NCBI GenBank assembly: GCA_964368835.1
Contig: CAYJCZ010000003.1
Location: forward strand, 64,153 to 128,152
DNA: 64,000 nt
Origin: an uncultured Candidatus Saccharibacteria bacterium
Lineage (GTDB): Bacteria > Patescibacteriota > Minisyncoccia > Phycocordibacterales > UBA6065
Reading direction: 5' to 3'
The notes under the pieces: generated by a model
Database searches by the model: none
Seen by the model: the letters and a program-made list of their open reading frames with translations, nothing else
Told to the model about the DNA's origin: nothing
In this document: positions 1 to 64,000 of the stretch, piece after piece
How positions within the stretch are numbered: position 1 is the stretch's first letter
Layout: the number at the start of each line of letters is the position of its first letter
Translations under genes and position numbers: made by a program

Positions 1-2
1 GA

Positions 3-141
3 CAGGATGTAATTAATTCGGGAGCTCAAGGTACCCCATACAGCGTCATCTTTACCAAAGGAGAACGAATTCCCCTTACCCAAGGCGCTCTTCCTTACGC
101 AGACATGAAGACGATTATTGACGAGATCTTAAAGAATTAAA
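3..141 (+). CDS. C-terminal fragment of a thioredoxin/DsbA-like protein; the gene starts upstream of the window
   Basis: Frame 3 reads open from the window edge to a stop at 139-141. The tail ...GTPYSVIFTKGERIPLTQGALPYADMKTIIDEILKN resembles thioredoxin-fold/DsbA C-termini. Short fragment only. Confidence 0.35.
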
Positions 142-3054
142 TTTACAGCCGTCACAGTCTCGATCATCGCAGTTCTCTTCCAAAATCTCGCCATTCCATA
201 CTGATTCGGCGAGATTTTGTATTTCTGCACGAACCCTGTCTTCATCGGCTTTTGTAATTGGCACGGTTATAATCGGGCACCTTCCTTTATCATCAGGCTT
301 TATGAATACCAAAGCAGGCTCTATCGTCTTTCCTTTATATTTTGAATCTGTTGAAGTGAGGATCTTGTAGTAAATGAGCTGACGGAAATATCCTCCATCA
401 TCACTTTTTGTTTCTCCACGTATTGCAGCAACACTCATTGCTTCCTTGGTTTTGTAATCAAAGATATACACTTTATCATCAGTTACAAGCAAAGCATCGA
501 GCTTGCCATGAATCTTGAATTCAACATCCTTGCCCGCAATCTTTGCTGTGAAAGGTGTATCCGCCCATGTTTCAACACTCACTGTTCCTGGTTGTGACAG
601 ATGCGCAACGAGAGCCCTTGCAACAATTGGCGCTGAGCCGGTCAACTCCTCCAAAATCGCCTCTTTCTCAAATGCAGGCAAAAGTGATCGGGTGAAATAC
701 TCTCGAACTGTATCTATTATTGTCGTTGAAATAGCCGCGACACTCTTATCTTGCAGTCGCCAAACACGAGCCATGGCTTCATGCATCGCATTTCCCTTTT
801 CAGAGCTCGCTGAAGGCGGCTCTGGTACTCGCATGATACTTTTAAAGAAAAATTGATTAGGGCAAGTTAAAAAATGGTTAAGCGCTGTAACGGACAAACC
901 TCTCGTGAGAAGCGAATTTTTTGCATATTCAACAAGCTCATTTTTACGGTAATCTTCTGCCCGAGCTGCCCCTCGTACAGGCTTAGTATGTGCAGGAATT
1001 TTGGTGTGTGAAATAGAACCCTCAGATATTTCTCCAATGAATCGAAGCGGTGTTAAATCTTTGCCCAAACTATCGGCCAAGGATGCAATAATTGAAACAT
1101 GCTGCTTTGCTCGAGTGACAGCCACATAAAAAAGTCTTCGGGCGTCTCGCACATCATCTCCTTCACCTTTCTCTTTTGGCAAAACAAAGTACGAAGAACG
1201 CGCACGAGGCATCCATGATTCTTCGTTAGCAAAAGGAATAAACACAAAATCATACTCAAGCCCCTTTGAACCGTGGGCTGTCATGATACTTACCAGTGCA
1301 TCGGCTTTCCCAGCAGCAATTTTAACCGTTTTAGTTTCAGCGAATTTTCTATACGAAAGGAGGGCTTCAATAAGTTTTTGAGGATCTTCAATTGAATCCT
1401 TTTTTGCCAAATCCTGTGCTAAAGAAATAATTCCCCGCCAAATCTCTGCACTCAGCGGATCCTGGATGGCCTTATCTACAAAGCCTGAAACCTCAGCCGC
1501 AGAAATAAGATATTCAATAGGACCCATGCGAGTCATATCCTCAAAGAGCGGTTTAAGTACAGGTAGTGATTTTTCAAGTGAAACTATGTTTCCACTTTTA
1601 ATTGCACCAATAATCTCAACCGATCGCGGGAAATCAAGATTCCATAGCCCCATCGATAGTGTTCGGGCCAAAAGCATTACTTTGGAACGATCAGCAAGAA
1701 ACTCAATGAGGTCAAAATATATTGAACCGAGTGGATGCGAGAAAATGTCAGCACCCCGCTCTGCAGACGCTTCAATTCCATGAGTCTGAAAGAGATTGAG
1801 TATTCTTTCTACATCTCTATTTGTACGAACAATGACAGCAACAGTTTCCTTTTTGCCTGCTTTAATTACCTTCTCAACGTTTTGGGCAAGATATTCTAAA
1901 CCCGCTTCAACATTACCAGCAGATATACATTCAATTGGTTTACCTTTATTTTTTGAGAAAAGCTCTATTCGAAGATTTTTATGTTCCCCTTCCACGTAGT
2001 TATTTTCAATGAGAGAGAAACCGGCATCCAAAATTCCTTGATGCGATCTGTAATTGTCAGAAAGCGAGATAAGTTTCATTGACTGCCACAGGTTTTGGAA
2101 CGCCACAAAGTTCTGTACAGATGCACCCTGAAATCTATAAATCGCCTGCTTCTCATCGCCCACCACAAACAAATTAGGATTTTCAAAAAAGTTGGCAATC
2201 ATTCGCACAAGCAGGTTCTGTGAATCATTCGTGTCCTGATGCTCATCCACGAGAATGTACAGGAATTTCTCTTGAACAAGTCTCAATAAGAGTTCATCAC
2301 GCTCAAGCGCAAGAAGTAATTCAATAATAAGATCATCGAAATCAATCGACTCATCTTTTTTCTTACGAGCCTCATATTCCTCAAAAATATCAGCAAGCAG
2401 TGCAGTCTTCTCACACTTTTCAATTCTCTTGAGAGCATCCGCCTTTAAACTTCCCTTACTCGCTCCTCGAGTAGAAATATTTTCATCGTCACTTTTTATT
2501 CTCTTTATTTCATCTTTAACAAATGAACGCAGCATTCCTGGTGTCCATGCCTCTTTCTTGGATTCGGCTATTGTATTTAAAATTGATCCAACATACAGAT
2601 CCGGATTACCAAACGGTCGCAATTTTGTATATTTTTTGTCCGCAAGAATATCGCGAATAAGCGCTTCAGCTTCGACCCCTGTTAGTTGCCGTGCGCGCGA
2701 GATATGTGCAAAGTGATCAGGAAATTCGGTAATTATAGAAAGTGCAAAGCCGTGAAATGTATGAATTCTTACTTCGTCGGCTCGGGTACCTATCACCTCT
2801 CGGAGCTTCATACGCATCGCTTTAACACCAGCCTCTGTAAACGTAATCGCGAGAATTCCGCCTGGGGGCGTATCCGTCTTCTGCAAGATATGAGCAATTC
2901 TTAGAGTAAGAATTGTGGTCTTACCCGTACCTGGGCCAGCAATTACCATTACAGGGCCCTCGATTGTATCGACAGCCTCCTTTTGTTTTGGATTGAGCCT
3001 TGCGTACCTCTCTTTAAAGACGTTTTCCATAAGCGTCAGTATATCATCCGCCAT
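115..3054 (-). CDS. UvrD/PcrA-family ATP-dependent DNA helicase with a C-terminal PD-(D/E)XK-like nuclease region (AddA-like helicase-nuclease)
   Basis: 979 aa ORF. N-terminal Walker A IAGPGTGKTT, a UvrD-type DEXQD motif (VDEHQDTN) and helicase motifs. The cysteine-rich C-terminal extension is typical of helicase-nuclease fusions. Confidence 0.85.
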   Translation of the reverse strand: MADDILTLMENVFKERYARLNPKQKEAVDTIEGPVMVIAGPGTGKTTILTLRIAHILQKTDTPPGGILAITFTEAGVKAMRMKLREVIGTRADEVRIHTFHGFALSIITEFPDHFAHISRARQLTGVEAEALIRDILADKKYTKLRPFGNPDLYVGSILNTIAESKKEAWTPGMLRSFVKDEIKRIKSDDENISTRGASKGSLKADALKRIEKCEKTALLADIFEEYEARKKKDESIDFDDLIIELLLALERDELLLRLVQEKFLYILVDEHQDTNDSQNLLVRMIANFFENPNLFVVGDEKQAIYRFQGASVQNFVAFQNLWQSMKLISLSDNYRSHQGILDAGFSLIENNYVEGEHKNLRIELFSKNKGKPIECISAGNVEAGLEYLAQNVEKVIKAGKKETVAVIVRTNRDVERILNLFQTHGIEASAERGADIFSHPLGSIYFDLIEFLADRSKVMLLARTLSMGLWNLDFPRSVEIIGAIKSGNIVSLEKSLPVLKPLFEDMTRMGPIEYLISAAEVSGFVDKAIQDPLSAEIWRGIISLAQDLAKKDSIEDPQKLIEALLSYRKFAETKTVKIAAGKADALVSIMTAHGSKGLEYDFVFIPFANEESWMPRARSSYFVLPKEKGEGDDVRDARRLFYVAVTRAKQHVSIIASLADSLGKDLTPLRFIGEISEGSISHTKIPAHTKPVRGAARAEDYRKNELVEYAKNSLLTRGLSVTALNHFLTCPNQFFFKSIMRVPEPPSASSEKGNAMHEAMARVWRLQDKSVAAISTTIIDTVREYFTRSLLPAFEKEAILEELTGSAPIVARALVAHLSQPGTVSVETWADTPFTAKIAGKDVEFKIHGKLDALLVTDDKVYIFDYKTKEAMSVAAIRGETKSDDGGYFRQLIYYKILTSTDSKYKGKTIEPALVFIKPDDKGRCPIITVPITKADEDRVRAEIQNLAESVWNGEILEENCDDRDCDGCKFNSLRSRQ

Positions 3055-3185
3055 GAGTCCGTAGGATTGAAAAAACTGATCTTTTCAGGTACTCTGAGCC
3101 TCGAATCCCGATCTTCATACCCATGAATATACATCTGGAAAACGGCATCCCTCGAGCCAGCGTGTTCTTCTATGAGGAAGTACCG

Positions 3186-3641
3186 ATGGCTTTTCGTCAA
3201 AGTGGTGTTGATCGCATGAAGGCACTCACGGCAAGGTTCGCACCCCTCCTGCGCACGTTCGGAGACAAAGTAGAAATTGATTGGGAGTTCTATGCACAGG
3301 CCTGCGCTGTGTATCAAGATCTCATGAATCGAGTCCTACTCGCACTCGGCGTACTCACGTTTCAGGCACACGGAAACCTGCAAATCACACACGTGCATGA
3401 TCCTGCGTGCCGATCCTTCATGCCCCGTGCGCTCAACAGGCGACTGTATTTTCACAGAAAGCGCTTCAGTGACGCCCTTAGCTTCATTGAAGTTTCGACT
3501 GAAATTTTCGCTAAGCGAAATGTTTCTGTCAGCCCGCACGAGCTTCAAGCAATAGAAATGGTACTCAGGGGTGATTTATTTGACCCCAACGCTGTTACTG
3601 CAGAAGTCATCATCACAAACAAGCTTCCTCTTGCTGGATGA
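3186..3641 (+). CDS. hypothetical protein on a GC-rich, foreign-looking segment
   Basis: ORF 3123..3641. An internal ATG at 3186 is preceded by GAGGAAG with a 5 nt spacer, and the ORF is followed by the 3647-3681 terminator. Local GC is clearly above its surroundings. No recognisable domain. Confidence 0.4.
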   Translation: MAFRQSGVDRMKALTARFAPLLRTFGDKVEIDWEFYAQACAVYQDLMNRVLLALGVLTFQAHGNLQITHVHDPACRSFMPRALNRRLYFHRKRFSDALSFIEVSTEIFAKRNVSVSPHELQAIEMVLRGDLFDPNAVTAEVIITNKLPLAG

Positions 3642-3646
3642 TTTCA

Positions 3647-3681
3647 TCAAACAAAAAGGCCCCTCAATGAGGAGCCTTTTT
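3647..3681. terminator. bidirectional rho-independent terminator between convergent genes
   Basis: aaaaaggcccctcaatgaggagcctttttt: a GC stem flanked by an A-run and a T-run. Confidence 0.6.
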
Positions 3682-3691
3682 TAATTCAATA

Positions 3692-4072
3692 CTATTCCTT
3701 TTTGAAAACCTTCATGAGTGTGTACTTTCCTGAACCAGCAAACGATATCGCGAGTGCGGCCAAGAAGAGCATAAGGTCGAATTCGAATCCTCCCAAAAAT
3801 CCCTTTGAAATCTTTACGAGTGCGATTGCACCAACCATGGTCATCGCAAGTAGAATTCCGCTCCATCCTGTGAACACTCCAAGAAGCATAGAAACACCTC
3901 CGAGAAGCTCTATGTATGCAATGAGGTATGCCCAGAATGCAGAAAGTCCAATTGATGAAAAGAATCCTACGGTTCCATCCATGTTATTGAGCTTGTCCCA
4001 ACCGTGAGCGATAAATACTGCCGCAAGGCCCACTCGAATGAGAAGAAGGGCGATGTCTAAATTTGTTTTCAT
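3692..4072 (-). CDS. DoxX-family membrane protein
   Basis: 126 aa, four predicted TM segments, N-terminus LLLIRVGLAAVFIAHGWDKL typical of DoxX. Confidence 0.75.
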   Translation of the reverse strand: MKTNLDIALLLIRVGLAAVFIAHGWDKLNNMDGTVGFFSSIGLSAFWAYLIAYIELLGGVSMLLGVFTGWSGILLAMTMVGAIALVKISKGFLGGFEFDLMLFLAALAISFAGSGKYTLMKVFKKE

Positions 4073-4127
4073 GTTGTCTGATTAATCTATAAAATTAGCC
4101 ACTTATAATTCAATTATTCTAACACAC

Positions 4128-5171
4128 CTAAACTGATGTGGTTTTCTTGTTTTTGTCATCAAGGATCACCAGTTTATAGATCTCCAAGAGTGCGGCAAAG
4201 AGCGCGATCACAAGCGGTCCCAAGAATAAACCAACTGGACCGAAGAACATAATGCCTCCCAACACAGAGATGAGCACAAGGAGTGGATGCACAGTAAATC
4301 CTTGGCTAATCATGATTGGCATGAGGATATTATCAACAAGACCCACGGCGACAATACCCCAGATTGCTAGACCGATACCAGCACCCAAATGATCCGTCAC
4401 TATCAAGAAAAGAATTGCAGGAATCATAGTAAGTCCTGTTCCGATACCAGGCAAAAGTGCCACAATCGCGGTTAGTGTTCCCCACAAAAGCGCGTGCGGT
4501 ACTCCGAACAGAAAAAATCCTAAGGATGCAAGCGTACCTTGTATAAGTGCAGTAAATAGCGATCCGCGAACAACTGAATTTACAGCCCTTTCAACTTTAT
4601 CAATGATGTCGTTATCGTACTTGTCTGCCAAAGGAGAAAGCTCAACAATTGATTTTCTAAAGCTTGCACCGTCACGGAGCATATAGAAAAGAGCGACGAT
4701 TGCAATAAATGTTGATAGTGCGATTGTTGCAGTGCTTTGGAAAATTCCCCTCGCATTATTAACCAACCCATCAGCAAGTGTTCGTATGTAACCAGAAATA
4801 TCAGGATTAAATGCCGGGAATATTGCTTGAATTGGCTGAACCAAATACTGTGTTATCTGGTCAAAACCACCAAGCCCACTATCGCGAACATCAACATAGA
4901 AATTAAAAGACTCGACCGCAATACGTTGAGTGAGTATTGAGAGCGGCACAAGAATCACAAGCAGTACAAATATTACCGACAAAATTGCAGACAGAGTCCT
5001 TCTATTTGCAGTTAATTTCATAAACCACGCGTCAACAGGACGCGTAACAATCGCCGCCATAAAAGCGAGCGCCATCGGTGCGATGAAAGGCTCAAAAAGT
5101 AGAGCAACTAAAACAAACACTGCTAAAAGCAGAACAATAAAGAATGCCAGTTGTAGCTTTTTTGTATCCAT
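4128..5171 (-). CDS. AI-2E family transporter (PerM/UPF0118-like permease)
   Basis: 347 aa polytopic membrane protein with the characteristic AI-2E architecture and length. Confidence 0.8.
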   Translation of the reverse strand: MDTKKLQLAFFIVLLLAVFVLVALLFEPFIAPMALAFMAAIVTRPVDAWFMKLTANRRTLSAILSVIFVLLVILVPLSILTQRIAVESFNFYVDVRDSGLGGFDQITQYLVQPIQAIFPAFNPDISGYIRTLADGLVNNARGIFQSTATIALSTFIAIVALFYMLRDGASFRKSIVELSPLADKYDNDIIDKVERAVNSVVRGSLFTALIQGTLASLGFFLFGVPHALLWGTLTAIVALLPGIGTGLTMIPAILFLIVTDHLGAGIGLAIWGIVAVGLVDNILMPIMISQGFTVHPLLVLISVLGGIMFFGPVGLFLGPLVIALFAALLEIYKLVILDDKNKKTTSV

Positions 5172-5175
5172 CCTT

Positions 5176-6096
5176 CTATTGTACCCCTTTCAAAATTGAA
5201 CGCGAGCGCGCTTTTGGGTTCTTTATCACCACGTCCTTACACTTCTGCGAACAGTAGGCGTTATCAGATGCAGTGCATGACTCGCAACATAGAAACTGAC
5301 TTCCACAGCTGTCGTTAGTGCAATCTGCGTATTTTTCAGTTTTTGAGCCGCACTTCTCGCAAATACCAATGATTTCCCTTTCTCCTGGAAATGCCATAGT
5401 CACCCTCCCATCAAAAACATAAAGCGCTCCGTTAAAATGCTTACCCGGATACTTTTCCATGTATGACACTATGCCGCCATCGAGTTGATATACATCCTTA
5501 AATCCCTTTTTAATTAGATAACCAGAAGCCTTTTCGCAGCGTACTCCACCCGTACACACCGTAAGAACTTTTTTGTCTGCATATTTCTTTAGCTTTGGAA
5601 GAACTTTGGGTAGATCACGAAAATTTTTAAGTTGCGGCAAGACAGACCCCTTGAAGGCACCCACTTTGTGCTCGTAATCATTTCGCATATCGATGATGGT
5701 AAATTCTTCACCTTTATCGAACCACTTTTTGAGCTGCTCTGGTTTTAAGTGCACTCCTGTTGTCTTGCGCGGATCCACATCCGTATCTTTTGCTTTATGA
5801 AGGGAAAGCGAAACTATTTCTGGACGAACCTTTATTGAGAGTCGAGGAAAAACGCCACCGTTACCTTCACTGATTTTCCAATGGATTTTCGCAAAACCCT
5901 TTTTTGAGGTGAGAAACTTACGATAAGCCCTTGTGTCTTTAGTGAGTCCCTCAAGAGTGCCGTTAATACCCTCCTTGGCTATGATTATGCGCCCCTTAAG
6001 GTTTCGCTTTTGGCAAAAAGCCTTATGTTCAGCCATAAAAGCCTCCGGATTGCGGATTGTTGCGTACTTATAATAGAGAAGAATTTCGTGTTTCAT
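5176..6096 (-). CDS. trhO: rhodanese-domain tRNA uridine(34) hydroxylase-like protein (TrhO/YceA, UPF0176)
   Basis: 306 aa. N-terminus MKHEILLYYKY...IIAKEGINGTLEG matches the TrhO/YceA signature. It carries a rhodanese active-site Cys (CTGGVRCEKAS) and a C-terminal Cys-rich tail. Confidence 0.8.
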   Translation of the reverse strand: MKHEILLYYKYATIRNPEAFMAEHKAFCQKRNLKGRIIIAKEGINGTLEGLTKDTRAYRKFLTSKKGFAKIHWKISEGNGGVFPRLSIKVRPEIVSLSLHKAKDTDVDPRKTTGVHLKPEQLKKWFDKGEEFTIIDMRNDYEHKVGAFKGSVLPQLKNFRDLPKVLPKLKKYADKKVLTVCTGGVRCEKASGYLIKKGFKDVYQLDGGIVSYMEKYPGKHFNGALYVFDGRVTMAFPGEREIIGICEKCGSKTEKYADCTNDSCGSQFLCCESCTASDNAYCSQKCKDVVIKNPKARSRSILKGVQ

Positions 6097-6137
6097 TGCG
6101 TGGCTATTCTATACGAAATCGCGCTAAAAAGAAATTC

Positions 6138-6560
6138 TTATCCGAAAATCGCCAAAATGAATGTCATTACAACTATTGCTACGAATTGGTAGCCAATTGA
6201 GAGGAGAAAGAAAGTAAATGAATCTCCGCCGTAGAGGTAATCACCCAATTTTACCGGTACAGTAAATCCAGCCCAAACCAAGAGCGCGAGAAGTAATACT
6301 CCAGAGAATCCAACAACAATAAGAGAGTTGAAAAGGACCGCAATTACAAACGCCTGAACGAGTGTACCCAATGCGTGATAGGCATAAATTGGTGCCATCG
6401 GCTTTCCGTTTTTCTTTTCAGCCAAAAGCTCGTCAGTCCAACCTTTTGATCTGAGCCAGAGTGTGCCAAACGCCCACGGTGCATGCCAAATGAAACTGAC
6501 AACAACACCTGCAATCGCAGCGGCAATAATAGTTATATATGGTAGATGTGCAAAAAACAT
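6138..6560 (-). CDS. small integral membrane protein (DUF1761-like)
   Basis: 140 aa, four hydrophobic helices. Confidence 0.55.
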   Translation of the reverse strand: MFFAHLPYITIIAAAIAGVVVSFIWHAPWAFGTLWLRSKGWTDELLAEKKNGKPMAPIYAYHALGTLVQAFVIAVLFNSLIVVGFSGVLLLALLVWAGFTVPVKLGDYLYGGDSFTFFLLSIGYQFVAIVVMTFILAIFG

Positions 6561-6701
6561 TCTATGAAGATTTAGTAGTAACTTTTATATTATACCTTTC
6601 TTTACAAATACACCTCAATATAGTCCTCAAATAAAGAAAAGATAAATTTGGGCATAACTACTGTTGTCAAAAAATAACAACACATTAAAATAAAACTACA
6701 T

Positions 6702-7394
6702 ATGAGAATACTGGTAATAGATGATGATCTGGAATTAAGAGATTTCCTAAGAAAGAACCTCGAATCAGAGTGCTTTGCAGTCGATACCGCTGGCGACGGA
6801 GAGCAAGGTTCATATTTGGGAAGAATTCATACATATGACCTTATCCTTCTTGATGAGGGATTGCCCGGGAAGACGGGCCTTGATGTCTGCAGAGAAATAC
6901 GATCTGCAGGCAAAGCATCCCCTATTATTGTTCTTTCTCCCGATGCTGAGGTGGATGTAAAGATAACGTTTCTAAATAGCGGGGCTGATGACTACATGTG
7001 CAAACCGTTCTCATATAGAGAATTAAGTTCCAGAATACGAGCGCTCCTTCGAAGGCCTGCTCGTATTATTTTGCCCACTTTGGAAATCGATGACCTTGTA
7101 CTCGACACACTTAATCAAACAGCACGGAGAGGTTCAAAAGAAATTTATCTTACCCGCAAAGAATTCGCACTCGCTGAATACCTTATGAGAAATTCCGGCT
7201 CGGTTGTTTCTCGCACTTCTCTTCTTGAACACGTATGGGGTGACGAGCTGGATCCTTTTTCAAACACAATCGAAGCCCATATTCTTAATCTTAGACGTAA
7301 AATTGATAAGCCTTCAAACAAAAAGCTCATCCATACAATTCCAGGACGTGGGTACACTATTGATTTATCGAGAGCTCGAACCTTTTACTCCTAA
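6702..7394 (+). CDS. OmpR/PhoB-family response regulator (receiver domain plus winged-helix DNA-binding domain)
   Basis: MRILVIDDD..., phospho-acceptor context LILLDEGLPGKTG, and C-terminal winged-helix motifs (RRKIDKP...IHTIPGRGY). No histidine kinase is adjacent. Confidence 0.85.
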   Translation: MRILVIDDDLELRDFLRKNLESECFAVDTAGDGEQGSYLGRIHTYDLILLDEGLPGKTGLDVCREIRSAGKASPIIVLSPDAEVDVKITFLNSGADDYMCKPFSYRELSSRIRALLRRPARIILPTLEIDDLVLDTLNQTARRGSKEIYLTRKEFALAEYLMRNSGSVVSRTSLLEHVWGDELDPFSNTIEAHILNLRRKIDKPSNKKLIHTIPGRGYTIDLSRARTFYS

Positions 7395-7765
7395 TCCTTC
7401 TTTCGCTTGTGGATCATGATTCTGTTTCCGTCAGGATCACTAATGAGCATCATACGACATGGTCCCGCGTCTTGTGGCGGCATGATCACCTCGACTTTAT
7501 TTTTCGTCAGAGTTTCAACAGCTTCATCAAAATTCTCTACTTCTAAAGTAACGATTGCGCCATTTGGACCAGGACTCATCTGTGGAGCACCTGCGCCTAT
7601 CACAAGTACATCCTCATCACTACCTATCCAATATTCGATAAAGGCCATTCCGTCGGCTTCATATACACTTGATGGTTTAAGGCCAAGAACTTCCTCATAA
7701 AACGTTCGAGCTCGTTTTATATCTGTCACGGTGTATCCCGAAAAAGCGATTTCTTTAACTTTCAT
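7391..7765 (-). CDS. VOC/glyoxalase-bleomycin resistance fold protein
   Basis: 124 aa with betaalphabetabetabeta-type motifs (HIAFSV-like, GAPQMSPGPNGAIVTLEV). Confidence 0.7.
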   Translation of the reverse strand: MKVKEIAFSGYTVTDIKRARTFYEEVLGLKPSSVYEADGMAFIEYWIGSDEDVLVIGAGAPQMSPGPNGAIVTLEVENFDEAVETLTKNKVEVIMPPQDAGPCRMMLISDPDGNRIMIHKRKKD

Positions 7766-7799
7766 ATGGGCAGGTTTAAGAATAATTGATAATTGTACA

Positions 7800-7979
7800 C
7801 TATTCGTTATTTTTAGGACTCATTTTCGGAGCCGATCGTGATCTACTTCGTAAACCTCCTTTCTTACTTACTTTTTTTCGATCATTATTATTTTCTTTTT
7901 TATCTTTACCCTTTTCCTTCTTTTGATTGTCATTGTGCTTCTGATTAGAAGCAGGTATTTGTGTTTCGTCTTTAGTCAT
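7800..7979 (-). CDS. possible small Lys/Asn-rich basic protein (59 aa)
   Basis: Unlisted minus-strand ORF reading MTKDETQIPASNQKHNDNQKKEKGKDKKENNNDRKKVSKKGGLRSRSRSAPKMSPKNNE in an otherwise empty 390 nt gap. No clear SD. It could be chance in AT-rich DNA. Confidence 0.2.
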   Translation of the reverse strand: MTKDETQIPASNQKHNDNQKKEKGKDKKENNNDRKKVSKKGGLRSRSRSAPKMSPKNNE

Positions 7980-8099
7980 AAGTTTTGTATGTTAGCGCAG
8001 TCTTTGTTTTGAATTATTGCGCTTTGGTGCGCACAAACCCTCTAGTAGTAAGACGAAATGGTCCGGGTAAATGTTGCGCCCCAATCATTCTCTGGCAGT

Positions 8100-8128
8100 T
8101 GACATATATTGATATTAGATGTAGTATT
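8100..8128 (+). promoter_or_regulatory. sigma70-like promoter for the 8155 gene
   Basis: TTGACA, a 17 nt spacer, then TAGTAT/TATTAT, about 25 nt upstream of the ATG. Confidence 0.5.
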
Positions 8129-8154
8129 ATATGTAAGTAATAATTATTAATTAC

Positions 8155-8595
8155 ATGAAAAGAACAGCATTTTACGTCGCGGGTTTGGTTGCAGTTGTAA
8201 TGACTGCTGGAGCGCTCTATACGGCCTCTATTTCAAATCCTTCAACAGACACAGCAACCCTCACTAATGGTTCAAAGGTAGCAATCACCTCAATTGAATC
8301 AATCACTGGTCTTGCTGCTATATTTAGCGCCGATAGCAAGGTTATCACTTGGGAAACCTCAGGTTTCAAGGTAGGTGAACCGATCGACATTAATCTCATC
8401 CGAAAGACTTCTGACTCACCAGTAGCATACGAGCTTGTGCGAAAGATCGCAGACAATACAAGAAATGATGGAAAGTACACCTGGGCTCCTAAAGAAGGAG
8501 AACTCGAATCAGGACTCTTCATCGAAGTTACTTGTTCTGGAAATGAGACAGTAGAAGGATGTGAAGTTGGTACTTCTCCCCTCTCGGTTAAATAA
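8155..8595 (+). CDS. secreted hypothetical protein
   Basis: 146 aa with an N-terminal signal-like hydrophobic segment. Followed by a terminator. Confidence 0.6.
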   Translation: MKRTAFYVAGLVAVVMTAGALYTASISNPSTDTATLTNGSKVAITSIESITGLAAIFSADSKVITWETSGFKVGEPIDINLIRKTSDSPVAYELVRKIADNTRNDGKYTWAPKEGELESGLFIEVTCSGNETVEGCEVGTSPLSVK

Positions 8596-8602
8596 TTCAA
8601 AT

Positions 8603-8631
8603 CAAAAGGCGCCCTAACGGGCGCCTTTTGA
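8603..8631. terminator. bidirectional rho-independent terminator
   Basis: aaaaggcgccctaacgggcgccttttga between convergent genes. Confidence 0.7.
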
Positions 8632-8632
8632 T

Positions 8633-9520
8633 TTACTTAAACGTTGCAACTCCTCCATTCTTAAGCTCTAACAAGAGCTCACCTTTCGATGTGAAAGAAT
8701 ATTTTTCCGCATCACTTAATGTCTTTGAAAATTCTCCCTCCTGAGAATCTTGGCAGAACATCTTTGTCATATAGATGTTACTAAACGTGATTGTTGAACC
8801 ATTCGTGGTATATGTACCTCCCATGCTGTTGCAATCAGTTGTTGCAGTAAATGCATTTGCTGCTGCGAATGTAACGGTAAACTTTTTTGTATCTTTAGGA
8901 ACTATCACAGCTCCGTCAGAAAGCTTTGTGCTGTTCCATACCCAAACATTCATGCCTAAAGTCATCTTTGCGGGATCTGCCTCTCCTTCAAAATTCTGCA
9001 CGACCTCTCCCCACTGCATTGTTTCTTTATCCAAAAGAAGCCAGATGCTTTTGCCCTGCGATGGAGACACCTCCATACCTTCCCCAGCTTTTCTGTCAGC
9101 ATAATTTACGACAATGATTTTGCCTGTACCTTTGCCCGTTGTTTGTGGAGCGATTCTGTCGCCAAGATAAAGCGCCTGTGATCCGATGTAACCCTCAGCG
9201 GTATTAAGTGCACCAACAACGTAATAACGAATCTCTGCTCCTCCAGAACTTTGTGTCACAAGAAAAGCAATATCCTCTACTCCATCACCATCCAAATCCG
9301 TCCGAACCTCGTTACCAAAATACTTTGTAACAACTGATTCACCTTCATGCACACCATTAACAAGTCGGATGAGATTACCATCAATAATATACAGTGCATC
9401 CAAGTGACTTTTTGCAACCTGAGTATCTCCCTGCTTTTCGTTGTATATGTAAGAGTTAAAGGCATAAAACCCGATAACAATGACCGCAAGAGCCATCACA
9501 ATGTATAAAATTTTTCTCAT
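8633..9520 (-). CDS. exported hypothetical protein (N-terminal TM/signal anchor)
   Basis: 295 aa with an N-terminal hydrophobic anchor. No recognisable catalytic motif. Confidence 0.6.
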   Translation of the reverse strand: MRKILYIVMALAVIVIGFYAFNSYIYNEKQGDTQVAKSHLDALYIIDGNLIRLVNGVHEGESVVTKYFGNEVRTDLDGDGVEDIAFLVTQSSGGAEIRYYVVGALNTAEGYIGSQALYLGDRIAPQTTGKGTGKIIVVNYADRKAGEGMEVSPSQGKSIWLLLDKETMQWGEVVQNFEGEADPAKMTLGMNVWVWNSTKLSDGAVIVPKDTKKFTVTFAAANAFTATTDCNSMGGTYTTNGSTITFSNIYMTKMFCQDSQEGEFSKTLSDAEKYSFTSKGELLLELKNGGVATFK

Positions 9521-9525
9521 ATAAT

Positions 9526-10314
9526 TTAAGTTATTATTTCTACCAATCTATCATGTACTTTGCCATTTGACGCTACGACTCCCTTAAAATATTTTGAATA
9601 GTCGTGTGGCTTGCCCTTGAGGTTAGTAACCTTGCCGCCAGCCTCCTCGATAATTACCTGTATTGCCGCAACATCATACGGATTAACTCCATGCTCTATA
9701 TATCCTACAAATCTACCTCGGGCTATGAGACAAGATTTGTATGCCGCGCCGCTAAACATTGCCAACCGTGCACCCTCTTTCCGTAAGGTTGAAAGGTACG
9801 GAAGCGTCGGAAGAAGTGTCGTACTACCAGTCACCGCAACAAATCCTTCATGCAAGCCTTTTGGTGAAACAGAGAGTTTTGTTTGATTACAGAAACTTCC
9901 CTGCCCAGTAACTGCCCAATATAATTTCTTTAAGAAAGGATCAAATGTCACACCTAATACCGGCCGGCCGTCCACAACGAGCGCGAGACTAAACATAGCT
10001 GTCGGTGTTCCCCATATATACGCTGCCGTCCCATCAATCGGATCACAAAGCCACTTTCTGCCCATGCCATACTCCGTCGTACTTTTTTCCTCACCAATAA
10101 CCCCATCTTGTGGGAATTTTTTATTCAGTTCCTTTATAACAAGATCATTTATAAGAGTGTCGGCAATTGTCACAGGTGAATTATCAGATTTGATCGTTAC
10201 ATTCTGATTATCATCCGCATACGCAAGCATTATTTTACCCGCCTTCAGTGCCAAGGCTTTTGCGACCACAAGTTCTTTCGAATAGGGTTTTGCTTTCATT
10301 AAAGTGATATCCAT
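9526..10314 (-). CDS. inositol monophosphatase family protein (SuhB/IMPase-like)
   Basis: 262 aa carrying the IMPase metal-binding motifs GEE and DPIDGT (WLCDPIDGTAAYIWG). Confidence 0.85.
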   Translation of the reverse strand: MDITLMKAKPYSKELVVAKALALKAGKIMLAYADDNQNVTIKSDNSPVTIADTLINDLVIKELNKKFPQDGVIGEEKSTTEYGMGRKWLCDPIDGTAAYIWGTPTAMFSLALVVDGRPVLGVTFDPFLKKLYWAVTGQGSFCNQTKLSVSPKGLHEGFVAVTGSTTLLPTLPYLSTLRKEGARLAMFSGAAYKSCLIARGRFVGYIEHGVNPYDVAAIQVIIEEAGGKVTNLKGKPHDYSKYFKGVVASNGKVHDRLVEIIT

Positions 10315-10755
10315 ACAGTATCTTTCAATCGAAAAATAGAGAATATTGACACGTGCCTATTCCCATGACAATATCGAATCGAACCGTTCCCCCTCAAATA
10401 TGCAAAGCAACATTACACCTCCGCATCCCGGCACTGTACTCCACTCCCCCTCGACCGCCCAGCGAGTTAACCCGTACCAGCCCTACCAGGACCATGCCTA
10501 CGCAGCCGTGTGTGTGACGCCAAAAAGTCGCAGGTCCTGTACTATTATTTATGCAGGATTCTCCGACGGAACTCATCATGTCCGTTTTGCTGGAAAGGAA
10601 ACCCAGTACTTTGCCGCCAAACGCATCAGCGATTTGGACAAGCCGCCAGTCTTTGAATTTGAGTCTTCCAGGCTCTAATTCGACTCAATCCGCCACAGTT
10701 GGCGGATTTTTTACTGACTTTCATTTAGTTACCTTTTAGTGTAATTTAGACCTAT

Positions 10756-10829
10756 TGCCGGATCGTCTAATGGTAGGACATGGGCCTTTGAAGCCTAGAA
10801 TCTTGGTTCGATTCCAAGTCCGGCAACCA
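10756..10829 (+). tRNA. tRNA-Gln (anticodon UUG)
   Basis: Cloverleaf folded by hand. Acceptor stem tgccgga/tccggca, anticodon loop cuUUGaa, T-loop gttcgattc, CCA encoded. Confidence 0.85.
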
Positions 10830-10847
10830 AGTTGAGGTAGTCTCAAG

Positions 10848-10876
10848 TCGCGTTGATACAACGTTATTTTAAGTGT
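10848..10876 (+). terminator. rho-independent terminator after tRNA-Gln
   Basis: Stem cgttgatacaacg followed by ttatttt. Confidence 0.5.
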
Positions 10877-10945
10877 GCATAGAGCGATGGGATTTGGAAT
10901 CGAACTAACGACAAAGATTAGCAATAAAAATGAATAGAGGAAATT

Positions 10946-10979
10946 CAGACACAATTTTTATTGGTATACTTTAAATATG
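10946..10979 (+). promoter_or_regulatory. extended -10 promoter placed for leaderless translation of the HD-domain gene
   Basis: tttttattgGTATACTttaaatATG: an extended TGnTATACT -10 ends 6 nt before the ATG. A near-identical copy lies at 21228-21258. Confidence 0.55.
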
Positions 10980-11537
10980 AAAATTATAAATTTACTCTCT
11001 TATGCTCAAGAGTTCGCAACCAAGGCCCATCAGCCGATATTTAGAAAAACAGTTTCAGGAGCAAAAATACCTCATATCATCCACATACAAGAGGTTGCTG
11101 ATTTGGTTTACGCTTCAGGCGGTACTGAAATAGAAGTTATTGCCGCATGGCTTCATGACACCGTAGAAGATACAGCAATAACAATGCAAGATATAGAAAC
11201 AGAATTTGGGAAAGAGATAGTGGAAATTGTTCACGGTCTTACAGATCTTGATGAAATAAAAAATCTACCTACAACAGAGCGAAAAAGTAAACAGGCCCAT
11301 CGTGTTCGCACTGAAAGTCTAAGTGTTCGTCGAATAAAGCTCGCCGACCAAACTTCGAATGTTAAATTTATTGCTAATGATCCTGCTGAAACATGGACCA
11401 ATGAAGGATGTAAGGCTTATATAGAAGGCGCAAGGCTTATTGCAGAAGAATGTAGAGGTATAAGCCCCTTATTAGAAAAATTATTTGATGAGGCATACCA
11501 AAATGCTGTTAAGCGATTTGGCTCTGTAAAAAAATAA
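10977..11537 (+). CDS. HD-domain phosphohydrolase (HD_4 / ppGpp-hydrolase-like)
   Basis: 186 aa with H...HD...D metal-binding residues (IIHIQEVADL...AAWLHDTVEDT). Confidence 0.8.
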   Translation: MKIINLLSYAQEFATKAHQPIFRKTVSGAKIPHIIHIQEVADLVYASGGTEIEVIAAWLHDTVEDTAITMQDIETEFGKEIVEIVHGLTDLDEIKNLPTTERKSKQAHRVRTESLSVRRIKLADQTSNVKFIANDPAETWTNEGCKAYIEGARLIAEECRGISPLLEKLFDEAYQNAVKRFGSVKK

Positions 11538-11544
11538 GTCACAT

Positions 11545-13011
11545 ATGTTGATAGATAAATACTTACAAAAAGATGACTCTGACAACTGGAATCTTATTCC
11601 TCCTGTATCTCTAGAATTACTTCGAAACATAAACTGTCATAAATTTGTTCTTTTTGTGATAGGCGCTATTTCTCGTGACGAATTACTTACAGACCCAAAG
11701 ACACAGAAAGCAAATGATCCAACCATAGACTTTACCTTTGGTAAAAAAGCTTTAGCTATTTCACAAAAAGAATTCACATCTATCTCTAATGTTGAAAATC
11801 TTCTTAATGTTGCAAACAAGGAATGTCAGGGAGGAAAAGCTTATGTAGGTCAGATATTAGATGCTAAAACAGGAGAACTCGCACACTCATTTATAGTTGA
11901 GAAAAACTCAGACAGAAAATTTGTTTGCTTTGAGAAAACAGGCTTTAAGCACTATCCTTTCAACGTTCATGGTTTAGAATCACTTCTCGATTTTGTTAAT
12001 GAGAAAGGTGAAAAGTCATATCAAGATCAAAAATGGAGGTTTGTGGAATTAAACACTTACCCAGAAGAAAAAATCTTTGTAGCTATTCACAGAATATTTC
12101 CACAAGCCACGATTAGTTCGGTGCTGAAATTCTCAAAAGGTTTGGCAAGTAACGTATACAAAGTTGAAATACGAGACCCAAGCAAGATTCTTGCTGTTAA
12201 ATTCTTCCCAAAAAAGATTGAACTGAGAGTTGAAAAAAGCTCACGAATCTCAAGTTACGTAAAAGAAAATGGCCTACCTTCGCCTCAAATCTACGAACTG
12301 ATAAAGGGAGATAGCGAGGGTTCTGTTGTTATGGATTGTTTGCTTGGCGAAGTCGCTTCCGAGGTATGGGAAACAGCATCTGTGGAGAACCGACAGATGA
12401 TCCTGGTTAATTCTGGAAAGATGTTGAAGATGATTCATGATCTAAAAATTCCTTCGTTTTGGATCCATCAAAAACATGAAGTTGCCTCCCCTGAAGAATG
12501 GGTTGAATGGACAAGGGTGCGAATTCAAAAGTATCTAGCGGCTGCGCAAGAGAATTTAGACAAAGAAATTATAGATTTCCTTAGAGCAAAATTTGCTAGA
12601 TTGCAGGATCTCTACAAGGCACACCCCGAGTTCCGCTTTGTTCCGCTTCACTGGGATTATCACTTTTCGAATATCAATATTGATGGGCACTTTGAGATAA
12701 GTGGTGTATTCGATTTTGATAACGCTATGAAAGGCCACGATATGGCAGACCTCGGGCAAACTTTTTACTGGCTCGTGACCCAGCAAAAGATATCCAAGGT
12801 GGAGATGTCTGAAAAATTCTTTACAGGCTACGGAGAATTGTCGTCACTCGATCGCGAGTTCGTATATCTTCACTTTCTCCTTTTCCTTGCTGGTGTAACA
12901 AGATCGACATGGCCGAAAGAAAATCTAAAGTGGCTAAACGAGCTACATGTGGGAGTATTAAAAGAATGTCTTAAAGGAGGATATTGTATACATACACCTG
13001 CTATACTTTAG
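11545..13011 (+). CDS. aminoglycoside/choline-kinase-like phosphotransferase (APH fold) with an N-terminal domain of unknown function
   Basis: 488 aa. The C-terminal half has the APH catalytic loop HWDYHFSNINID (HxDxxxxN) and a DFD metal-binding motif. The ~190 aa N-terminal domain is unassigned. Confidence 0.75.
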   Translation: MLIDKYLQKDDSDNWNLIPPVSLELLRNINCHKFVLFVIGAISRDELLTDPKTQKANDPTIDFTFGKKALAISQKEFTSISNVENLLNVANKECQGGKAYVGQILDAKTGELAHSFIVEKNSDRKFVCFEKTGFKHYPFNVHGLESLLDFVNEKGEKSYQDQKWRFVELNTYPEEKIFVAIHRIFPQATISSVLKFSKGLASNVYKVEIRDPSKILAVKFFPKKIELRVEKSSRISSYVKENGLPSPQIYELIKGDSEGSVVMDCLLGEVASEVWETASVENRQMILVNSGKMLKMIHDLKIPSFWIHQKHEVASPEEWVEWTRVRIQKYLAAAQENLDKEIIDFLRAKFARLQDLYKAHPEFRFVPLHWDYHFSNINIDGHFEISGVFDFDNAMKGHDMADLGQTFYWLVTQQKISKVEMSEKFFTGYGELSSLDREFVYLHFLLFLAGVTRSTWPKENLKWLNELHVGVLKECLKGGYCIHTPAIL

Positions 13012-13013
13012 AA

Positions 13014-13538
13014 ATGCCAGAGTTTAATTTTCACATCCTCCATCAAGACCTTTTTCCTAGCAGATCAACAGAACAATCCTTTACCTTTTCCAATCGTCCC
13101 ACGGTCAAAGTTGTTCTTAGGGATAGTGATAATAAAATATGTTTAACTTCTAAAAAAGGAAGCGGTTTTTATTTTCTTCCTGGGGGTGGTATAGAAAATA
13201 CTGAGGATCCGATAGAAGCATTAAAACGTGAATGTCTCGAGGAGGCTGGTTGCCATATTGAAGTAAAATCTAAAATTGGAACTATCATTGAACACCGAGA
13301 CGAAGCGAAAGAAAAAAGGATTGTATCTTGTTATATAGGAGATGTACTTGGTGAGAAGATATCTCCAACTTTGGCTGTAGGTGATGAAGAAGGTTTTGAT
13401 GTAATTTGGATATCAAGAGAAGAAGCCCTAAGGCTTTTGAAGAAACAGCTATCCTTAATTTCAGAGCAAACCATTAATTTCTATAATAGAAAATTTAATA
13501 CGACGCGTGATTTAAATATTTTGGGTAGTTTAGATTAA
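13014..13538 (+). CDS. NUDIX hydrolase
   Basis: Nudix box GGGIENTEDPIEALKRECLEEAG. Start taken at the ATG at 13014, directly after the upstream stop. The listed ORF start at 12984 would overlap. Confidence 0.75.
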   Translation: MPEFNFHILHQDLFPSRSTEQSFTFSNRPTVKVVLRDSDNKICLTSKKGSGFYFLPGGGIENTEDPIEALKRECLEEAGCHIEVKSKIGTIIEHRDEAKEKRIVSCYIGDVLGEKISPTLAVGDEEGFDVIWISREEALRLLKKQLSLISEQTINFYNRKFNTTRDLNILGSLD

Positions 13539-13665
13539 TACTCACTCCAATCTCTAACAGACTAGTCATAGTTACAAATAATCTATTAAAGTATTGATCA
13601 GAGTCTATTTTACAATGATTTATTGATAGGGATGATTTTTTGTTATTTTAGGTTATAATTCAAAT

Positions 13666-14415
13666 ATGTTAGAAAAATACCTCCAAGACATCGGATTTAC
13701 CGACAAAGAAGCAAAAGTCTATTTAACCCTACTTCAGGTTGATAATTCGTCGGTACTTGATCTTGCAAAGAAAACCAAGATAAAACGTCCCACAGTGTAT
13801 GTGGTACTTGAAACTCTTGCCAAAAAAGGCTTAGTAAGTGAATCAACTATAGGTAAAAAGGTTCATTATCATGCTGAATCACCTGAGCGACTTGCTACAT
13901 ATGTAGAAAGACAAAAAGTCATGCTTGATGACCAGGCCCGACAACTCAAAGATGTCATCCCCCAGATCAAGAGTATTCAGCGAGAAACTGGTGAAAAGCC
14001 AACTGTACAGTACTTCGAAGGAAAAGAAGGTATCAACAGCATGAACGAATCTCTTTATTATGACGAAGAAGAAGGTGGAACCGCCTATCTTGTATACTCG
14101 CGAGATCTGCTCGATAAGGTATTTCCACCCGAGGAGCGTAATAAGTTTAGAAATTCTCGTCTAAAGAAAAATATTAAGAGCAGAGTGCTCTATAACTATT
14201 CTCAAGGGGTCATTCCGTCTGATGAAACTGGTGAAAGGATAAAGATTGATGAAGTTCAGTACCCGTTTAGTTGTGACATAACTATTTATAAAGACAGGGT
14301 TCGTATCTCAATTTTAGGTAAAAAACTCTCGGGCATCTTTATTAAAAGCCAAGAATTCGCTGACACCCTAAAAAACCTATTCTCAGTTGCTTTTGATTCT
14401 CGTAAAAACAAATAG
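13666..14415 (+). CDS. TrmB-family transcriptional regulator
   Basis: 249 aa. The N-terminal wHTH (FTDKEAKVYLTLLQ...LDLAKKTKIKRPTVYVVLETLAKKGLV) matches the TrmB family. Confidence 0.8.
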   Translation: MLEKYLQDIGFTDKEAKVYLTLLQVDNSSVLDLAKKTKIKRPTVYVVLETLAKKGLVSESTIGKKVHYHAESPERLATYVERQKVMLDDQARQLKDVIPQIKSIQRETGEKPTVQYFEGKEGINSMNESLYYDEEEGGTAYLVYSRDLLDKVFPPEERNKFRNSRLKKNIKSRVLYNYSQGVIPSDETGERIKIDEVQYPFSCDITIYKDRVRISILGKKLSGIFIKSQEFADTLKNLFSVAFDSRKNK

Positions 14416-14794
14416 CCCCAATCACACTGGATTGGGGCTACCCTAGAAGAGGACAATTCGTTTAGTTTTTACGCTGACGAACGGTGTACTCTACTTGGAT
14501 GATTTGATTGATCTGCTCCACTTCGGAGAAGATTCAACAATATTGCTTTGAAGGAACAACTGATGATGTGAAGGTTTAGTCGCCCATGGTGGGTTACTCC
14601 TTTATTTTGAACCAACTTTACTGAACACTCGGCTTTTGGAGACTCGACGAAGTTTGGCAAGATGCCGCTTCCTGGTGGCTATGGGCTCACCAGGAAGCGG
14701 AACCCGCTTTACCTTAGTCGCTCATAGCGCCTCCTTTTTCAAGTGTTACCAATGGCAATTTTTTAAGGAATCAAATGATTACGCCATCAGTTCT
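14416..14794 (-). ncRNA. candidate minus-strand small RNA or leader unit (promoter to terminator, ~375 nt)
   Basis: Minus-strand promoter: TTGACA (plus coordinates 14830-14825), 17 nt, TAGACT (14806-14801). The transcript carries a 13 bp GC hairpin (14663-14705) flanked by two perfect-SD mini-ORFs, AAAGGAGG-ATGAGCGACTAA and AAAGGAG-ATGGGCGACTAA. It ends at the 14418-14440 hairpin. No ORF longer than 3 codons. Confidence 0.35.
14418..14440. terminator. hairpin terminator shared by trmB (+) and the convergent minus-strand unit
   Basis: ccccaatcacactggattgggg. Confidence 0.45.
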
Positions 14795-15069
14795 TTACCT
14801 AGTCTAGCAAATTTAAATCTAAATGTCAAGCTTTTTTGTCTTTTAGCTTTAATACCTATCTATACGCCAGTTTTAAGCCTATCTAGTAAGGAAATTTGAT
14901 AATTTCATATCTGTATTTATTTTTGACAGAAAAAACTTATTAGAGAATATTTAAAATATAAAGCAAGTTTATTTTGTAAATGTCAGGTGTATCATTTTTT
15001 ATTGTAGGTTATTAAACCATTATTTATAGGCATATAATAGGGTATTAAAATAGAATCTGTCAGATATAC

Positions 15070-15098
15070 TTGACAGAAATAGGGTTTAAGTATATACT
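15070..15098 (+). promoter_or_regulatory. strong sigma70-type promoter driving the hammerhead-ribozyme operon
   Basis: TTGACA (15070-15075), exactly 17 nt, TATACT (15093-15098). Confidence 0.65.
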
Positions 15099-15127
15099 AC
15101 TCAACAGATTATTCTTTGAGTCAAATT

Positions 15128-15222
15128 TGGTAACTTCTTAATGCCCCTGATACACGACCCGTCTCCCAGAAAATAACGAGACTGCTTGGCGAGTATCACC
15201 CGGAGGCATTAAGAAGTTACCA
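15128..15222 (+). ncRNA. structured 5' leader closed by a perfect 18 bp helix, function unknown
   Basis: tggtaacttcttaatgcc ... ggcattaagaagttacca pair perfectly over 18 bp. Inner helices ctgatac/gtatcac and cgtctc/gagacg. Starts about 25 nt after the predicted transcription start. Confidence 0.4.
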
Positions 15223-15474
15223 AAACCCCAACCCCAAATATAGAAACCATGGACTACAAAGTCTATCCTGACGGCACCGTTGAGGTGATCCGTCGCTATT
15301 AATCCTCCAGGAGGGATTCGTTCTACGTCGTAATGTGGTTTGAGCAAAATCCGGCTCTGTCAAAATAGGAAAAAAGTTTTGTCCCCATCTTTCTTAGAAA
15401 AGACGGCGAGCCATAAGGGAGCAGAACCTTTCGGGAGACAACCCGCGTAAAAACAACCAAGTCATCGACTTGGT

Positions 15475-15526
15475 TTCCGTCCCGAGATGTTTTCTCGGCT
15501 GATGAGTCCAAAAGGACGAAACGGAA
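15475..15526 (+). ncRNA. hammerhead ribozyme 1 (type III)
   Basis: Stem III ttccgt/acggaa, cleavage triplet GUC, stem I ccgaga(uguuu)ucucgg, core CUGAUGAG, stem II guccaaaaggac, then CGAAAC. Confidence 0.85.
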
Positions 15527-15606
15527 TGCTCTTTGAGAAATGTTGGTCTATACCTCCTCGCACTTAATTTTGAGTTCGAAGAGGTGTAGGCCATTCGTGT
15601 GGCCAT
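15527..15606 (+). repeat. module A' (diverged copy of the 84 nt post-hammerhead structured module)
   Basis: Aligns with 15931-16014. Stem positions differ with compensatory changes, and a C-A mismatch is kept at the same position in both hairpins. Confidence 0.6.
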
Positions 15607-15875
15607 CTAACCCTCCGCGGTTTTCTCCTCGACATACAGAGGGGTCCGTATGGAGTACCGCTAGATTCAGCTTTCATACCCGAAGGGTAATGACCGACTG
15701 AATAGTGTGGAAAAGAAACCCATGTCGGGTTTCATGAGGGAGACGTCCTAAAATTAAAGAATACATAAAAAATCTTTAATTACACGAATTATTTAGTTTC
15801 AAGCAAGGTTTAACTTAAAACCTGCCCGAAGGTTGTAGCAATTGAGTCTTCATGGACTCTTGCTCCCTTCGGATC

Positions 15876-15932
15876 CTGTCTCAGCCCAAGGCTGACTGAC
15901 GAGTCTTCCGAGCGATCGGCAAGACGAAACAG
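15876..15932 (+). ncRNA. hammerhead ribozyme 2 (type III)
   Basis: GUC site, stem I ucagcc(caa)ggcuga, core CUGACGAG, extended stem II with a bulged C capped by a GCGA GNRA tetraloop, CGAAAC, stem III cugu/acag. Confidence 0.85.
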
Positions 15933-16014
15933 AATGTTCTTTAAAAATCTGGCCTGTACCATCTTGAATTTAAGTTCTTGAGTTCAAAATGGTGTAGGTC
16001 AGTCGTGTGGCCAT
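15931..16014 (+). repeat. module A, copy 1 (84 nt conserved structured element after the hammerhead)
   Basis: 83 of 84 nt identical to 16828-16911. It folds into a long imperfect hairpin with closing helix ccugUacc/ggUGuagg. Confidence 0.8.
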
Positions 16015-16237
16015 TTCACCCAGAATTTCCTGCTGGACGATAGAGCAGGAAAGAATGACCCCAAGAGGGCAAAGTGATTCTGTCCAAGTTTCACTATAAG
16101 GGGCCAGTAACCCTAAGCGAAAAGCACACGAATATTTAGTTGGTTTAGAAGAAACCAACCAGGAGAGAGGTAGAACTCGACGGAATCCAAGAGGATTCTA
16201 TTAGTCGGCTACCAACCTCTCCTGCAAGTGTCTCCGT

Positions 16238-16285
16238 CTCAGACGGACTGATGAGCTTTCCGATTTGTTCGGCAAAGCGAAACAC
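16238..16285 (+). ncRNA. hammerhead ribozyme 3 (type III)
   Basis: gugu-C site, stem I uccguc(uca)gacgga, CUGAUGAG, stem II gcuuuccgauuuguucggcaaagc with a bulged C, CGAAAC, stem III gugu/acac. Confidence 0.85.
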
Positions 16286-16302
16286 AGATGTTCTTTGAAT
16301 AA

Positions 16303-16359
16303 GTTGGTTTCGGAAGCGAGTGCATAAATGTGCTATGTGCGCTCACTTCCGAAACCAAC
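16303..16359 (+). repeat. module B hairpin, copy 1 (~21 bp stem) between a hammerhead and the cargo ORF
   Basis: gttggtttcggaagcgagtgc ... gcgctcacttccgaaaccaac. Homologous hairpins at 17219 and 18434 show compensatory base-pair changes. Confidence 0.75.
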
Positions 16360-16414
16360 ACAATCGATAATCTCCCATTCGGGATGACACGGTTCACTGT
16401 GGTGAGGAATTCTT

Positions 16415-16732
16415 ATGGCTAACGCAACCAAATCCTCGAAGGTCTTAGTGACCTACACGCCGCATCGTCTCGGCCACTCGCTCGCCCAGAAGTTATGGGA
16501 GCGGGGCTTGTCGAAGGATCGGCAAGTTGGCCTCGACAGCGAGGCACATGTCATCTTGTATGACGAGGTAAAGGAAGCCGCTGAAGGCTTCGCGGAGGAT
16601 CCTCGGGTTCTCCGGATTGTGGTAGCGACGGAAATGCCGCCCCACCTTCCCAAGGGGATATTCTGGATCAAACCAGATGTCCAGGCTTTCACTAGCCTTA
16701 TCCGGACGTTAAATCCGGGAAGTGAAATGTAA
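16415..16732 (+). CDS. cargo ORF 1: GC-rich hypothetical protein (105 aa)
   Basis: GAGGAA SD 7 nt upstream of the ATG. GC is well above the window average. No recognisable domain. Confidence 0.55.
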   Translation: MANATKSSKVLVTYTPHRLGHSLAQKLWERGLSKDRQVGLDSEAHVILYDEVKEAAEGFAEDPRVLRIVVATEMPPHLPKGIFWIKPDVQAFTSLIRTLNPGSEM

Positions 16733-16771
16733 TGAGATGGGTACATATAAACCCCATCCACCCTGCAATAA

Positions 16772-16829
16772 AACGCAGGTTCTGTCCGAAGATGTATATC
16801 TTCGCTGATGAGCTCTAAAGAGCGAAACA
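16772..16829 (+). ncRNA. hammerhead ribozyme 4 (type III)
   Basis: uucugu-C site, stem I cgaagau(guau)aucuucg, CUGAUGAG, stem II gcucuaaagagc, CGAAAC, stem III uucugu/acagaa. Confidence 0.85.
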
Positions 16830-16911
16830 GAATGTTCTTTAAAAATCTGGCCTGTACCATCTTGAATTTAAGTTCTTGAGTTCAAAATGGTGTAGGCCAG
16901 TCGTGTGGCCA
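16828..16911 (+). repeat. module A, copy 2
   Basis: Near-identical to 15931-16014, with a single t/c difference. Confidence 0.8.
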
Positions 16912-17143
16912 TTCATCGGAGCTTGTGTTGGAACAAGTGCGTGATAAGTGCCGAAGGTAGATATAGACTGCAGTCTATATTTCTACTAAAAGGGTTGTCC
17001 TGATCAGGCAACCTAAGACTCTGGTGTCTCCCACCTAAGTACACACGAATAGTTTGTAGCGGTTTTTAGAAGAGAAACCGCTCCGGAGAAGGTCTGATGT
17101 TTGTTGAATCATGTGATTCCAAATGTCCACCTGTCTCCGGCTA

Positions 17144-17198
17144 GTGTCTCCGTTTTAAACGGACTGACGAGCTTTCCATTTTTGGCAAAGCGAAACAC
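17144..17198 (+). ncRNA. hammerhead ribozyme 5 (type III)
   Basis: gugu-C site, stem I uccguu(uua)aacgga, core CUGACGAG, stem II gcuuuccauuuuuggcaaagc with a bulged C, CGAAAC. Homologous to HHR3. Confidence 0.85.
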
Positions 17199-17218
17199 AG
17201 ATGTTCTTTGAATAAAAA

Positions 17219-17271
17219 GTTGGTTGTGGAAGATAGATCAGAAAATTTCTGGCTTTTCTTCCACAACCAAC
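17219..17271 (+). repeat. module B hairpin, copy 2
   Basis: gttggttgtggaag ... cttccacaaccaac, perfect 14 bp. Differs from copy 1 at covarying positions. Confidence 0.75.
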
Positions 17272-17328
17272 GCAACCGATAAGCTCCCGACAGGGATGAC
17301 ACGGCTCGCAATGGCGCGGAATCACTTC

Positions 17329-18009
17329 ATGAATACGAACAAACTAAATGTCTTGGTTTTTGATGACAGCAAGATTCATCGCGCCGCCGCGCAAGCCCAG
17401 CTCAAGGAGCACAACCTCACGGTCGTAGGCACCTACGATGAGACCCAGGAACTCATCACGCCGAAACTAGATTACAAACGGGCTGAGGGAATCGTCCGAA
17501 AGGAATTCCCGGATTTCAAGCCCTACGATAATGGCGTGAGCAAGGAGCAGAGAGACGCCTATCAGGCCGCGTGGAAGAGGGCCAACCAAGAGGCCACCAC
17601 GTATCCCACATTTGATGTGGTTCTCACCGATCTCCTCGTCCCTGCTTCAAAGCAGGCGCAAGGACCCGATGGATACCAATTCATCGGCCAGGAGATGCCG
17701 GTCGGGGTCTTTATCGCATTGCTTGCGGCAGCCAAGGGGAAAGTGAAACACGTAGCCGTCTTCACCGACAGCGACCATCACTCTCATCCGGCCTCTGCTT
17801 GCTTCGATAGATTCAACGAGGGCGAGGGCAATCCGACGCCGTTTATGGTGAATGGCTGTAAGTTCCTGCTTTCAAACAGCAGGGGCTGGGTCAACCATTT
17901 CGACCCCAACGATCTTGCCAAGGAATTGAAGTATGAAGAATACAAGGGCAGATCGGATACGGTAAGGGCGAAAAACTGGAAGGCCCTTCTTGACTACCTG
18001 CTCACGTAG
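17329..18009 (+). CDS. cargo ORF 2: GC-rich hypothetical protein with a CheY/receiver-like N-terminal segment
   Basis: Start moved to the ATG at 17329, after the conserved leader; the listed 17224 start lies inside the module B hairpin. The motifs NVLVFDDS and DVVLTDLLVP resemble a receiver fold but with atypical spacing. About 55% GC. Confidence 0.55.
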   Translation: MNTNKLNVLVFDDSKIHRAAAQAQLKEHNLTVVGTYDETQELITPKLDYKRAEGIVRKEFPDFKPYDNGVSKEQRDAYQAAWKRANQEATTYPTFDVVLTDLLVPASKQAQGPDGYQFIGQEMPVGVFIALLAAAKGKVKHVAVFTDSDHHSHPASACFDRFNEGEGNPTPFMVNGCKFLLSNSRGWVNHFDPNDLAKELKYEEYKGRSDTVRAKNWKALLDYLLT

Positions 18010-18120
18010 TCGTCGGCGCGGCAACTCCCGGGAGATCCAAGTGGATCGCGATGAACCGGCGGAGATGGAGAAAACCATCTTGGCAACAGAATCAAAACAC
18101 TGGGTCAGAAAAGATCCTGT

Positions 18121-18169
18121 CTGTCCATCGATGTGTATCGATGCTGATGAGCTCTAAAGAGCGAAACAG
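18121..18169 (+). ncRNA. hammerhead ribozyme 6 (type III)
   Basis: cugu-C site, stem I caucgau(gugu)aucgaug, CUGAUGAG, stem II gcucuaaagagc, CGAAAC. Stem III extends to aagauc/gaucuu. Confidence 0.85.
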
Positions 18170-18198
18170 AACGATCTTTAAAACCAAAAAAGGAGAAT

Positions 18199-18306
18199 TA
18201 TGAAAATCAAAATGCCGAACCGCATGGATACTTATCGCGCCGTGCGCAAAGTGCTTCCACCGCCGTCAAAAGCTTTTGCCCCAAGCAAAGGCAGAGGCGG
18301 TTATGA
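18199..18306 (+). CDS. cargo ORF 3: very small basic protein (35 aa) directly after HHR6
   Basis: Strong SD AAAGGAGA 7 nt upstream. Reads MKIKMPNRMDTYRAVRKVLPPPSKAFAPSKGRGGL. A +1 frame continues to 18349, so a longer frameshifted form is possible. Confidence 0.3.
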   Translation, partial: YENQNAEPHGYLSRRAQSASTAVKSFCPKQRQRRL

Positions 18307-18368
18307 CCGCAAGCGCGAGAAACGCGATTCCAGAATGGGGTTCGAATGATTTACATCAATGCTCTTTT

Positions 18369-18417
18369 CTGTTTCGAGATGTGTATCTCGACTGATGAGT
18401 CCTAAAGGACGAAACAG
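18369..18417 (+). ncRNA. hammerhead ribozyme 7 (type III)
   Basis: cugu-U site, stem I ucgagau(gugu)aucucga, CUGAUGAG, stem II guccuaaaggac, CGAAAC. Confidence 0.85.
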
Positions 18418-18433
18418 ATGTTCTTTGAATATA

Positions 18434-18484
18434 TTGGTTTCGGAATAAAGTCCACTCGATGAGCTGACTTTATTCCGAAACCAA
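18434..18484 (+). repeat. module B hairpin, copy 3
   Basis: ttggtttcggaataaagtc ... gactttattccgaaaccaa, perfect 19 bp. Third covarying variant. Confidence 0.75.
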
Positions 18485-18563
18485 AGCCACTGATAAGTCC
18501 CTCTAGTTCCTATTTCATAGGGATAAGAGATGACACAGCTGTGCCAAGGGGAGGAATACCACC

Positions 18564-18869
18564 ATGAAGAAATTCATCCTGTCAGTGTTCGCCCTGTTGG
18601 CCTTCTCCGCGGCTCTGTTCGCCACCGATGACAAGAAGCCCTCCACGCCCTTAGGGTTCAAGGAGGCCGAGATCATCGGCACGGTCAAGGAGATCGTGGT
18701 CGTCAACGCCGATCGTAACCTCCAGTATTGGACGGTGAAGGTCGACGGCAAGGACGCGCCCTACCACCTCTTCACCGACGAAAAGGGCAAAGTCGGCGAG
18801 CGCATCGTCATTTACGTGATGGTGCGGGTAGGCGGCCAAGTGAGCTGGATCAAAGTGAGGCCCCTTTGA
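18564..18869 (+). CDS. cargo ORF 4: GC-rich small secreted protein (101 aa, signal peptide)
   Basis: GGGAGG SD. N-terminal MKKFILSVFALLAFSAALFA signal peptide. High GC. Confidence 0.55.
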   Translation: MKKFILSVFALLAFSAALFATDDKKPSTPLGFKEAEIIGTVKEIVVVNADRNLQYWTVKVDGKDAPYHLFTDEKGKVGERIVIYVMVRVGGQVSWIKVRPL

Positions 18870-19347
18870 TCAGTGAGTTGCGGAACTCAACAAAACCCGC
18901 TCTTGCATCCCGATCGATGCAAGTATATGTAATGTAGCTATTTCATCTGAATCAGATGGAATATCGGTCCCAAGCCCGCGTAAATACAGAGGGTCATTAT
19001 CCAAGCCCAGAAAGAGAGCTCCGCAAGGAGATGGGAAATGCTTGAGCGAATCCTGATCAGGTTTGCCATCGTGTTAGATCCAGCGGAATCTGGACGCGTT
19101 GTCACAACGACGCACGACTGAATCTGCTATTTCCAGCAGATAAGTTGTCGGCATTAAGATTGCCGAAAGTTCATGGCTGAACATTCATTGCTCTTTACAT
19201 CAAAACATCAAAACTTAGGCGCCGGGAGAATCGAGAAAATCTCCCTTGCCTGTCACGACTCGAATCACTCTTGTGTAAATCTAAGACAGTAGGCATCCTG
19301 AAAAGGAAGAAGCCCTACCGAGATTTATAAAGGAGGTTTAGAAGATA

Positions 19348-19380
19348 ATGACGAATGACCGTTCCAATCCTTGCACATAG
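19348..19380 (+). other. micro-ORF (10 aa) behind a perfect Shine-Dalgarno
   Basis: AAAGGAGG followed 8 nt later by ATGACGAATGACCGTTCCAATCCTTGCACATAG (MTNDRSNPCT). Confidence 0.2.
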
Positions 19381-19590
19381 TGCAGGCTACTGATTGATAA
19401 GCCCCGGGAGCATACGGAACGGTAAAAATGTTACGTTTTAAAACGACAATCCTACAACCAGCAAATTGGTTGGGTAACATCAAACATCTCGCCGGAGGGT
19501 TCGCCTAAAAAACGAACCCTCCCTTTATCAGGCTTGCGAATGGTTCGTCGGCCTGTAGAGACCGCTCTTTCACAACATATTAAGGAAATT

Positions 19591-19866
19591 ATGAACCTCA
19601 AGATATTCATTCCCGGAGATAGCCCTGTATCACGGGTGCTCCGTCAGACCTTGGATAAGAAGATCCAAGTTGAAAGTCAGGAAGAAGCGAGCGTGGTGAT
19701 CGCGCTTACTGTGGAGTCTCTGTTTGACCACTACCTGAAGTCAACTCCACCCACACAAGATTTCGTGCTCTTCAGCTTAGAGTACGTGGAAAAGCTTCCA
19801 GCGAGGGTAGTCTGGATCGAGGGAAGCCTCGTCCCGCTCCTTGCGTATCTTCAAACAAAAGTGTAA
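19591..19866 (+). CDS. cargo ORF 5: hypothetical protein (91 aa)
   Basis: AAGGAA SD before the internal ATG at 19591. The listed ORF start at 19534 has no SD. Confidence 0.45.
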   Translation: MNLKIFIPGDSPVSRVLRQTLDKKIQVESQEEASVVIALTVESLFDHYLKSTPPTQDFVLFSLEYVEKLPARVVWIEGSLVPLLAYLQTKV

Positions 19867-19915
19867 AAAACTTCGAGAGACAACTCGTAAAAACCCGAGA
19901 CTAAAGGCTCGGTAT

Positions 19916-19963
19916 CTGTAGCGAAGTGTAACTTCGCCTGATGAGTCCAAAAGGACGAAACAG
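19916..19963 (+). ncRNA. hammerhead ribozyme 8 (type III)
   Basis: cugu-A (GUA) site, stem I gcgaagu(guaa)cuucgc, CUGAUGAG, stem II guccaaaaggac, CGAAAC. Confidence 0.85.
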
Positions 19964-20012
19964 AATGTTCTTTAAATAATTTTTCTTCCCGCACTGTAAA
20001 CCAAATAGAAAA

Positions 20013-20195
20013 ATGAAAACAACTGCAATCATAGTCGGACTCGTGCTAGGCACCTGGGGATTAGTCGGCGGATACTTATTGATCCGTGATCGTCATAACA
20101 GCGTTGCCCCACGAACCATTGGTATCGTGAGTCTCGTTGGCATGATGAGTTCCGCGATCGTCTTGACGCTCGCAATCGCCACCATGGCAGAGTAA
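20013..20195 (+). CDS. cargo ORF 6: small membrane protein (60 aa, two TM segments)
   Basis: Hydrophobic ORF 50 nt after HHR8. Confidence 0.4.
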   Translation: MKTTAIIVGLVLGTWGLVGGYLLIRDRHNSVAPRTIGIVSLVGMMSSAIVLTLAIATMAE

Positions 20196-20228
20196 GACTA
20201 ATCGGTTCTAGGTTATCCTCAAAACCTA

Positions 20229-20277
20229 CTGTTTCGGAATGTGTATTCCGACTGATGAGCTCAAAAGAGCGAAACAG
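20229..20277 (+). ncRNA. hammerhead ribozyme 9 (type III)
   Basis: cugu-U site, stem I ucggaau(gugu)auuccga, CUGAUGAG, stem II gcucaaaagagc, CGAAAC. Followed by a 13 bp hairpin (20300-20347) and then the ORF. Confidence 0.85.
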
Positions 20278-20401
20278 AATGATCTTTAAAAAACTTCAAA
20301 CTTCGTCATAGCAGAAAGCGGCTACTCCTGGCCTCTCCCTGCTATGACGAAACCATTACGGCCAAGTCCTCTAGCGAAAACTAAATCAAGGATATAAACT
20401 C

Positions 20402-21199
20402 ATGAAAACTGAGGCAAAAACCATGACACCCGGCCAAGCTTTCCAGCTTATGGCTGTTATCGCTCAGAAACTCGGTAAAATCGGTCTCGACTTCGATTCG
20501 GCAGAAATGCTCATTGGCAAACCAGACCTTACTCTTAAGCGCTTACGAGCACTTAAGAGTGAAAAGATAGTGAATCCTGCTAATGTGGCCACCAATCGGT
20601 TTACAGTGATCGAAAGTTTGGAAATTGAAAATTTGCCAAACTGCACTTCAATGGATCAGGTTCTCGATTATCTGTTACTCGACAAGCAAATTGAAAAATA
20701 TTTGAAGTCGCCTGAATATGATTCGATGAAATACAATGACCACCATAGCTATTGTGCAAGGGATAAATCCCTTTTCAAAAGCACAACGGTGAATCAGCCA
20801 ATGTATCCTCTTCCTATCTTCAGAGAGGCTCTCGATTACTGTGGGCCAGATAATGGGATTTGGGAACTTCTGTATCGTCGTAAGGCACTTTTTACGATCG
20901 ATGAAGTCTTAGGTTTTCTCTGTGGATTAATAAACACAGGTGAAGATCCATTAGGATTGCTGGAATCGGGTTACAGCACGGTTTGGTTTCCTGTTGTTCT
21001 TCATCGTCCAGGAGAATTCTGGGATATCAAGACCGAAGCCGTTACTCTCGTAAGGATTAGTAAAGGCGAGTTGTTGAAAAAACAACTCACCTGGCATGTC
21101 GGATTTTACGGCGTGCACAATGTGATCTCCATACGAGAAGGGGTCTCTCAAATTGTTTATTTTGCAAATGATCCGCGCATTCGCTCGCGTCAGGAGTAA
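20402..21199 (+). CDS. cargo ORF 7: hypothetical protein (265 aa)
   Basis: AAGGA SD. No recognisable domain. Confidence 0.6.
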   Translation: MKTEAKTMTPGQAFQLMAVIAQKLGKIGLDFDSAEMLIGKPDLTLKRLRALKSEKIVNPANVATNRFTVIESLEIENLPNCTSMDQVLDYLLLDKQIEKYLKSPEYDSMKYNDHHSYCARDKSLFKSTTVNQPMYPLPIFREALDYCGPDNGIWELLYRRKALFTIDEVLGFLCGLINTGEDPLGLLESGYSTVWFPVVLHRPGEFWDIKTEAVTLVRISKGELLKKQLTWHVGFYGVHNVISIREGVSQIVYFANDPRIRSRQE

Positions 21200-21212
21200 A
21201 ATAACCTCGAAA

Positions 21213-21239
21213 CCGTGTCTCACAAACACGGTTTTTTTA
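21213..21239 (+). terminator. rho-independent terminator closing the hammerhead operon
   Basis: aaaccgtgtctcacaaacacggttttttt. Confidence 0.8.
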
Positions 21240-21258
21240 TTGGTATACTTTAGATATG
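21228..21258 (+). promoter_or_regulatory. second copy of the extended -10 leaderless promoter (tttttattgGTATACTttagatATG)
   Basis: Identical at 23 of 24 nt to 10950-10979. Placed immediately before the NUDIX gene ATG. Confidence 0.55.
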
Positions 21259-21702
21259 GATAAGTTACTAAATACTCGAATTCGAGCAGTTGCAATTGTC
21301 ATCAAAGATGACTCTGTTTTGCTTATGCATAGAATTAATAAAGATCGAGGTGAATATTGGACATTCATTGGCGGTGGAGTCGAGGAAGGTGAATCTGTCG
21401 AAGATGCTGTAATACGAGAGTTGTATGAAGAGGCTTCGTTAAAGGCTTCAATAAATAAATTATTTACCATTATTAAAAACGATGGGTCCGCAAGATATCA
21501 CCATACTGCGGAGCATCACTTTTATTTGTGTGACTATATTTCAGGAACACCTAAATTTGGAAATGGGCCAGAGCACATGACGGCTGACAATATCTACGAT
21601 CCTCAGTGGGTAAATATTGATATGTTTAAAAAGTTAAATCTTTACACAGAGGAAGTAAAAAATAAGTTAATTGATTATCTTGAAAATAAAAAAGATAGAT
21701 AA
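21256..21702 (+). CDS. NUDIX hydrolase
   Basis: Nudix box GGGVEEGESVEDAVIRELYEEAS. Confidence 0.8.
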   Translation: MDKLLNTRIRAVAIVIKDDSVLLMHRINKDRGEYWTFIGGGVEEGESVEDAVIRELYEEASLKASINKLFTIIKNDGSARYHHTAEHHFYLCDYISGTPKFGNGPEHMTADNIYDPQWVNIDMFKKLNLYTEEVKNKLIDYLENKKDR

Positions 21703-21705
21703 TGT

Positions 21706-22689
21706 ATGCAAGAGCTTTTAACAAAAATTAATGAGTTATACGGGAAAATAGTTACTAATCCTCAAAAAGTCACAGGAGGATTTTTGAGCGAGAACTATTT
21801 TCTAGAAGAAGGTGATAAGAGATACTTTCTCAAAAAATATAGATTCAATAACGCCAAGAGGATTGAAGAGGTTCACGCATCTAAAAAATACTTTTCTGAC
21901 GGAGGTATTCCCGTAATTCTACCCATTCCTCTTTTAAACGGTAAGACCTATTTTTCTTATAATGAAGGTTATTATGCACTCTTTCCATTTATTGATGGTA
22001 GACAAGTAGATAGGGGTAATATGAACCATGCTGAAATTATTTCCCTCGGTGAGATGTTGGGAAGAATTCATTTACTCGGTAAGGTGGCAAAAGTGGCAAA
22101 TGAAGATCGTTTTAAAATTGAAAATAAAGAAAAGACGTTTAAAAAGATAGAGGATATTCTAATCGAAATACACAATAAAGACACTTTGAGTAATTTTGAT
22201 AAAACAGCTGTTGAAAACATTGAACTCAAGAAACAACTCCTTTTATCTAACACATTAACTTTTGAGAATCTTAATTTACCTTGTGATCATTTAATACATG
22301 GTGACTATCTTGATCATAATGTGTTTTTTGATAATCAGCATAAAGTTTTTGCTGTCTTTGACTTTGAAAAGACGAGCTACTCACCTAGAACATATGAACT
22401 GTTCAGGTCTATGATCTACGGAATGATTAGTGATGATTTTTCAGAAAAAAGCTTGGGTGACGCAAAAATATATCTTGATGCGTATGTCCGTATTTATACT
22501 ATATCAAAAGATGAGATTAAAAGAGGTTTACAGTTATTCCTACTCAAATCTATTCATGGATTTTGGGTTGAAAGTGAACATTATCTAAAAAACAATAACC
22601 GAGTAGATGAATTCTTGTTTAACGATTTAAAGAAGATTAAATACTTATCAAAGAATCTAGAAAAGTTTACTAAATTTCTTACAGGGTAA
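21706..22689 (+). CDS. APH/choline-kinase-like phosphotransferase
   Basis: Catalytic loop LIHGDYLDHNVFFD (HGDxxxxN) and a DFE metal-binding motif. 327 aa. Confidence 0.8.
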   Translation: MQELLTKINELYGKIVTNPQKVTGGFLSENYFLEEGDKRYFLKKYRFNNAKRIEEVHASKKYFSDGGIPVILPIPLLNGKTYFSYNEGYYALFPFIDGRQVDRGNMNHAEIISLGEMLGRIHLLGKVAKVANEDRFKIENKEKTFKKIEDILIEIHNKDTLSNFDKTAVENIELKKQLLLSNTLTFENLNLPCDHLIHGDYLDHNVFFDNQHKVFAVFDFEKTSYSPRTYELFRSMIYGMISDDFSEKSLGDAKIYLDAYVRIYTISKDEIKRGLQLFLLKSIHGFWVESEHYLKNNNRVDEFLFNDLKKIKYLSKNLEKFTKFLTG

Positions 22690-22716
22690 AGGTTTAAATA
22701 TAATTATTATTAGTAT

Positions 22717-24012
22717 CTAGCTGATATCATCTTTAAGAAAAATCTGTTTTTCTTTTAGAGTTATTTTACTTTTCAGACACCCCAACAGCTCCCTCTTTTC
22801 TGAATCATTTCCTTCTCTCAACACAAATTTTGTGTAATTTCGTATATCAATATCACCAACTACGATTTTTTCTTTGATGCCGAGCACCATTCGCTGAAAA
22901 CTTTTGAATCGTTCAACCTCAGTCTTAATCTGATCTTTTATACCTATCTCATCTAGGTCTATTGCATCCATTAATTTCTCAAACTGTTTGATTAGATCTT
23001 CCTCATTGATATATCCGCACTTGCATTTCTTATCCCTGACTTTTGTACATATGTAATAAACATGTCTATTCATAGTACCGTCTCTCAATTTCTTAAATTT
23101 CTCGTCAGCGGTTATCCCTGAACCACACAATCCACAAGTCATTAGTTTGGTAAAGGCGAATTCTTTATTTTCCGTCCTCACAAAAAGACTTTTTACCTGC
23201 TGTTGTGCCAGATCAAACAATTCTTTATTTATTAGAGGAATATGCTTGCCTGTATACCAATTACCGCTCTTCACTGGGTACTCAAAGACTCCGTAGTAAA
23301 AAGGGTTCTGTAGTATTAGGTATACATTTCCTAAAGTCAGACCTTTCTTACCTGTAATGCTCTTAAAATTCAAATCGAATTTCAACCAGTGATATATTTT
23401 GTTACCGCTCCATTTTTCATAAGCAACTTTTTCAAATATTTTTCTAATAACTGGACCTCGTTCGGGATCAACAATCGCCTGACACTTCCTATCCATATGT
23501 CTTTCGTTGAGATACCCCACAGGAGGTTGTCCTGGCCGTAGTCCCATTTCACACCTTGTCCTCAAACCACGCTTCACATTGATACTCTTGTTGTCATTTT
23601 CAAGTTTGGCTTGCGAACAAAGAATCATGAGGAGGAACTTCTCGTTTGGTGAGTTCCTAAATTGTTGTCCGTAGGTTTTGATCTCAATAAGGTGTTTTTG
23701 ATCCATTAAATCAACTACAGATCCTAGATCTCCAGCATTACGACTCAACCTATCGGGTGCCCATGTGAGGATTCCATTAAATTTATCTCCTCTTATATCC
23801 TCTAATATTTCTTTAAATACTGGTCGTTGCCCAGAATCTTTGGCCGAATGAGATTCTCTCCGAATATCAATAACTTCAAGTTGATCACGCTCGGCAATTT
23901 TCAGCATTTCCTTAACCTGTGATTCTATTGATAAGGCTTGTTTCTCGTCTTGCTCAGTACTCTTTCTTGCGTATAGACAATATCGCACCTTGATCGTTGG
24001 AATCACAGCCAT
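22717..24012 (-). CDS. large serine recombinase (resolvase domain, recombinase domain and zinc ribbon)
   Basis: Catalytic region YARKSTEQDEKQALSIESQ; C-terminal CxxC...CxC zinc ribbon. Start set at Met33 (24012). In-frame alternatives at 24045 and 24108. Confidence 0.85.
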   Translation of the reverse strand: MAVIPTIKVRYCLYARKSTEQDEKQALSIESQVKEMLKIAERDQLEVIDIRRESHSAKDSGQRPVFKEILEDIRGDKFNGILTWAPDRLSRNAGDLGSVVDLMDQKHLIEIKTYGQQFRNSPNEKFLLMILCSQAKLENDNKSINVKRGLRTRCEMGLRPGQPPVGYLNERHMDRKCQAIVDPERGPVIRKIFEKVAYEKWSGNKIYHWLKFDLNFKSITGKKGLTLGNVYLILQNPFYYGVFEYPVKSGNWYTGKHIPLINKELFDLAQQQVKSLFVRTENKEFAFTKLMTCGLCGSGITADEKFKKLRDGTMNRHVYYICTKVRDKKCKCGYINEEDLIKQFEKLMDAIDLDEIGIKDQIKTEVERFKSFQRMVLGIKEKIVVGDIDIRNYTKFVLREGNDSEKRELLGCLKSKITLKEKQIFLKDDIS

Positions 24013-24228
24013 TTTGCCTATAAGGGCTGTCGTTTGTGTTTCCATACGACCATTAATGACAGAACCGTTGGTTTTGCTAAGCGAGTGATGTTGGCAACGT
24101 GTAGACAACTATCCTTAGCAAAATAGCTAATCAGCGATACTATGTTGGACTGGTAACGGTTTTGGCGTTATCATAATCCATGACAATTCAATAGGTAAAG
24201 TAGCCTAACCCATCGAGCAATCGGTGGC

Positions 24229-25107
24229 ATGGTGAAAGTTAGTCGATCAAGCATAAAAAACCCGTCATGGGGTTGCTTGATCGCCGTATGGGGAAACCTG
24301 TACGAGGGACTTCGGTTCCTACCCGTGGCGGGCTTTTTGTTCGCCGCACATTACAAGCCGATCAAGCAAAATATGCACATTGTTTTTATCTTACTTTCCT
24401 TTTTGGCATTTCTAGGATTTTTTGCAGGACTCATTAAACCTTCGTGGTTTAAGATGAAATCCCGCAGACAATCATCAGGAGTGTTTGCCGGAACTTTCGT
24501 CCTTCTTATGATCCTTACGATCATCGCTTCTCCGGCAGAAGAAGTGCCTCCATCTGTTGTCGTTCAGTCAACTGCGCCAGCAGTAGCTCAACCTGTCGTA
24601 GCGACGGAGCCAGTTCAGCCGCCAAAGCCAAAAACCCGAGAAGAGCTCATTACGCAAAAGATAGAAGCTTCACTTGGGGCTACGACCAACACAAGCAAAC
24701 CGCGCGTAGTTTCCGTCGAACTCACAGCCTACAAATCATCTGAATTGAGTACTTATGGATATGCCTCGACCAATACCGTCCAAGGCGCATTCATCAAGAC
24801 AAATGCGAGCGAGAATCTCACATCGAATCTCCAGAAGATGACCTTGCATAAAGAAGCGGCAAAAATATTTCAAGACACTTTCTCATCTTTCTCACAGATT
24901 GGTGATGTGATTATTTGGGAAAGACTGCCCGTGAGCGACCAATATGGAAATCAAAAGGATGATACGGCGATTGTATATGCTATGAGCCGATCATTGTATG
25001 ACAAAATTAACTGGGCAAGCTTCTCATACACAACCTTGCCAGATCTCCTGAAGTCAGAGGGTCATACCGATGACCGAAATTCGTATTACGAAGCGATCCG
25101 ATTCTAG
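24229..25107 (+). CDS. membrane-anchored hypothetical protein
   Basis: 292 aa with TM helices near the N-terminus (a possible internal start at 24373), then a Pro/Thr/Val-rich linker and a C-terminal domain. Confidence 0.5.
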   Translation: MVKVSRSSIKNPSWGCLIAVWGNLYEGLRFLPVAGFLFAAHYKPIKQNMHIVFILLSFLAFLGFFAGLIKPSWFKMKSRRQSSGVFAGTFVLLMILTIIASPAEEVPPSVVVQSTAPAVAQPVVATEPVQPPKPKTREELITQKIEASLGATTNTSKPRVVSVELTAYKSSELSTYGYASTNTVQGAFIKTNASENLTSNLQKMTLHKEAAKIFQDTFSSFSQIGDVIIWERLPVSDQYGNQKDDTAIVYAMSRSLYDKINWASFSYTTLPDLLKSEGHTDDRNSYYEAIRF

Positions 25108-26574
25108 TCAGACAAAATAAATCATTGGCGATACTCGTGATTGTTGCAGGGCTTCAAGCGATCCCATATACATCATCACGAAAGCGTCAGCTAGATCATC
25201 GTGTGATTCTCGGCCTTGGCCTGTAAGTTGAGCTATAAGTTGTTTAGCTCCTTTCTTTGGGAATAAGATAATGCCGTCAATGATGCTTGGTGCAGTAAGT
25301 GTTACCCTCGACTTCTTATCCGTCGTGTTCTTTATAGGCACCACGTCCAAGCCTCCTCTCGACAGGAATTCAGCATAGATCTCCTGAAATCCGTTCGTTT
25401 CAATAGCTACTTTCGGATTCGCGTAGCATCCGCTGAAGTGAAGCTGTTTTGCTTTCTTGTTTATAGCGTTGATGGTCTCATGGAAGTGCATACGCTCATT
25501 GACTATGTTCGGAACCACAAGAATTCTGTTTTCTCCTTTGTAATCACAGATTACTCCTGTCACAAGAGCGGTATAGTCGGCACTATCCTTTTGAGAGATA
25601 GCCAAATCAACACCGATAAACGCTCCGTATGTCGAAAATTCTCGCATGTCGTCGAGACTTTCGCAGTCATGGTACTTAATCCACTCGGGATGTACCGCTC
25701 TACTGCTATCAGAGATTATCTTCAAGAGATATTCTTGTTGCCAAGCTATTTCATTAGCCACGCTCTGCCGCAGAGTTTCGATTTTTTCTTTCGTATCGAA
25801 CTTTCCGGGCCATAAGCATTCGCCGCTATCTGTCACTAGGGGAAACCACTTGAATATTCCCTTAAGCTCGTTGTCTTCTATGCGCCTCCGAAGCCTCATG
25901 ATAAGCGAATCTTCATGTAGGAGGTTTCCAACAATGATTATCCGAGTTCCCAAATCGCCGAGAGGTACTATCTCGCGAGTGAACCAGTCGAATATCTTGT
26001 TCCTACCCTCCATGGTCTTTGTTGAGCTGAGATCCTCCACATCATCGAGGATGATGAGATCGGGTCTATTCTCGTGATGTCGGATTCCTCGGATGCTCTG
26101 GTCTATCGAGGCAATCGTGATTCGGGAGTTCGTATTACTGAATATGAGCGAGTGCGCACCCCATTCTCCCGATTCTTCCTGAAAGGGGCCTAGATCGCCC
26201 TTTAAGAGTCTATTTGTCTCCAATTCATATCGGAGGTTAGCCATGTGCTGTTTAGCCTGCGCTTGGGTCTGACAGATAATGAGAACGAATCTCTTTTTCT
26301 GCACACCGAGGATAGACCAGATCGCATAGGAGAATGTAATCAAGGTAGATTTTCCAGAGCCACGAAACGCAACAATACACGCAAGCTTATTCGACTGATC
26401 TTCGGTGATTCGGAAAATGTCTTTGTGGAATTCAGCGACGGAATATTTGACGTAATGCGGGAAATAGACGAGAAAGAACATCATATGGCTTTGCCTTGTG
26501 ATTTCGGATCGAATGATTCGGTCATGCAGGATTTTCTGCATTAATTCTTCGGAGATTGTGTTATTTTCCATCAT
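25108..26574 (-). CDS. phage terminase large subunit
   Basis: 488 aa. Walker A AFRGSGKST in the ATPase domain, followed by an RNase H-like nuclease domain layout. Confidence 0.8.
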   Translation of the reverse strand: MMENNTISEELMQKILHDRIIRSEITRQSHMMFFLVYFPHYVKYSVAEFHKDIFRITEDQSNKLACIVAFRGSGKSTLITFSYAIWSILGVQKKRFVLIICQTQAQAKQHMANLRYELETNRLLKGDLGPFQEESGEWGAHSLIFSNTNSRITIASIDQSIRGIRHHENRPDLIILDDVEDLSSTKTMEGRNKIFDWFTREIVPLGDLGTRIIIVGNLLHEDSLIMRLRRRIEDNELKGIFKWFPLVTDSGECLWPGKFDTKEKIETLRQSVANEIAWQQEYLLKIISDSSRAVHPEWIKYHDCESLDDMREFSTYGAFIGVDLAISQKDSADYTALVTGVICDYKGENRILVVPNIVNERMHFHETINAINKKAKQLHFSGCYANPKVAIETNGFQEIYAEFLSRGGLDVVPIKNTTDKKSRVTLTAPSIIDGIILFPKKGAKQLIAQLTGQGRESHDDLADAFVMMYMGSLEALQQSRVSPMIYFV

Positions 26575-26998
26575 CGTTTTTCTTAAGGTATATCTCCTGG
26601 ATCTTTTGTTCCGTTTCTTCCTTAGGTATATCCAAGGAAGCGAGGCGTAAAGCTTCGCGGATTACAACCTCTTGTTCTGGAGTTACTTTGTCCTGTTTGA
26701 TCTCGGTAGTCACATGAAGACTGTCCTTATACTTCGGATTCCTATGTCGCAACCAAAAGCTGATTGCCGACCAATTCTTTTCTTGGATGAGAGAAAGGAG
26801 CTGGCTTTCGCTCATATCGTTTACGAATGCTTCACCATCAGTCATTGCCTCATCCATAGCTTTCTTAAATTCCTCATCTTCTTTTCGCCACCTATACACA
26901 CTATTGCGAGAAATGGCAGACTTTTCACACGCTACTTGAACGATAGGAATACGCCGAAGCTCGGCAAGGAACTGATCCCTCTTTTTATCTTTCTTCAT
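26561..26998 (-). CDS. HTH protein, possibly a terminase small subunit or phage regulator
   Basis: 145 aa. HTH-like QVACEKSAISRNSVYRWRK. Position immediately upstream of the terminase large subunit. Confidence 0.45.
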   Translation of the reverse strand: MKKDKKRDQFLAELRRIPIVQVACEKSAISRNSVYRWRKEDEEFKKAMDEAMTDGEAFVNDMSESQLLSLIQEKNWSAISFWLRHRNPKYKDSLHVTTEIKQDKVTPEQEVVIREALRLASLDIPKEETEQKIQEIYLKKNDDGK

Positions 26999-28316
26999 TG
27001 CCGTTTTTCTTTATCCACTTTGCCTTGATACCTGTCAGCCTTTCATACCTCGCGGCCGCAAGATCGCAGAACCTCGGCTCAAGCTCGACCGCATACACTC
27101 GTCGCTTCAATTGATCTGCCGCAATAGCTGTGCTGAATGAACCCGAGAAGCTGTCGAGGATAATGTCGCCAGGACGAGTACAGCGTCGTATGGCCTTTTG
27201 ATGAAGCGCAGGCGGTTTGCTTGTGGCATGTTCGTATTCTCTAGCCCCAAGACGCTTTACGAACCAAAGATCGAGATGATCGAGGGCTTCGCTCATGAGA
27301 TTGTTTCCCGTAGTCAATCCGTCATTCATGATTTCGTTGAGGTTCTGGATATTCTTCGCTATGTACGGCTTTCCGCGAATTCCATATACCGCAGGCTCGT
27401 AGCATTTTGAGAACGCCACGCCCGGTGTTGGATTCTGGGCGTTCTTCACCCACAGGCATACGCGCTTGTTGTCTATGCCGACTTCTCGATACAGATCTTG
27501 AAGAAGCCCTATGTAGACTTGATCGCACCAATAGAAGATGTGTGCATCTTTCTCCACGACCGAAAGGCCGTTCTCCAGGCTTTTCTTTATGAAGCTTCTA
27601 TATTCGATTTCAGACCGATTGTCGTTCACGTTGGCTCCGTAGTTTTTCTTGCCTGAAATCCCCGCATTATAGTCGATTTTGATGTTGTATACGGGATCGG
27701 AATAGATCATCGAGGCTTTCTCTTTACCGAAGATTCGCTTGAGGACGACAGGATCGGTCGAATCTCCGCAGATAAGCTTATGAGGACCTATGAGGAGTAT
27801 GTCGCCGAGCTTTGTCTTGGGTTTCGTTATCTTCTCCAGCTCCTTTTCAACGTCGAAGTCATCATCCTCCGCTTTCAGATTTTCGTTCCATGCGTTTTCG
27901 AGATCCGCCTTGTCGAAACCGATATCCGTGAGCACTTTAAGATCGAAAGATTTGAGCGCGTCAAAATCCCATGTGCCGTCGTTCGTATTGCTTTCGAGAG
28001 CGACGCTATTCTTCTCTGTTTCTGAAAGTTTGCGATTCGGCACAAGCACCGTTACTTCCTTGATACCAAGTTCGACAAGAGCTTTCTTTCTCTGATTTCC
28101 CGAAAGGATCGTGTTGTCTGTATCGACTTTAACGACATCGTGAAAGCCGCGGGCCTTGATGCGGTTCTTGAGCCGCTCAAACGCTTCCTCCGTTATCTTC
28201 CTCGGATTTTTCTTCCAGGCTTTCAATTCACCGACAGATCGGCGTTCAGGACGCCAGACCAAATTTTGCTTTGACATAGTAGTGCTATATAACTGCCTAT
28301 AAAGCAGAAAGCCCAC
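26985..28316 (-). CDS. ParB-like nuclease domain fused to an N4/N6 DNA methyltransferase
   Basis: N-terminal ParB/Srx-like region and a C-terminal MTase with a (S/D)PPY-type motif (SDPVY) and an AdoMet-binding region. The fusion is common in phages. Confidence 0.75.
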   Translation of the reverse strand: MGFLLYRQLYSTTMSKQNLVWRPERRSVGELKAWKKNPRKITEEAFERLKNRIKARGFHDVVKVDTDNTILSGNQRKKALVELGIKEVTVLVPNRKLSETEKNSVALESNTNDGTWDFDALKSFDLKVLTDIGFDKADLENAWNENLKAEDDDFDVEKELEKITKPKTKLGDILLIGPHKLICGDSTDPVVLKRIFGKEKASMIYSDPVYNIKIDYNAGISGKKNYGANVNDNRSEIEYRSFIKKSLENGLSVVEKDAHIFYWCDQVYIGLLQDLYREVGIDNKRVCLWVKNAQNPTPGVAFSKCYEPAVYGIRGKPYIAKNIQNLNEIMNDGLTTGNNLMSEALDHLDLWFVKRLGAREYEHATSKPPALHQKAIRRCTRPGDIILDSFSGSFSTAIAADQLKRRVYAVELEPRFCDLAAARYERLTGIKAKWIKKNGNEER

Positions 28317-28419
28317 TTCGCAGGGAAGACGCAGAAATCAAGATTTGATTCCTAGGCTTTCTGTACGAAGTGGGCATGGCACACGAGTGCGGTACACCAC
28401 CTGTAATATTCAATTGTGC

Positions 28420-28770
28420 CTACAGTATACTCCTTTTCTTCTCCGCAATCTTCTCTCTGTGGATAATTTCGTTGGTCTTCTGTCTCTCCATTTGTCTGAT
28501 CTTTTCAATGACGTCTTTGCCCGCATAAATCGGAGTGCCGCCTTCCGGCACTTCCAATTTAATTTCTCCGCTTTCAATACCAGCCATGACATCGGGCGGA
28601 AGAGTGATAGCCATTTCAAAAGTACCGTCAGGTTTAATTTTTATATCGCTCGGACCGAATTTTGGTGTATAGAAACGAGGAGAAGTTTTTTGTACCGCCT
28701 TTTCAAGGCTTTGCGTCGGACGTTGTTCCTTGGTATGGAGCGTAAGATCTGTAAGAAATAGCTTTTTCAT
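28420..28770 (-). CDS. hypothetical protein
   Basis: 116 aa ORF. Confidence 0.45.
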   Translation of the reverse strand: MKKLFLTDLTLHTKEQRPTQSLEKAVQKTSPRFYTPKFGPSDIKIKPDGTFEMAITLPPDVMAGIESGEIKLEVPEGGTPIYAGKDVIEKIRQMERQKTNEIIHREKIAEKKRSIL

Positions 28771-28774
28771 TGAG

Positions 28775-29470
28775 CTAAAAACTTATATGCCTTCCTTCGG
28801 TGACAGAGCTTTCGTTTATTGGAACAAATTCAGTCATGTCCCTACTATCACCAGGTATAGAGCAAATGACTTTGCCGGAAATATGAAAATTCTCACCCAA
28901 AATGATCGGTTTGTATTTCGGATCCTTTGATTCGGGTCGGAGAATATTAATTTCACCGCGCCGTTCAAATCTTTTTACTGTAACCATGTCATCAACCACC
29001 GCCGCAACACGGTCTCCATTTTTGATATCACTAGTGAGCTGAATAAGGACGTAGTCCCCATTATGAATATCGGCGTCATTCATGCTATTTCCAATAGCGC
29101 GAACAGCCACGTGCGAAAAAGCCGAACTCAAAAGACTTTTATCAACCTCTATGAACTCGTCGTGTTGCTCGTTCGCAAAGATACTCAAATCATCGCACCC
29201 AACAGAACCAGTCACGGGGATACTTACCGTCGTTCTTAAAGAAAGAGAGCCGAGATTATCCGAAAGCTCGATGTTTCGCTTGGCGTGCTTGCGGCGTACG
29301 ATGTATCCCTTTTGCTCAAGGGCCTTCAGATGTTGAACAATGGTATTGAGCGACGCGACACCCTGAAATTGCTTGATTTGCTCAAGAGTGGGGGCCTCGG
29401 TATGGTCCTCAATGTATTTACGAATATAGGAATATATGGCCTGTTGTATGGCTGTAAGTGGTGATTTCAT
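28775..29470 (-). CDS. LexA-like or phage CI-like repressor (wHTH plus S24 peptidase)
   Basis: N-terminal LexA-type wHTH. C-terminal S24 domain with Ser in GNSM and Lys in VKRF. Confidence 0.8.
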   Translation of the reverse strand: MKSPLTAIQQAIYSYIRKYIEDHTEAPTLEQIKQFQGVASLNTIVQHLKALEQKGYIVRRKHAKRNIELSDNLGSLSLRTTVSIPVTGSVGCDDLSIFANEQHDEFIEVDKSLLSSAFSHVAVRAIGNSMNDADIHNGDYVLIQLTSDIKNGDRVAAVVDDMVTVKRFERRGEINILRPESKDPKYKPIILGENFHISGKVICSIPGDSRDMTEFVPINESSVTEGRHISF

Positions 29471-29488
29471 GGCTTTGTTATTGGGTTT

Positions 29489-29512
29489 ATTCTAGCTGAA
29501 GGCCGAATATTT
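29489..29512. promoter_or_regulatory. candidate operator in the divergent promoter region
   Basis: Inverted repeat AGTAcacatgtaaaTACT, with an ACATGT palindrome at its centre, between the divergent repressor and MBL genes. Confidence 0.3.
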
Positions 29513-29695
29513 TGCAAGTACACATGTAAATACTGGAAGTTGCTTGACTCTTCAATCCGCGATCGGTAATATAAGGCTCGCGTAACTACTCTATTGCCCG
29601 CGCAAGTTAGGACACTGGTGGTACTTCGCAGGACGCCCGAGCCTCCCTAGGACGTCAGACGGTTTTGGTCTTAAAAGATTTAATAAATATCACAC

Positions 29696-30574
29696 ATGAA
29701 CCCAACAGACGTTCTTGTTTTCGATGTAGGTCTCGGTCAAAGCATTTTTATCTACCCGCACAGCCATCCCGAATACGGGATGCTCGTCGATTGCGGTAAT
29801 ACAGAAGAGTTTGATCCTATAGACTTCCTTCTCGACAAGAACTATATATCAAATGGCATCCTTAGCAACCTCACCTTGACGAATTACGATCAGGACCACT
29901 TTTCAGGAATGCCGTACCTGCGTGAAAAGGTACAGATTCGCACAGTAAACTTCGCCAAGAACCTAAGCTCCTCGGAAATCAAGGCAATGAAAGAGGATGT
30001 TACCGAAGCCCTCGAGCACACATGCGCCATAAAGGATACCTACATTCATCCTGCACCGTATCATCAGCCTCCTTACGTGTGTCAGGTATTTCATCTGAAT
30101 AAGGAACATCTTCAAAATCCCGATACGAACAACCTAAGCCAGGTCGTCTTCGTCGAGCATCACGGTACGGTCATTTGCATCTCTGGGGATATCGAGGAGA
30201 TCGGTTGGAAGACCCTGCTTGCGACCCAACCAGCGATAAAAGACTGGCTGAAAAAGACGAATATTCTCATCGCTTCGCACCACGGCAGAGAAAACGGCTA
30301 CTGTAGCGAGGTATTCACGCACTGCTCACCCGAGTGCGTCATTATCTCGGACAAAGAAATCATCCACGACACGCAACGCGATATGTACTCGACCTACGGA
30401 GGACACGTTAACGGCGACGGAGTGCGCTTCGCAGGCGAACTCGATAAAAGAAAGGTCCTCACGACGAGAGACGATGGGCATGTTTATATCCGACTTCTCC
30501 CAGAGGGAATACGCTCCTACGGAAGCTTCGTTCACGAAGAAGTCCCTGTCCGAAGACTCACGCCGACTATGTAA
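29696..30574 (+). CDS. metallo-beta-lactamase-fold hydrolase
   Basis: HxHxDH-like motif (YDQDHFSG) and an MBL-like N-terminus. Confidence 0.65.
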   Translation: MNPTDVLVFDVGLGQSIFIYPHSHPEYGMLVDCGNTEEFDPIDFLLDKNYISNGILSNLTLTNYDQDHFSGMPYLREKVQIRTVNFAKNLSSSEIKAMKEDVTEALEHTCAIKDTYIHPAPYHQPPYVCQVFHLNKEHLQNPDTNNLSQVVFVEHHGTVICISGDIEEIGWKTLLATQPAIKDWLKKTNILIASHHGRENGYCSEVFTHCSPECVIISDKEIIHDTQRDMYSTYGGHVNGDGVRFAGELDKRKVLTTRDDGHVYIRLLPEGIRSYGSFVHEEVPVRRLTPTM

Positions 30575-30576
30575 CC

Positions 30577-31290
30577 TTGAACTTAATGATTAAAGATTTC
30601 CCTTTTACCACCTACGATTTCTACGCCTACCTTGCCAGCGGCATCGTATTCCTGTTTTCAGCTGACTTCATCCTTACAGGAGGCATGATCTTCAGCCAAA
30701 CTTCATGGAGCTTCGTTGAATCAACCGTCGCCGTCGCAAGCGCGTATATCGTCGGTCAGATTATCGCCATCCCTTCATCAATTATCCTTGAGCATTTCTT
30801 GTTAGGGATAGTATTCCGTAGACCTATGCAGATCCTAATGTCTCCAAAGCCTATTAGGTGGCACGAGAGAGTTCTTTCTGTACTAGTAGGACGCTATTAC
30901 TCGCCGTTCCCAGAGAGCATACAAAAAAAGATTCTCACGAAGGCTAGTCATATCCTAGGAAAGCCCGACACAGAGATACTTGAAAATATAGAATCGCTTT
31001 TTCAACCGGCCTATGCGGTTGCTCGACAAAACGAAGACGTCCGTAATCGTATGGATGACTTCAGAAATCAGTACGGATTCGCGAGAAATATATCTTTCGT
31101 CGGGCTGTTGCTCCTCGTAATGGCATTTTGGCAACACATGACATGGCCCAGCCTCATAATCCTCCTTACATGTGTTGCCGCAGGAATGTTTCTTCGGTTC
31201 GCAAAATTCTACGCATCATTTTCTGCGGAGCTTTTGAGGACATTCGCGTTTGCACAAGAGAATAAGATTCAATCCCATGAATCAAAATAA
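30577..31290 (+). CDS. integral membrane hypothetical protein
   Basis: 237 aa, multiple TM segments. Confidence 0.5.
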   Translation: MNLMIKDFPFTTYDFYAYLASGIVFLFSADFILTGGMIFSQTSWSFVESTVAVASAYIVGQIIAIPSSIILEHFLLGIVFRRPMQILMSPKPIRWHERVLSVLVGRYYSPFPESIQKKILTKASHILGKPDTEILENIESLFQPAYAVARQNEDVRNRMDDFRNQYGFARNISFVGLLLLVMAFWQHMTWPSLIILLTCVAAGMFLRFAKFYASFSAELLRTFAFAQENKIQSHESK

Positions 31291-32095
31291 CTTACAAAAA
31301 ATCTTCTCTGCGATTATAGGCTTCCTACAAGGCCTGCGCGTAAAACCTGTTGTGATAAATACTCCTGTGTCGCCGGTCAAACCCAAGGAAACTCCTGTTG
31401 AGGTTATTTCCCAAAAGACTGTCGTCATAAAATCAGAGATTCTGCCTCAACCAACAAGCAACGGTTTCCTCATCTGTCCTATCAAAGAAAATGATGCCGA
31501 TGGAAAACCGCTCACTTCACGTACCGTAAGAATAAGTGCGGTCATAGACCATTCAGGAACAGCTATTGATCCGAGTAGTACCAAATTTTGGGGCAAGGGC
31601 GCAAAAGATCAGACGGTAAAGGCTTTCAACGGAGAGGTGGGATGCGGCAAGCAATGTCCCGCAGAGCCGTGCGGTTATCAAAAACAGGATTTGAGCGAAT
31701 TCTTTGCGAATAAAGAAATTAATTATGTAGGCGTACGATCCGACGGTGGAAAATGTACTCTACAGTACGACGGCCATGCGGGATACGATTTTCCTTATTC
31801 CCCAGGAACACCCGTCATCGCTCCCGCTAGTGGTGAGTTGCATAAAGCAACTCAAGGAAGCGATCTGATATATAACGCTTGTTGGGATAAGGACCATTCG
31901 TTCTATATTAAGCACGATAACGGCTTCGTCACATGGTTTAGGCATTGCATAAAATTGGCGGACGACATAGAAACGCTCATTGGAAGCGATCTGACAAAAA
32001 TTTGTCGCGTTGAAAAGGGTCAATCCATCGCACAAAGTGGAGATTTTGAGAGCTGGAAGGTCAAGGAACAGCGGCTCATCTACATTTTGAGGTGA
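31277..32095 (+). CDS. M23-family peptidoglycan endopeptidase (LytM-like, possible endolysin)
   Basis: HxGxD-type motif YDGHAGYDFPYSPGTPVIAPASGEL. Start at the internal ATG at 31277 to limit overlap (listed start 31250). Confidence 0.7.
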   Translation: MNQNNLQKIFSAIIGFLQGLRVKPVVINTPVSPVKPKETPVEVISQKTVVIKSEILPQPTSNGFLICPIKENDADGKPLTSRTVRISAVIDHSGTAIDPSSTKFWGKGAKDQTVKAFNGEVGCGKQCPAEPCGYQKQDLSEFFANKEINYVGVRSDGGKCTLQYDGHAGYDFPYSPGTPVIAPASGELHKATQGSDLIYNACWDKDHSFYIKHDNGFVTWFRHCIKLADDIETLIGSDLTKICRVEKGQSIAQSGDFESWKVKEQRLIYILR

Positions 32096-32138
32096 GAAAC
32101 TCCGAAGGGAAAATTGTCGACCCCTACGGCGATAAGTT

Positions 32139-32531
32139 GTGGGAAATCTAAGACCACCAGTAATGTCAGAATCCCTGCTTACAGCCGATGCCTTTATAGA
32201 CGGAATCATCAAGTCATTAGTCTCTGGGCTTTGGTTCTGGACAAAAGAATATTGGGTCTATATCACTATATTTGTAGTGTTGGTGATTTTCGGAGTCATC
32301 GTCCAAATCAAGATGATGAAAAGCGGTGGTCACAGAAACCGATTGCCGCCCGCTTTCAATCGGCTCGTTGGTAGCCTGACATACTGGTTTATATTTTGGA
32401 TTCAGGTCGTAATCGCGTATTGGATTTTCGGTAACCAAGTGATTGATGATCTATGGTTCCTGATCTTCGGCGGGGTCGCTTTTCCTACAACTAAACTATT
32501 TCTGGTTAAAATTGGCTTTTGGTATTATTAA
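32139..32531 (+). CDS. small membrane protein, holin candidate
   Basis: 130 aa, three TM segments, immediately downstream of the M23 peptidase. Confidence 0.45.
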   Translation: MGNLRPPVMSESLLTADAFIDGIIKSLVSGLWFWTKEYWVYITIFVVLVIFGVIVQIKMMKSGGHRNRLPPAFNRLVGSLTYWFIFWIQVVIAYWIFGNQVIDDLWFLIFGGVAFPTTKLFLVKIGFWYY

Positions 32532-32551
32532 AAATAATAATCTAGACACTT

Positions 32552-32722
32552 ATGCCGTTTTTTACGAGTGGTACGCCCAACATAAAGGGTCTAGAAGATA
32601 AGATAGAAGAGCTACACCGATCACTAAAGAAGAAGTGGTGGGAAAAGACATGGATCCAGGCCATAACATTCATTGGAACCATCATTTGTATCATTGTTGC
32701 CCTGTATGGCTTCTTCAAATAA
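32552..32722 (+). CDS. small single-TM protein (56 aa), possible holin or antiholin
   Basis: Unlisted + strand ORF MPFFTSGTPNIKGLEDKIEELHRSLKKKWWEKTWIQAITFIGTIICIIVALYGFFK. The overlapping 73 aa minus-strand ORF looks spurious. Confidence 0.3.
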   Translation: MPFFTSGTPNIKGLEDKIEELHRSLKKKWWEKTWIQAITFIGTIICIIVALYGFFK

Positions 32723-32925
32723 AGTGACACTCCAATATCCCATTCCTGTGTCACTTTTGTCACTTTCCGCTATCGCTCAAGACGGGTCGATTTGATACCA
32801 TAAACGACGTCTAAACGGCCTTGTGGGGTATGGTATGACATGGTTCTACCCCGAGGAGGCCAACAATTTGACTTTTTTGCAATTTATTGTAGTTTAAATC
32901 TGAAACAGATTTTGAACAGCAATAT

Positions 32926-33432
32926 ATGAACTCAAACTCTAACGATCCTTACACGGAAATAGCGACCGAAATTCTAGCAATGGTGGCAGTCGACCAGACA
33001 ATGAGAGAGATGGTGCTTAAAAAAGGCGATTTCTGGGACGAGACAGTAGATAATCTGAATACTCAACGAATGAAAAAGATTATCAAGGATATAGGGTGGC
33101 CAACAATCGGAAAAGTAGGACGAGACGTGTCTTATGGTGCATGGTTACTTGTCCAACACGCAGACAGAGACGTCGCCTTTCAAGAACAATGCCTTGAGAT
33201 AATCAAGTCTTTGCCTACAGTCGAAATCGTACCTCAGGCTATACCCTATCTGGAAGACAGGATTCGCGTTAATAAAAAACTCCCTCAAGTGTACGGAACT
33301 CAATTCCGAAACCTTGTTCCCTGTCCTATCGAAAACCCAGACAAAGTGGATGAAAGAAGGGGAAAGTTTGGACTTCCGAGTCTAGCCGAGGGTATTACGG
33401 CACACAGAAAAAAGTATCCGCCTACCAAATGA
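32926..33432 (+). CDS. hypothetical protein (168 aa)
   Basis: ORF with the gene-start motif upstream. Confidence 0.55.
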   Translation: MNSNSNDPYTEIATEILAMVAVDQTMREMVLKKGDFWDETVDNLNTQRMKKIIKDIGWPTIGKVGRDVSYGAWLLVQHADRDVAFQEQCLEIIKSLPTVEIVPQAIPYLEDRIRVNKKLPQVYGTQFRNLVPCPIENPDKVDERRGKFGLPSLAEGITAHRKKYPPTK

Positions 33433-33483
33433 AATGCGAGCCATATCCTAGAGATGTGGCTTTTTTATGCGGTACAAACTCAA

Positions 33484-33503
33484 ACATCGTCCCAGACGGC
33501 CAA
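33484..33503 (+). repeat. intergenic motif copy 1 (CATCGTCCCAGACGGCCAAC)
   Basis: One of at least eight same-orientation copies in 33.4-38.7 kb, usually 20-50 nt upstream of a + strand start codon. Confidence 0.7.
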
Positions 33504-33528
33504 CAACGAGTTTTGATATACTGCTGTT

Positions 33529-34164
33529 ATGGAAATTCGCAAGCCAGTATTGAACAAGTCGGTCATGGAAACCGAAGTTGCTATCGATAGCGATTCCCTT
33601 GTGATACGTGTCGAGTCCGCCTCGTTTAGTGGAGCAACCCTAGAAGATAAAAAATTGGATGAAATAGATTTTAACGAAGCAATTATAGACAAGCTGTCGC
33701 TACAGTCTTCAACGGTTTCCGAAATGAAGATTACTGACTCGATAATCAAGAAAGGCAATTTCACAGGAGTGAAAGCTGAGAACATTCTCATCGAAAGAGT
33801 GGAGATTGAGAACACTCGCCTGCAAGGCCTCAATCTCGCTCAAGCGAATATGAGAGATGTGGCCATAAAAGATTCTAAAGGTAGCGGTCTTTCCCTCAGG
33901 TTCGCCAAGCTGAAAAATGTCGCGTTCATAAATTGCGATCTGGAGGAATCCAATTTCCAAGGTGCAGAATTAAAGGATGTACTGTTCCGGAACTGCAATC
34001 TGAAAGGCTCACAATTTTCACAAGCCCAGCTGAAAGGAGTGAGTCTCAAAGGCTCGAACATAGAGAATATTTCGCTACACAAGGACTCTGTCCAGGGCCT
34101 GACTGTCACCACTAGCCAAGCGCTCTATCTCTCCTCTATTTTCGGCCTCACCGTTCAGGACTAG
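33529..34164 (+). CDS. pentapeptide-repeat protein (Qnr/MfpA-like fold)
   Basis: Tandem A(D/N)LxX pentapeptides through residues ~60-200 (NFQGAELKDVLFRNCNLKGSQFSQAQLKGVSLKGSNIEN). Confidence 0.8.
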   Translation: MEIRKPVLNKSVMETEVAIDSDSLVIRVESASFSGATLEDKKLDEIDFNEAIIDKLSLQSSTVSEMKITDSIIKKGNFTGVKAENILIERVEIENTRLQGLNLAQANMRDVAIKDSKGSGLSLRFAKLKNVAFINCDLEESNFQGAELKDVLFRNCNLKGSQFSQAQLKGVSLKGSNIENISLHKDSVQGLTVTTSQALYLSSIFGLTVQD

Positions 34165-34189
34165 CGATTACGCTGGCATAAGCTGGTTT

Positions 34190-34209
34190 CAACATCGTCC
34201 CAGACGGCC
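34190..34209 (+). repeat. intergenic motif copy 2
   Basis: caacatcgtcccagacggccaac. Confidence 0.7.
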
Positions 34210-34377
34210 AACTACGTTAAATTTATACCGCTCAAGTATGGTCATTTTTAAATGCACTTTGAACAAGCTGCACAGTCGACTCGCAAGCAAATACCTCTAA
34301 AGGTTGGTTTTTGCCTGCGATTTATGTAATGTTGACGAAATCATTTTTTTAATGTAATTTGAAAAAAGACATGCCTT

Positions 34378-34806
34378 ATGAAAAAACTCAAGTTCCTCAC
34401 TCTTAACGAAACGCGAGTGGCCATAGGAAGACTTGCCGCCGCTCCGCACGAAACAAAGAAACAAGTCGCAACATTCGAAGCGTATGCGGATCCAGACCTG
34501 ACGGAAGGCAAGCTTCCGCTCCAGTTCAAAGGAATCGTTTTGGTTCGTTTGGAAAGGAGCAACAACTTCGGCATCACTCATAGGGATTTGGCATCAGACT
34601 TTATGCATGAGGCCTATGGCAATAGGATTCAATACATCATGAGCTGCGAGCCGACTATTGGATGGATGATCAAAGCCTCTTCTGGATCAGCTGTAACACG
34701 ACTGTGCAGCTCTGCCTGCAAGCTGCTTGCCGTAATTGAACAGCTCAACATACGAAACCCATTATGGAATGATCTAAACTTCTATCATAAAATGGGCTGG
34801 AGATAG
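34378..34806 (+). CDS. hypothetical protein (142 aa)
   Basis: ORF only. Confidence 0.5.
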   Translation: MKKLKFLTLNETRVAIGRLAAAPHETKKQVATFEAYADPDLTEGKLPLQFKGIVLVRLERSNNFGITHRDLASDFMHEAYGNRIQYIMSCEPTIGWMIKASSGSAVTRLCSSACKLLAVIEQLNIRNPLWNDLNFYHKMGWR

Positions 34807-34879
34807 ATATCATTACCCCCGGCATAAGCCGTGGGTTTTTATATGCAATTTCTTATAATATAGAGTAAACGGATTCCTA

Positions 34880-34899
34880 CATCGTCCCAGACGGCCAAC
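34880..34899 (+). repeat. intergenic motif copy 3
   Basis: ttcctacatcgtcccagacggccaac. This copy sits between convergent genes, just before a terminator. Confidence 0.7.
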
Positions 34900-34906
34900 A
34901 TCAAAA

Positions 34907-34934
34907 AACCACTATCCGTTTTGGATAGTGGTTT
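34907..34934. terminator. bidirectional terminator overlapping the cysE 3' end
   Basis: aaccactatcc gttt ggatagtggtt with flanking A- and T-runs. Confidence 0.55.
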
Positions 34935-35460
34935 GAGCAATTACTCTTTGTGCCGGAGGTACGCCGATTACCGTTGATCTTGCGGGAATATCTTTAAGTA
35001 CAACCGCCCCCGCACCAATTCTGACCCCTTCTCCAATCACGATTGGGCCTAGCAACTTTGCACCAGTACCGACTACAGAGTTTTTCCTTATGGTTGGGTG
35101 ACGCTTACCGCGATCTTTCCCTGTGCCGCCCAGTGTTACTCCATGATATAAGGTCACATTATCTTCAACGATCGCCGTACCGCCAATAACTATACCCATT
35201 CCATGATCGATAAATATACCCTTACCAAGGGTTGCCCCTGGATGTATTTCAATCCCTGTTAGGAATCGAGAAAACTGTGAAATCAATCGAGCAAGAAGCC
35301 TAAGTTTTTTTCTATTCCACAGCCAATGGCTTATTTCATGAATCGCTAAGGCATGAAGACCCGGGTAGCAGAGCAATACCTCGATCAAGCTTTCTGCAGC
35401 TGGGTCTTTTTCAAGAACAGCACGAACATTCGCTGACATTTTATTGAGCATATGGTACAC
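34912..35460 (-). CDS. cysE: serine O-acetyltransferase (hexapeptide-repeat acetyltransferase)
   Basis: SAT N-terminal helical region followed by left-handed beta-helix hexapeptide repeats ([22 protein letters not shown]). Confidence 0.8.
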
Positions 35461-35685
35461 CTTTCTGTATTTGTTGGATTAAAAGAACAGCGAGCCCTTC
35501 AAAGGCTCGCTGTTAATAATTAGATAGACACGCAACAATCAACAGCCAACCCTTGATGAGTGACCGTTGCAACATGTTGAGATGCTTTTGCGCTGTCTGA
35601 GATTCATATTATGGACGATACCACATATTATTTTTTCTCTCAATGATATGTATTTATTCGTAAAAATAACTTAAAAAGATTCCTA

Positions 35686-35705
35686 CATCGTCCCGGACGC
35701 GCTTC
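35686..35705 (+). repeat. intergenic motif copy 4 (variant)
   Basis: ttcctacatcgtcccggacgcgcttc. Confidence 0.6.
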
Positions 35706-35739
35706 AAATACCTGTGTTATATTTATTGGCGTAATATTT

Positions 35740-36099
35740 ATGTCTAGCTTTATAGGCGCATACATCTCATTGCTTAGCAAAATTCCTGTCATAGGATTAA
35801 TTTTACTTGCTTCTGCATCTGTAATTCTAGGTGATTATGCAGCAAAGGCTTGGTCTACAAATAATAAAGGAATATATCTCCTTCTCGCATTTGCAGGATA
35901 TTTCTTCTCCGGTTTCTTTTATATCCCAACACTACTACGCGAAGGTCTTATTGTAACTTCAGTTATATGGGGCTTATTGAGCACTATTGGTTTTATTGTC
36001 ATTGGACTTCTGATATTTAAAGAAACCTTATCCGTAACACAAATAATTGCAGTAACATTCGGAATAATCTCTATTCTAGTTCTCACTATTTTAGATTAG
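35740..36099 (+). CDS. SMR/DMT-type small multidrug-resistance-like transporter (4 TM)
   Basis: 119 aa, four TM helices, size and topology of the SMR/EamA-half family. Confidence 0.65.
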   Translation: MSSFIGAYISLLSKIPVIGLILLASASVILGDYAAKAWSTNNKGIYLLLAFAGYFFSGFFYIPTLLREGLIVTSVIWGLLSTIGFIVIGLLIFKETLSVTQIIAVTFGIISILVLTILD

Positions 36100-36148
36100 A
36101 AAGTTCACGCTTGCTTTCAGGTGTGTTTAACAAATAAAAAAGACCTGT

Positions 36149-36502
36149 CTATAACAGATCTTTGAACGAGATGTTTGCGAAAATTCTTCTCAATCCTCTG
36201 TGAGCAAGATTCTCAGCAAGCAATTCCACGGCAGCTTCAGGTGCCACTGAATAGAAGATTGGTTCACCAACAACTTTCCATGTGTCCAATTTATCTACAA
36301 ATTCGTGACTAACAAAGTAATAGTGACAATCATCATCGTCATAGTAAACTCCAGAGACAGAAACACCAGTTGGAGGTGCTGAAATATGGAAGATGCGTGT
36401 CTGCTCTGAATCAATCTCCAAAGTTAACTTATTGGAAACCTTCTTTCTCACAACACCCTTACCGGCCAGGAATACCATCCAATACGAGTCAAAAGCTTTC
36501 AT
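36149..36502 (-). CDS. hypothetical protein (117 aa)
   Basis: ORF only. Confidence 0.45.
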   Translation of the reverse strand: MKAFDSYWMVFLAGKGVVRKKVSNKLTLEIDSEQTRIFHISAPPTGVSVSGVYYDDDDCHYYFVSHEFVDKLDTWKVVGEPIFYSVAPEAAVELLAENLAHRGLRRIFANISFKDLL

Positions 36503-36564
36503 CCGTTCCCTATTTTCAATAATTTCCTTAAAATGTCAATGAGATATTGCAAAACGCTTACAAC

Positions 36565-36583
36565 GTCGTCCGAGACGGCCAAC
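36565..36583 (+). repeat. intergenic motif copy 5
   Basis: caacgtcgtccgagacggccaac. Confidence 0.65.
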
Positions 36584-36610
36584 ATTGAAATTTCAGGTTA
36601 TAATTTTCAT

Positions 36611-37123
36611 ATGAATAAAGTTGCAGTGATTCTGGTAGACATGCAGGATTTTTTTCTTAAAAATCTTAAATCCAACTTAATAAAGGAGCTCGTTGCCAAT
36701 CAGCTCAAGATTATTAATTTTAGTATTGCTCACAACATTCCACTTATCGTTTTGGAATATAAAGCAGGAGGGATTCTGAGAGGTAAAACAACAAAGGGGT
36801 TGCAAGAAAAGATTCAGGATATATCAGGGGCAAGAGTTCTCATTAAAGAGAGTAATAGCGGCTTTACAAAGACCGGCCTGGATCAAATTCTAAAGGAAGC
36901 TAAAATTACAAAATTAGTGCTCATGGGAATCAATGCGAATGGGTGCGTACAAGATACCGCTATTGGTGCTTTGCGCAGAAAATTCAGCGTAATTACCTCA
37001 AAAGGAATAATCGCAAATACCTTCAATGGGAGCATGGAACTATCTAGAAAGAATAGGAACTGGTATACGATAAACACCAAATTCTTTGAAAATGTCGATG
37101 GTCTGCTCCAATCATTGAATTAA
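36611..37123 (+). CDS. isochorismatase-family cysteine hydrolase
   Basis: VAVILVDMQDFF Asp motif and a conserved Cys in NANGCVQDTA. Start set at 36611, after the motif, not the listed 36533. Confidence 0.75.
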   Translation: MNKVAVILVDMQDFFLKNLKSNLIKELVANQLKIINFSIAHNIPLIVLEYKAGGILRGKTTKGLQEKIQDISGARVLIKESNSGFTKTGLDQILKEAKITKLVLMGINANGCVQDTAIGALRRKFSVITSKGIIANTFNGSMELSRKNRNWYTINTKFFENVDGLLQSLN

Positions 37124-37131
37124 GGTTCCAA

Positions 37132-37150
37132 CATAGTCCAGACGGCCAAC
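37132..37150 (+). repeat. intergenic motif copy 6
   Basis: ccaacatagtccagacggccaac. Confidence 0.65.
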
Positions 37151-37197
37151 CAGTTTCAATTTAATTCATATAGCTCAGGAGGTGTTAGTATGTTGGT

Positions 37198-37467
37198 ATG
37201 GAAATATCAGATAACTCTCACAATAAAATAGAAGAGGTTTTGGCCATAATTTTCTCAGCACTTGTTCTAATAATGGCAGCGGATTGGTTTATTAGGGGCC
37301 GTATGAGTCTCGTGTCAGGCATTTTATTTATCATGATTATATGTCTTTCTTTTTTACCTCTCCGTAGATTTATAAAACAAAAAATGCCTGCTCTTATACC
37401 CCGAAAAGACATATCAATTTTATTAGTAATAATTTTCCTTGGTCTTACGGTTTTCTTTTCTATTTAA
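37198..37467 (+). CDS. small membrane protein (89 aa)
   Basis: Two or three TM helices. Confidence 0.4.
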   Translation: MEISDNSHNKIEEVLAIIFSALVLIMAADWFIRGRMSLVSGILFIMIICLSFLPLRRFIKQKMPALIPRKDISILLVIIFLGLTVFFSI

Positions 37468-37537
37468 TCTGCTATTACATAAAGAACAGCGAATTTTTCA
37501 TCGCTATTTGCATCAAAAGGAGGGTTACATTTTTAAA

Positions 37538-37553
37538 TCCAACACTGTCCTAG
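37538..37553 (+). repeat. intergenic motif copy 7 (short variant TCCAACACTGTCCTA)
   Basis: About 35 nt upstream of the 37588 ATG. Confidence 0.55.
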
Positions 37554-37587
37554 ATAGTCAATAAATATTTCGTGATATAGTTTTTAT

Positions 37588-38589
37588 ATGAAAAAAAGAT
37601 TGGTTATTTGCATTACTTTAATAATTTTAGCTATGTTTGCGATTGTTGTATTTTACAAAGACTACAGTACTTCGATGCGCCTAAAAGCGCTAAAAGAGCG
37701 CTGGCAATCTGCCTACCAATCTAAAAATGTGTTCGCAAAGCTTGAGCTCATGGATGACTATAAAAAAATTATTCTTGATCGATCTGAGAATATAAGGCTT
37801 CGTAAAATGGCGTTGATAGATTCATTGGGCACTTTTCGTATAAGCCCGGAGGGAATAGATGATGCAAATAAATCATCATGGACGGATGCATACATATTTA
37901 CTTTAAATAATTGTAGCGATTTTGGGCCAACATTGGGATGCGCGAGAGTGCTACAGTATCTTTATCTTGCAGATTACAATGATCCGAAACTGGATAGCTG
38001 GTATTACGAGAAGATGAAAGATGAAAGTTTGCCTGCGACAGATAGATCTTGGCTGGTATTAAATTTAACAAAGTATGTTGGATTGACGGAAAGGAATAGG
38101 CAAATTATTCAAAAATTTGCAAAAGATGATGTAAATTGGATTCCTTTAGAATTGGCATCTCTCGTTAAGACACACGAGGAAGCAATATTTATCCTTGATT
38201 TATATGCTCATCCGTCTTGTGATCCTTTTGTATATAAGTCTGGATTCTGCAATTCGTTTAAGCAGTACATGGGAAACGTGCCACCTTCATCTGATGTAAA
38301 GAAGCTTTATGCTGACGTGGTTCTCACCAAGAGTTGTAATAATGTTGATTATATTGCGAATCACTACGAATATTATGGATTATTCACAGGTAATGTGAGC
38401 GGTATTATGGTTGCCTGTTTTAAGAAAAATTTGATTACTAATTCTGCACAAAGGGTTATCTGGTTAGATTGGGCAGCGCAAAGATTTGTAAAGAATAGAG
38501 CAACTATGGGATGGGATAGTAATTTTCGTGAGCAAATAAGTCCATATCTTACAGGAGATGAGAAAACTAAATATTTAAATAGTTTTTAA
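37588..38589 (+). CDS. hypothetical protein with an N-terminal membrane anchor (333 aa)
   Basis: ORF with one TM segment near the N-terminus. Confidence 0.6.
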   Translation: MKKRLVICITLIILAMFAIVVFYKDYSTSMRLKALKERWQSAYQSKNVFAKLELMDDYKKIILDRSENIRLRKMALIDSLGTFRISPEGIDDANKSSWTDAYIFTLNNCSDFGPTLGCARVLQYLYLADYNDPKLDSWYYEKMKDESLPATDRSWLVLNLTKYVGLTERNRQIIQKFAKDDVNWIPLELASLVKTHEEAIFILDLYAHPSCDPFVYKSGFCNSFKQYMGNVPPSSDVKKLYADVVLTKSCNNVDYIANHYEYYGLFTGNVSGIMVACFKKNLITNSAQRVIWLDWAAQRFVKNRATMGWDSNFREQISPYLTGDEKTKYLNSF

Positions 38590-38598
38590 AAAAATAAG

Positions 38599-38614
38599 TC
38601 CAACACTGTCCTAT
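38599..38614 (+). repeat. intergenic motif copy 8 (short variant)
   Basis: gtccaacactgtccta, 7 nt before the 38621 ATG. Confidence 0.55.
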
Positions 38615-38620
38615 TAAAAT

Positions 38621-39106
38621 ATGAAAATTCATCCGGAAACAAGAATAGGGCATGTTCACTTAACGGTTGCAGATCTCGATCGATCATTAGCATTTTATCG
38701 AGACCTACTTGGTTTTGAGGTGACCGCTCGTTACGGGGACTCAGCGGTATTTTTGTCTGCGGGAGGATATCATCATCATATTGGACTCAACACATGGGCA
38801 GGTAAGGGCGTGACTCCGCCACCGCCAAATCATTCTGGGCTTTTTCATTTTGCTATTTTGTTTCCAACGCGACGTGAGCTGGCTGTCATATTAAAAAGGT
38901 TGATTGATGCAGGTTATCCATTCACAGGTTCTGCAGATCATGGGGTTTCTGAGGCACTTTATCTGAATGATCCTGATAATATCGGTGTTGAATTATATGC
39001 GGATCGACCTCGCTCAAGCTGGAAAGTTAAAAATGATGGGGAGGTAGAAATGGTCACAGAGGCACTCGATATTGAAAGTTTGTTGCAAGAACTAGATGAT
39101 AAATAG
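38621..39106 (+). CDS. VOC-family protein (glyoxalase/bleomycin-resistance/extradiol-dioxygenase fold)
   Basis: HVHLTVADLDRSLAFY and a paired betaalphabetabetabeta layout. Confidence 0.7.
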   Translation: MKIHPETRIGHVHLTVADLDRSLAFYRDLLGFEVTARYGDSAVFLSAGGYHHHIGLNTWAGKGVTPPPPNHSGLFHFAILFPTRRELAVILKRLIDAGYPFTGSADHGVSEALYLNDPDNIGVELYADRPRSSWKVKNDGEVEMVTEALDIESLLQELDDK

Positions 39107-39131
39107 TGTCTGACGCCTCTAACAAAGTTTT

Positions 39132-39551
39132 TTGCTACAATTTAAATATATGAAAAATACATATCTTAACTTACCCATTAGAAGCGTAGCTGCTACCGAC
39201 AAATTTTTCTCATCTCTAGGGATGAAAAAGAACGAACAGTTTAGTGGTCCAGGTGGTACAAATGTAATCATCAATGAAAACACCTATGTAATGCTCCTCG
39301 AGGACAATCGTTTCGCAGGTTTTATTGATGCCAATCCTGAAGTAATAAACAATAATCAAATTCTGTGCTTGCAGTTTGATACAAAGGCTGAAGTGGATTC
39401 CTTTTTTAATAAAGCGATTGCAGCCGGAGCTACAGATATGACAAAACCTGATCCAGAATCAGCAGCTTTTATGTACGATAAAGCATTCCGCGATATCAAT
39501 GGTCATATTTGGCAGATGTTTGTGTTCACAGCAGAAATGCCTAAGGCATAG
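39132..39551 (+). CDS. glyoxalase-like VOC domain protein
   Basis: 139 aa, VOC-like. Confidence 0.55.
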   Translation: MLQFKYMKNTYLNLPIRSVAATDKFFSSLGMKKNEQFSGPGGTNVIINENTYVMLLEDNRFAGFIDANPEVINNNQILCLQFDTKAEVDSFFNKAIAAGATDMTKPDPESAAFMYDKAFRDINGHIWQMFVFTAEMPKA

Positions 39552-39589
39552 AAGTTTCAACGGTGACCCTGAACAAACACCCTCGAACA

Positions 39590-39958
39590 CTACTTCCTCA
39601 AAATCTTCTCCATTTTCCTCCCTTTCGCCAACTCATCAATCAATTTATCCAAGTAGCGTATTTCACGCATGAGTGGATCTGTTATTTCTTCTATTCGAAC
39701 ACCACAAATCATTCCTGTAATCAAAGTTCGAGAAGGATTAAGTCCCGTTGCATCCTTGAAGAAGGTTTCAAAGTTCACTCTCTTTTCAATCTGTGCCTCA
39801 AGCTGCTTCTTTGTATAGCCCGTAAGCCAACACATAATTTCATCTACCTCCGCTTTTGTACGTCCTTTCCTCTCTGCTTTAGCAACATACATGGGATACA
39901 CGTCCGCAAAAATCATAGTATAAATTCGGTGCTTTTTTGTAGTGTTTTCTTGCTTCAT
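39590..39958 (-). CDS. hypothetical protein (122 aa, DUF-type)
   Basis: ORF only. Confidence 0.5.
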
Positions 39959-39983
39959 ATTCCTCCTATTTTACCACTAAACA

Positions 39984-40505
39984 GTGTTCGTTTTATTGGT
40001 ATATACTTACTACATGACATACAATTTGCACCCACTTTTTGTTCACTTTCCAATAGCGCTTCTTTTTATTTATTCAATTATCAAGATCTTGCCAATGCAG
40101 CGTTTCCTGCCCCGCGTTGCATGGAAGGATGTCGAACGTATATTACTCGTCATTGGTGTACTCAGCGCCTTTATCGCCCTTTCAACCGGTGAAACAGCCG
40201 AGCACCTCGTCAGGCCAGATCACAAGCTTGTTGAAACCCACTCTACATTTGCAACAATTTCTACCTGGCTCTACGCAGCTTTGCTGATTGGAGAAATCGC
40301 AAGTTTTCTGGCTACAAAAATTAATAATCCTATTATTATCTTTCTCAAAAAGCTTCTTACCAATGAGTGGCTTTCAAAGATAATCTCTATTCTAGCCCTT
40401 GCAAGTATTGCTATCACGGGACTACTCGGCGGAATAATGGTGTATGGAACCTCAGCAGACCCACTGGCAGAAATGGCGCTTAAGATTCTTGGAATTACAC
40501 TCTAG
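39984..40505 (+). CDS. membrane protein (DUF2231-like)
   Basis: A likely start at the MTYNLHPLFVHFPIAL ATG (40014). Four TM helices. Confidence 0.5.
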   Translation: MFVLLVYTYYMTYNLHPLFVHFPIALLFIYSIIKILPMQRFLPRVAWKDVERILLVIGVLSAFIALSTGETAEHLVRPDHKLVETHSTFATISTWLYAALLIGEIASFLATKINNPIIIFLKKLLTNEWLSKIISILALASIAITGLLGGIMVYGTSADPLAEMALKILGITL

Positions 40506-40541
40506 TTAACACCTTGGAATTATTTGTTATAATCCAGAATT

Positions 40542-40790
40542 ATGAAGAACAATTTTTGCGAAAGCTGCCTTATGCCGTTTAGTAAGGATCCAGGCGTCAG
40601 AGAGTCGCCTCGATACTGCAGCCTCTGTTATAGAGGAGGAAGACTTCTATACCCTGGAAACGATCGTAAGAAATTCCAAGAGATCGTCTATTCAATGATG
40701 CGAAGGCGAGGTATAAATCCGGTCATCGCACGCATGCAGACTTTTATGATTCGTTTTGCTCCGCGCTGGAAAAAGCCTCTAAAGAAGTAA
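40542..40790 (+). CDS. small zinc-ribbon protein
   Basis: Two CxxC pairs (CESC...CSLC). Confidence 0.4.
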   Translation: MKNNFCESCLMPFSKDPGVRESPRYCSLCYRGGRLLYPGNDRKKFQEIVYSMMRRRGINPVIARMQTFMIRFAPRWKKPLKK

Positions 40791-40795
40791 AACTC

Positions 40796-41830
40796 CTATA
40801 CAAAGAGCCCCTGCTCTTTTTCGCCAGCTATCTCGAGGATCGCAAGCTCGAGAGGTAATTCTCTGATAGGAGAAATTCCGATGTAATCGTATGTACCGAG
40901 AAGCGATCGCAAAAGTTTTGAGTCTACTTTTGTAGAGATTTCTTGAATAAATTTCTTGTCTTCATCAGAAGCCTGAGATACAACATCCTCTGCGACGGAC
41001 ATTTTTACAAACAATGCCAAACGTATCATTGAAACAGTAAGCTCAAGAAAAAGCTTTGGATCAAATGACTGCGCACGGATTTTTGAGATAACCTCGAATG
41101 CAGCTTTACTATTCTTTTCTGCAAGTGCCTTTACAAACATTCGCACAAGCTCTGATTTTGGAGAACCGGTTGCTTCTTCGACATCTACCTTAGTAATTTT
41201 TTTCCCGTTCACTCCTGCGACAACGCGCTCCAATATTCCGTGAGTGTCACGAAACGATCCGTCACCTACGAGTGCCACAAGCTCTGCAGCGGCAGGCTCA
41301 ATACTGTAGCCTTCCTTTTTAGCTACGGCCGTTACAGTATCCTTGAGTATCTCAACCGTTGGACGCTTGAATTCAAATACCTGACAGCGAGAAACAATGG
41401 TCTCTGGGAGCTTGTGAACCTCAGTTGTAGCGAGAATAAATACGACGTGCTTTGGTGGTTCTTCAAGAGTTTTCAAAAGCGCATTGAACGCCTCTTTTGT
41501 AAGCATATGCACTTCATCTATGATGTAGACCTTGAATTTTGATTCGAATGGAAGAGTTGCGACAGCATCTCGAAGCGCGCGAATATCATCGATACCACGG
41601 TTTGATGCCGCGTCGATCTCATAAATATCATTTGCTGACGTTCCTATTTCAGATGCAAAAATGCGGGCAATGGAAGTCTTACCAATACCGCGTGAACCTG
41701 CAAAAAGGTATGCGTGAGCAACAGCCTCATTTTCGATAGCACCCTTCAGAGCCTTAACAACAGAATCTTGGCCAATTACTTCTTTAAAGTTTTGCGGACG
41801 ATATTTTCGGTATAGTACTTCGTGTGACAT
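40796..41830 (-). CDS. dnaX: DNA polymerase III subunit gamma/tau (short form)
   Basis: YRPQNFKEVIGQD...GSRGIGKTS Walker A, DEVHML, SRC motif. The 344 aa short form is typical of reduced genomes. Confidence 0.9.
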   Translation of the reverse strand: MSHEVLYRKYRPQNFKEVIGQDSVVKALKGAIENEAVAHAYLFAGSRGIGKTSIARIFASEIGTSANDIYEIDAASNRGIDDIRALRDAVATLPFESKFKVYIIDEVHMLTKEAFNALLKTLEEPPKHVVFILATTEVHKLPETIVSRCQVFEFKRPTVEILKDTVTAVAKKEGYSIEPAAAELVALVGDGSFRDTHGILERVVAGVNGKKITKVDVEEATGSPKSELVRMFVKALAEKNSKAAFEVISKIRAQSFDPKLFLELTVSMIRLALFVKMSVAEDVVSQASDEDKKFIQEISTKVDSKLLRSLLGTYDYIGISPIRELPLELAILEIAGEKEQGLFV

Positions 41831-42166
41831 GGATAGAGTATACCAAATAGAGTGGATTTACATAAAAGCAAAGCGGGCAGAGGGGTGATGGGAACCCTCT
41901 GCCCGCGTTAGGCGTATTACTCACACAATGTCAGCTATTTCTCTTTTATTTTAGCCTGCGATGTCAGGCTTTCATCCCAGTTCCATCTGACCAGGATAAA
42001 GAACAAATTGGTTTGGAAGACGATTAGGTCCGGTTGTAGAGCCATGAAGTGCCCTATCCTTGAAATGAACGTCTTCCTAACTACTGTGACAATACACCCG
42101 GCTGGACATGTTTGCAAGTTAGTTGTGCACAAAAAAACGGACGAATAAATTCATCCGTTGTAGGGC

Positions 42167-42595
42167 TCAGTGAACCCCTGCAAACTTTCGCTTTTCCTGT
42201 AGCTCCTTGAGGCGTTTCTCAGCCTCTTTATGAGCTTTGGTTTTCTTTTTTGGTGTGACCACTGTGGCTGATGGTTTGCCAATCTTTGCCATAGCCTCCT
42301 TTATCTCTTCATCCTCAAAAAGAAATGGATCTGCGTCCCCAACTTTTTTATAAAGAAAGACCTCGGCACCAAGTTGAAGATAATCCAAAATAATGGCTTT
42401 GGAATCCGCAAAGCTACGTTCGCCGCAGCTCCACATACTCCACACTCCATCACTGGTCTTTACCTCGTACCGTAACATGCCTTCATCAGCCGTATCATCT
42501 TGATTACCCGCAAGTGTCCTACCCACTCCTTTATGATGAATGTTTCGGCGTGCTCTAATGAGCCATTCAACCTTTTCACCTTTCGGTTTTTTCAT
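42167..42595 (-). CDS. hypothetical protein (142 aa) downstream of a long structured leader
   Basis: GGAGA SD before the ATG. Preceded by a minus-strand terminator/attenuator hairpin. Confidence 0.55.
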   Translation of the reverse strand: MKKPKGEKVEWLIRARRNIHHKGVGRTLAGNQDDTADEGMLRYEVKTSDGVWSMWSCGERSFADSKAIILDYLQLGAEVFLYKKVGDADPFLFEDEEIKEAMAKIGKPSATVVTPKKKTKAHKEAEKRLKELQEKRKFAGVH

Positions 42596-42667
42596 TGGTT
42601 CTCCGATTTGAGTGTTGATCTTGAAATCTGTTCCGCCCCAACCATACTATTTTGAAAATTGATTGTC

Positions 42668-42705
42668 CAGAAAAAAATCACCCGCTACTTTCGTAGCGGG
42701 TGTAG
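42668..42705 (-). terminator. minus-strand rho-independent terminator or attenuator about 70 nt upstream of the 42595 start codon
   Basis: Minus strand reads cacccgctacgaaagtagcgggtgattttttt. Confidence 0.6.
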
Positions 42706-43298
42706 AAGACTTCTGTTCAATATTCCTCAGTACTTTGCTTCTTTGGAGCTGAGGGGCCATTAAGTGGCCAAACTTTCATGATTGTGAGCGAGCCCATTGT
42801 TTCTCATTAAATCTCCGAAGAAATTTGATGTGAAGCTAGATAATTCTGAGGCTATCTAGTGTTTACTTTGGGTGTCCGACTAGCACACTACCTTTCTCCC
42901 TTTCGGGTTTTGTTTCTTTCCGTATATTCTCTTAGGGGGCAACCGGCATCACATTGTGCCGGCGAATTACACGGTCGTGTTCATACTGATGATTGATTGT
43001 CGCCTGCGGAATTGCAGGCGACTCTCGAGGCCGGCGCCGTCAGACGGGATTCAGCGCGCCGCGGGCGATGTCGATGGAATTCAAATGACTAACGCTGCGG
43101 TACTGCGGGGGACCTTTATTCATGGCGAGGTTCACTCCAGCAGTTCTAAAACATCGTGCGCAAACTTCAAATGAAGCCTGCAATAAAACACGAAATCAAA
43201 GAACTGGTTACTCAAGTATCATATCATACTATTCTAAATTGTCAACACAAAAACACGATTATTGATACTTGTCGAAAAATACCCTTATATAGAGCCAT
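42706..43298 (-). ncRNA. candidate large structured ncRNA or riboswitch-type leader (~600 nt)
   Basis: The largest intergenic gap in a dense genome. It holds several GC-rich perfect hairpins (ccggca...tgccgg, cgcctgc...gcaggcg) in AT-rich DNA and ends at the terminator. No protein-like ORF on either strand. Its class could not be assigned by eye. Confidence 0.35.
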
Positions 43299-44279
43299 TT
43301 AAACGATATCTCCTCGAGATTTGATGAAATCTTTTACCTTCTCCCCCACTTCTTTTGCATCTTTTGCCTCCATAAGCTCGGTTCGAAATTCCTTGGCACC
43401 TTCAAAGCCGTTTACGTACGCTTTGTAATGCTTTTTCATAATTGCAAAACTTTTTATGTCACCCAAAAGCTTTTCATAAAGCTTTGTATGCTCAACCATC
43501 ACCTCCAATTTCTCTTTTATAGTAGGAATTGTTTGCTTTCCGTGAAGCGACGAGAAAAGCCACGGATTTCCAAATATTGCCCGACCGAGCATAACGCCAT
43601 CGGCACCAAACTCCTGGGCTTTTGCTCGTGCATCGTCTAAATCTTTAACATCACCATTTCCCAATATTAAAGTTTGAGGAGAAATTTTGTTTCGCAATTC
43701 TATAACTTCACGAACATGTTCCCAACGTGCGGGGACAAGGGACATCTCCTTTCGAGTCCTACAATGAACAGTAAGCGCGGCCACACCCTCCTCTAGAATT
43801 TCAGGTATCCATGTAGCAATTTCATTTTTGTTGTACCCAATGCGAGTTTTCACAGAAATCGGCAGTTTTGGTGCACCTTCTTTTGCAGCACGTATAATTT
43901 CTCGTGCTAGTTTAGGATTCTTGATCATTGCCGCACCGCATCCCTGCTTTTCAATAGATCGGTCAGGGCAACCCATGTTTATATCAATGCCATCAAAACC
44001 AAGTTTCTGACAAAGTGCCGCTGCTTCGCGCATCTTTTCTGGCTTTGAAGAAAAAAGCTGAGCGACGATCGGTTTTTCTTTTTTAGTAAATTCCAGGTCT
44101 CGTACAAGCACTTTCCTCCCCTCTGAACAGAGACCGTCAGCAGACACAAACTCAGTCCAGAAAACATCTGGCTTACCATACTTTTCTATAATTCTTCGAA
44201 ATGCAGCATCGGTGACATCCGCCATTGGCGCGAGTACAAAGAAGGGTTTTTTGAGTTTTGCCCAGAATCCTAATTCCAT
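43299..44279 (-). CDS. dus: tRNA-dihydrouridine synthase
   Basis: TIM-barrel Dus motifs (LAPMADVTD, catalytic Cys in NMGCP). Confidence 0.9.
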   Translation of the reverse strand: MELGFWAKLKKPFFVLAPMADVTDAAFRRIIEKYGKPDVFWTEFVSADGLCSEGRKVLVRDLEFTKKEKPIVAQLFSSKPEKMREAAALCQKLGFDGIDINMGCPDRSIEKQGCGAAMIKNPKLAREIIRAAKEGAPKLPISVKTRIGYNKNEIATWIPEILEEGVAALTVHCRTRKEMSLVPARWEHVREVIELRNKISPQTLILGNGDVKDLDDARAKAQEFGADGVMLGRAIFGNPWLFSSLHGKQTIPTIKEKLEVMVEHTKLYEKLLGDIKSFAIMKKHYKAYVNGFEGAKEFRTELMEAKDAKEVGEKVKDFIKSRGDIV

Positions 44280-44295
44280 AGAAAGTCACTTTACC

Positions 44296-45162
44296 CTAGA
44301 TTTCTCCAGTGGTCGAGGATTTCATCTTATAGACAACCTTGTTACCTGAATCAATTTTGATGTAATCAAGTTCAGCCAAAAATTTTGCAAAATTTGGTGC
44401 GATTTTTGTATCCAAAACAATAGTCTCAAGATTGGCGAGCACTTTAGCTAAATCATCTTTGGTACTTACAATTATTTTACCTCCATCAAAAAGAGTAATT
44501 GTCATGTAACCATTTTCAAGTATTTCAGCCTCTACCGGTTTAAGCGAAAGCCTCTCTACTTCCTGCATAAAGAATTCCATCTTTTTAAATTCATCAGGTG
44601 GCAAAAAATTCTTGCCGAGAGGGTTTTCAGATATTAACCCCTTGTATACAAAACTTGAGCTTGTTGCCATCGACGAAAGGCAAACTCCTGCACCACAGCT
44701 AACGTGCGATGGGGCAAATACCATTCCAGCCTCATCAATGAGAAAGCATGAGGAACCATCGGCGTTGGAGCACCAACGGGCCGCCTCTTCCCTTTCTGTG
44801 ACAAACACAACAAGAGCATTGAGGCCACGCCGTGACACATCAACCCTCTTTACCGCAGGTAATTGTGCAAGAGTTTCCTCAATATCATCTTTTGGAAATA
44901 GAAAAGTATTTCGCTTTGAAAAAAGATAGCCGTAGTTGCCACTTATTTTCTCGAGCACAACGCTGCGCAAATCTGCCTCTGCAACTCGAGTGGCACCTTC
45001 AGTCACAATCTTTTCGATTGATAGTGAATTGAGCTGGCTAACAAACGAAAGTCCAGATACAACAATCGCAAGAGCGATAAAAGAATACAGAGACAAAAGA
45101 AATACCCGCCTGCGGCGCTTGGCAACGATCTTTTTCTGGTAGACCTTTACCTGCCCACGCAT
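44296..45162 (-). CDS. FtsQ/DivIB-like cell-division protein (TM segment plus POTRA domain)
   Basis: N-terminal basic segment and TM anchor, then a POTRA-like region. Confidence 0.55.
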   Translation of the reverse strand: MRGQVKVYQKKIVAKRRRRVFLLSLYSFIALAIVVSGLSFVSQLNSLSIEKIVTEGATRVAEADLRSVVLEKISGNYGYLFSKRNTFLFPKDDIEETLAQLPAVKRVDVSRRGLNALVVFVTEREEAARWCSNADGSSCFLIDEAGMVFAPSHVSCGAGVCLSSMATSSSFVYKGLISENPLGKNFLPPDEFKKMEFFMQEVERLSLKPVEAEILENGYMTITLFDGGKIIVSTKDDLAKVLANLETIVLDTKIAPNFAKFLAELDYIKIDSGNKVVYKMKSSTTGEI

Positions 45163-45166
45163 GGCC

Positions 45167-46429
45167 TTATTTAGTTATCTTATCCTTTCCGAAGTATGGT
45201 CTGAGTGCTTCTGGTATGCGGATTGATCCATCTGCTTCTTGGCTGTTTTCTACGAGGGATACGAGAATTCGAGGAGTTGGAATTGCGGTACAGTTGAGGG
45301 AATGAGCATAACGGAGCTTTCCTTCTGTATCTCGGTAACGAATATTAAATCGTCGGCACTGGAAATCATGGAAATATGAGGCAGAAGAAATTTCTCGATA
45401 TTTTCCTTCTTTTGGAACCCAAAGCTCAATATCGTATTTCTTTACCTGGCCTAGTCCAAGATCACCTCCGCAGTTTATAACCGTGTGATATGGAATGCCG
45501 AGAGATTCGATAAACTCCTCGGTGTTTCGATTGAGTTCTTCGTGGAGTTTTACAGACGTCTCGTGGCTTGCCTCGCACAAAACCACTTGTTCGAGCTTGT
45601 AGAATTCATGAACGCGAATAAGACCCTTCACATCTTTTGAGTGGCTGCCGGCTTCTCGTCTAAAGCAAGGAGAAAAACCAAGATACTTTATTGGAAACTG
45701 CTTTGCATCCAGTGTTTCTTCGGAATGAAGTGCCATAACAGGAACTTCAGCGGTACCTGCGAGTGCATCGCCATCTTGAGTCATATAGTAATCCTCTACG
45801 TCTCCAGGAAGATGCGCTGTACCGTACAGATTTTCCTTTCGAACAATGACAGGAGGGATAATTGGAGTAAATCCCCTCTTTGAAAAGAAATCCATCGCGT
45901 AGCTCCAGATTGCAAACGAAAGACGAGCGCCTTCACCTGTTAGGAAATACCCACGGAAGCCGTGCACTTTTGCACCGCGTTCAAAATCAACCATCTTCAA
46001 ATTCGTCATGATTTCAACATGATCCTTTGGTTCGAAAGTAAAAGCTGTTTTGTCGCCCCATACTTTGACCTCCTTGTTCTCTGCATCTGTAGCTCCATCT
46101 GGAACTGACATATCAGGAATATTCGGCACCTTAAGCATTAGTCCCTGCCACTCTTTCATTACTTCTTTAAGGCTTTCATCTTCAGCCTGAAGCTCTGTCT
46201 TAAGCTTCTTCATAGATTCAAGAAGCGATGCTTTTGTTGCAGCATCAACCTGAGGGAGTTTTGCAGAAACCGCGTTCTGCTCAGCTCTTTTTGCCTCAAG
46301 GGAAGTCTGAAGTGCCCTCCTCTTATCATCGAGTGCAATTAAAGCAGCAATGTCTATATCGACATGCTTCTTTTGTGCACCCGCTTGGACTAGATCCTTA
46401 TTATCCCTTATGAACTTAATATCAAGCAT
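45167..46429 (-). CDS. serS: seryl-tRNA synthetase
   Basis: N-terminal coiled-coil arm and class II motifs 1-3 (FRREAGSHSKD..., GLGQ). Confidence 0.95.
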   Translation of the reverse strand: MLDIKFIRDNKDLVQAGAQKKHVDIDIAALIALDDKRRALQTSLEAKRAEQNAVSAKLPQVDAATKASLLESMKKLKTELQAEDESLKEVMKEWQGLMLKVPNIPDMSVPDGATDAENKEVKVWGDKTAFTFEPKDHVEIMTNLKMVDFERGAKVHGFRGYFLTGEGARLSFAIWSYAMDFFSKRGFTPIIPPVIVRKENLYGTAHLPGDVEDYYMTQDGDALAGTAEVPVMALHSEETLDAKQFPIKYLGFSPCFRREAGSHSKDVKGLIRVHEFYKLEQVVLCEASHETSVKLHEELNRNTEEFIESLGIPYHTVINCGGDLGLGQVKKYDIELWVPKEGKYREISSASYFHDFQCRRFNIRYRDTEGKLRYAHSLNCTAIPTPRILVSLVENSQEADGSIRIPEALRPYFGKDKITK

Positions 46430-46471
46430 TTTAGATTTTCTTTAACTTACACATACTACAATACAACTCCA

Positions 46472-47329
46472 ATGAATTCCATTCAAACCCTGCTTCCCAA
46501 AGATTACCCTCACTTACTCAAACAAATATCAGGTTTACCTAAACAGCTCTATATAAGAGGAGAAATGCCGAGTGACGAATACACATTCCTTACTATTGTT
46601 GGATCACGTAGGTATACAGAATACGGAAAAGAGGCGGTTGAGATGCTTATAAAGAGCCTTACAGGTCTACCCGTGGTCGTCGTATCAGGTCTCGCGTTTG
46701 GTATAGATGCAATCGCCCACAAAGCGGCCCTGTCGGCGGGATTAAAGACAGTTGCGGTACCCGGATCGGGACTTTCGCCTGACGTACTCTACCCTGCTTC
46801 AAATCATGGACTTGCAAATATGATTGTTGAAGCAGGAGGTGCACTCGTTTCACCGTTTGAAAATGATACTGTCGGTGCGCCGTGGACATTTCCGGTGCGC
46901 AATAGAATTATGGCCGGCATGTCCCACGCAACACTCGTAATTGAGGCTGAAATAAAATCGGGAACACTTATCACTTCTAAACACGCCACGGAATTTAATC
47001 GAAATGTGTTTGCGGTTCCTGGATCAATCTTTTCCAAACAAAGTGCCGGACCACATATGCTTATCAGACTAGGCGCCACACCCATTACTACCGGTGATGA
47101 ACTTATCGAAGCATTAGGATTTAAAATTGAACAAAAGAAAATTACATTTGAGTACAAAGATTTGTCTGCAGATGAGATCAAGGTTCTTACGGTGCTAGAA
47201 AATCCCCTGTCCCGCGAGGAATTAATATTCAAAATGAACTCGGACGCGAGTGCTGTAAATTCCCTTATCTCACTTCTTGAAATTAAGGGTCTAATTCAAG
47301 AAACAATGGGAGAATTCCGCAAGGTTTGA
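46472..47329 (+). CDS. dprA: DNA-processing protein DprA (Smf)
   Basis: Rossmann-like DprA core (VVVVSGLAFGIDAIAHKAAL). Confidence 0.85.
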   Translation: MNSIQTLLPKDYPHLLKQISGLPKQLYIRGEMPSDEYTFLTIVGSRRYTEYGKEAVEMLIKSLTGLPVVVVSGLAFGIDAIAHKAALSAGLKTVAVPGSGLSPDVLYPASNHGLANMIVEAGGALVSPFENDTVGAPWTFPVRNRIMAGMSHATLVIEAEIKSGTLITSKHATEFNRNVFAVPGSIFSKQSAGPHMLIRLGATPITTGDELIEALGFKIEQKKITFEYKDLSADEIKVLTVLENPLSREELIFKMNSDASAVNSLISLLEIKGLIQETMGEFRKV

Positions 47330-47374
47330 CCTGGTGGAAATTTAGTTCATACTATCCCTTAGATTCCTTTCCCC

Positions 47375-47848
47375 ATGGATTACTCACCAGTCCTTTATTG
47401 CATTATCGCAGGACTATTCCTGCTTTGCTTTCGGCAACCCCTCATCAAGCTCTACAACCCATTTTACGGCTCACGGCTCCAAATAGTCATGAAATGTAAG
47501 GGCCGTTGCGGAGACACTATCTATATTTTTCGCTGGCGGCCTTATATCGAGAAAGATGATACCCCTGTTTGGGAGATGGGAAAATGTGATATCAGGTTTG
47601 CTTCTGAACAAGATTTAAAGGATCAAATCAGCAACCCCAAACTCCTCAAAAGCTATTCGATTAGCACGTGGGACGACAACCGGGTGATAACTCTGGAAGT
47701 AAACAACGTCCTGCCACATGAGGTCTACGTAAATCATCGCATTCCGAACAATTCGATGGATCTCTATGCTGGGATTCGGAGTTCTCGTGCACTACAACGA
47801 AAAGAGTTCGGCCCAGCTCCTTCTGCAATTCAAATTAAGGTAGGTTAA
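47375..47848 (+). CDS. hypothetical protein (157 aa)
   Basis: ORF followed by a terminator-like hairpin. Confidence 0.5.
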   Translation: MDYSPVLYCIIAGLFLLCFRQPLIKLYNPFYGSRLQIVMKCKGRCGDTIYIFRWRPYIEKDDTPVWEMGKCDIRFASEQDLKDQISNPKLLKSYSISTWDDNRVITLEVNNVLPHEVYVNHRIPNNSMDLYAGIRSSRALQRKEFGPAPSAIQIKVG

Positions 47849-47946
47849 TCTGCCAGGCCGCGCGTACACGCGCGGCCTTTTTTATTTCATATTTCCACTT
47901 TATTTTAAACAAGAAATTTGCCAAACGTTTTCGCATCATGTAATAC

Positions 47947-50199
47947 TTGGCACAACATATGTCGAAACTTCTTATAGTCGAGTCACCTGCAAAGGCAAAG
48001 ACCATTGGAAAATATTTAGGAAGCGATTACACCGTTGTCGCTTCGATAGGTCACGTCCGCGACTTACCTAAATCAAACAAAAAGGCTATAGACCTCGACG
48101 GTTTCGTTCCTCACTACGAAGTGAGCGTCGGCAAAGAAAAGGTATTAAGTGAAATTGAGCGCCTAGCAAAAAAGTCTTCCGAAGTACTCCTTGCAACCGA
48201 CCCCGACCGAGAAGGTGAAGCAATCGCATGGCACATTGCCGAAGCGGTCAATTTTGGCAAGAAACCTGTAAAGCGTGTTGTTTTCCACGAGATCACCAAG
48301 GACGCTATTATAGAGGCCCTTACACACCCACGAGACATTGATGAAAACCTTCGTCGTGCACAGGAAGCGCGTCGTGTACTCGACAGACTCGTAGGCTATG
48401 ACCTCTCAGGAATTATTTGGAAGAAAGTTCGCTACGGACTTTCTGCTGGTCGTGTGCAGTCTCCAGCTCTACGAATTCTTGTTGAACGTGAACGAGAAAT
48501 CAAAGCTTTCATACCAGAACGCTATTTTACGATTTCCGCTGAAACAACAACGCTTAAGAAAGAGAAATTCCCTCTTATATGTAGCGAAGAGCCAAAGGAA
48601 CAAAAAGAAGCAGAAAGAATTGTTGCTGTCGGCAAAAAGGAATCATGGCAGGTTGTAGGTGTTGAAGAGTCAGAAGCAAAACGATCACCGAAAGCTCCAT
48701 TTACCACATCAACACTGCAGCAGGCAGCTTCAACGCGCCTTGGCTATTCACCTTCACGAACAATGCGTGCAGCTCAGAAACTCTATGAAGCCGGACTCAT
48801 TACATATATGAGAACCGACTCAACCACCCTTTCAAAGCAAGCGCTTGGTCAAATTTCTGATGCTATTGAAAAATCCTTCGGCAAAGATTTAGTAGAGATT
48901 CGTACCTATGCCACAAAATCAAAAAACGCACAGGAAGCACACGAAGCAGTTCGACCAACCAACGCTTTAAAAAAGACAGCAGGAGCAAATCCTGATGAGC
49001 AAAAGCTTTATGAGCTTATTTGGGCTCGAACAGTTGCATCTCAAATGAAAGATGCGCGACTCATGCGAACAAAAATCACAGCAAACGTCGCATCAAAATC
49101 TATTCCTGATTTTCAGGCAAACGGATCTCGAACTATGTTCCAGGGTTGGTTTATGGCTGATTCAGATGCGCGCGGCGAAGATGTTGAATTACCTAAAGTA
49201 AAAGAAGGCGAGAAACTTGATCTCATCGATATTGCTTCTCTTGAAAAGTTCACAGAGCCGCCATCTCGTTACTCTGAAGCAGGTCTTATCAAAGAACTTG
49301 AGGCTCGAGGCATTGGCCGACCTTCAACCTACGCGTCTATTATCAAAACCCTCGAAGATCGTGAATACGTCACAAAAGAAGGCCGCTCACTAAAACCTAC
49401 CGATACTGGTGAAGTGGTTTCATCATTCCTAGAAGACAACCTCGGTGAATACATAAGTGACACCTTTACCGCAGACATGGAAGACAAACTCGACCTCATT
49501 GCTGAAGGTAAAGCTGAATACGCAAAAACTCTCTCTACTTTTTACAAACCGTTCCTCAAGGATGTTAAATCAAAAGAAAAACTCGCCAAGGCAACAACTC
49601 TTGGAGACGCTGATCCAAACATCAAGTGCCCTACCTGCGGCGCTGGAATGATCATAAAACTTGGCCGCTCAGGAAAGTTTCTTTCATGCTCAACATATCC
49701 TGCGTGTAATGGTGCACTCATGCTCGATGGTTCTGAAATGCCAAAAGATAAAGTTATCGGCATACATCCTGAAACCAAATCTGAAATTACGCTTAAAACA
49801 GGAAAATATGGTCCGTACGTGGAAATGGTAATGCCGGAGGAAGCAGTCACAGAGCCCGCTCCTACTGTCGAAGAAAAACCAAAGAAACGAAAATCAAAGA
49901 AAGTACTAAAGCCAAAACTTCGCCGTTCATCTGTGCCAAAGGAAGTTAAACCTGAGGAAGTAACTCTCGCACAAGCGGTACACTTCCTTTCCCTTCCTCG
50001 CCAACTCGGAAATCATCCTGAAACAGGCAAGGTAATTACGGCAAACGTAGGAAGATTTGGTCCATATGTGGTGCATGATGGCGACTTCAGATCTGTAAAA
50101 AAGCCTGATGATGTCTATACAATTAAACTCGATCGAGCATTAGAGATCATAAAAGAACCAAAGAAACCTCGAGGTTTTAGAAAGAAGAAGGCAGAATAA
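47947..50199 (+). CDS. topA: DNA topoisomerase I
   Basis: TOPRIM domain (LLIVESPAKAK, DPDREGE), active-site Tyr region, C-terminal zinc ribbons (CPTCG...). Confidence 0.95.
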   Translation: MAQHMSKLLIVESPAKAKTIGKYLGSDYTVVASIGHVRDLPKSNKKAIDLDGFVPHYEVSVGKEKVLSEIERLAKKSSEVLLATDPDREGEAIAWHIAEAVNFGKKPVKRVVFHEITKDAIIEALTHPRDIDENLRRAQEARRVLDRLVGYDLSGIIWKKVRYGLSAGRVQSPALRILVEREREIKAFIPERYFTISAETTTLKKEKFPLICSEEPKEQKEAERIVAVGKKESWQVVGVEESEAKRSPKAPFTTSTLQQAASTRLGYSPSRTMRAAQKLYEAGLITYMRTDSTTLSKQALGQISDAIEKSFGKDLVEIRTYATKSKNAQEAHEAVRPTNALKKTAGANPDEQKLYELIWARTVASQMKDARLMRTKITANVASKSIPDFQANGSRTMFQGWFMADSDARGEDVELPKVKEGEKLDLIDIASLEKFTEPPSRYSEAGLIKELEARGIGRPSTYASIIKTLEDREYVTKEGRSLKPTDTGEVVSSFLEDNLGEYISDTFTADMEDKLDLIAEGKAEYAKTLSTFYKPFLKDVKSKEKLAKATTLGDADPNIKCPTCGAGMIIKLGRSGKFLSCSTYPACNGALMLDGSEMPKDKVIGIHPETKSEITLKTGKYGPYVEMVMPEEAVTEPAPTVEEKPKKRKSKKVLKPKLRRSSVPKEVKPEEVTLAQAVHFLSLPRQLGNHPETGKVITANVGRFGPYVVHDGDFRSVKKPDDVYTIKLDRALEIIKEPKKPRGFRKKKAE

Positions 50200-50230
50200 A
50201 AAAATCGCTCCACTAGGAGCGATTTTTTTA
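50197..50230. terminator. bidirectional terminator between topA and parB
   Basis: aaaaaaatcgctccactaggagcgattttttt. Confidence 0.7.
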
Positions 50231-51226
50231 TAGTGAGAAGTTTTTTATCGAATAGAGATCCTCAGATTTCTCGTCTTCTTTCTTTTCTTCCTTTGATCGA
50301 TCATCAACAGGTGCGATTTGCGCCGGTGAAGCTTCCTCGGAAGTCGTCTTTGATTCAATCACCTGTTCTACCGCTGAAACAACATCAACACCTTTTTCTT
50401 TATTCCCTACAATATTCATTATTGCTTTCAAATCTTCCGGAGAAAAGAAATCGATTGTGATTTTGCCCCCTTTTTGCTTTTGCTCAATAGAAACTCGAGT
50501 ACCAAACGTCTCAGACAATTTCTGTTCGATCTCCAAAATCTCTGGATCGAAAGCTCGTTCCTTCTTTCGTGCTTTCTCAACAGCAATCTTTCGAGCGATC
50601 ATTTCTGTTTCTCGCACAGTCAGTCGCTTGAACATGATTTCCTTAAACAAAGTCGACTGTTCTTCTGGTCTGTCGCAGAGCATGAGGAGCGGTCGCGCAT
50701 GACCTTCAGAAATTTTGCCAGCTGATAGCGCTTCTAGAATATCTGACGGAAGTGCAAGCAATCGAATACAGTTAGACACATACTCTCGTGACTTTCCAAT
50801 TTTTTGCGCAATTTGAATATGCTTTAAACCAAACTCTGCAGACAGCTGGTTAAATGATCGAGCTCGCTCAACAGGATTTAGGTCCTCTCGCTGAAGGTTC
50901 TCAATGATCGCAAGCTCAAGCTTTACCCGAGCGTCGTCGGTATTTGCGCGGATGATCGCTGGAACCTGTTGAAGTCCAAGAAGCTTTGATGCTCGCAGAC
51001 GTCGCTCTCCTGAAATGAGCTCATACTCAACAGCCATACCACCATCTTCTTTTTGAAGCTCGGTTCGAGTAACAACAAGTGGCTGCAGAAGCCCGTACAT
51101 ACGAATGGACTCTGAAAGATCACGAAGCGCGCCCTCGTCGAATTCGCGTCGCGGCTGATAAGGGTTTGGGTGAATTTTGTCGGTATCGATCCAAAAAATG
51201 GAGTCGCCGAAGAATTGAGATGACAT
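50228..51226 (-). CDS. parB: ParB/Spo0J chromosome-partitioning protein
   Basis: ParB box GERRLRA and an HTH. No adjacent parA. Confidence 0.9.
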   Translation of the reverse strand: MSSQFFGDSIFWIDTDKIHPNPYQPRREFDEGALRDLSESIRMYGLLQPLVVTRTELQKEDGGMAVEYELISGERRLRASKLLGLQQVPAIIRANTDDARVKLELAIIENLQREDLNPVERARSFNQLSAEFGLKHIQIAQKIGKSREYVSNCIRLLALPSDILEALSAGKISEGHARPLLMLCDRPEEQSTLFKEIMFKRLTVRETEMIARKIAVEKARKKERAFDPEILEIEQKLSETFGTRVSIEQKQKGGKITIDFFSPEDLKAIMNIVGNKEKGVDVVSAVEQVIESKTTSEEASPAQIAPVDDRSKEEKKEDEKSEDLYSIKNFSL

Positions 51227-51293
51227 GGATTGATTTTATCATATCGTTTAAAAAATTGAGAAAAAGGCATTTTTAGTGTAGATTCTAGCAATC

Positions 51294-51375
51294 GCCGGAG
51301 TGGTGGAATGGCAGACACGCGCGACTCAAAATCGCGTACCGAAAGGTGTGTGGGTTCAAGTCCCACCTCCGGCAC
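51294..51375 (+). tRNA. tRNA-Leu (anticodon CAA), long variable arm
   Basis: Acceptor stem gccggag/ctccggc, anticodon loop cuCAAaa, variable arm accgaaaggtgtgt. No encoded CCA. Confidence 0.8.
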
Positions 51376-51399
51376 AATAATCTTCGTAATCAAAAGTCC

Positions 51400-52293
51400 G
51401 TGAAGAAGCTACCCAAAATAGTAGTCGTCTGTGGCCCTACCGCTACAGGTAAAAGTGACCTTGCTGTAAAACTCGCACAAAAATATAACGGCGAGGTAAT
51501 TTCTGCTGATTCAAGACAAGTGTATAAAGGACTTGATATTGGCTCAGGAAAAATTACCGAAGATGAAATGAGCGGAATCGAACATCACTTGCTTGATGTC
51601 GTTTCTCCAAAAAAAGTGTACACCGTAGAGAACTTCAAAAAAGACGGGAAAGCTGTCATCGATGACATTATTTCTCGCGGAAAGCTCCCTATCATTTGTG
51701 GTGGAACAGGATTTTATGTTGACGCGCTCGTTTTTGATGAACAATTTCCTGAAGTCCCTCCCAATAAAAAACTTAGGGATGCTCTTGCAAAAAAATCAGT
51801 GGAGAGCCTCATGCAAGAAATAACCAAGCTTGATCCCCGCCGCGCAAAAGCTCTTGATCCATACAATAAAGTAAGAATCATCCGCGCTATAGAAATTGCC
51901 CGGGCACTTGGTAAGGTTCCACGTGCCAAACAACGTAAACAGTATGAAACTCTGTTTATCGGCCTTACAACCTCGCGTGAAAACCTGCGAAACAGAATAC
52001 ATATGCGACTCCTTAAAAGAATCGATGCGGGCATGATTGATGAAGTAAAAAAGCTTCGCAAACAGGGCATCACATGGAAAAGACTTCACTCACTTGGTCT
52101 TGAGTATCGATACATTGGTTTGCATCTACAAAAAAAGCTTTCGAAGGAAGAGATGCTTTTCAAACTTGAATGGGATATTTTCCATTTCTCAAAACGCCAA
52201 ACGATGTGGTTTAAAAGAAACAAAGACATCAATTGGTTTGAGTTGGACGAATACACAAAAGTTGAGAAAGTAGCGCAAAAGTTTTTGAAATAA
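51400..52293 (+). CDS. miaA: tRNA dimethylallyltransferase
   Basis: P-loop GPTATGKS and the MiaA motifs. Start moved to the GTG at 51400 so that the CDS does not overlap the tRNA (listed ORF start 51346 lies inside tRNA-Leu). Confidence 0.85.
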   Translation: MKKLPKIVVVCGPTATGKSDLAVKLAQKYNGEVISADSRQVYKGLDIGSGKITEDEMSGIEHHLLDVVSPKKVYTVENFKKDGKAVIDDIISRGKLPIICGGTGFYVDALVFDEQFPEVPPNKKLRDALAKKSVESLMQEITKLDPRRAKALDPYNKVRIIRAIEIARALGKVPRAKQRKQYETLFIGLTTSRENLRNRIHMRLLKRIDAGMIDEVKKLRKQGITWKRLHSLGLEYRYIGLHLQKKLSKEEMLFKLEWDIFHFSKRQTMWFKRNKDINWFELDEYTKVEKVAQKFLK

Positions 52294-52304
52294 AAAAACC
52301 CGAC

Positions 52305-52820
52305 CTATGTCGAGTTTGAGACCTTGGCGAATGCATAAATCTTTTTGCCTTCAACTCGCTCTCGCGAGTTAATGACAGCAAGAGTGACGTTGCCTGGTGC
52401 AGGTTTGATTATTTTCCAAAAGAATTCCTCACGGTTAAACCTGGTCGTTGATCCGATTACAATCGGCCTTGTAATGACAGTGACCGGGGTAAAATCATTA
52501 CCCTTTGCGAGCGCAAGAAACGGCCCTGCAGCAAGATCTAAATGAGTTAGGCCTGAAGAATAGGCTTTAGCCAGAAAGCCTGCGTCCAGATAACAGGTCA
52601 TTCGAGAGTACACCTCGACAAGTACCACCGTGGCAGATCTTTTCGTAAGAGTCAGCCTCGTGCCTTTGGCCCCGCTGAAATAACTCCCAGCAAAATTATT
52701 AACCTTTCCTTGATTAAGGAGACGTTCGATAGTTACCACATCGAACTCACCGGTTTCCAGATTTACTTCGCACAATGGTTGAAAGTAAACCAAGTCATAG
52801 TCCATTGCTGTTTTAGGCAT
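52305..52820 (-). CDS. hypothetical protein (171 aa)
   Basis: ORF only. Confidence 0.5.
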   Translation of the reverse strand: MPKTAMDYDLVYFQPLCEVNLETGEFDVVTIERLLNQGKVNNFAGSYFSGAKGTRLTLTKRSATVVLVEVYSRMTCYLDAGFLAKAYSSGLTHLDLAAGPFLALAKGNDFTPVTVITRPIVIGSTTRFNREEFFWKIIKPAPGNVTLAVINSRERVEGKKIYAFAKVSNST

Positions 52821-52879
52821 AAGTACAGGTTATTTGAGTTTCTGTTGTGAATTATCCACACAAACACCTGTGGGTCAAC

Positions 52880-54034
52880 CTACTTTTCCTTCTTTCTTTT
52901 TAAGTACTTTTTGCCGACGAGTTTGTCAGGCAAATAGCTTTCGTTGTCATACTTTTTATATCCCTTTCCGTAACCAAGATTTTTCATCAGTTTCGTTGGT
53001 GCGTTTCTGATTTTCAGAGGGATCGGTAAATTACCGAATTTTTCTACATCGGCTATTGCTTCAAAATATCCATCATGAGAAGACCTGTCTTTAGCCGCCA
53101 ACGCAAGATACGTCACTCCATGCGCGAGATTGATTCCCGCTTCGGGTAGCCCAATATTTTCAACTGCTGTAAAGACCGCATTCGCCACCACAAGCGCGGT
53201 CGGTTGAGCAAGACCAATATCTTCCGAAGCAAATATCACCATTCGGCGCGCAATAAACTTTGGATCCTCACCTCCCTTTACCATGCGTGCCAAATAATAG
53301 AGCGCCGCATCAGCATCTCCTGTGCGCATGCTTTTTATAAACGCAGAAATCGTATCGTAGTGCTCCTCCCCTTTTTTATCAAAGCGTATAAAAACCTGCT
53401 CGTATGAAACTTTTAGATTATCAAGAGTTACAGAGCCGTATAATTTTTTAGCATTCTCGACTGCTGTTAAAGCCATTCGAGCATCGCCATTTGCCATAGT
53501 TGAAAGCCATTCAAGTGAATCCTTTGGTATCTTGATCTTGGTTCGTTTAAGAATTTGAACAATCTCCTCTTTGGTCAAACTTTTGAGCACAAACACTCTG
53601 CATCGTGACAGAAGCGCAGATATTACTTCAAAACTTGGATTCTCGGTTGTTGCGCCAATAAGCGTCAATCGACCACTTTCAACAAAAGGAAGCAAGAAAT
53701 CCTGCTGCGCTTTATTGAAACGATGGATTTCATCTAAAAACAGCACTTTGGGCCTCTGATCGAGAAGCGTCGAATCATCAATGATCTTCTTGATATCATC
53801 CTTGCCCGCATTGACCGCTGAAAGCTCGTAGAAACGCGCATTAACAGCATTTGCGTATATTCGTGCAAGAGTGGTCTTTCCCACTCCTGGTGGGCCCCAC
53901 AGAATAAATGAAAAGAGGTGCTTGTCATCGACAGCTTTACGTAGAGGCTTTCCTTCTCCGACCAACTCTTCCTGACCAACAAATTGATCAAGTGCCTTTG
54001 GCCGTATTCTATGTGCGAGCGGCTCTGATTCCAT
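52880..54034 (-). CDS. rarA: replication-associated recombination protein A (AAA+ ATPase)
   Basis: Walker [10 protein letters not shown], Walker B LFLDEIHR, and the RarA C-terminal region. Start set at Met36 (listed ORF start 54139). Confidence 0.85.
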
Positions 54035-54107
54035 AAGGTAAGTATATTCCAATAGGATCCTAGCGAAATTCCAATTAAGGCGAATGTATGTTATAAAAGT
54101 TCGTACA

Positions 54108-54179
54108 GGGCCTGTAGTTTCAATGGTAAAACATCGCACTCCAAACGCGAGGTTCCCCGTTCGAGTCGGGGCGGGCCCG
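54108..54179 (+). tRNA. tRNA-Trp (anticodon CCA)
   Basis: Acceptor stem gggcctg/cgggccc with a T-G wobble, anticodon loop cuCCAaa, T-loop ttcgagt. Confidence 0.8.
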
Positions 54180-54185
54180 CATAAA

Positions 54186-54214
54186 AAAAGCCACCTCTAA
54201 CGGTGGCTTCATGC
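54186..54214 (-). terminator. minus-strand terminator
   Basis: Minus strand reads aagccaccgttagaggtggcttttttt. Confidence 0.6.
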
Positions 54215-54221
54215 TGACAGA

Positions 54222-54590
54222 TCACTTTTCCTGCAGGAGTTCGTCCACGGCGGCATCAAATGCTTCTTCGCGGTATCCCGGCTTCTTGCTCATCTCACCC
54301 CTCAGAGTCCACACTTGGATTGAAACGTCGCCTGACAACAGTTTGTCAGCGACCCTACGGATTGTCTTCCAAAACATCCGAACGAGCGCTTCCTCAGAGC
54401 GAGCCAAGTCGTCTCTCCTTGCTTCCACCTCAGCTTTTTCCCGAAGCTTCTTAAGCCACTTCACATGCTTTGCGCTGGGCGATAATTGAATTCTCGGTGA
54501 ATTCGCATTCGGCTTGGCGATAATAAAACAGTGTTTTGGGATACTGATTTTGGGATATTTCATTTCGATCACTCTCGTTTCCACCCGCAC
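54222..54590 (-). CDS. hypothetical protein (122 aa)
   Basis: ORF followed by a terminator. Confidence 0.45.
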   Translation of the reverse strand: MRVETRVIEMKYPKISIPKHCFIIAKPNANSPRIQLSPSAKHVKWLKKLREKAEVEARRDDLARSEEALVRMFWKTIRRVADKLLSGDVSIQVWTLRGEMSKKPGYREEAFDAAVDELLQEK

Positions 54591-54679
54591 AACATGTACG
54601 AGTTCTATATACCTTTTTATGCTTTTTTAAGAATTTGTCAAAGCAAAAACCGCCGATCGTTTGATCTGGCGGTTTTTGA

Positions 54680-54835
54680 TTACTTCTTTGCTTCCTTAAA
54701 CGTGATGTGTTTTCGAAGCTTTTTTGAGTATTTCTTGAGCTCAATCTTGCGTTCCACCTTTCGCTTATTCTTGCGGGTGTAATAGACCTCTCCGGTCTCT
54801 TTATTTCTTAGAATTATTAGTTGATCCTGTGACAT
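54680..54835 (-). CDS. rpmG: 50S ribosomal protein L33
   Basis: Unlisted 51 aa minus-strand ORF MSQDQLIILRNKETGEVYYTRKNKRKVERKIELKKYSKKLRKHITFKEAKK. Typical L33 length and basic composition. Confidence 0.75.
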   Translation of the reverse strand: MSQDQLIILRNKETGEVYYTRKNKRKVERKIELKKYSKKLRKHITFKEAKK

Positions 54836-54903
54836 GGCGTTTCTTTTATCTGACCTTAAAGTTGTACGAAGGATACTATCACAGGGTCTCTAAAAGGGCA
54901 AAT

Positions 54904-56031
54904 CTAGGCGCTAATACGCGGTATAAGGGGGTTTATACGGGTCAAAACCTCATAATTGATGGTTCCCCCGGCTTGGGCCACTTCTTCAGCAGAAAGGGTC
55001 TCTTTATCCTGAACGCCAATAAGTACCACTTCATCCCCCTGCTCTACACTTGGCACACCCGTTACATCGATAATGGTCATATCCATAGATACTCGCCCGA
55101 TAATAGGCACTTTCTTTCCTTTAACCAACACAGCACCCACATTCGAAAGGCTGCGTGGGAGTCCATGCCAATATCCGACAGGAATAATTGCAATTCTTGA
55201 ATCCTTTGAAACTTCATGTGTGAGGTCATAACCGATTTTCGATCCCTTTGAGACAAGTTTCACCTCGCTTACAATCGTTTTCCATGTAAGGGCTGGAATA
55301 AGTGTAGTTTCCTTTGCCCATTTTTTAATTTCAGGAGAAGGCCAAATTCCATACAAAGAAATTCCTGTTCGCGACATATCAAAATGAAATTTCTTTGAAA
55401 AAAGAATACCTGAGCTTGCAGATGCATGTGTAATCGGAGTAAATCCTTTTGCTTTAAGTTTTTCGACGACACTTCTAAACATTTCTGCCTGCATTTTCGA
55501 ATAATCCTCTCGAAGTGGATCTTCCATCACCGCAAAATGGGTGTAAGCGCCCTCAACTACTGCTGGAAAATTCTTGGCAGTTAATATACGAATCATTTGC
55601 TGGATTTGCGAATCCGGTATTCCCTGTCTGTGTAGACCTGTATCAAATTTCAAGTGGATCGGAAGCCTCTTTTTAAGCTTTGTCTTTGAAAGCGTCTGCA
55701 ATGAATCTAGTGATGAGATTGTAAGGGAGATCTTTTTTTCAGATGCGACTTTATAAAATTCAGGAAGCGTATATCCCAAAACAAGAATCGGTACTTTAAT
55801 TTTATTTTTCCTAATTTCGAGTGCTTCTGTGATTTCATCGACCGCAAGCCATGTTGCACCGCCCTTTATTGCCGCCTTTGCAGATGCGATCATGCCGTGA
55901 CCATATGCATTTGATTTTACGACAGCCATCATCAAGACCTCCTGTGAAAGAAGGCTTTTGAGCGTCCGAGCATTTTGCTCAATCGCCTTTGAATTGATTT
56001 CCACCCATGTGCGCAATGAAATTTTCTTCAT
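54904..56031 (-). CDS. alr: alanine racemase
   Basis: PLP-lysine motif (AVVKSNAYGHG) and the alanine racemase fold layout. Confidence 0.9.
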   Translation of the reverse strand: MKKISLRTWVEINSKAIEQNARTLKSLLSQEVLMMAVVKSNAYGHGMIASAKAAIKGGATWLAVDEITEALEIRKNKIKVPILVLGYTLPEFYKVASEKKISLTISSLDSLQTLSKTKLKKRLPIHLKFDTGLHRQGIPDSQIQQMIRILTAKNFPAVVEGAYTHFAVMEDPLREDYSKMQAEMFRSVVEKLKAKGFTPITHASASSGILFSKKFHFDMSRTGISLYGIWPSPEIKKWAKETTLIPALTWKTIVSEVKLVSKGSKIGYDLTHEVSKDSRIAIIPVGYWHGLPRSLSNVGAVLVKGKKVPIIGRVSMDMTIIDVTGVPSVEQGDEVVLIGVQDKETLSAEEVAQAGGTINYEVLTRINPLIPRISA

Positions 56032-56117
56032 AGATACAAAGAATAGTACCAGCTTCCTGCAGATAATAGAAACTTGTTATAAAGGAAAAATCTGATAAAG
56101 TGGTGAGGTTCTCCGAT

Positions 56118-56204
56118 GCGTAGATGGCAGAGCGGTCAAATGCAGGTGACTGTAAATCACCCGACCATTGGTCTACGGGGGTTCGAATCCCTCTCTACGC
56201 ACCA
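56118..56204 (+). tRNA. tRNA-Tyr (anticodon GTA), long variable arm
   Basis: Acceptor stem gcgtaga/tctacgc, anticodon loop cuGUAaa, CCA encoded. Confidence 0.85.
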
Positions 56205-56220
56205 AAATACAAACAACAAA

Positions 56221-56244
56221 AAACCGGCCTAGGCCGGTTTTTTG
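56221..56244. terminator. bidirectional terminator (tRNA-Tyr / clpB)
   Basis: aaaaccggcctaggccggtttttt. Confidence 0.75.
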
Positions 56245-56245
56245 T

Positions 56246-58954
56246 TTAGCTTACTTTCTCTGCTTCCATTTCTTCGCCGAATGCTTTGATAGGTACAAGC
56301 TTCTTACCTTTCTTTACATCAAACGTAAACTCACCATTTTTTACCCCTACAGAGATTGCACCACCCTTTCCAACACCTTGCGAGATCATAAATCCTGCGA
56401 CCGGTGTAAGAATCTTTTCCTGAATGAGTCGCTTGAGCGGTCGAGCTCCGTATTGTGGGTTGTATCCTTCTTTTGCGAGATACTCGAGGACATTTGTAGC
56501 GATTTCAAGCTTTATTTCCTTATCCTCAAGGCGCTTAATAACTTGATTAACCTGAATCTTAACAATCTCCCCGATTGATTCCTGTGACAAGACATCAAAG
56601 AGGATAATTGAATCAAGACGGTTGAGAAATTCTGGTCGGAAATAGTCTTTGAGGCTTTCCATGACCTTTCCTTTCACATCATTATATTTTGACTTGTCAG
56701 TTGAATCAGAGGTGAATCCAATCTTCTCCATCTTGTCGATGTATTGAGCTCCAATGTTTGAAGTAAGGATTATGACGGTATTTTTAAAGTTCACTACACG
56801 TCCCTTGGTATCGGTAAGACGACCGTTATCAAGAACCTGAAGCAAAATGTTGAATACTTCTGGATGTGCCTTTTCGATTTCGTCAAAAAGTATAACTGAA
56901 TATGGTCGATGTCGAACCATCTCGGTGAGCGCTCCGCCTTCTTCATATCCTACATACCCTGGAGGTGCACCAATAAGCTTTGATGTCGAATGCTTCTCCA
57001 TAAATTCAGACATGTCGACACGGATAAGAGCTTTGTCGTCGTTAAACATAAATTCCGCCAAAGCTTTTGTAAGCTCTGTCTTTCCAACACCGGTTGGTCC
57101 AAGGAAAAGAAATGATCCAATAGGTCTCTGTGGATCAGCAATACCAGCGCGAGCTCGACGTACAGTGTCAGCAATCTTTTTCACCGCCTCAAGCTGACCG
57201 ACAACACGTTTTGAAAGCTCTTCTTCCATACGCATAAGTTTTGACGCCTCCTCCTCAAGCATTCGAGAAACAGGAATTCCTGTCCACTTTGAGACAACAT
57301 CGGCGATATCCTGCTCATTAATTTCTTCTTTGAGAATACGTCGAGATGATTGAAGTTTCTTAAGCTTTTTGAGTCTTGTATCGAGATCGCGTTCAAGAGC
57401 AGGAATTTTGCCATAGCGAATTTCCGCAGCTTTTGAAAGTTCAGCCTTAAGTTCTGCAGCCTCAGCCTCAAGACGTAATTTTTCGAGATCTTTTTTATTT
57501 GCCTTGATACCTGTCAAAAGTTCACGCTCACTCTTCCATTTGATCTCAAGTTCGCTCGTCTTTTCCTTGTGATCGGCAATTTCTTTCTCGATTATTTTAA
57601 TGCGAGCTTTTGGTGCCTTTGCTTCGGTTTTTTCATCCTTTGTAGATTCGATTTCTTTGCGCAAAGCCTCACGCTCTATTTCTAGGCGCATTATTTTGCG
57701 GTGAGTTTCTTCGAGAAGTGGCGGCTTTGATTCAAGCGAAATTTTAAGTGCAGACGCAGCCTCATCAATAAGGTCAACGGTTTTATCTGGCAAGAAACGA
57801 TCTGAAATGTACCTTGATGAAAGATTTACAGCGGCAACAATTGCATCGTCAGTGATTCTCACACCGTGATAGAGCTCGTACTTTTCTTTGAGTCCTCGAA
57901 GAATTGCTATCGCATCCTCAATTGAAGGCTCCGCAACATGCACAGGCTGGAAACGTCGTGTAAGCGCTGGATCCTTTTCAATATGCTTTTGATATTCCTT
58001 GAGAGTCGTTGCTCCAATTGCGCGGAGTTCACCTCGAGCCAAAGCAGGCTTGAGCATGTTAGAAGCGTCCATCGAACCTTCCGCAGCACCTGCACCCACA
58101 ATTGTGTGGATTTCGTCGATAAAGAGAATGACCTTTCCTTCTGATCGCTCAATCTCTTTCATAATATTTTTAAGTCGCTCTTCGAATTCACCGCGATACT
58201 TTGTTCCGGCAACAAGAAGACCAAGATCAAGAAGCACAAGCTCTTTATCTTTAAGAGATTCTGGCACGTCGCCTTGAGCCATACGAAGCGCAAGACCTTC
58301 GACAATAGCCGTCTTTCCTACTCCTGCTTCACCTATAAGAATTGGATTATTCTTTGTTCGTCTTGAAAGAATCTGAATGATTCGGGTGATTTCTTGGTCG
58401 CGGCCAATTACAGGATCGAGTTTATTTTCGCTTGCGAGTTTGGTGAGGCTTTTTGTGTACTTCAAAAGCGCACGAGGCTTCTTTGAAGTTGTATGCTCGG
58501 TTGTTTTTGCTGATCGTAGCTCTTCGAGCACGCGCAACACATTCTGTTTATTTATTTTAAATTTAGAAAGAATTTCTACTGCAGGTGACGGGACTTCGAG
58601 AAGCGCGATAAAGAGGTGCTCGGTTGAAATGAATTCATCTTTAAGAACTGCAGCAACTTTTGCAGAATTTTCCATTGCCTGAGCTAGCTCTGGTGTAAGG
58701 TAAAGCTGATACGACTGTGAAAGTGTCGCCCCTGTTCCGGCGCCCTCTATTGATTCTGCAATCGAATCAGAAAGAAGGATTATATCGACTTCGAGTTTCT
58801 CTAAAATTGCGGTAACAATCGACTCTTCCTGAAGGATAAGAGCAGAGAGCATGTGAAGCGGATTCACATGGTTCTGACCTCGCTCTATCGCAAGCTCGTG
58901 TGCCCTGCGAATCGCCTCCTTTGCTTTTGTGGTGAAATGGCTAATTGGTGGCAT
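56246..58954 (-). CDS. clpB: ClpB-type AAA+ chaperone (Clp N-domain, two nucleotide-binding domains and a long coiled-coil middle domain)
   Basis: Two Walker A motifs ([16 protein letters not shown]) and a ~120 aa coiled-coil insert between the nucleotide-binding domains. Confidence 0.9.
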
Positions 58955-59035
58955 ATTTGGTTGAGATTAAGGGAGTAAAGGGTATTTCTGGATGTGAGCA
59001 TAGTATATCACTCACGATTAGAATCAAGATAGGTT

Positions 59036-60214
59036 TTATGGAAGGTTTTTAAGATGATTCATAATAGTATCTACGTCTCTTTTAGTAGCATCGGGTGCAC
59101 ATGAGAATCTGAGAGTGTTTTTTGATCGCCAGCTGTCGCCACCAAGAGTTTTGACTACATATGACTCTTGTTCGCCCTTTAAGCACGAGCTCTTGGTTGA
59201 ACATGCTATACCCTGCTTGTCGAGATAAAGAACTGCCATTTCGGGATCGGTGATTTTTGGAAGTGAAATGTTTACGTTGTTCGGAAGTCGTTTGTCTGTC
59301 GAACCATTAATAATTCCCTTTGGAAATTGTTTTGAAAATTGGGAAAAGAAATAGTCGCGGATAGTGGCCGCGCGCGAAGCGCGCGGCCCTCTGCCTTCCT
59401 GTGCAATCTCAAGTGCCTTCGCAAATCCCGCCACCAGTTCAAGCGACTCGGTCGTTGGACGCTTATTTCTCTCCTGTCCTCCACCTACCATAAGCGGCTC
59501 CCAAGAAACGTGACGGCGAGCTATGAGCGCGCCGACGCCCTTCGGGCCCTGCATTTTATGCGCATCAAGCGTGATGGCGTCGGCGCGCATTCCCTCCACC
59601 TCACACGAAAGCCAGAGCGGAGCCTGCGAAGCATCCACATGAAATACTGGAAAATCCTGATCTGTCTTTCCAACTTTTTCAGCTCGAATTTTGCGAACAC
59701 CAGCTCCAATCTTTGAAACAGGATTAATCGTACCTATCTCATTGTTTGCATACATTACCGTCACCAAAGCTGTGTGCGGATTGATTGCAGTGAGCACGTC
59801 CTCAGCCTGCACGATTCCATTTTTATCAGGACTTACATACGTAACCTTTACTCCATGCTTTTCAAAAACTTTCAGTGTTTCAAGTATTGACGAATGCTCG
59901 ATTGATGAAGCCACCACGTGGACATCTCGCACCCCTTTTTCAAGCTGCGTACGCAAAACACCCTGAATGATTGTTGTGTTCGATTCAGTGCCGCCGGAAG
60001 TAAAATACACTTCCTCAGGTTTTACGCCCAAAAGCCGCGCTGTTTTTCCGCGCGCTTCATCGAGGGCCTTTTTTGCAAGAACCCCCTCTTTATAGATAGA
60101 CGAAGGATTTGCCCAGTTCTTACGCGCTTTTTCCATAGCCCAAAGCACCTTTGGATGAACTGGTGTAGTAGCTGCCCAATCGGCGTATATGCGTTTTGCC
60201 CTAAAAAATGACAT
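59036..60214 (-). CDS. cysteine desulfurase (class V aminotransferase, IscS/NifS family)
   Basis: PLP-lysine region (DAHKMQGPKG) and a catalytic Cys near the C-terminus (SCLKGE). Confidence 0.85.
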   Translation of the reverse strand: MSFFRAKRIYADWAATTPVHPKVLWAMEKARKNWANPSSIYKEGVLAKKALDEARGKTARLLGVKPEEVYFTSGGTESNTTIIQGVLRTQLEKGVRDVHVVASSIEHSSILETLKVFEKHGVKVTYVSPDKNGIVQAEDVLTAINPHTALVTVMYANNEIGTINPVSKIGAGVRKIRAEKVGKTDQDFPVFHVDASQAPLWLSCEVEGMRADAITLDAHKMQGPKGVGALIARRHVSWEPLMVGGGQERNKRPTTESLELVAGFAKALEIAQEGRGPRASRAATIRDYFFSQFSKQFPKGIINGSTDKRLPNNVNISLPKITDPEMAVLYLDKQGIACSTKSSCLKGEQESYVVKTLGGDSWRSKNTLRFSCAPDATKRDVDTIMNHLKNLP

Positions 60215-60312
60215 GTATTCATACTATGCAAAAAGCGCCTTAAAAACAATTTATGTAAAACAAAACCGCAGGGCGAACCATGCGGTTGTGGTATGAGATT
60301 TTAATCCAGTAC

Positions 60313-60717
60313 TCAGGACCCAGCTTGGGCAGACTTTTCAATGTTGGCCAACATCTCGTGTAGATCCGTGCTTTGCTTCGCCTGAAACTCTTCAACTTGT
60401 TTGAAGATTTCAATCAATTGATGCCGTACGGCCCGCAAGAGACCTCGAGGATTTCTGATCTCATGGCCCATGCAAAACATTGTGAAAAAGATTTCTACAC
60501 TACGACCCTCTTTGGAAAAAGGTCGTGTGTATAATGAATGACCGCCAAAGTGGTCTCTTATCACACGAACAAAATAGGTGAAATCGAAATTCCGAGTGTA
60601 GGGCATTTCAATTCTGAATGCGACTGCCCGATCAGAATCTACTCCATAAATATGAAGTAACCCGTGCTCAGTAAACGAGATGGTGTTTATACTCATCTTA
60701 ATATCTAGAACGAACAA
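60313..60717 (-). CDS. hypothetical protein (134 aa)
   Basis: ORF only. Confidence 0.45.
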   Translation of the reverse strand: MFVLDIKMSINTISFTEHGLLHIYGVDSDRAVAFRIEMPYTRNFDFTYFVRVIRDHFGGHSLYTRPFSKEGRSVEIFFTMFCMGHEIRNPRGLLRAVRHQLIEIFKQVEEFQAKQSTDLHEMLANIEKSAQAGS

Positions 60718-60881
60718 GTGGAATGTTTTGAGAGCTCCACAATTAGCTCAAGAGGAAATTGCTCCTCTACTAACCGGTCTGTACCATACATTAAAATACA
60801 CCATTATGTCAAGCCAGCTTCACAATTCTTGCAGGTCCCTCCAAATTGCCTTTCTTCCCTTTTAGAGCTAGTATGTAAGCC

Positions 60882-61358
60882 ATGATTCTTGACTCGAACA
60901 TTCTTATCGGTGCTTTGGCGATCCTTGTACTTATCCTTATCGCCGACGTCTTCTGCCTCAGGTGGAAGGTTCGAAAGCTTCTCCGAGGCAAGAATAATGA
61001 GAATCTTGGAGATGCCCTCAAAGTTATCGACAAAGATTTGAAGGAAATGGCAAGTTTCAAAGGTGAGATGGAGAAGTATCTCCTTAACCTTGAAAAGCGA
61101 GTGCGCCGATCAACACAATCTACAGAAACCGTCCGATTCAACGCATTTCGCGGCGACTCTACCGGTGGTTATCAAAGTTTTGCGACCGCATTCTTAAACG
61201 AAGACGGCGATGGAGCTTTGATCTCTAGCCTCTACTCTCGAGAACGAGTTTCTGTTTTTGCAAAGCCAATCACAAAATTCAATCCAGAAATTGAATTATC
61301 AGAAGAGGAAAAAACAGCGCTTGCAAAAGCGAAAGAGAAACTCGGGACCAAAGCATAG
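60882..61358 (+). CDS. DUF4446-like protein with an N-terminal TM segment
   Basis: 158 aa. N-terminal TM helix, then a coiled-coil. Confidence 0.55.
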   Translation: MILDSNILIGALAILVLILIADVFCLRWKVRKLLRGKNNENLGDALKVIDKDLKEMASFKGEMEKYLLNLEKRVRRSTQSTETVRFNAFRGDSTGGYQSFATAFLNEDGDGALISSLYSRERVSVFAKPITKFNPEIELSEEEKTALAKAKEKLGTKA

Positions 61359-61390
61359 ACGACTCCAATGACGGCTTTTATACACTCACA

Positions 61391-62923
61391 ATGGCAGGAA
61401 AAAAATCTAAAGCAGAAAATCGCGGTACTGCCGGCGCTACAACAAAGCGCCCTCCTGTCGTATCTATTTTGGGTCACATCGACCACGGAAAATCGACTCT
61501 TCTCGACTATATTCGAAAATCAAACATCGTAGACAAAGAAGCTGGCGGTATCACTCAGGCAATTTCTGCATACGAGGTTGAACGTACAAGCGGTGGAAAG
61601 ACCGAGAAAATTACTTTTATAGACACACCTGGTCACGAAGCATTCTCTGGCATGCGCGAACGAGGTGCAACGACCGCCGATATCGCTATTCTCGTTGTCT
61701 CAGCTGAAGACGGCGTTAAGAAGCAGACTATCGAGGCATACAAGGAAATCGAAAAGGCAAAGGTTCCTTTTATTGTTGCTATAAACAAAATCGACAAACC
61801 AGCAGCCAATGTCGAGAAAACCAAAATTTCACTTGCTGAAGTCGGCATTTACCTCGAAGGCTACGGCGGAAACATTTCATACACGGCAATCTCTGCAAAA
61901 ACTGGCCAGGGCGTTGATGAGCTTCTTGACCTCATCCTCCTTACTGCCGAAGTAGCAGACCTTAAGGGTACTCCATCAAAGCTTGCTGAAGGTGCCATCA
62001 TCGAAGCCGACCGCGATCCAAAGAAAGGTATCTCTGCAATACTTGTGATCAAAGACGGTTCTATTGGCCCGGGCATGTTCATTGCTTCAGGTACCGCATT
62101 CTCCCCTACCCGTATTATCGAAAACCATGCAGGCAAGAAAATTACCGAAGCGTCATTTTCATCTCCTGTCCGCATCGTAGGTTGGAACAAGGCACCTCAT
62201 GTCGGTAGCATCTTTACTACCTTTGAATCAAAAAAGGAGCTTGAAGAATACCTTGAAGAAGCAAAAATAAACGAGTCAAAGCCAAAATCACAATCAAAAC
62301 CTGAAGCGGCATCTGACAAAACAGTTCTCCCTATCATTATCAAGGCAGATGTCTTGGGATCTGTAGAAGCCATTGAGCACGAAATAAAGAAAATCCAGAG
62401 CGAACGCGTACTCGTGAAAGTTATTTACGCATCTATTGGTGACATTACTGAGTCTGACGTCAAAGTCGGCGGCGGTGACTCTCAGACGGTGATCGTAGGC
62501 TTTAATGTAAAGATCGATAGTCAGGCAAAGGCAATGATCGAGCGATTGGGTGTCTTGAGCGCGAATTTTGACATCATCTACAAGCTCGTAGAGTGGATCC
62601 AAGCTCGAGTTGTTGAACGAACACCGAAAATTGAAGTCGAAGAAGTTGCAGGTAAAGCAAAAATCCTCAAATTCTTTAGCCGAACAAGAGACAAGCAGAT
62701 TGTTGGAGGTAAAGTAATCGACCGCGAGATTAAACTTGGTCACCGAGTCAAAATCTGTCGACGAGAGACAGTGATCGGTGAAGGAGTTATTCGTGAACTT
62801 CAGCAAACAAAGCTTAAAACTGATTCAGTCCAGGAAGGATTTGAATTCGGTGCGATGATCGACTCAAAGATGGAACTTGCCCCTGGAGATGTCATTGAAG
62901 ACGTAGTTATGGTAGAAAAGTAA
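61391..62923 (+). CDS. infB: translation initiation factor IF-2 (short form)
   Basis: G-domain motifs GHIDHGKST, DTPGH, NKID, then the C-terminal beta-barrels. 510 aa without an N-terminal extension. Confidence 0.9.
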   Translation: MAGKKSKAENRGTAGATTKRPPVVSILGHIDHGKSTLLDYIRKSNIVDKEAGGITQAISAYEVERTSGGKTEKITFIDTPGHEAFSGMRERGATTADIAILVVSAEDGVKKQTIEAYKEIEKAKVPFIVAINKIDKPAANVEKTKISLAEVGIYLEGYGGNISYTAISAKTGQGVDELLDLILLTAEVADLKGTPSKLAEGAIIEADRDPKKGISAILVIKDGSIGPGMFIASGTAFSPTRIIENHAGKKITEASFSSPVRIVGWNKAPHVGSIFTTFESKKELEEYLEEAKINESKPKSQSKPEAASDKTVLPIIIKADVLGSVEAIEHEIKKIQSERVLVKVIYASIGDITESDVKVGGGDSQTVIVGFNVKIDSQAKAMIERLGVLSANFDIIYKLVEWIQARVVERTPKIEVEEVAGKAKILKFFSRTRDKQIVGGKVIDREIKLGHRVKICRRETVIGEGVIRELQQTKLKTDSVQEGFEFGAMIDSKMELAPGDVIEDVVMVEK

Positions 62924-62924
62924 T

Positions 62925-63248
62925 ATGTCTACGTATAAACAAGAACGATTTGAGGAAATATTGAGGGGCTGTGCGGCTGAATTTCTCGCCCTAGAGTCTA
63001 ACCGTACATCTATGATCACGGTTACTCATGTAAAGACAAATGATCACGGCAATACTGCTACTATCTATATAACTGTGTTTCCGGAAAATCAGGAGGAGGC
63101 TGCAGTCGATTTTCTCAAGCGAAAACGATCAGATTTCAGAGCATACGTAAAATATAATGCACGTCTCATGAAAATCCCCTTCTTTGATTTTGAAATCGAT
63201 CGAGGTGAGAAAGCGCGTCAGAAAATTGATGCAAGTTTAGCAAGATAA
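62925..63248 (+). CDS. rbfA: ribosome-binding factor A
   Basis: 107 aa directly downstream of infB (the conserved infB-rbfA arrangement). KH-like RbfA fold motifs. Confidence 0.8.
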   Translation: MSTYKQERFEEILRGCAAEFLALESNRTSMITVTHVKTNDHGNTATIYITVFPENQEEAAVDFLKRKRSDFRAYVKYNARLMKIPFFDFEIDRGEKARQKIDASLAR

Positions 63249-63303
63249 GTGCTTTGTACTTTAGGTAAGATAGCCTATACTAAAATTCATCGGTACATAC
63301 GTC

Positions 63304-63375
63304 GGCCACGTAGAAAAGTGGTAATTCGGAGATCTGCAAAATCTCTATGCGCGAGTTCGATTCTCGCCGTGGCCT
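63304..63375 (+). tRNA. tRNA-Cys (anticodon GCA)
   Basis: Acceptor stem ggccacg/cgtggcc, discriminator U, anticodon loop cuGCAaa. Confidence 0.8.
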
Positions 63376-63400
63376 CAAGAAACGCACAGGTGTTTCTCGC

Positions 63401-63488
63401 GCCCAGGTGGCGGAATTGGTAGACGCAGAGGACTTAAAATCCTTCGCTCCTTAATCGGGGCATGTGGGTTCGATTCCCACCTTGGGCA
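63401..63488 (+). tRNA. tRNA-Leu (anticodon TAA), long variable arm
   Basis: Acceptor stem gcccagg/cttgggc, anticodon loop cuUAAaa, long variable arm. Confidence 0.8.
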
Positions 63489-63541
63489 CAAAAATTGCTA
63501 ATTGACTGATTTTCTGTTACATTTTCGAAGCAATTTAATAT

Positions 63542-63614
63542 CCGCCCTTAGCTCAGTTGGTAGAGCAGATCCCTCTTAAGGATAAGGTCGTAGGTTCGAT
63601 CCCTACAGGGCGGA
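63542..63614 (+). tRNA. tRNA-Lys (anticodon CTT)
   Basis: Acceptor stem ccgccct/agggcgg (C1-G72), D-arm gctcagttggtagagc, anticodon loop cuCUUaa, T-loop ttcgatc. The exact ends are less certain. Confidence 0.6.
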
Positions 63615-63628
63615 CAAAATACAGAACA

Positions 63629-63651
63629 ACCTGCCCTGCGGCAGGTTTTCT
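63629..63651 (+). terminator. rho-independent terminator after the tRNA cluster
   Basis: aacctgccctgcggcaggtttt. Confidence 0.65.
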
Positions 63652-64000
63652 GATTTTGTTCGAGCCGCAGCTATATCGCGAGCTTCGAGCGATTGCGAGG
63701 CGGGGTCGCGGAATTTGCGAGCGACGGCGAGCAAATATCCGTGACGACAAGTGAAAAAGCCCTTGCACTGCAAGGACTTTTTCGTTGGAGGTCTACAGGA
63801 CGTAGAACCTCCCAAGAAACTAATATTGACTAAAGAATTTTTGTAATGTACAAAGTAACAGGTTATTTGTATTTCCATCAAGGATTGTCATAAATGCGTA
63901 TCGCCATACGGACAAAGTCTCGTAACCACGAGTCGAATACAAGTAAGCAGCTGTTCAATGAAATACCTAGTACGCGTAACGGTAGTTAACTTCTTAGGGC

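Follow-up and report, generated by a model that had tools for sequence, protein, structure and literature searches.

A boxA-like element follows the hammerhead ribozymes of a CPR operon and opens a candidate family of composite 5' leaders

Results

A boxA-like element after hammerheads and promoters

In a 64,000-nucleotide stretch of DNA from an uncultured Candidatus Saccharibacteria bacterium (the window), the motif AUGUUCUUUGAAUA or a variant of it follows all nine hammerhead ribozymes of one operon (HHR1 to HHR9) as well as the operon promoter. The association of the motif with CPR hammerheads and with CPR promoters is tight, and its sequence looks like boxA, the NusB/NusE antitermination element. 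After HHR3, HHR5, and HHR7, it is the first conserved block of three paralogous leaders, here called module 2 (16288-16414, 17201-17328, and 18418-18563, respectively). Our best reading takes module 2 to be a family of composite 5' leaders, specific to its lineage, in which two hairpins, P1 and P2, are given a candidate role only. Feature coordinates are collected in Table 1.

Table 1. Features of the hammerhead operon and its module 2 leaders, numbered from the first nucleotide of the window
Feature	Position	Strand	Details
Operon promoter	15070..15098	+	TTGACA-N17-TATACT; 11/12 matches
Primary-transcript leader	15111..15224	+	boxA-like ATTCTTTGA (15111-15119), then hairpin with 20-bp stem (15126-15224); z = -8.0
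HHR1 and boxA-like element	15474..15536	+	GCUCUUUGA (15528-15536); opens a non-coding module-1 unit
HHR2 and putative boxA	15873..15944	+	GUUCUUUAAAA (15936-15946), exact match to GYTCTTTAANA
HHR3	16228..16285	+	type III, long stem II; stem III GUGU/ACAC; predicted cut after C16232; core pattern
boxA-like element, copy 1	16288..16301	+	AUGUUCUUUGAAUA
P1, copy 1	16303..16359	+	14 bp, 1x1 mismatch, 9 bp; invariant GGAAG/CUUCC
P2, copy 1	16364..16392	+	outer UCG/CGG, internal loop AUAA / (U)GACA, inner UCCC/GGGA, tetraloop
Shine-Dalgarno and 105-aa ORF	16404..16732	+	GAGGAA (16404-16409); ORF 16415-16732
HHR4 and putative boxA	16779..16842	+	GUUCUUUAAAA (16834-16844)
HHR5	17144..17198	+	type III, long stem II; predicted cut after C17148; core pattern
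boxA-like element, copy 2	17201..17214	+
P1, copy 2	17219..17271	+	15 bp and apical extension (15+8 bp)
P2, copy 2	17276..17304	+	CCG/CGG, AUAAG / UGACA, UCCC/GGGA
Shine-Dalgarno region and 226-aa ORF	17318..18009	+	GGAA; ORF 17329-18009
HHR6 and boxA-like element	18118..18181	+	GAUCUUUAA
HHR7	18366..18420	+	type III; predicted cut after U18373; stem III outermost in alignment; 44.2 bits
boxA-like element, copy 3	18418..18431	+
P1, copy 3	18434..18484	+	19 bp and 3 bp
P2, copy 3	18490..18538	+	outer helix CUG/CAG, inner hairpin enlarged
Shine-Dalgarno and 101-aa ORF	18550..18869	+	GGAGGAA; ORF 18564-18869
HHR8 and boxA-like element	19913..19975	+	GUUCUUUAA; short leader to 60-aa ORF (20013-20195)
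HHR9, boxA-like element, hairpin, and leader	20226..20401	+	GAUCUUUAA (20281-20289); 13-bp stem; z = -5.6
Terminator-like site	21209..21235	+	strongest + strand site 3' of the promoter

The sequence-only reading noted AGAUGUUCUUUGAAUA ahead of the long hairpins. The element does not define module 2 and is general in CPR, following hammerheads as well as promoters, and it resembles boxA, for which the published consensus, GYTCTTTAANA, is gamma-proteobacterial (PMC5725501). HHR2 and HHR4 carry GTTCTTTAAAA, an exact match to that consensus, and HHR1 carries UGCUCUUUGAG. The module 2 form, GTTCTTTGAAT, agrees at 9 of the 10 specified positions (it has G at position 8 and T at position 11) with a gamma-proteobacterial consensus that may not be the host's. 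The form with G at position 8, GTTCTTTGAA, equals the conserved block of mollicute 16S-23S spacers, and the consensus over 52 CPR sites is A-U-G-U-U-C-U-U-U-(G/A)-A-A. No rRNA genes with which to calibrate boxA were found in the window or in any retrieved locus.

Patescibacteria-type loci account for 24 of the 28 loci returned by our genome scan. Among 25 hammerheads in these loci that had not been selected by the motif, G[TAC]TCTTT lies within 50 nt after 20. The spacing is mostly 3-10 nt; three sites lie at 29-40 nt, two of these after an inserted hairpin. A helix of at least 10 bp is present at 28% of CPR hammerhead-boxA sites, compared to 9% of controls (p = 0.003). The boxA-like motif also occurs 5-8 nt after sigma-70-type promoters, both in the window (15070 and, on the minus strand, 43245) and in loci L028, L032, L048, and L060. 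A promoter-proximal position on the sense strand is found at 15111 and 43196 (minus strand) of the window and in L028, L032, L048, L060, L066, L068, and L069. A literature search for hammerheads in CPR and for hammerheads with boxA returned no relevant report, and the coupling of ribozyme and boxA appears to be undescribed.

It is conceivable that GUUCUUU is not boxA but a 3' extension of the ribozyme that makes a tertiary contact with loop II and stem II (AAAGAGC or AAAGGAC) or pairs with them as an alternative, thereby tuning cleavage or preventing religation. A comparison by hand shows that GUUCUUU could form a 7-position pairing, G-U pairs included, with either of the common stem II variants, and the block lies 3-10 nt from stem III in most cases. 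However, promoters and the repeated intergenic elements of L068 have the motif with no hammerhead, and an inserted hairpin can part it from the ribozyme (L037 and L038). Nor does it covary with stem II, being the same with GAGU/ACUC, GUCU/AGAC, or long variants. We regard a ribozyme extension as highly improbable.

Three other identities for the motif were rejected. A mini-ORF (ATG TTC TTT GAA TAA) does not fit HHR6, which has ACG instead of ATG; stem III is 4-7 bp at most and ends before the motif, which therefore does not extend it; and in short leaders the motif is too near the Shine-Dalgarno to pair with it as an anti-Shine-Dalgarno. UUCUUU is pyrimidine-rich and could instead serve ribosomal protein S1, Rho loading, or another protein.

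Nine hammerheads in one operon

Nine CTGAYGAG...CGAAAC cores lie within 5 kb, where a core-pattern count gives a chance expectation of 0.03. All nine have the type III hammerhead core (CUGANGA...GAAA, H17 site), and alignments of HHR4, HHR6, and HHR7 place stem III outermost with GUC or GUU at the cleavage site. Against an Rfam RF00008 gathering threshold of 48.5 bits, HHR7, HHR4, and HHR1 score 44.2, 46.2, and 48.3 bits, and close relatives in other CPR loci exceed the threshold at 49.9-54.5 bits. HHR3 and HHR5, which have a long stem II, are not reported by the RF00008 search; the topology of HHR3 is assigned by analogy with HHR4, HHR6, and HHR7.

Between 14.4 and 21.3 kb, the + strand has no strong promoter other than that at 15070-15098. 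A single strong promoter, with no + strand terminator ahead of the site at 21209-21235, speaks for one polycistronic transcript of about 6.1 kb, which the nine type III hammerheads would cut into units. The operon probably ends at 21209-21235; a second, weaker terminator-like site lies at 21298-21312. The primary-transcript leader has the module 2 layout without a ribozyme, and in the HHR6 unit a Shine-Dalgarno and a 49-aa ORF (18200-18349) directly follow the boxA-like element without a hairpin. The HHR9 leader has CGAAACCA and AAGUCC(C)UCUAG in common with copy 3 and is missing GAUGACAC; it is a loose fourth relative of module 2.

A TrmB-type regulator gene (13666-14415) adjoins the array, as is also the case for related arrays in L058 and L068. 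A large serine recombinase is encoded near the array on the opposite strand, beside prophage-like genes.

Architecture and cargo of the module 2 leaders

Every module 2 leader has the same order of parts: hammerhead, boxA-like element, P1 hairpin, two-part P2 hairpin, Shine-Dalgarno, and conserved ORF. The hairpins, the motif after HHR3, HHR5, and HHR7, and the cargo ATGs all lie where the sequence-only reading had put them. The sequence ACAGATGTTCTTTGAATA is the same in all three copies (16284-16301, 17197-17214, and 18414-18431). A conserved block further downstream, also proposed earlier, holds for copies 1 and 2, which contain CGATAA(T/G)CTCCC-N4-GGGATGACACGG, but copy 3 deviates from it with TGATAAGTCCC, an enlarged hairpin, and GATGACACAG.

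The cargo genes that had been proposed are borne out, since ORFs of 105, 226, and 101 aa open at the ATGs at 16415, 17329, and 18564 and each has homologues elsewhere. The 105-aa ORF has six homologues with 57-74% identity and one identical NCBI entry, and the 226-aa ORF belongs to a CheY-like family that is widespread in CPR (222 homologues). In L066 and L069, the leaders of orthologues of the 226-aa gene consist of a promoter, a hairpin, GCUCUUUGAUAAG, and a long hairpin. The 101-aa ORF, whose hydrophobic N-terminus by eye looks like a signal peptide, has a homologue (P0129, 55% identity) that is itself preceded by a module 2 copy, R2.

P1 and P2 are under structural selection

The P1 hairpins of copies 1, 2, and 3 have folding z-scores of -5.9, -4.4, and -5.8, and none of 200 shuffles folds equally well. 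Compensatory pairs in the stem had been noted previously, and they withstand closer comparison: the copies in the window offer 13 alignable pairs, all of which are intact in all three (100%) and 3 of which are changed on both sides. In control alignments shifted by 1-3 columns, pairing falls to 26-59%. When three related-genome sequences are added (n = 6), 6 of the 13 pairs are changed on both sides and none is broken, an outcome reached by 0 of 500 shuffles. GGAAG/CUUCC is invariant across the six leaders and adjacent pairs covary. In the outer helix of P2, the CUG/CAG of copy 3 is compensatory to the CCG/CGG of other copies. Thus, both P1 and P2 are under structural selection. An Rfam 15 search of 16286-18563 (E <= 1) returned hammerheads and two chance hairpin matches, and no curated cis-regulatory RNA or riboswitch. 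A kink-turn was rejected for the P2 internal loop, whose G-A pairs are not placed as that motif requires.

Given that P1 is real, under selection, and in the 5' UTR of real genes, it could act as a 5'-end stability or translational control element through its nearness to the ribozyme-made 5'-OH, as the sequence-only reading proposed. That reading placed the hairpin about 15 nt from the 5'-OH. However, the type III cleavage site is on the 5' side, and the predicted distance from the new 5'-OH to the start of P1 is 70, 71, and 60 nt in copies 1, 2, and 3. Since the cut is predicted at the 5' side, the ribozyme should stay on the downstream mRNA, where its stems I and II already occupy the 5' end. 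The layout of boxA and long hairpin is also found after promoters, where there is neither a ribozyme nor a 5'-OH. We therefore consider an effect through nearness to the 5'-OH quite unlikely; a role of P1 and P2 in translation or stability as such is plausible.

Module 2 in a related genome

Two more copies of module 2 (R1 and R2) precede unrelated ORFs in a related metagenomic genome (L076/L077). The leader at 389-530 of L077 stands before an ORF of 111 aa that shows no resemblance to the 105-aa ORF of the window. Homologous leaders thus precede unrelated ORFs in the window genome and its relative, in agreement with the view of these leaders as standardized and portable. The leaders are mosaics whose parts have different nearest counterparts: for the P1 of copy 1 this is the P1 of R2 (76-78% identity), whereas the P2 and Shine-Dalgarno portion of copies 1 and 2 is nearest to R1 (62-68%). 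R2 keeps GAUAA, but GACA is absent and its P2 is different.

The conservation in related genomes that the earlier reading would lead one to expect is present in that a relative carries the module, but it is narrow: a module 2 covariance model searched against 342 kb of CPR loci found nothing new beyond the two genomes. With the complete module known from no more than two genomes, the P1 and P2 parts could be young paralogues. A strict 24-base leader pattern gave one chance match in metagenome contigs, inside a coding region; the pattern is too strict, because the relative has GAAGACAC and CCGCCG. Scans of viral contigs with the post-ribozyme motif and the leader pattern gave chance matches only, mostly in coding sequence and with no hammerhead, and a BLAST search with HHR7 and its boxA against phage genomes gave no match.

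The presence of one leader before unrelated ORFs in two genomes also bears on whether P1 and P2 form the site for a trans-acting regulator of their own (protein or small molecule) that would control otherwise unrelated cargo genes together, with boxA being incidental. P2 has unpaired, conserved GAUAA (5') and GACA (3') between covarying helices, as a binding site might, and the TrmB-type gene (13666-14415) adjoins the array here and its relatives in L058 and L068. On the other hand, TrmB proteins are DNA binders, no Rfam family matches, the loops are variable, and R2 has departed from the GAUAA and GACA arrangement and from the P2 of the other copies. We judge a dedicated regulator to be very unlikely.

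P1 as a possible processing site

The P1 stems of about 20-24 bp are near-perfect and reach the RNase III substrate length of at least 20 bp, or about two turns, which makes them candidate substrates. If RNase III or some other double-strand RNase cut P1, the ribozyme and boxA would be detached, and the freed 3' strand (CUUCC...CC) would fold onto the Shine-Dalgarno, pairing with GGAA and the upstream (U/C)GG to form a processing-dependent translational switch. Besides the length of every P1 stem, the invariance of GGAAG/CUUCC amid covarying neighbors would suit this arrangement. In 5 of 5 leaders, an MFE fold computed without the 5' strand of P1 has its 5' end closed onto the Shine-Dalgarno, and one compensatory change in R1 links the base of P1 to the region upstream of the Shine-Dalgarno. 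There is also precedent in lambda N and suhB for a boxA complex that represses a nearby ribosome-binding site. Against the switch, the complementarity is unexceptional relative to shuffles in 3 of 5 leaders (p = 0.24-0.31) and marginal in the other two, and the alternative helix varies too little for a covariation test. We consider such a switch unlikely; it is compatible with, and not exclusive of, the explanation that we favor below.

A wider proposal is that CPR bacteria systematically pair hammerheads with boxA, re-arming the polymerase against Rho at each co-transcriptional cut in long operons that are partly untranslated, and that the module 2 hairpin hides an anti-Shine-Dalgarno strand until a second processing event. 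Masking of the Shine-Dalgarno by the 3' strand of P1 is weak (duplex energies versus shuffles, p = 0.01-0.3), and the helix hardly varies. We put this combined proposal forward as possible and distinctly tentative.

Discussion

The explanation that we favor, to which we give about an even chance, is that the operon transcript is cut by its ribozymes and that each piece has its own boxA with which to reload antitermination, P1 and P2 being lineage-specific leader structures. Within this explanation, what we infer is that Nus factors bind, that antitermination is reloaded, and that P1 or P2 acts in translation at all. Each hammerhead would cut at its own 5' edge and remain on the downstream RNA as a folded cap with a 5'-OH. 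The single-stranded boxA, AUGUUCUUUGAAUA, would recruit NusB and NusE (S10) to yield a termination-resistant RNA polymerase, which would stay tethered to boxA through the nascent RNA. Each ribozyme cut would then sever the tether, and the boxA immediately 3' of the ribozyme would re-arm the polymerase. We propose that it is because every cut severs the tether that each unit carries its own boxA. A need for antitermination is plausible because about 2.5 kb of the operon, including the first 1.3 kb, is untranslated and so exposed to Rho. Genes for NusB, NusE, and Rho were not seen within the window, and their presence in the genome is an assumption. The least certain parts concern the hairpins: P1 may act as an insulator between the purine-rich ribosome-binding region and the upstream ribozyme and boxA, and may double as a double-strand RNase site, and P2 may bind a regulator.

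Clustered hammerheads that flank single genes in bacterial prophage-like regions have been proposed to cut long RNA into gene-length pieces (PMC3088659, Perreault et al. 2011). As in those clusters, a recombinase and prophage-like genes lie nearby. The passages of that report that we consulted describe no conserved element after the ribozymes, whereas here a boxA-like block follows nearly every hammerhead; the present array also differs in that several units are non-coding and the host belongs to CPR/Patescibacteria.

In rRNA operons, a second boxA set lies upstream of the 23S gene (PMC10250234), which is a parallel to the re-arming proposed here. The operon described here resembles these in its GYUCUUU(A/G)A, located just after a promoter or RNA-processing point and repeated within the operon, in its long helices nearby, and in a GUGUGG block resembling boxC that follows in module-1 units. 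However, it encodes small proteins and non-coding RNAs of unassigned kind rather than rRNA, its processing would be by self-cleaving ribozyme rather than by an RNase III helix, and it has ten copies in 6 kb. boxA also shields long untranslated CRISPR arrays from Rho (PMC7665894). In the suhB 5' UTR and CRISPR leaders (Baniulyte 2017; Stringer 2020), a leader boxA, whether in an mRNA or in a non-coding RNA, guards untranslated RNA against Rho, as would be the case here, and near a Shine-Dalgarno it can repress translation. Those transcripts have one promoter-proximal boxA each, and none is ribozyme-linked.

The nut sites of lambda likewise combine a single-stranded boxA, a short spacer, and a hairpin, with a boxA complex that influences downstream translation, and the RNase III cut in the hairpin between nutL and the N gene offers an analogy for processing of P1. 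A lambda-type nut site was nonetheless rejected for module 2: P1 has 20-24 bp and variable loops, whereas boxB spans 15 nt and has a defined loop that an N-type protein binds, and an N-like protein is not known from this system. Integron attC cassettes were rejected as well, given that the recombinase is of the large serine type on the opposite strand rather than an IntI tyrosine integrase, P1 lacks RYYYAAC...GTTRRRY, and the elements between ORFs are ribozymes.

The RiboJ-type synthetic insulators of Lou et al. (2012) reportedly place a hammerhead and a downstream hairpin before the ribosome-binding site. The order of parts is the same in module 2, namely a self-cleaving hammerhead that would be retained, a hairpin that would free the ribosome-binding site from its context, and a gene. 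Unlike these insulators, module 2 is natural, has boxA between the ribozyme and a much longer hairpin, and has an additional P2.

The module 2 leader is narrow and lineage-specific, and it is of use as a tractable case in which covariation is clear. The role of many bacterial hammerheads has been unclear since they were cataloged in 2011, and the presence of a putative boxA a few nucleotides after nearly every CPR hammerhead would link ribozyme processing with antitermination. These CPR bacteria may re-arm polymerase after every ribozyme cut. If so, there would be a natural counterpart to the synthetic ribozyme and hairpin insulators, regulation by boxA would extend to protein-coding and non-coding operons of a huge and poorly studied radiation, and bacterial hammerheads would gain a defined place in operons, where they would cut the RNA while the polymerase is kept going.

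A ribozyme operon in a CPR chromosome fragment

The window is a fragment of a bacterial chromosome of the CPR/Patescibacteria type. Its housekeeping genes encode a UvrD-type helicase (with UvrD/REP and PD-(D/E)XK nuclease domains), seryl-tRNA synthetase, DprA, topoisomerase I, ParB, MiaA, ClpB and IF-2; the gene order DprA-TopA-ParB-MiaA is that of a Nomurabacteria genome (L069), and the window's local proteins have homologs in Nomura-, Taylor-, Berkel- and Moranii-bacteria. Nine hammerhead cores of the form CTGAYGAG...CGAAAC (HHR1 to HHR9) lie on the + strand between 15.4 and 20.3 kb, where the chance expectation is 0.03. Rfam Hammerhead_3 is reported for seven of the nine at 36-48 bits, which falls slightly short of its gathering score of 48.5; that score is passed by close relatives of these hammerheads in other CPR loci. 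The region has a single strong promoter (Table), and no terminator-like site was found on the + strand of the operon region ahead of 21209-21235. The simplest reading is one transcript of ~6.1 kb that ribozyme cleavage divides into roughly ten pieces. The first 1.3 kb of it, and about 2.5 kb in all, are untranslated.

A 2011 report (PMC3088659) describes clustered hammerheads that flank genes near integrases and prophages, and proposes that long transcripts are processed by them into RNAs of gene length. The window fits these clusters: at 22.7-32 kb it has prophage-like genes as well as a large serine recombinase. An APH-type kinase and NUDIX hydrolase gene pair flanks the ribozyme operon on both sides (11545-13538 and 21256-22689), in reversed order. 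The operon also contains a twister-P1-like element, which is followed by ~600 nt of non-coding sequence that lacks the boxA-like motif considered in the next section.

Features of the ribozyme operon, its surroundings and related loci
Feature	Position	Strand	Remarks
Operon promoter	15070-15098	+	Only strong promoter of region; 11/12 consensus positions
Promoter-proximal boxA-like ATTCTTTGA	15111-15119	+	After operon promoter
Module 1 units	15523-15878, 15931-16232, 16829-17148; L076 607-926		Non-coding, ~300-360 nt, hammerhead-flanked
P1, module 2 copy 1	16303-16359	+	Folding z-score -5.9
P1, module 2 copy 2	17219-17271	+	Folding z-score -4.4
P1, module 2 copy 3	18434-18484	+	Folding z-score -5.8
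Twister-P1-like element (type P1)	18926-18998	+	54.8 bits; gathering score 67.2
Large serine recombinase	22717-24108	minus	
LOOT RNA (Rfam RF03000)	24202-24320	+	73.7 bits; gathering score 46.4; directly adjoins recombinase
Terminase-like gene	25108-26574		Prophage-like, near LOOT RNA
DNA methylase gene	26985-28316		Prophage-like, near LOOT RNA
LexA-like gene	28775-29470		Prophage-like, near LOOT RNA
Unit with boxA-like CAGTTCTTTGA	43245-42670	minus	After promoter TTGACA-N17-TATGAT
R1, module 2 copy of relative	L077 389-530		Heads 111-aa ORF, with no relation to the window cargos compared with it
R2, module 2 copy of relative	L077 968-1101 = L076 63-196		Heads 101-aa homolog
Shorter relative	L076 975-1058		

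A boxA-like block follows hammerheads across CPR bacteria

The sequence-only reading had noted the motif that opens the leaders after HHR3, HHR5 and HHR7 in one module family (module 2). The motif is not specific to that family: each of the nine hammerheads, like the operon promoter, has a variant of (A)UG(U/A/C)UCUUU(G/A)A after it. The block after HHR1 is UGCUCUUUGAG; the rrn boxA of E. coli is UGCUCUUUAACAA. With G in position 8 the block reads GTTCTTTGAA, a conserved stretch of mycoplasma and phytoplasma 16S-23S spacers that serves as a PCR primer or probe and is the spacer boxA. The blocks after HHR2 and HHR4, GTTCTTTAAAA, exactly match the published gamma-proteobacterial boxA consensus GYTCTTTAANA (PMC5725501). 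No rRNA operon of this lineage was found in the window or in any fetched locus. We consider it probable that the conserved post-hammerhead block is boxA, and AUGUUCUUUGAAUA is, judging by its sequence, a putative NusB-NusE binding sequence. Occurrence of boxA outside rRNA is already known (PMC7665894, PMC5725501), and our literature searches turned up no account of CPR hammerheads or of hammerhead-boxA pairing.

We scanned one genome per species for a hammerhead accompanied by ATGTTCTTT. This yielded 28 loci, 24 of which are Patescibacteria-type (Paceibacteria, Saccharibacteria, Nomura- and Taylor-bacteria, Minisyncoccia, and three with no label more specific than 'bacterium'); the remaining four are chance matches in unrelated phyla. 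When 25 hammerheads that had not been selected by the motif were examined in the same CPR loci, 20 had G[TAC]TCTTT within 50 nt and the others had near variants; we estimate that chance would give about 1-2%. The spacing is mostly 3-10 nt; in three cases the motif lies 29-40 nt downstream, two of them past an inserted hairpin. The coupling of hammerhead and boxA across CPR bacteria is near-obligate, and is a broader and more interesting result than module 2 itself.

The block also occurs without a ribozyme, 5-8 nt past TTGACA-N17-TATAAT promoters in four CPR loci (L028, L032, L048 and L060). The same spacing is seen in the window after the promoter at 43245 on the minus strand, where CAGTTCTTTGA heads ~500 nt without an ORF that end in a terminator (a GC-rich hairpin and a U-tract) and have no Rfam match. 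This unit is a candidate for a long non-coding RNA headed by a boxA. Orthologs of the 226-aa CheY-like cargo protein have leaders composed of a promoter, a hairpin, GCUCUUUGAUAAG and a long hairpin (L066 and L069). A CPR array at L068 2650-7100 contains seven small ORFs, one of which encodes a 226-aa homolog, and has no hammerhead and no Rfam hit; its intergenic repeat of ~130 nt has three hairpins, the first of them terminator-like, and then GTTCTTTGA, after which comes a Shine-Dalgarno.

At 4860-5000 in both L066 and L069, a conserved leader carries GCUCUUUGAUAAGACGGGAG between hairpins, followed by a Shine-Dalgarno. The 226-aa orthologs follow tRNA genes, in L069 between ParB and MiaA; the window's gene, by contrast, is part of the ribozyme operon. 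At L068 the array has a divergent TrmB-type regulator gene, and such a gene is also adjacent in L058 and in the window.

Structured leaders of the module 2 cargo genes

The cargo ORFs proposed on sequence alone are real genes, each with homologs: 222 for the 226-aa protein; six diverged ones (57-74% identity) plus an identical NCBI entry for the 105-aa protein; and one (55% identity) for the 101-aa protein, whose N-terminus is hydrophobic. Their three leaders, ribozymes included, align with a mean column identity of 73%, and ACAGATGTTCTTTGAATA is invariant across all three. The long hairpin P1, and the compensatory changes reported for its stem, were likewise borne out by folding (Table) and by alignment: all 13 alignable basal pairs are paired, and both sides have changed in three of them. 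Over six sequences, P1 is 100% paired with double-sided changes in 6 of 13 pairs, values matched by none of 500 shuffles. The GGAAG/CUUCC block inside P1 is invariant and adjacent pairs covary. Shared structured leaders after hammerheads are real, beyond chance.

The structure of P2 was derived from RNAalifold and pair counting. Its 3-bp outer helix is YCG/CGR in most copies and, by compensatory change, CUG/CAG in copy 3. An internal loop, with AUAA(G) in its 5' strand and (U)GACA in its 3' strand, separates it from a UCCC/GGGA inner helix closed by a tetraloop; the inner hairpin is larger in copy 3. P2 of R2 differs from the other copies, keeping GAUAA alone. P2 matches no Rfam family, and its covarying helices around conserved unpaired purines may constitute a factor-binding element. 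The leaders do not qualify as a lambda nut site, an integron attC or any curated riboswitch.

In the Rfam alignments, the outer helix is stem III and a GUC or GUU cleavage triplet occupies model positions 6-8; therefore, the predicted cut falls 5' of stem I. Starting at 16233, 17149 and 18374, the predicted downstream products retain stems I and II, and with them the entire ribozyme, at the 5' end. P1 starts 70, 71 and 60 nt from the predicted 5'-OH, rather than within the ~15 nt previously suggested. Read directly from the sequence, stem III of HHR3 and HHR5 is just 4 bp (GUGU/ACAC), which should favor release of the upstream product.

A homolog of the 101-aa protein was located on two JGI contigs, L076 and L077, from a related metagenomic genome with a homologous ribozyme array that includes one copy of module 1. 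P1 of copy 1 is nearest to P1 of R2 (76-78% identity), whereas copies 1 and 2 are nearest to R1 in the part that comprises P2 and the Shine-Dalgarno (62-68% identity). Therefore, leader parts move independently of one another and of the ORFs, which supports the earlier description of them as standardised cassette leaders. When a covariance model of the six sequences was run against 342 kb of CPR loci, the matches were limited to two genomes, those of the window and the relative, and to a Logan contig with the window's own sequence. Full module 2 is lineage-restricted, and its leader is a narrow paralog family.

A long-stem-II hammerhead at the same site in the two metagenomes reads TTGATGAG at L077 ~1846 versus CTGATGAG at L076 ~942, a C3-to-U core change that would be expected to inactivate it. 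The relative's homolog of the window's 49-aa ORF (18200-18349) has no hammerhead ahead of it (L076 ~1570-1625 and ~2005-2060). Instead, a repeated block, CGAAUGAAUCGU(U/G)GGUC(U/A)GUAGAAA, precedes a boxA-like (A)G(C/U)UCUUU; this block is possibly a further processing element, or else a promoter.

Each module 1 unit combines boxA with a hairpin of 20-24 bp and with a boxC-like UCGUGUGG able to pair with CACACGA ~150 nt downstream, as well as a GGUUU-AGAAGA-AAACC hairpin and a closing helix ahead of the next ribozyme. This layout resembles that of an rRNA leader (boxA, boxC, leader-trailer helix). Module 1 has no match in Rfam.

Possible roles of the long hairpin

A long hairpin shortly after boxA is a recurring design that is not universal. 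It is present at 8 of the 10 boxA sites of the ribozyme operon; across CPR hammerhead-boxA sites, 28% have a helix of at least 10 bp versus 9% of random controls (Mann-Whitney p = 0.003 for folding energy), and other sites lead straight to the Shine-Dalgarno. UUCUUU is complementary to ribosome-binding sites of the GGAGGA type, with which it is paired in the minimum-energy fold of copy 1; therefore, a stable local hairpin would keep boxA, ribozyme and ribosome-binding site apart. The arrangement is similar to that of the synthetic design RiboJ. By its length, P1 could also serve as an RNase III substrate. A minor hypothesis is that the 3' strand of P1, when freed of the 5' strand, masks the Shine-Dalgarno. 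With the 5' strand removed in silico, the two do pair in 5 of 5 leaders, but their complementarity does not convincingly exceed that of shuffles (p = 0.01-0.3) and the helix hardly varies.

Proposed reloading of antitermination

Single-stranded boxA is bound by NusB/NusE, which nucleates a Rho-resistant RNA polymerase complex that remains tethered to boxA via a nascent RNA loop (PMC7665894, PMC10250234). In ribosomal RNA operons, a second set of boxA elements lies ahead of the 23S gene (PMC10250234), and long untranslated CRISPR arrays are also protected by boxA (PMC7665894). The cases of suhB and lambda N show that a boxA close to a Shine-Dalgarno is able to repress translation (PMC5725501). 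The combination found here is best described as a hammerhead-punctuated operon with boxA leaders, both of which are known kinds. In such an operon, each ribozyme cut would sever the polymerase from the preceding boxA, and the boxA directly 3' of each ribozyme would rebuild the antitermination complex on a transcript of which much is untranslated.

Follow-up and report, generated by a model that had tools for sequence, protein, structure and literature searches.

A 28-nt repeat with features of a serine recombinase half-site at the boundaries of gene cassettes near tRNA-Gln in Patescibacteria

Introduction

The attC sites of integrons are imperfect inverted repeats of 55-140 bp (R''-L''...L'-R') that form single-strand hairpins, and the Xer/dif site of 28 bp consists of two 11-bp inverted arms and a 6-bp spacer. 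Canonical serine integrases act on two quasi-symmetric half-sites round a central dinucleotide and, without a directionality factor, recombine attP with attB only.

In the half-sites of large serine recombinases (LSRs), the inner module is shared, and the distal module (that of the zinc-ribbon domain) lies 5 bp further outward in attP than in attB (PMC3783163). SCC units follow one another in tandem from the 3' end of a single conserved gene, with direct att-core repeats between them; a serine recombinase is encoded by some of the units only, and the others are mobilised in trans (PMC11470126). In tRNA islands and tycheposons, each repeat is a partial copy of the tRNA and a unit comprises several genes; a minority of these elements use large serine recombinases (10.1101/2020.12.28.424599).

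The locus described here lies in a 64-kb stretch of DNA, which is called the window and was analysed as a whole. Judged by its sequence and that of related loci, it carries a motif that appears to be the boundary of small swappable cassettes by tRNA-Gln in ultra-small (CPR) bacteria, with no role as a switch.

The repeat and its cassettes

The motif has the 28-nt consensus GGTTCCAACATCGTCCCAGACGGCCAAC and occurs in the window as six clear and two degenerate copies, all on the + strand and confined to 33.4-38.6 kb. The eight positions and the common strand listed in an initial annotation of this DNA are borne out by the sequence, as are the CGTC-CCA-GACG dyad and the two CCAAC direct repeats within the motif; its repeat was real, but the unit of 28 nt is longer than reported. 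Its two short variants are real degenerate copies: the score of the one at 37535-37562 was reached by 0 of 500 shuffles, and the one from 38596 onward has p=0.004. A 23-mer search with up to 3 mismatches gave 4 matches in the window versus 0 in 100 shuffles. A profile built from the copies gave six significant matches (33480, 34185, 34872, 35678, 36558, and 37124), and no comparable match outside them in the whole 64 kb. The motif has sharp edges, with a near-invariant A at -5 and AA directly after the 28 nt. The conserved block of 28-35 nt has no inverted partner, and its dyad symmetry is slight.

Each motif copy forms the 3' end of a cassette of 0.4-1.3 kb, which usually holds one gene in either orientation (Table 1), and the copies are spaced 378-1260 bp apart (median 708). 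The gene of cassette 4 has its own terminator and upstream leader, and the 3' third of P4 has diverged from the consensus. A candidate relic site, not significant alone, lies between cassettes 5 and 6 at 36103-36132. P7 is a 27-nt variant, ATAGTCC-AGAC. The copies become increasingly degenerate toward the distal end of the array, and cassettes 10 and 11 show weak relic sites (~39105-39127 and 39553-39578) with a similarity of only p~0.08-0.09. For the 142-aa protein of cassette 3, a homologue search returned only the protein itself.

Outside the window, a perfect 28-mer was found in assemblies that bear the names Paceibacterota and Saccharibacteria, as well as in metagenome contigs with a GC content of 38-52%. 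In Saccharibacteria and Paceibacteria assemblies, this 28-mer also marks the boundaries of arrays.

Table 1. Features of the tRNA-Gln region and the cassette array in the window
Feature	Coordinates	Strand	Content or evidence
tRNA-Gln(UUG)	10756..10829	+	ARAGORN and Rfam
22,037-bp segment missing from close relative L065	10828..32864	+	blastn of L065 vs window; junction J1
Anchor element, conserved, ~95 nt	32770..32864	+	alignments A1, A2
Cassette 1	32865..33504	+	DUF6624 gene 32926-33432 (Pfam), terminator hairpin, P1 33477-33504
Cassette 2	33505..34212	+	pentapeptide-repeat protein 33529-34164, P2 34185-34212
Cassette 3	34213..34899	+	142-aa orphan protein 34378-34806, P3 34872-34899
Cassette 4	34900..35705	+	minus-strand hexapeptide/serine-acetyltransferase-like gene 34912-35460, P4 35678-35705
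Cassettes 5 and 6	35706..36583	+	119-aa membrane protein 35740-36099 (+), 117-aa protein 36149-36502 (-), P6 36556-36583 at end
Cassette 7	36584..37150	+	isochorismatase (ATG 36612-37123), P7 37124-37150
Cassettes 8 and 9	37151..38615	+	cassette 8: 89-aa membrane protein 37198-37467, degenerate P8 37535-37562; cassette 9: 333-aa protein 37588-38589, half-copy P9 38596-38612
Cassettes 10 and 11 (probable, older)	38616..39578	+	two glyoxalase-fold genes 38621-39106, 39132-39551 (Pfam)

The tRNA-Gln end, the anchor element, and half-site geometry

The last 23 nt of tRNA-Gln (10805-10827, GGTTCGATTCCAAGTCCGGCAAC) would be a B-type (attB-like) left half-site. This end is unoccupied in the window and is followed by its native right flank CAAGTTGAGG, whereas in L065, L063, L036, L041, and L044 cassettes begin directly 3' of the ...GGCAAC of tRNA-Gln. 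The array of the window follows the anchor element instead. The 5' block of the anchor, TCGCTCAAGACGGGTCGATTTGAT, is the native tRNA-Gln downstream sequence of other genomes, and its 3' 23 nt (32842-32864, GGTTCTACCCCGAGGAGGCCAAC) are a mimic of the 3' end of tRNA-Gln; from its sequence, this mimic appears to be the start site of the array. The anchor is 86% identical in the Saccharibacteria MAG L005, and neither a stable nor a covarying fold was found in it. At the other end, the arrays of L003, L038, and L044 pass from a motif copy directly into CAAGTTGAG..., which is again native tRNA-Gln downstream sequence.

A 14-nt inner module, CCnAGnnnGnCAAC, is common to the motif, the tRNA-Gln end, and the anchor. 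The tRNA-Gln end and the anchor read GGTTC, 4 nt, and CCnAGnnnGnCAAC (23 nt in total), and the motif reads GGTTC, 9 nt, and CCnAGnnnGnCAAC, which places GGTTC 5 nt further out. At the sequence level, this offset matches the attP/attB half-site rule of LSRs (PMC3783163). The motif and tRNA ends also covary, GCAGC occurring with CCAGC and GCAAC with CCAAC.

Comparison of strains and loci

L065, a relative with 95-99% identity, keeps the motif array and lacks the 22-kb segment. Its cassette 1 (99% identical) is joined directly to tRNA-Gln and not to the anchor (J1, J2), and the homology of this cassette between the window and L065 stops exactly at the end of CAAC. Cassettes 2 and 3 are missing from L065, where an unrelated cassette occupies the place of cassette 2 (J2), and two units are swapped for two others between the two strains. 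Cassette 4 is common to both, 97% identical from exactly after CAAC, and the motif copy on its left differs (J3). Homology to L065 ends at 36102, where L065 has a motif variant (J4), and the region of cassettes 8 and 9 is missing from L065. In L063/L064, the isochorismatase cassette (87%) is second in the array (J5); it has the same private motif variant there, and its neighbours on both sides are not those of the window. L005 has conserved flanks, shares only motif copies in the interior, and picks up synteny again at 39591.

The junctions J1-J3 and J5 are nucleotide-exact for the window versus L065 and L063. The breakpoints between strains fall directly after CAAC, the content of the array differs among close relatives, and a motif copy travels together with the cassette to its left. 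Gain or loss of cassettes at the motif, which the initial annotation had suggested looking for among strains, is what the comparison shows.

The 22-kb segment has native tRNA-Gln downstream sequence at its 5' end and the anchor half-site at its 3' end. Its content includes accessory genes, ribozyme repeats, and a prophage-like block (Pfam) with a different LSR (22717-24108, minus), LOOT RNA, a terminase, a methylase, and a LexA-like repressor. This LSR shares only 34% identity with the family linked to tRNA-Gln described below, and neither tRNA nor motif is present at its end. The actual hammerheads of the window are located at 15.4-20.3 kb, and the resemblance of the motif to a hammerhead stem I, noted initially, is coincidental. 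The window also encodes DprA.

Large serine recombinases at tRNA-Gln

At eight independent loci, a conserved LSR gene, defined by Resolvase, Recombinase, and zinc-ribbon domains, lies directly against tRNA-Gln or its mimic or runs off the end of the locus. In L038, L045, L049, L052, L055, L059, L060, and L061, there is overlap between the 3' end of the LSR gene and tRNA-Gln or the anchor; the LSR of L038 itself abuts the anchor mimic, and its homologues overlap tRNA-Gln with their 3' end in 7/7 sampled. A motif copy lies 3-8 kb away in seven of the eight independent loci; a copy at this distance is present in L045, L049, L052, L055, L060, L061, L038, and L010, on the tRNA strand wherever the tRNA is in view. 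The LSR elements are integrated, 3-8 kb in size, and often carry a rolling-circle Rep gene. The sole repeat bounding them is the 28-nt motif, which is different from the tRNA end, and a second tRNA-Gln 3' fragment or partial-tRNA repeat was found in none of the LSR loci examined. In L060, the LSR element is followed by two motif-bounded genes and then by small motif-less genes. A conserved right half-site (...CCGTTTTTAGGTGC) is present in LSR-bearing elements only and was not found in gene-only cassettes. A cognate LSR was found neither in the window nor in those parts of L005, L063, and L065 that could be seen.

Proposed mechanism and alternatives

The motif copies are probably LSR att half-sites that bound a tRNA-anchored, integron-like cassette array. 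Every copy would be a site-specific recombination site made of the 3' terminal 28 bp of its cassette, the rest of which would be a promoter-like element and usually a single gene, in many cases followed by a terminator. Such units would stack head-to-tail 3' of a B-type site, either the last 23 nt of tRNA-Gln or the anchor mimic, with crossover within or just 3' of the shared ...CAAC. The enzyme would probably be the conserved LSR family of Patescibacteria, whose elements would insert at tRNA-Gln and have one motif copy as their distal end, the motif serving as the attP-type and the tRNA end as the attB-type left half-site. Recombinase-less cassettes are probably mobilised in trans; alternatively, they may be what remains once an LSR element has excised itself by way of a motif copy inside it. 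As the window has no cognate LSR, its array would depend on an enzyme encoded elsewhere or be currently static. As gene-only cassettes lack the right half-site, their free circles would offer half a canonical attP. The window/L065 difference implies an exchange of B-type with B-type, and exchanges of motif with motif and of motif with the tRNA end appear to have taken place as well. This non-canonical B x B pairing, the lack of a matching right half-site, the slight dyad symmetry, and the absent cognate LSR weigh against the LSR reading.

Permissiveness for these three kinds of exchange is expected of tyrosine recombinases rather than of canonical serine integrases. Together with the lack of a cognate LSR near Saccharibacteria-type arrays, it would suit cassette-boundary sites served by another enzyme elsewhere, such as an integron- or Xer-type tyrosine recombinase, with the LSR elements merely sharing the tRNA-Gln hot spot. 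We consider this unlikely. A Phage_integrase-type domain was found neither in the ~60 window ORFs scanned nor in the scanned ORFs of the array loci, and the motif has no inverted arms round a 6-8 bp spacer. Moreover, it is the only repeat bounding the LSR elements and fits the LSR half-site geometry.

The array might also be a graveyard of full-size LSR insertions at tRNA-Gln that have been reduced to a cargo gene and a distal att half-site, the units being immobile. Dozens of units share the same tight layout (motif 0-65 nt past the stop codon, next unit from directly after CAAC), which random deletions would not yield. The isochorismatase unit is intact at another array position in L063, and the exchange of two units for two others took place between strains of 95-99% identity. 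Even with the degeneration of the distal copies and the gene order of L060 in its favour, a graveyard is a still less likely explanation.

The initial annotation had proposed a shared operator or promoter of a regulon under a local TrmB-type or LexA-type regulator, and had placed the motif 5' of start codons. The position is correct, as copies lie 24-60 nt 5' of several plus-strand start codons with TG-extended -10-like boxes ~10-20 nt 3' of the motif, but the copies are equally just 3' of preceding stop codons (0-65 nt for same-strand genes) and flank minus-strand genes too. Within each locus, the orientation of the motif is constant regardless of the direction of the neighbouring gene, and the terminator of a converging gene often directly adjoins it. 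The motif is limited to one array in 64 kb, is 100% identical across CPR classes beside unrelated genes, and forms an array in L065, where the segment with the genes of both TrmB and LexA is missing. Motif-less genes (D8/D10) have the -10-like box TTGGTATACT in front of them as well. A regulatory role is thus highly improbable. An action in RNA (as a tRNA-like processing signal, a terminator, or part of a ribozyme) or as a RecA homology patch for swapping after natural transformation, for which the copies directly 3' of stop codons, their likeness to a tRNA 3' end, and DprA might speak, is hardly credible, as the motif has no Rfam match, 81-nt DNA windows around it fold no better than shuffles (z -1.1 to +0.3), the small hairpin is disrupted with no compensating change in natural variants in L003, the motif falls outside the transcript of minus-strand cassettes, and the tRNA and anchor ends that recombined (J1) share identical runs of just 4-6 bases, too short for homologous recombination.

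Comparison with known systems

Two short-repeat systems were considered and rejected. The 28-nt repeat fits the 23-50 nt of a CRISPR array, but the intervals are 378-1260 bp with whole genes versus spacers of 25-50 nt. In comparison with Xer/dif (pdif) modules, the motif arms are no inverted repeats and the copies are all direct, not oppositely oriented.

Like the phage serine integrases (A118/LI, Bxb1, phiC31), the presumed LSR system has a two-module half-site with the 5-bp attP shift and a recombinase gene beside the junction. In contrast to them, gene-only cassettes have only a conserved left half-site, and the presumed system would also have to pair B with B and P with P.

As in tRNA islands and tycheposons (10.1101/2020.12.28.424599), a tRNA gene seeds the variable island, new integrations push older material outward, and integrase elements with replication genes lie beside integrase-less remnants. 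On the other hand, the repeat here is no tRNA fragment and the units are mostly single genes.

SCC/SCCmec (Ccr LSRs) likewise has tandem units at the 3' end of a conserved gene, direct att repeats, a recombinase in some units, and accessory, resistance, and defence cargo. The target here is tRNA-Gln or its mimic instead of rlmH, and the units are 0.4-1.3 kb and single-gene (3-8 kb with LSR) instead of 20-60 kb. The repeat, a putative attP-type half-site of 28 bp, exceeds the target half-site by 5 nt. Moreover, the host is Patescibacteria, and the LSR family has an unrelated context, often with a rolling-circle Rep beside it.

With integrons, the array shares mostly single-gene cassettes, a site at the 3' end, one fixed anchor, and rapid turnover among strains. 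The cargo is also alike: pentapeptide repeat, acetyltransferase, glyoxalase/bleomycin-resistance fold, isochorismatase, small membrane proteins, and orphans. In contrast, the site is of a 28-bp double-strand type without an attC hairpin or R''/R' inverse cores, a tRNA end serves as the anchor in place of attI, and the cassettes seem to carry their own promoters and terminators in both orientations. Of the integron-like array suggested initially, the cassette boundaries are strongly supported by the strain comparison, but a true integron it is not, having no attC hairpin and, among the ORFs scanned, no integron integrase. Patescibacteria may instead possess a serine-recombinase counterpart of the integron, a broader proposal to which we give slightly less than an even chance: single-gene cassettes with their own promoters and a 28-bp attP-type half-site would be caught at the 3' end of tRNA-Gln or a decoy and shuffled by a conserved LSR family with relaxed pairing (P x B, P x P, B x B). 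If true, reduced genomes would gain a dedicated accessory-gene locus with fast turnover, shared across classes.

The motif and its cassettes

All eight copies of the motif listed in the initial annotation, each on the + strand, are present where they were reported, and the two described there as short variants are degenerate yet significant copies. A 23-mer search allowing up to three mismatches gave four occurrences in the window and none in 100 shuffles. A profile built from the copies and run over the whole 64-kb window returned six significant copies and nothing comparable outside the array; three possible relic sites are not significant by sequence alone. When 25 distinct copies, drawn from the window and from related loci, are combined, the unit GGTTCCAACATCGTCCCAGACGGCCAAC emerges with sharp edges, a near-invariant A at five bases upstream and AA directly after it, and no conservation past these flanking bases was found among the pooled copies.

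Each interval between motif copies holds a single gene in either orientation. The products include DUF6624, a pentapeptide-repeat protein, an orphan, small membrane proteins, an isochorismatase, glyoxalase-fold proteins and a hexapeptide acetyltransferase; resistance-type genes (acetyltransferase, glyoxalase/bleomycin-resistance fold, pentapeptide repeat) are carried by the arrays. Where gene and motif share a strand, 0-65 nt separate the stop codon from the motif start; where the gene is on the opposite strand, its own terminator lies directly behind the motif. The 142-aa protein of one cassette, whose homologues were sought to trace cassette mobility, matched itself alone, and tblastx among distant arrays found no common cassettes, overlapping contigs aside.

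Immediately upstream of the hexapeptide/serine-acetyltransferase-like gene are a 22-codon ORF, MNLRQRKSISTCCNGHSSRVGC, with tandem Cys codons, and behind this ORF a strong terminator-like hairpin; together they look like a cysteine-sensing leader-peptide attenuator inside a cassette.

Positions of the array, its anchor and associated features (window positions unless a contig is named)
Feature	Position	Strand
Motif, profile copies	33480, 34185, 34872, 35678, 36558, 37124	+
Motif, degenerate copies	37535, 38596	+
Possible relic sites	36103, 39105, 39553	
Last 23 nt of tRNA-Gln	10805-10827	
Anchor	32770-32864	
22-kb segment absent from L065	10828-32864	
Array stretch absent from L065	36103-39119	
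Shared 5' block, segment left end and anchor	~10845-10860, 32775-32798	
Hammerhead matches (seven)	15474-20280	+
Type-P1 twister	18926-18998	
50-nt repeat piece	18369-18418	
Window LSR gene	22717-24108	
LOOT RNA	24202-24320	+
LOOT RNA, L052	9440-9555	
LOOT RNA, L055	763-883, 8739-8851, 18397-18510	
LSR overlap with tRNA-Gln or anchor, L045, L049, L052, L060, L061	11449-11509	
LSR overlap, L055	11449-11461	
LSR overlap, L038	2866-2884	
TTTGGTATAMT box	10955-10979, 21234-21258; behind many motif copies, e.g. 33511-33522	
Hexapeptide acetyltransferase gene		-
22-codon ORF	35486-35607 (with hairpin)	-
Hairpin behind ORF	35514-35486	
holB - Dus - SerRS - DprA - TopA	40796-50199	

Cassette exchange among strains

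Three contigs of close relatives were located through near-identical holB proteins. One of them, L065, is 95-99% identical to the window and lacks 22,037 bp of it (10828-32864) as well as 36103-39119. The DUF6624 cassette (99% identity) lies directly behind the tRNA-Gln end GGCAAC in L065 and behind the anchor end GGCCAAC in the window. The cassette and its motif are identical in both; a pentapeptide cassette then follows in the window versus an unrelated cassette in L065, and the break falls exactly after CAAC. The hexapeptide cassette is likewise common to the two from the first base past CAAC, and the motif copy on its left differs. In the other two contigs, L063 and L064 (80-87% identical to the window), the isochorismatase cassette (87%) occupies the second array position versus the seventh in the window; its 3' end bears the private 27-nt motif variant seen in the window, and its neighbours differ on both sides. 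A further Saccharibacteria assembly, L005, shares both flanks with the window at 73% and 86% identity, and between them motif copies alone match.

These junctions indicate that a cassette consists of cargo plus a 3' motif and is exchanged at CAAC. Cassette-boundary recombination sites, named in the initial annotation as an alternative, are thereby borne out by the strain comparison, and we regard this as very probably what the motif copies are. Homologous recombination cannot explain the 22-kb difference, because the tRNA-Gln and anchor ends share identical runs of just 4-6 bases. The reading first preferred, a shared operator or promoter, is disfavoured by the layout of one gene per interval in both orientations with terminators of converging genes abutting the motif. 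The promoter-like sequence behind many copies is accounted for by a recurrent TTTGGTATAMT box (a TG-extended -10), 5-25 nt before start codons, which seems to be a generic promoter in this host; a generic sigma-70 promoter and terminator scan did not exceed shuffles and is uninformative for TG-extended -10 promoters. A known RNA (no Rfam match over the array at gathering or permissive thresholds) and dyad symmetry, a Xer-type 11-6-11 layout or CRISPR (site and array anatomy) are ruled out.

Array start and anatomy of the site

In the window and L005 the array starts directly behind the conserved anchor of ~95 nt, whose last 23 nt, GGTTCTACCCCGAGGAGGCCAAC, resemble those of tRNA-Gln, GGTTCGATTCCAAGTCCGGCAAC. 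ARAGORN detects no tRNA in the anchor, and RNAalifold and single-sequence folds give z ~0 and no covariation for a structured RNA. In three related loci (L036, L041, L044) the array starts directly behind tRNA-Gln itself. At the other end, the last motif copy in L003, L038 and L044 is followed by CAAGTTGAG...TATATCGCTC, the sequence that stands behind the unoccupied tRNA-Gln in the window. The start behind tRNA-Gln or anchor and the native flank at the array end therefore indicate that units were inserted immediately after CAAC.

Adjoining the locus, the gene order holB - Dus - SerRS - DprA - TopA is kept between the genome of the window, probably a Saccharibacteria-like CPR bacterium judging by similarity to named assemblies, and Paceibacteria (window versus L052, L053, L059). 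The array runs toward holB in the window and away from it in Paceibacteria, and these opposite directions suggest an inversion at the tRNA-Gln/array locus.

Two modules recur in tRNA-Gln, anchor and motif: CCnAGnnnGnCAAC, 14 nt long, on the inner side and GGTTC on the outer side. The linker between them is 4 nt in tRNA-Gln and anchor (23 nt overall) and 9 nt in the motif (28 nt). Serine integrases recognize half-sites via two domains; in attP the distal zinc-ribbon motif is placed 5 bp more remotely from the crossover than it is in attB (PMC3783163). By this rule and the linker difference, the motif resembles a left half-site of attP type, and the tRNA-Gln end one of attB type. With crossover placed at the CA of CAAC, GGTTC would occupy positions ~21-25 of the motif and ~16-20 of the tRNA end; the nine-base stretch inward from GGTTC would occupy ~17-25 and ~12-20, near the published 16-24 and 11-19 (PMC3783163).

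Candidate recombinase

The first unit behind the anchor in L038 contains a large serine recombinase (LSR) gene. At E <= 1e-30 its homologues, of ~500 aa, number more than 1700; identity is 57-76% among the best 120, and those named are from Patescibacteria. In all seven homologues sampled from independent contigs, the 3' end of the LSR gene runs into an intact tRNA-Gln encoded on the other strand, and a rolling-circle Rep gene usually precedes the LSR, followed by cargo such as defence-type genes (restriction-modification, Thoeris TIR and CBASS-like genes). A motif variant lies 4-7 kb from the LSR, on the strand of the tRNA, in the six of these loci with enough sequence; L059, where sequence ends too near the LSR gene, is excluded. 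No partial-tRNA repeat was found in those six. L038 and another related locus, L010, conform to this layout. The ends of tRNA and motif covary, GCAGC occurring with CCAGC and GCAAC with CCAAC. We lean towards this LSR family as the enzyme acting at the motif sites. Some findings do not fit this: the LSR encoded in the window belongs to a different, prophage type, a remnant of the cognate LSR-side half-site was sought in the window and none was found, and gene-only cassettes are without the conserved right half-site of LSR elements.

Nor does it fit easily that the window/L065 difference needs exchange between two B-type (attB-like) sites. The enzyme would then need permissive pairing, like the Ccr recombinases of SCC elements, which also mobilise tandem recombinase-less units (PMC11470126). 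A hypothetical alternative route would use standard reactions only: an LSR element containing a motif copy internally would integrate at tRNA-Gln, and excision through that internal copy could then leave the distal cassette behind.

The LSR frames reach 13-61 nt into the antisense of tRNA-Gln or anchor. The coding sequence for the recombinase's C-terminal tail thus straddles the attachment junction, and excision would alter this tail. LOOT RNA (RF03000, 74-83 bits) occurs just upstream of LSR genes or of the Rep-LSR pair. In the window it is 94 nt from the start of the divergent LSR gene, and the pairing recurs in two unrelated Patescibacteria loci, one with three LSR genes and three LOOT copies, which suggests that mobile elements with an LSR include LOOT among their components.

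The 22-kb segment

The left end of this segment repeats part of the anchor 5' block (CTCAAG..TCG.TTGATAC). It carries HD, APH (two copies), NUDIX (two copies) and TrmB genes, ribozyme repeats and a prophage-like block (LSR, terminase, methylase, LexA/S24 repressor, M23 peptidase). The segment probably represents a composite island that integrated within the anchor or beside it. Seven type III hammerhead matches, just under the Rfam gathering score (E 1e-8 to 3e-5), and a type-P1 twister (E 1e-10) lie within longer direct repeats (families D1-D7), in a stretch that has few long ORFs. A 50-nt repeat piece recurs at 90% identity inside an array cassette of L065.

Distribution of the motif

A scan for 20 motif bases in one genome per species gave 34 loci. 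Single matches without extension in high-GC genomes make up 29; the other five, in Patescibacteria assemblies (named Paceibacterota and Saccharibacteria), extend perfectly into the unsearched 5' bases and have 2-4 copies on one strand. Nine metagenome contigs of 38-52% GC show the same pattern. Viral contigs, phage records and plasmid records gave no real match. Within any locus the copies are always on one strand, spaced 378-1260 bp apart (median 708 over all loci).

Significance and relation to known systems

CPR/Patescibacteria genomes are tiny, and how these bacteria acquire genes is poorly known. A dedicated cassette-capture locus by tRNA-Gln common to Saccharibacteria and Paceibacteria would, if true, explain strain-level accessory variation and mean that the integron principle was invented a second time, by an independent mechanism. 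Both the short, well-defined site and the LSR family, which is large and conserved and for which an attP/attB pair is predicted, are directly testable, and could serve as an integration tool, including for Saccharibacteria now open to genetic manipulation. No description of such arrays was found in the searchable literature on integrons, cassettes and serine recombinases in Saccharibacteria, Patescibacteria or CPR.

The integron-like array proposed in the initial annotation holds for function, since this is a cassette array, but not for an integron proper, as no attC-like folding was seen around the motif and no tyrosine integrase was found. Closest in mechanism are SCC composite islands and tRNA-seeded islands (tycheposons), from which the array is set apart by its target, the size of its units and the kind of repeat.

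Follow-up and report, generated by a model that had tools for sequence, protein, structure and literature searches.

Gene content and coding potential of the dus-dnaX spacer

Within the window (the whole 64,000-nucleotide stretch of DNA that we analyzed), an interval of 703 nt (42596-43298) separates dus from an orphan gene for a protein of 142 amino acids (Table 1). The initial annotation had described this region as free of ORFs, and we likewise found no ORF of at least 80 amino acids between positions 42596 and 43298. On the plus strand of the interval, the longest open frames span 72 amino acids from start to stop and 96 codons from stop to stop; in the homologous loci, the longest plus-strand open frames lie in other frames and at other places. 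A Pfam search with the longest open frames of the interval and of its homologues matched no family. Since the frames differ among the homologues and Pfam matches none of them, we rejected a protein-coding gene on either strand; homology thus did not reveal a coding frame.

The GC content of the segment 42900-43200 is 55%, compared to 43% for both the window and the genome. The initial annotation had also regarded the interval as the longest non-coding gap, a claim that does not hold: by the same ORF criterion, the gap at 14900-16414 is longer, and three others (18870-19533, 18010-18563 and 19867-20401) are comparable to the interval and equally structured (z-scores of -4.2 to -10.8). The structured gaps at 15-20 kb contain near-threshold matches to hammerhead and twister ribozymes; seven hammerhead matches and one twister match were found between 15.4 and 20.3 kb of the window in the same type of Rfam search. 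Tandem Repeats Finder reported no array with a score of at least 30, and a repeat search yielded short repeats at chance level only.

A predicted transcription unit and its homologues

A promoter scan of the minus strand detected a putative promoter, P1, that agrees with the consensus at 11 of 12 positions and possesses an upstream TG. Transcription from P1 is predicted to start at about 43212/43211 and to end at an intrinsic terminator (CACCCGCUAC-GAAA-GUAGCGGGUG, followed by A and U7) located about 540 nt further downstream. We refer to the resulting putative transcript, whose ends are predicted from consensus motifs only, as RNA-1. The U-run of the terminator ends 66 nt before the SD sequence GGAG (42604-42601) and 75 nt before the ATG (42595) of the 142-aa gene, in good agreement with the distance of about 70 nt given in the initial annotation. 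Past this terminator and ahead of the 142-aa gene, there is a second predicted promoter, P2.

Clear homologues of RNA-1 were detected at five loci, L081, L086, L084, L085 and L089 (nhmmer E-values of 1e-128 to 1e-166). We count six clear copies, five of which are distinct, and three probable distant copies (L102, L107 and L111). All of them lie upstream of dnaX, with dus on one side and the same orphan gene on the other. Most relatives lack the insert; the RNA is absent from the dus locus of the closest species (L001 and L002), and the gap between dus and the following gene measures just 46-90 nt in the RNA-less loci L001, L104, L105 and L108. The distant loci L107 (495-nt gap), L111 (683-nt gap) and L102 possess a promoter, a structured RNA and a terminator at the same position. 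For L107 and L111, homology is indicated by short common motifs and by one nhmmer match (E 7e-5), part of which falls on the promoter. When built from the 5' domain, a covariance model recovered the window clade only and missed L102, L107 and L111 even with the filters off; consequently, the homology of the distant RNAs rests on short motifs. Among 80 dus loci taken from representatives of GTDB species, blastn and nhmmer searches with the intergenic region found no match. When metagenomes were scanned for the invariant motif GGTCCCCCGCAGNANCGCAG, one true match was obtained (L089, with an identical RNA body) and the other 14 were chance matches in high-GC coding DNA; a scan of viral contigs for this motif gave zero matches, and blastn against phage and plasmid sequences found no match to the region. 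The source of the window is itself a CPR bacterium of the Parcubacteria/Paceibacteria, resembling Ca. Taylorbacteria, and RNA-1 is most likely restricted to a few related ultra-small groundwater bacteria of the CPR. The spacer between dus and dnaX is of variable content in the Paceibacteria, with gaps ranging from 9 to 4509 nt.

All three signals (P1, the terminator and P2) persist in L081, L084, L085, L086 and L089 despite divergence of the flanking spacer. In particular, the TTGAC of P1 and TATGATATGATAC are present in all five aligned sequences of the window clade, and the surrounding spacer is divergent. Differences between L089 and the window concentrate upstream of position 43213 and cease there. 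In the terminator of L085, four of the ten base pairs are altered on both sides, and L102, L107 and L111 each have a hairpin with a U-rich tail at the matching position. RNA-1 is therefore equipped, as predicted from these motifs, with a promoter and a terminator of its own that are conserved across lineages. The elements UUUCUGGACAA and AGUAUGGU of P2 are invariant among the homologues. Upstream of the 142-aa gene, the RNA-less loci L104 and L105 carry TGGACAAAC-17-TAGCGT, and P2 is the predicted ancestral promoter of this gene. Exact occurrences of ATAGTATGRT in the window are confined to the P1 and P2 sites. We considered whether P1 and P2 represent a duplication flanking an inserted element; this is not convincing since 15 of 500 shuffles reached their local alignment score.

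Table 1. Features of the dus-dnaX spacer in the window, in the order of minus-strand transcription
Feature	Position	Strand	Description
dus	43299-44279	minus	Pfam Dus, 6.7e-72
Promoter P1 of RNA-1	43218-43245	minus	TTGACA (43245-43240), 16-nt spacer, TATGAT (43223-43218); promoter scan
RNA-1 (predicted transcript)	42671-43212	minus	about 540 nt, between P1 and the intrinsic terminator
H1	43141-43206	minus	long 5' hairpin, about 25 bp in four segments; part of the best-conserved domain
GGAG hairpin	43127-43138	minus	small hairpin GGAG-UGAAC-CUC; invariant in the window clade
Candidate short ORF	43040-43123	minus	27 codons (MNKGPPQYRSVSHLNSIDIARGALNPV); overlaps the C-rich segment
C-rich segment	43094-43120	minus	AAUAAAGGUCCCCCGCAGUACCGCAGC; mostly unpaired in the consensus fold
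Variable GC-rich hairpin region	43023-43093	minus	indels in alignments
H5	42999-43022	minus	perfect 9-bp hairpin GUCGCCUGC-AAUUCC-GCAGGCGAC
H6	42920-42974	minus	outer helix CCGUGUA/UAUACGG around hairpin GCCGGCA...UGCCGGU
Lineage-variable hairpin	42836-42859	minus	in the window, L089 and L084; not in L081 and L086
UUCG-tetraloop hairpin	42809-42826	minus	retained in four window-clade sequences
3' hairpins	42725-42769	minus	GGCCA...UGGCC and CCUCAG-(18-nt A-rich loop)-CUGAGG
Intrinsic terminator of RNA-1	42671-42702	minus	10-bp stem, GAAA loop, U7
Promoter P2 of the 142-aa gene	42641-42669	minus	TGGACA-17-TATGGT; 2 nt past the terminator U-run
5' UTR of the 142-aa gene	42596-42640	minus	UGGGGCGGAACAGAUUUCAAGAUCAACAC...GGAG; 84-100% identity
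Orphan 142-aa gene	42167-42595	minus	downstream of every RNA-1 copy

Predicted fold of RNA-1

The minus-strand fold has a calculated energy of -179.5 kcal/mol, compared to -146.6 ± 6.2 kcal/mol for shuffled sequences (z-score of -5.35; none of 100 shuffles was as good), which bears out the structured character that had been ascribed to the region. The plus strand of the interval scored less strongly (z-score of -3.27), and the homologues have z-scores of -2.9 to -6.0. Several perfect GC-rich hairpins had been described as well. We found perfect hairpins at the terminator (10 bp, 7 of them GC), at 43022-42999 (9 bp, 7 GC) and at 42859-42836 (AT-rich), so that two long GC-rich hairpins stand and the remaining ones are shorter or imperfect. 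As many perfect hairpins occur in just one of 91 equal-sized tiles of the window.

Across the homologues, the hand-aligned helices of RNA-1 are 93-100% paired, with 15 pairs altered on both sides. In the 5' domain, three pairs are altered on both sides, a number equaled by 13 of 500 shuffles of these few and closely related sequences; the pairing values observed for this domain are attained by 13-34 of 500 shuffles. Covariation among the RNA-1 homologues is thus suggestive and not statistically strong, because there are five distinct clear homologues, four of them close. For the long hairpin H1, 95% of the alignment cells are paired, compared to 32-45% with slid partners; three of its apical pairs are altered on both sides, and L111 retains its arms (CAGUUCUUUGA...UCAGAGGACUG). 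Four of the nine pairs of H5 are altered on both sides across homologues, and L085 has GACGUCAGC...GCUGACGUC at this position. The conserved motif of H6, GAGAAUAUACGGAAA, recurs as GAGAUUACGAGGAAAG in L085 and as GAGAUUCCUAUGGAAAG in L102, and three pairs in the stem of the UUCG hairpin are altered on both sides in the hand alignment. Other parts vary between lineages: 20-30 nt were gained or lost between lineages in the variable GC-rich hairpin region, and in L085 different hairpins replace whole hairpins of RNA-1, the counterpart of the 3' hairpins being a GGAC...GUCC hairpin with an A-rich loop. Overall, the RNA-1 copies are 61-80% identical, compared to 78-88% for the neighboring genes. 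The RNA hence evolves faster, as would fit weak constraint over large parts of its length.

The conserved 5' domain and a candidate short ORF

The 5' domain is 82-100% identical in lineages whose dus genes are 78-88% identical. The GGAG hairpin has counterparts in L111 (GGAGAACGCCUCCCAUG) and L107 (GGCGUGAGCGUCGCCAUG), and the CC-AUG that follows it is retained in all eight 5' regions inspected. The adjoining C-rich segment is nearly invariant in the five aligned sequences of the window clade, including L085, which is 61% identical overall; it is a candidate functional site.

The AUG at position 43123 opens a short frame, and RNA-1 could accordingly encode, as an mRNA or in a dual function, a peptide of 19-29 residues. 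With its prolines, such a peptide (M-[K]-N-K/N-G-P-P-Q-Y/N-R-S...) might serve as a leader or arrest peptide. The AUG is present in every homologue examined, L107 and L111 included, the insertion that distinguishes L084 and L086 is an in-frame triplet (AAA), and the first ten residues are conserved, with Pro-Pro at codons 4-5 also found in L111. Start codon and frame are thus conserved, but neither a coding-type substitution pattern nor a usable ribosome-binding site was found. The GGAG located 11 nt upstream of the AUG is paired in the hairpin and reads GGCG in L107. In the stretch GGT CCC CCG CAG ... CGC AGC there are zero synonymous changes, even in L085 with its 78% identical dus, which argues for constraint acting on the RNA and not on a peptide. 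Past residue 10, sequence, length and stop position vary; frame lengths of 19-29 codons are about the chance expectation at such a composition, the frame in L107 reads MSESRR, and Pfam did not match the short ORF. We therefore consider a coding role of RNA-1 improbable.

The downstream gene and its product

The 142-aa protein is predicted to consist of a beta-alpha-beta-beta-alpha-beta core and a C-terminal helix rich in Lys and Arg. It matched nothing in Pfam, PHROG or PADLOC; only 12 clusters were recovered at E<=1e-3 among 1.84 billion representatives. The AF2 model, built from 15 sequences, has a pLDDT of 77, and its comparison with the PDB returned nothing below an E-value of 0.26. The 5' UTR of the gene is better conserved than either RNA-1 or the coding sequence; its GGGGCGG is present in L102, and GGGGCG is found in L107. 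Duplex energies for pairing between RNA-1 and this 5' UTR were no better than those of shuffles. In relatives, the protein family occurs also without RNA-1; an obligate ribonucleoprotein (RNP) is thus not implied. Just downstream of the 142-aa gene, at about 42082-41862, we noted a second orphan RNA.

Searches for known RNA families

The initial annotation reported that RNase P, tmRNA, SRP and riboswitch consensus sequences could not be matched by eye and proposed a comparison with Rfam. Our searches agree with it. Rfam 15 at the gathering score, applied to the whole window and to five homologous loci, retrieved nothing relevant, and at E<=10 the region gave chance-level matches only. Ribozyme models of Rfam did not match 42400-43500 at E<=10. 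Two further sets of motifs were inspected and dismissed. RNase P P4-like and SRP helix-8-like motifs (AAAGGUCC; ACAGAAG...CUUCUA) lack a complementary partner and covariation. The hammerhead core-like sequences CUGAUGA (plus strand, about 42985) and CUGAGGA (minus strand) lack a subsequent stem II with GAAA and are not conserved.

Among named systems, RNA-1 resembles OLE RNA and its partner gene oapA (RF01071) in being large (about 0.5-0.6 kb), rich in hairpins, of unknown biochemical function, located directly upstream of one small protein gene and confined to one bacterial group. Unlike OLE, it matches no OLE model, is much less conserved, and has its own promoter and terminator; its neighbor is predicted to be a soluble, basic-tailed ferredoxin-like protein and not a membrane protein, and this protein also occurs without the RNA. 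RNA-1 shares size class, high predicted structure and orphan function with the GOLLD, ROOL, HEARO and raiA-motif RNAs, but it has no Rfam match, lies away from tRNAs and prophage genes, is far narrower in distribution and has a fast-evolving periphery. The order of promoter, non-coding RNA, terminator and small protein gene is reminiscent of type III toxin-antitoxin (ToxIN-like) systems; RNA-1 differs from these in the lack of tandem repeats, and the 142-aa protein differs in occurring without the RNA and in having no ToxN/AbiQ-type match in PADLOC, PHROG, Pfam or PDB. With riboswitch and attenuation leaders such as the T-box and the Trp leader, it has in common a structured RNA and a same-strand intrinsic terminator shortly before a gene. 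Unlike them, it is followed by an independent, predicted ancestral promoter, lacks a known aptamer and, with 540 nt, exceeds ordinary leaders several-fold in length.

Interpretation of the locus

The gap between dus and the 142-aa gene is probably a stand-alone gene for RNA-1, a predicted, highly structured non-coding RNA of about 540 nt that is transcribed from the minus strand between about 43212 and 42671. Of the two readings offered in the initial annotation, an independent large non-coding RNA is thus the one favored by the separate promoter P1, the terminator and the separate P2, while the other, a riboswitch or attenuator, is disfavored by P2 and the Rfam results. In that second reading, RNA-1 would be a very long cis-acting leader, with transcripts from P1 terminating or reading through into the 142-aa gene according to a sensed signal; we considered riboswitches as well as protein-mediated and RNA-mediated attenuation. 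The same-strand terminator before the ATG, the invariable position of the RNA directly upstream of one gene family, and the finding that conservation at the locus is highest from the terminator to the ATG are all compatible with such a leader. We nevertheless regard it as unlikely since P2 follows the terminator and exists in relatives without the RNA, where the gene persists with its promoter. In addition, no known aptamer or leader family was matched by Rfam at E<=10 (a Trp_leader match of 15.2 bits is noise, the gathering score being 41), inspection of the alignment and of single-sequence folds revealed no conserved complement of the terminator arms upstream, and the terminator-proximal part of RNA-1 is the least conserved, with entire hairpins coming and going.

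The interval could also be a weakly constrained or decaying insertion, either a mobile or foreign remnant or a transcription insulator separating dus from the next gene, whose hairpins have no specific function. In the Paceibacteria, the spacer between dus and dnaX is a hot spot whose content varies, the distribution of the insert is patchy, and most of the RNA outpaces the flanking genes in evolution. The elevated GC content, too, speaks for an insertion; against it, structured RNA genes are typically GC-high in low-GC genomes. Furthermore, promoter, 5' domain and terminator are maintained across lineages, compensatory changes preserve hairpins, and the region has neither similarity to phages, plasmids or viral contigs nor terminal repeats or a transposase. 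We give a decaying insertion little credence. Far less probable still is a highly divergent version of a known large or housekeeping RNA (RNase P, SRP, tmRNA, 6S, OLE, GOLLD, ROOL, HEARO, or a group I or II intron) that the Rfam models miss in CPR bacteria. The RNAs of these bacteria are frequently divergent, and SRP RNA genes adjoin dnaX in some Firmicutes (scr-dnaX of Bacillus subtilis). Yet a search of 1.1 kb with relaxed filters yielded no match at E<=10 to any of 4227 Rfam models, the homologous loci were unmatched at the gathering score, ARAGORN found no tmRNA, and inspection by eye showed neither a P4-type nor an SRP domain IV motif that is backed by covariation. In most relatives, moreover, dus abuts dnaX or the orphan gene, so that nothing essential resides at this locus.

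For the independent RNA gene that we favor, a small clade of Paceibacteria would have gained, or subsequently lost, the promoter-RNA-terminator unit, whose insertion site would be the spacer that separates dus from the promoter of the orphan 142-aa gene. RNA-1 would act as a free RNA or within an RNP. Its working part may be the 5' domain with H1, the GGAG hairpin and the C-rich segment AAUAAWGGUCCCCCGCAG, and the fast-evolving GC-rich hairpins may serve as a scaffold. Because of its constant adjacency, the 142-aa basic-tailed protein would be the most likely partner, in a manner resembling that of OLE RNA with OapA. Some terminator read-through into the 142-aa gene is possible and would not be the main purpose of the arrangement. 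We further propose, tentatively and with considerable doubt, that RNA-1 founds a new class of large RNAs specific for CPR bacteria (Paceibacteria) and functions in an RNP together with the basic-tailed, ferredoxin-fold protein encoded next to it. The second RNA may belong to the same RNP module beside the replication gene dnaX.

CPR bacteria have tiny genomes and are mostly uncultivated, and in the collection of papers that we searched, none described a large structured non-coding RNA from them. The narrow distribution of RNA-1 restricts both its general importance and the power of comparative proof. RNA-1 is a candidate for a new, narrowly distributed and fast-evolving RNA family. If this holds true, a compact genome of about 43% GC would maintain an RNA of about 540 nt that has a promoter and a terminator to itself and is linked to an orphan protein, and the few large bacterial RNAs whose function is unknown would be joined by a new family. 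RNA-1 would provide a concrete target for metatranscriptomics and structural work, and the rapid replacement of its hairpins, with the 5' core conserved, could show how such RNAs originate and decay.

Genomic setting of a structured, non-coding gap

The host of the window is a CPR bacterium of the Parcubacteria/Paceibacteria group, and the species-level genomes nearest to its Dus protein are those of Candidatus Taylorbacteria (87% identity) and Paceibacterota MAGs (81%). Every gene around the gap that separates dus from an orphan 142-aa ORF is encoded on the minus strand. Among 80 dus loci of GTDB species representatives, the distance from dus to dnaX ranges from 9 to 4509 nt, and the two are often neighbours. 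The gap contains neither an ORF of at least 80 aa nor a conserved coding frame; its longest open frames shift in frame and position among the homologues and have no Pfam match. Folding of its minus strand yields -179.5 kcal/mol versus -146.6 +/- 6.2 kcal/mol for dinucleotide shuffles (z -5.35), that of its plus strand a z of -3.27, and the GC content peaks at 55% (42900-43200) against a window mean of 43%. These data bear out the core observation of the initial annotation, an ORF-free structured region; it erred in taking this region for the longest of its kind, since 14900-16414 exceeds it in length. Three other gaps (18010-18563, 18870-19533 and 19867-20401) come close to the dus gap in size and are equally structured, and these 15-20 kb gaps possess hammerhead/twister ribozyme-like motifs that are absent from the dus gap.

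Features of the window discussed in the text; percentages of paired cells and pairs changed on both sides were counted on hand-aligned helices
Feature	Position	Strand	Remarks
serS	45167-46429	-
FtsQ-like gene	44296-45162	-
dus	43299-44279	-
Gap	42596-43298	-	703 nt
P1, predicted RNA-1 promoter	43245-43218	-	TTGACA-16-TATGAT, upstream TG; promoter scan
H1	43206-43141	-	apical part: 96% cells paired, 3 pairs changed
H5	43022-42999	-	98%, 4 pairs
H6	42974-42920	-	inner part: 97%, 1 pair
UUCG hairpin		-	96%, 3 pairs
RNA-1 terminator	42702-42671	-	100%, 4 pairs
P2, promoter-like	42669-42641	-	TGGACA-17-TATGGT; two bases past U-run
10-mer ATAGTATGRT	42641-42650, 43223-43232	-
Orphan 142-aa ORF	42167-42595	-
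Second gap	between 142-aa ORF and dnaX	-	336 nt
Second unit	41860-42117	-
Second-unit promoter	42117-42089	-	TTGCAA-17-TATTGT
Second-unit terminator	41909-41860	-	15-bp hairpin; compensatory changes in L085
dnaX start region	41825-41846	-	GGTATACTCTATCCATG
dnaX	40796-41830	-
LOOT RNA (RF03000)	24202-24320	+	73.7 bits, model matched full length
Twister-P1 match	18926-18998	+	54.8 bits (gathering score 67.2), E 1.5e-10
Hammerhead-like motifs	15474-15527, 15873-15935, 16779-16833, 18118-18172, 18366-18420, 19913-19966, 20226-20280	+

Transcription signals

P1, the top site of a 2-kb promoter scan, agrees with the consensus at 11 of 12 positions. Its predicted start at about 43212/43211 would give an RNA of about 540 nt (RNA-1) with its 3' end at the U-run of a terminator that the initial annotation had described correctly (CACCCGCUAC-GAAA-GUAGCGGGUG-A-U7; SD 66 nt and ATG 75 nt downstream). 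Downstream of P2 come a 45-nt 5' UTR and the SD belonging to the 142-aa gene. P1 (TTGAC...TATGATATGATAC), the terminator, and P2 with the 5' UTR are kept throughout the window clade. Because a P2-type site (TGGACAAAC-17-TAGCGT) is also present in the short dus-gene spacer of two relatives that lack the RNA (L104 and L105), P2 appears to be the ancestral promoter of the 142-aa gene; the promoter-RNA-terminator unit is placed between dus and P2. P1 and P2 contain the only exact copies of the 10-mer ATAGTATGRT in the 64-kb window; a longer alignment of the two was not significant.

Homologues and secondary structure of RNA-1

None of the 80 dus loci of GTDB species representatives yielded a match to the intergenic region. 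The close-homologue contigs L081-L086 possess the order dus-gap-ORF-dnaX found in the window, with a gap alignable from end to end (nhmmer E 1e-128 to 1e-166), and a metagenome scan with an invariant motif added L089. Identity to the window amounts to 81-100% in the 5' domain (43211-43085), 59-84% in the middle and 3' parts of RNA-1 (L081, L084, L085, L086; 100% in L089), 84-100% in P2 and UTR, 78-94% in dus, and 72-95% in the 142-aa ORF. Over 43212-42596, L089 matches the window base for base, while its upstream spacer (68%), dus (85%) and ORF (95%) differ, and the differences end almost exactly at the predicted RNA-1 start. Such mosaic identity, seen also in L081 (dnaX 96%, ORF 80%), suggests frequent recombination in the population, in which the RNA-plus-ORF block would be swapped as a unit.

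Of the 111 pairs that RNAalifold predicted for five sequences, 15 show compensatory changes; MAFFT misaligns L085 in the middle and 3' parts. In the well-aligned 5' domain, 95% of the cells are paired, compared to 32-45% with the partners slid, and the count of pairs altered on both sides is three, which 13 of 500 shuffles also reached. Overall, RNA-1 looks like a 5' core under conservation with an array of fast-evolving hairpins behind it. Besides H1 and a small GGAG hairpin, the core contains a C-rich segment that is nearly invariant and mostly unpaired (AAUAAWGGUCCCCCGCAGNAYCGCAGC); in the array, L085 has a different perfect 9-bp hairpin in place of H5, and the hairpin 42859-42836 is confined to the window, L089 and L084. 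Support for the structure is good and, because there are just five distinct clear sequences, not statistically decisive.

Distant relatives with and without the RNA

The relatives that lack the RNA show two arrangements: in L001, L104 and L105/106, 61-90 nt separate dus from the 142-aa homologue, and in L103 and L108-110, the gene has another context, with preceding gaps of 24 and 46 nt. In L107 (495-nt gap), L111 (683-nt gap) and L102 (partial contig), a structured stretch (z -3.7 to -4.3) with a promoter and a terminator occupies the position that RNA-1 has in the window, each unit being followed by (U)CUGGACAA or CUAGACAA. L111 shares with RNA-1 the 5' hairpin (CAGUUCUUUGA...UCAGAGGACUG) and GGAG-N5-CCUCCCAUG, L107 shares GGCGUGAGCGUCGCCAUG (and, with L085, CCUAGAGGAAGnAGAnCCUCCA), and in L102, both GAGAUUCCUAUGGAAAG and the terminator/P2 block are found again (nhmmer E 3.9e-10). 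These RNAs are probably distant homologues of RNA-1; their homology is something we infer from such shared motifs, since L102, L107 and L111 are all missed by a covariance model built on the 5' domain. L001, the closest GTDB species, carries after the gene a structured gap of 429 nt (7484-7912, plus strand; z about -5) with promoter-like and terminator-like sites and without sequence similarity to RNA-1.

Alternative readings of the gap

The Rfam search proposed in the initial annotation returned no known family (Rfam 15, neither at gathering score nor at E<=10). ARAGORN found no tmRNA, the tandem repeats of a type III antitoxin are lacking, and no phage, plasmid or viral match marks the gap as mobile DNA. 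RNA-1 has no significant complementarity to the downstream 5' UTR. Of the two readings offered initially, we favor an independent large ncRNA; a riboswitch or attenuator leader is disfavored.

RNA-1 might instead encode a peptide, M(K)N(K/N)GPPQ(Y/N)RS, from a 27-codon ORF whose AUG (43123) recurs in each of the eight 5' regions examined and whose frame survives a 3-nt indel. Synonymous changes are absent from the conserved codons, peptide conservation ends at residue 10, the GGAG lies 11 nt from the AUG and is paired, and the peptide read in L107 differs; we assign this coding function a low probability.

Other predicted RNAs in the window

The spacer that separates the 142-aa gene from dnaX contains a second conserved promoter-RNA-terminator unit. 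Its RNA of about 220 nt (z -4.46; conserved core CUUUAUCCUGGUCAGAUGGAACUGGGAUGAAAGCCUGAC) has no Rfam match, and a 65-aa TTG ORF inside it looks spurious. The adjacent dnaX is apparently leaderless or nearly so, with a conserved TATACT 6 nt 5' of the ATG and no SD. A ribozyme cluster at 15.4-20.3 kb (plus strand) comprises seven matches to Hammerhead_3 (hammerhead type III; 36-48 bits, gathering score 48.5) and one to twister-P1, all eight undetected at the Rfam gathering score. They reside within 64-91-nt direct repeats (CUGAUGAG...CGAAAC) in strongly structured, ORF-poor gaps with small ORFs on either side. The window also contains a LOOT RNA.

The 142-aa protein and the proposed role of RNA-1

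Just four close homologues of the 142-aa protein were found in 5.8 billion clusters, and a search of 1.84 billion representatives yielded 12 clusters at E<=1e-3. The family occurs in a few Paceibacteria, almost always between dus and dnaX. No Pfam, PHROG, PADLOC or PDB match was obtained. In the AlphaFold model (pLDDT 77; 15 family members), a beta-alpha-beta-beta-alpha-beta core is accompanied by a helix at 96-106 and by a long C-terminal helix rich in Lys/Arg; Foldseek against the PDB gave only generic ferredoxin-like matches (YkoF, Cas2, EF-G domains, ACT/RAM domains; E>=0.26). Nucleic-acid binding would be in keeping with the modeled fold and basic tail, which do not prove it.

The weight of RNA-1 is limited by its narrow distribution and fast evolution. 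We rate this predicted RNA as lying outside every described family, and as a new family among the large orphan bacterial ncRNAs. On balance, the gap seems likely to harbor a stand-alone structured RNA gene, specific to a small Paceibacteria clade and flanked by dus on one side and by the ancestral promoter of an orphan basic protein on the other; RNA-1 may act jointly with this protein.
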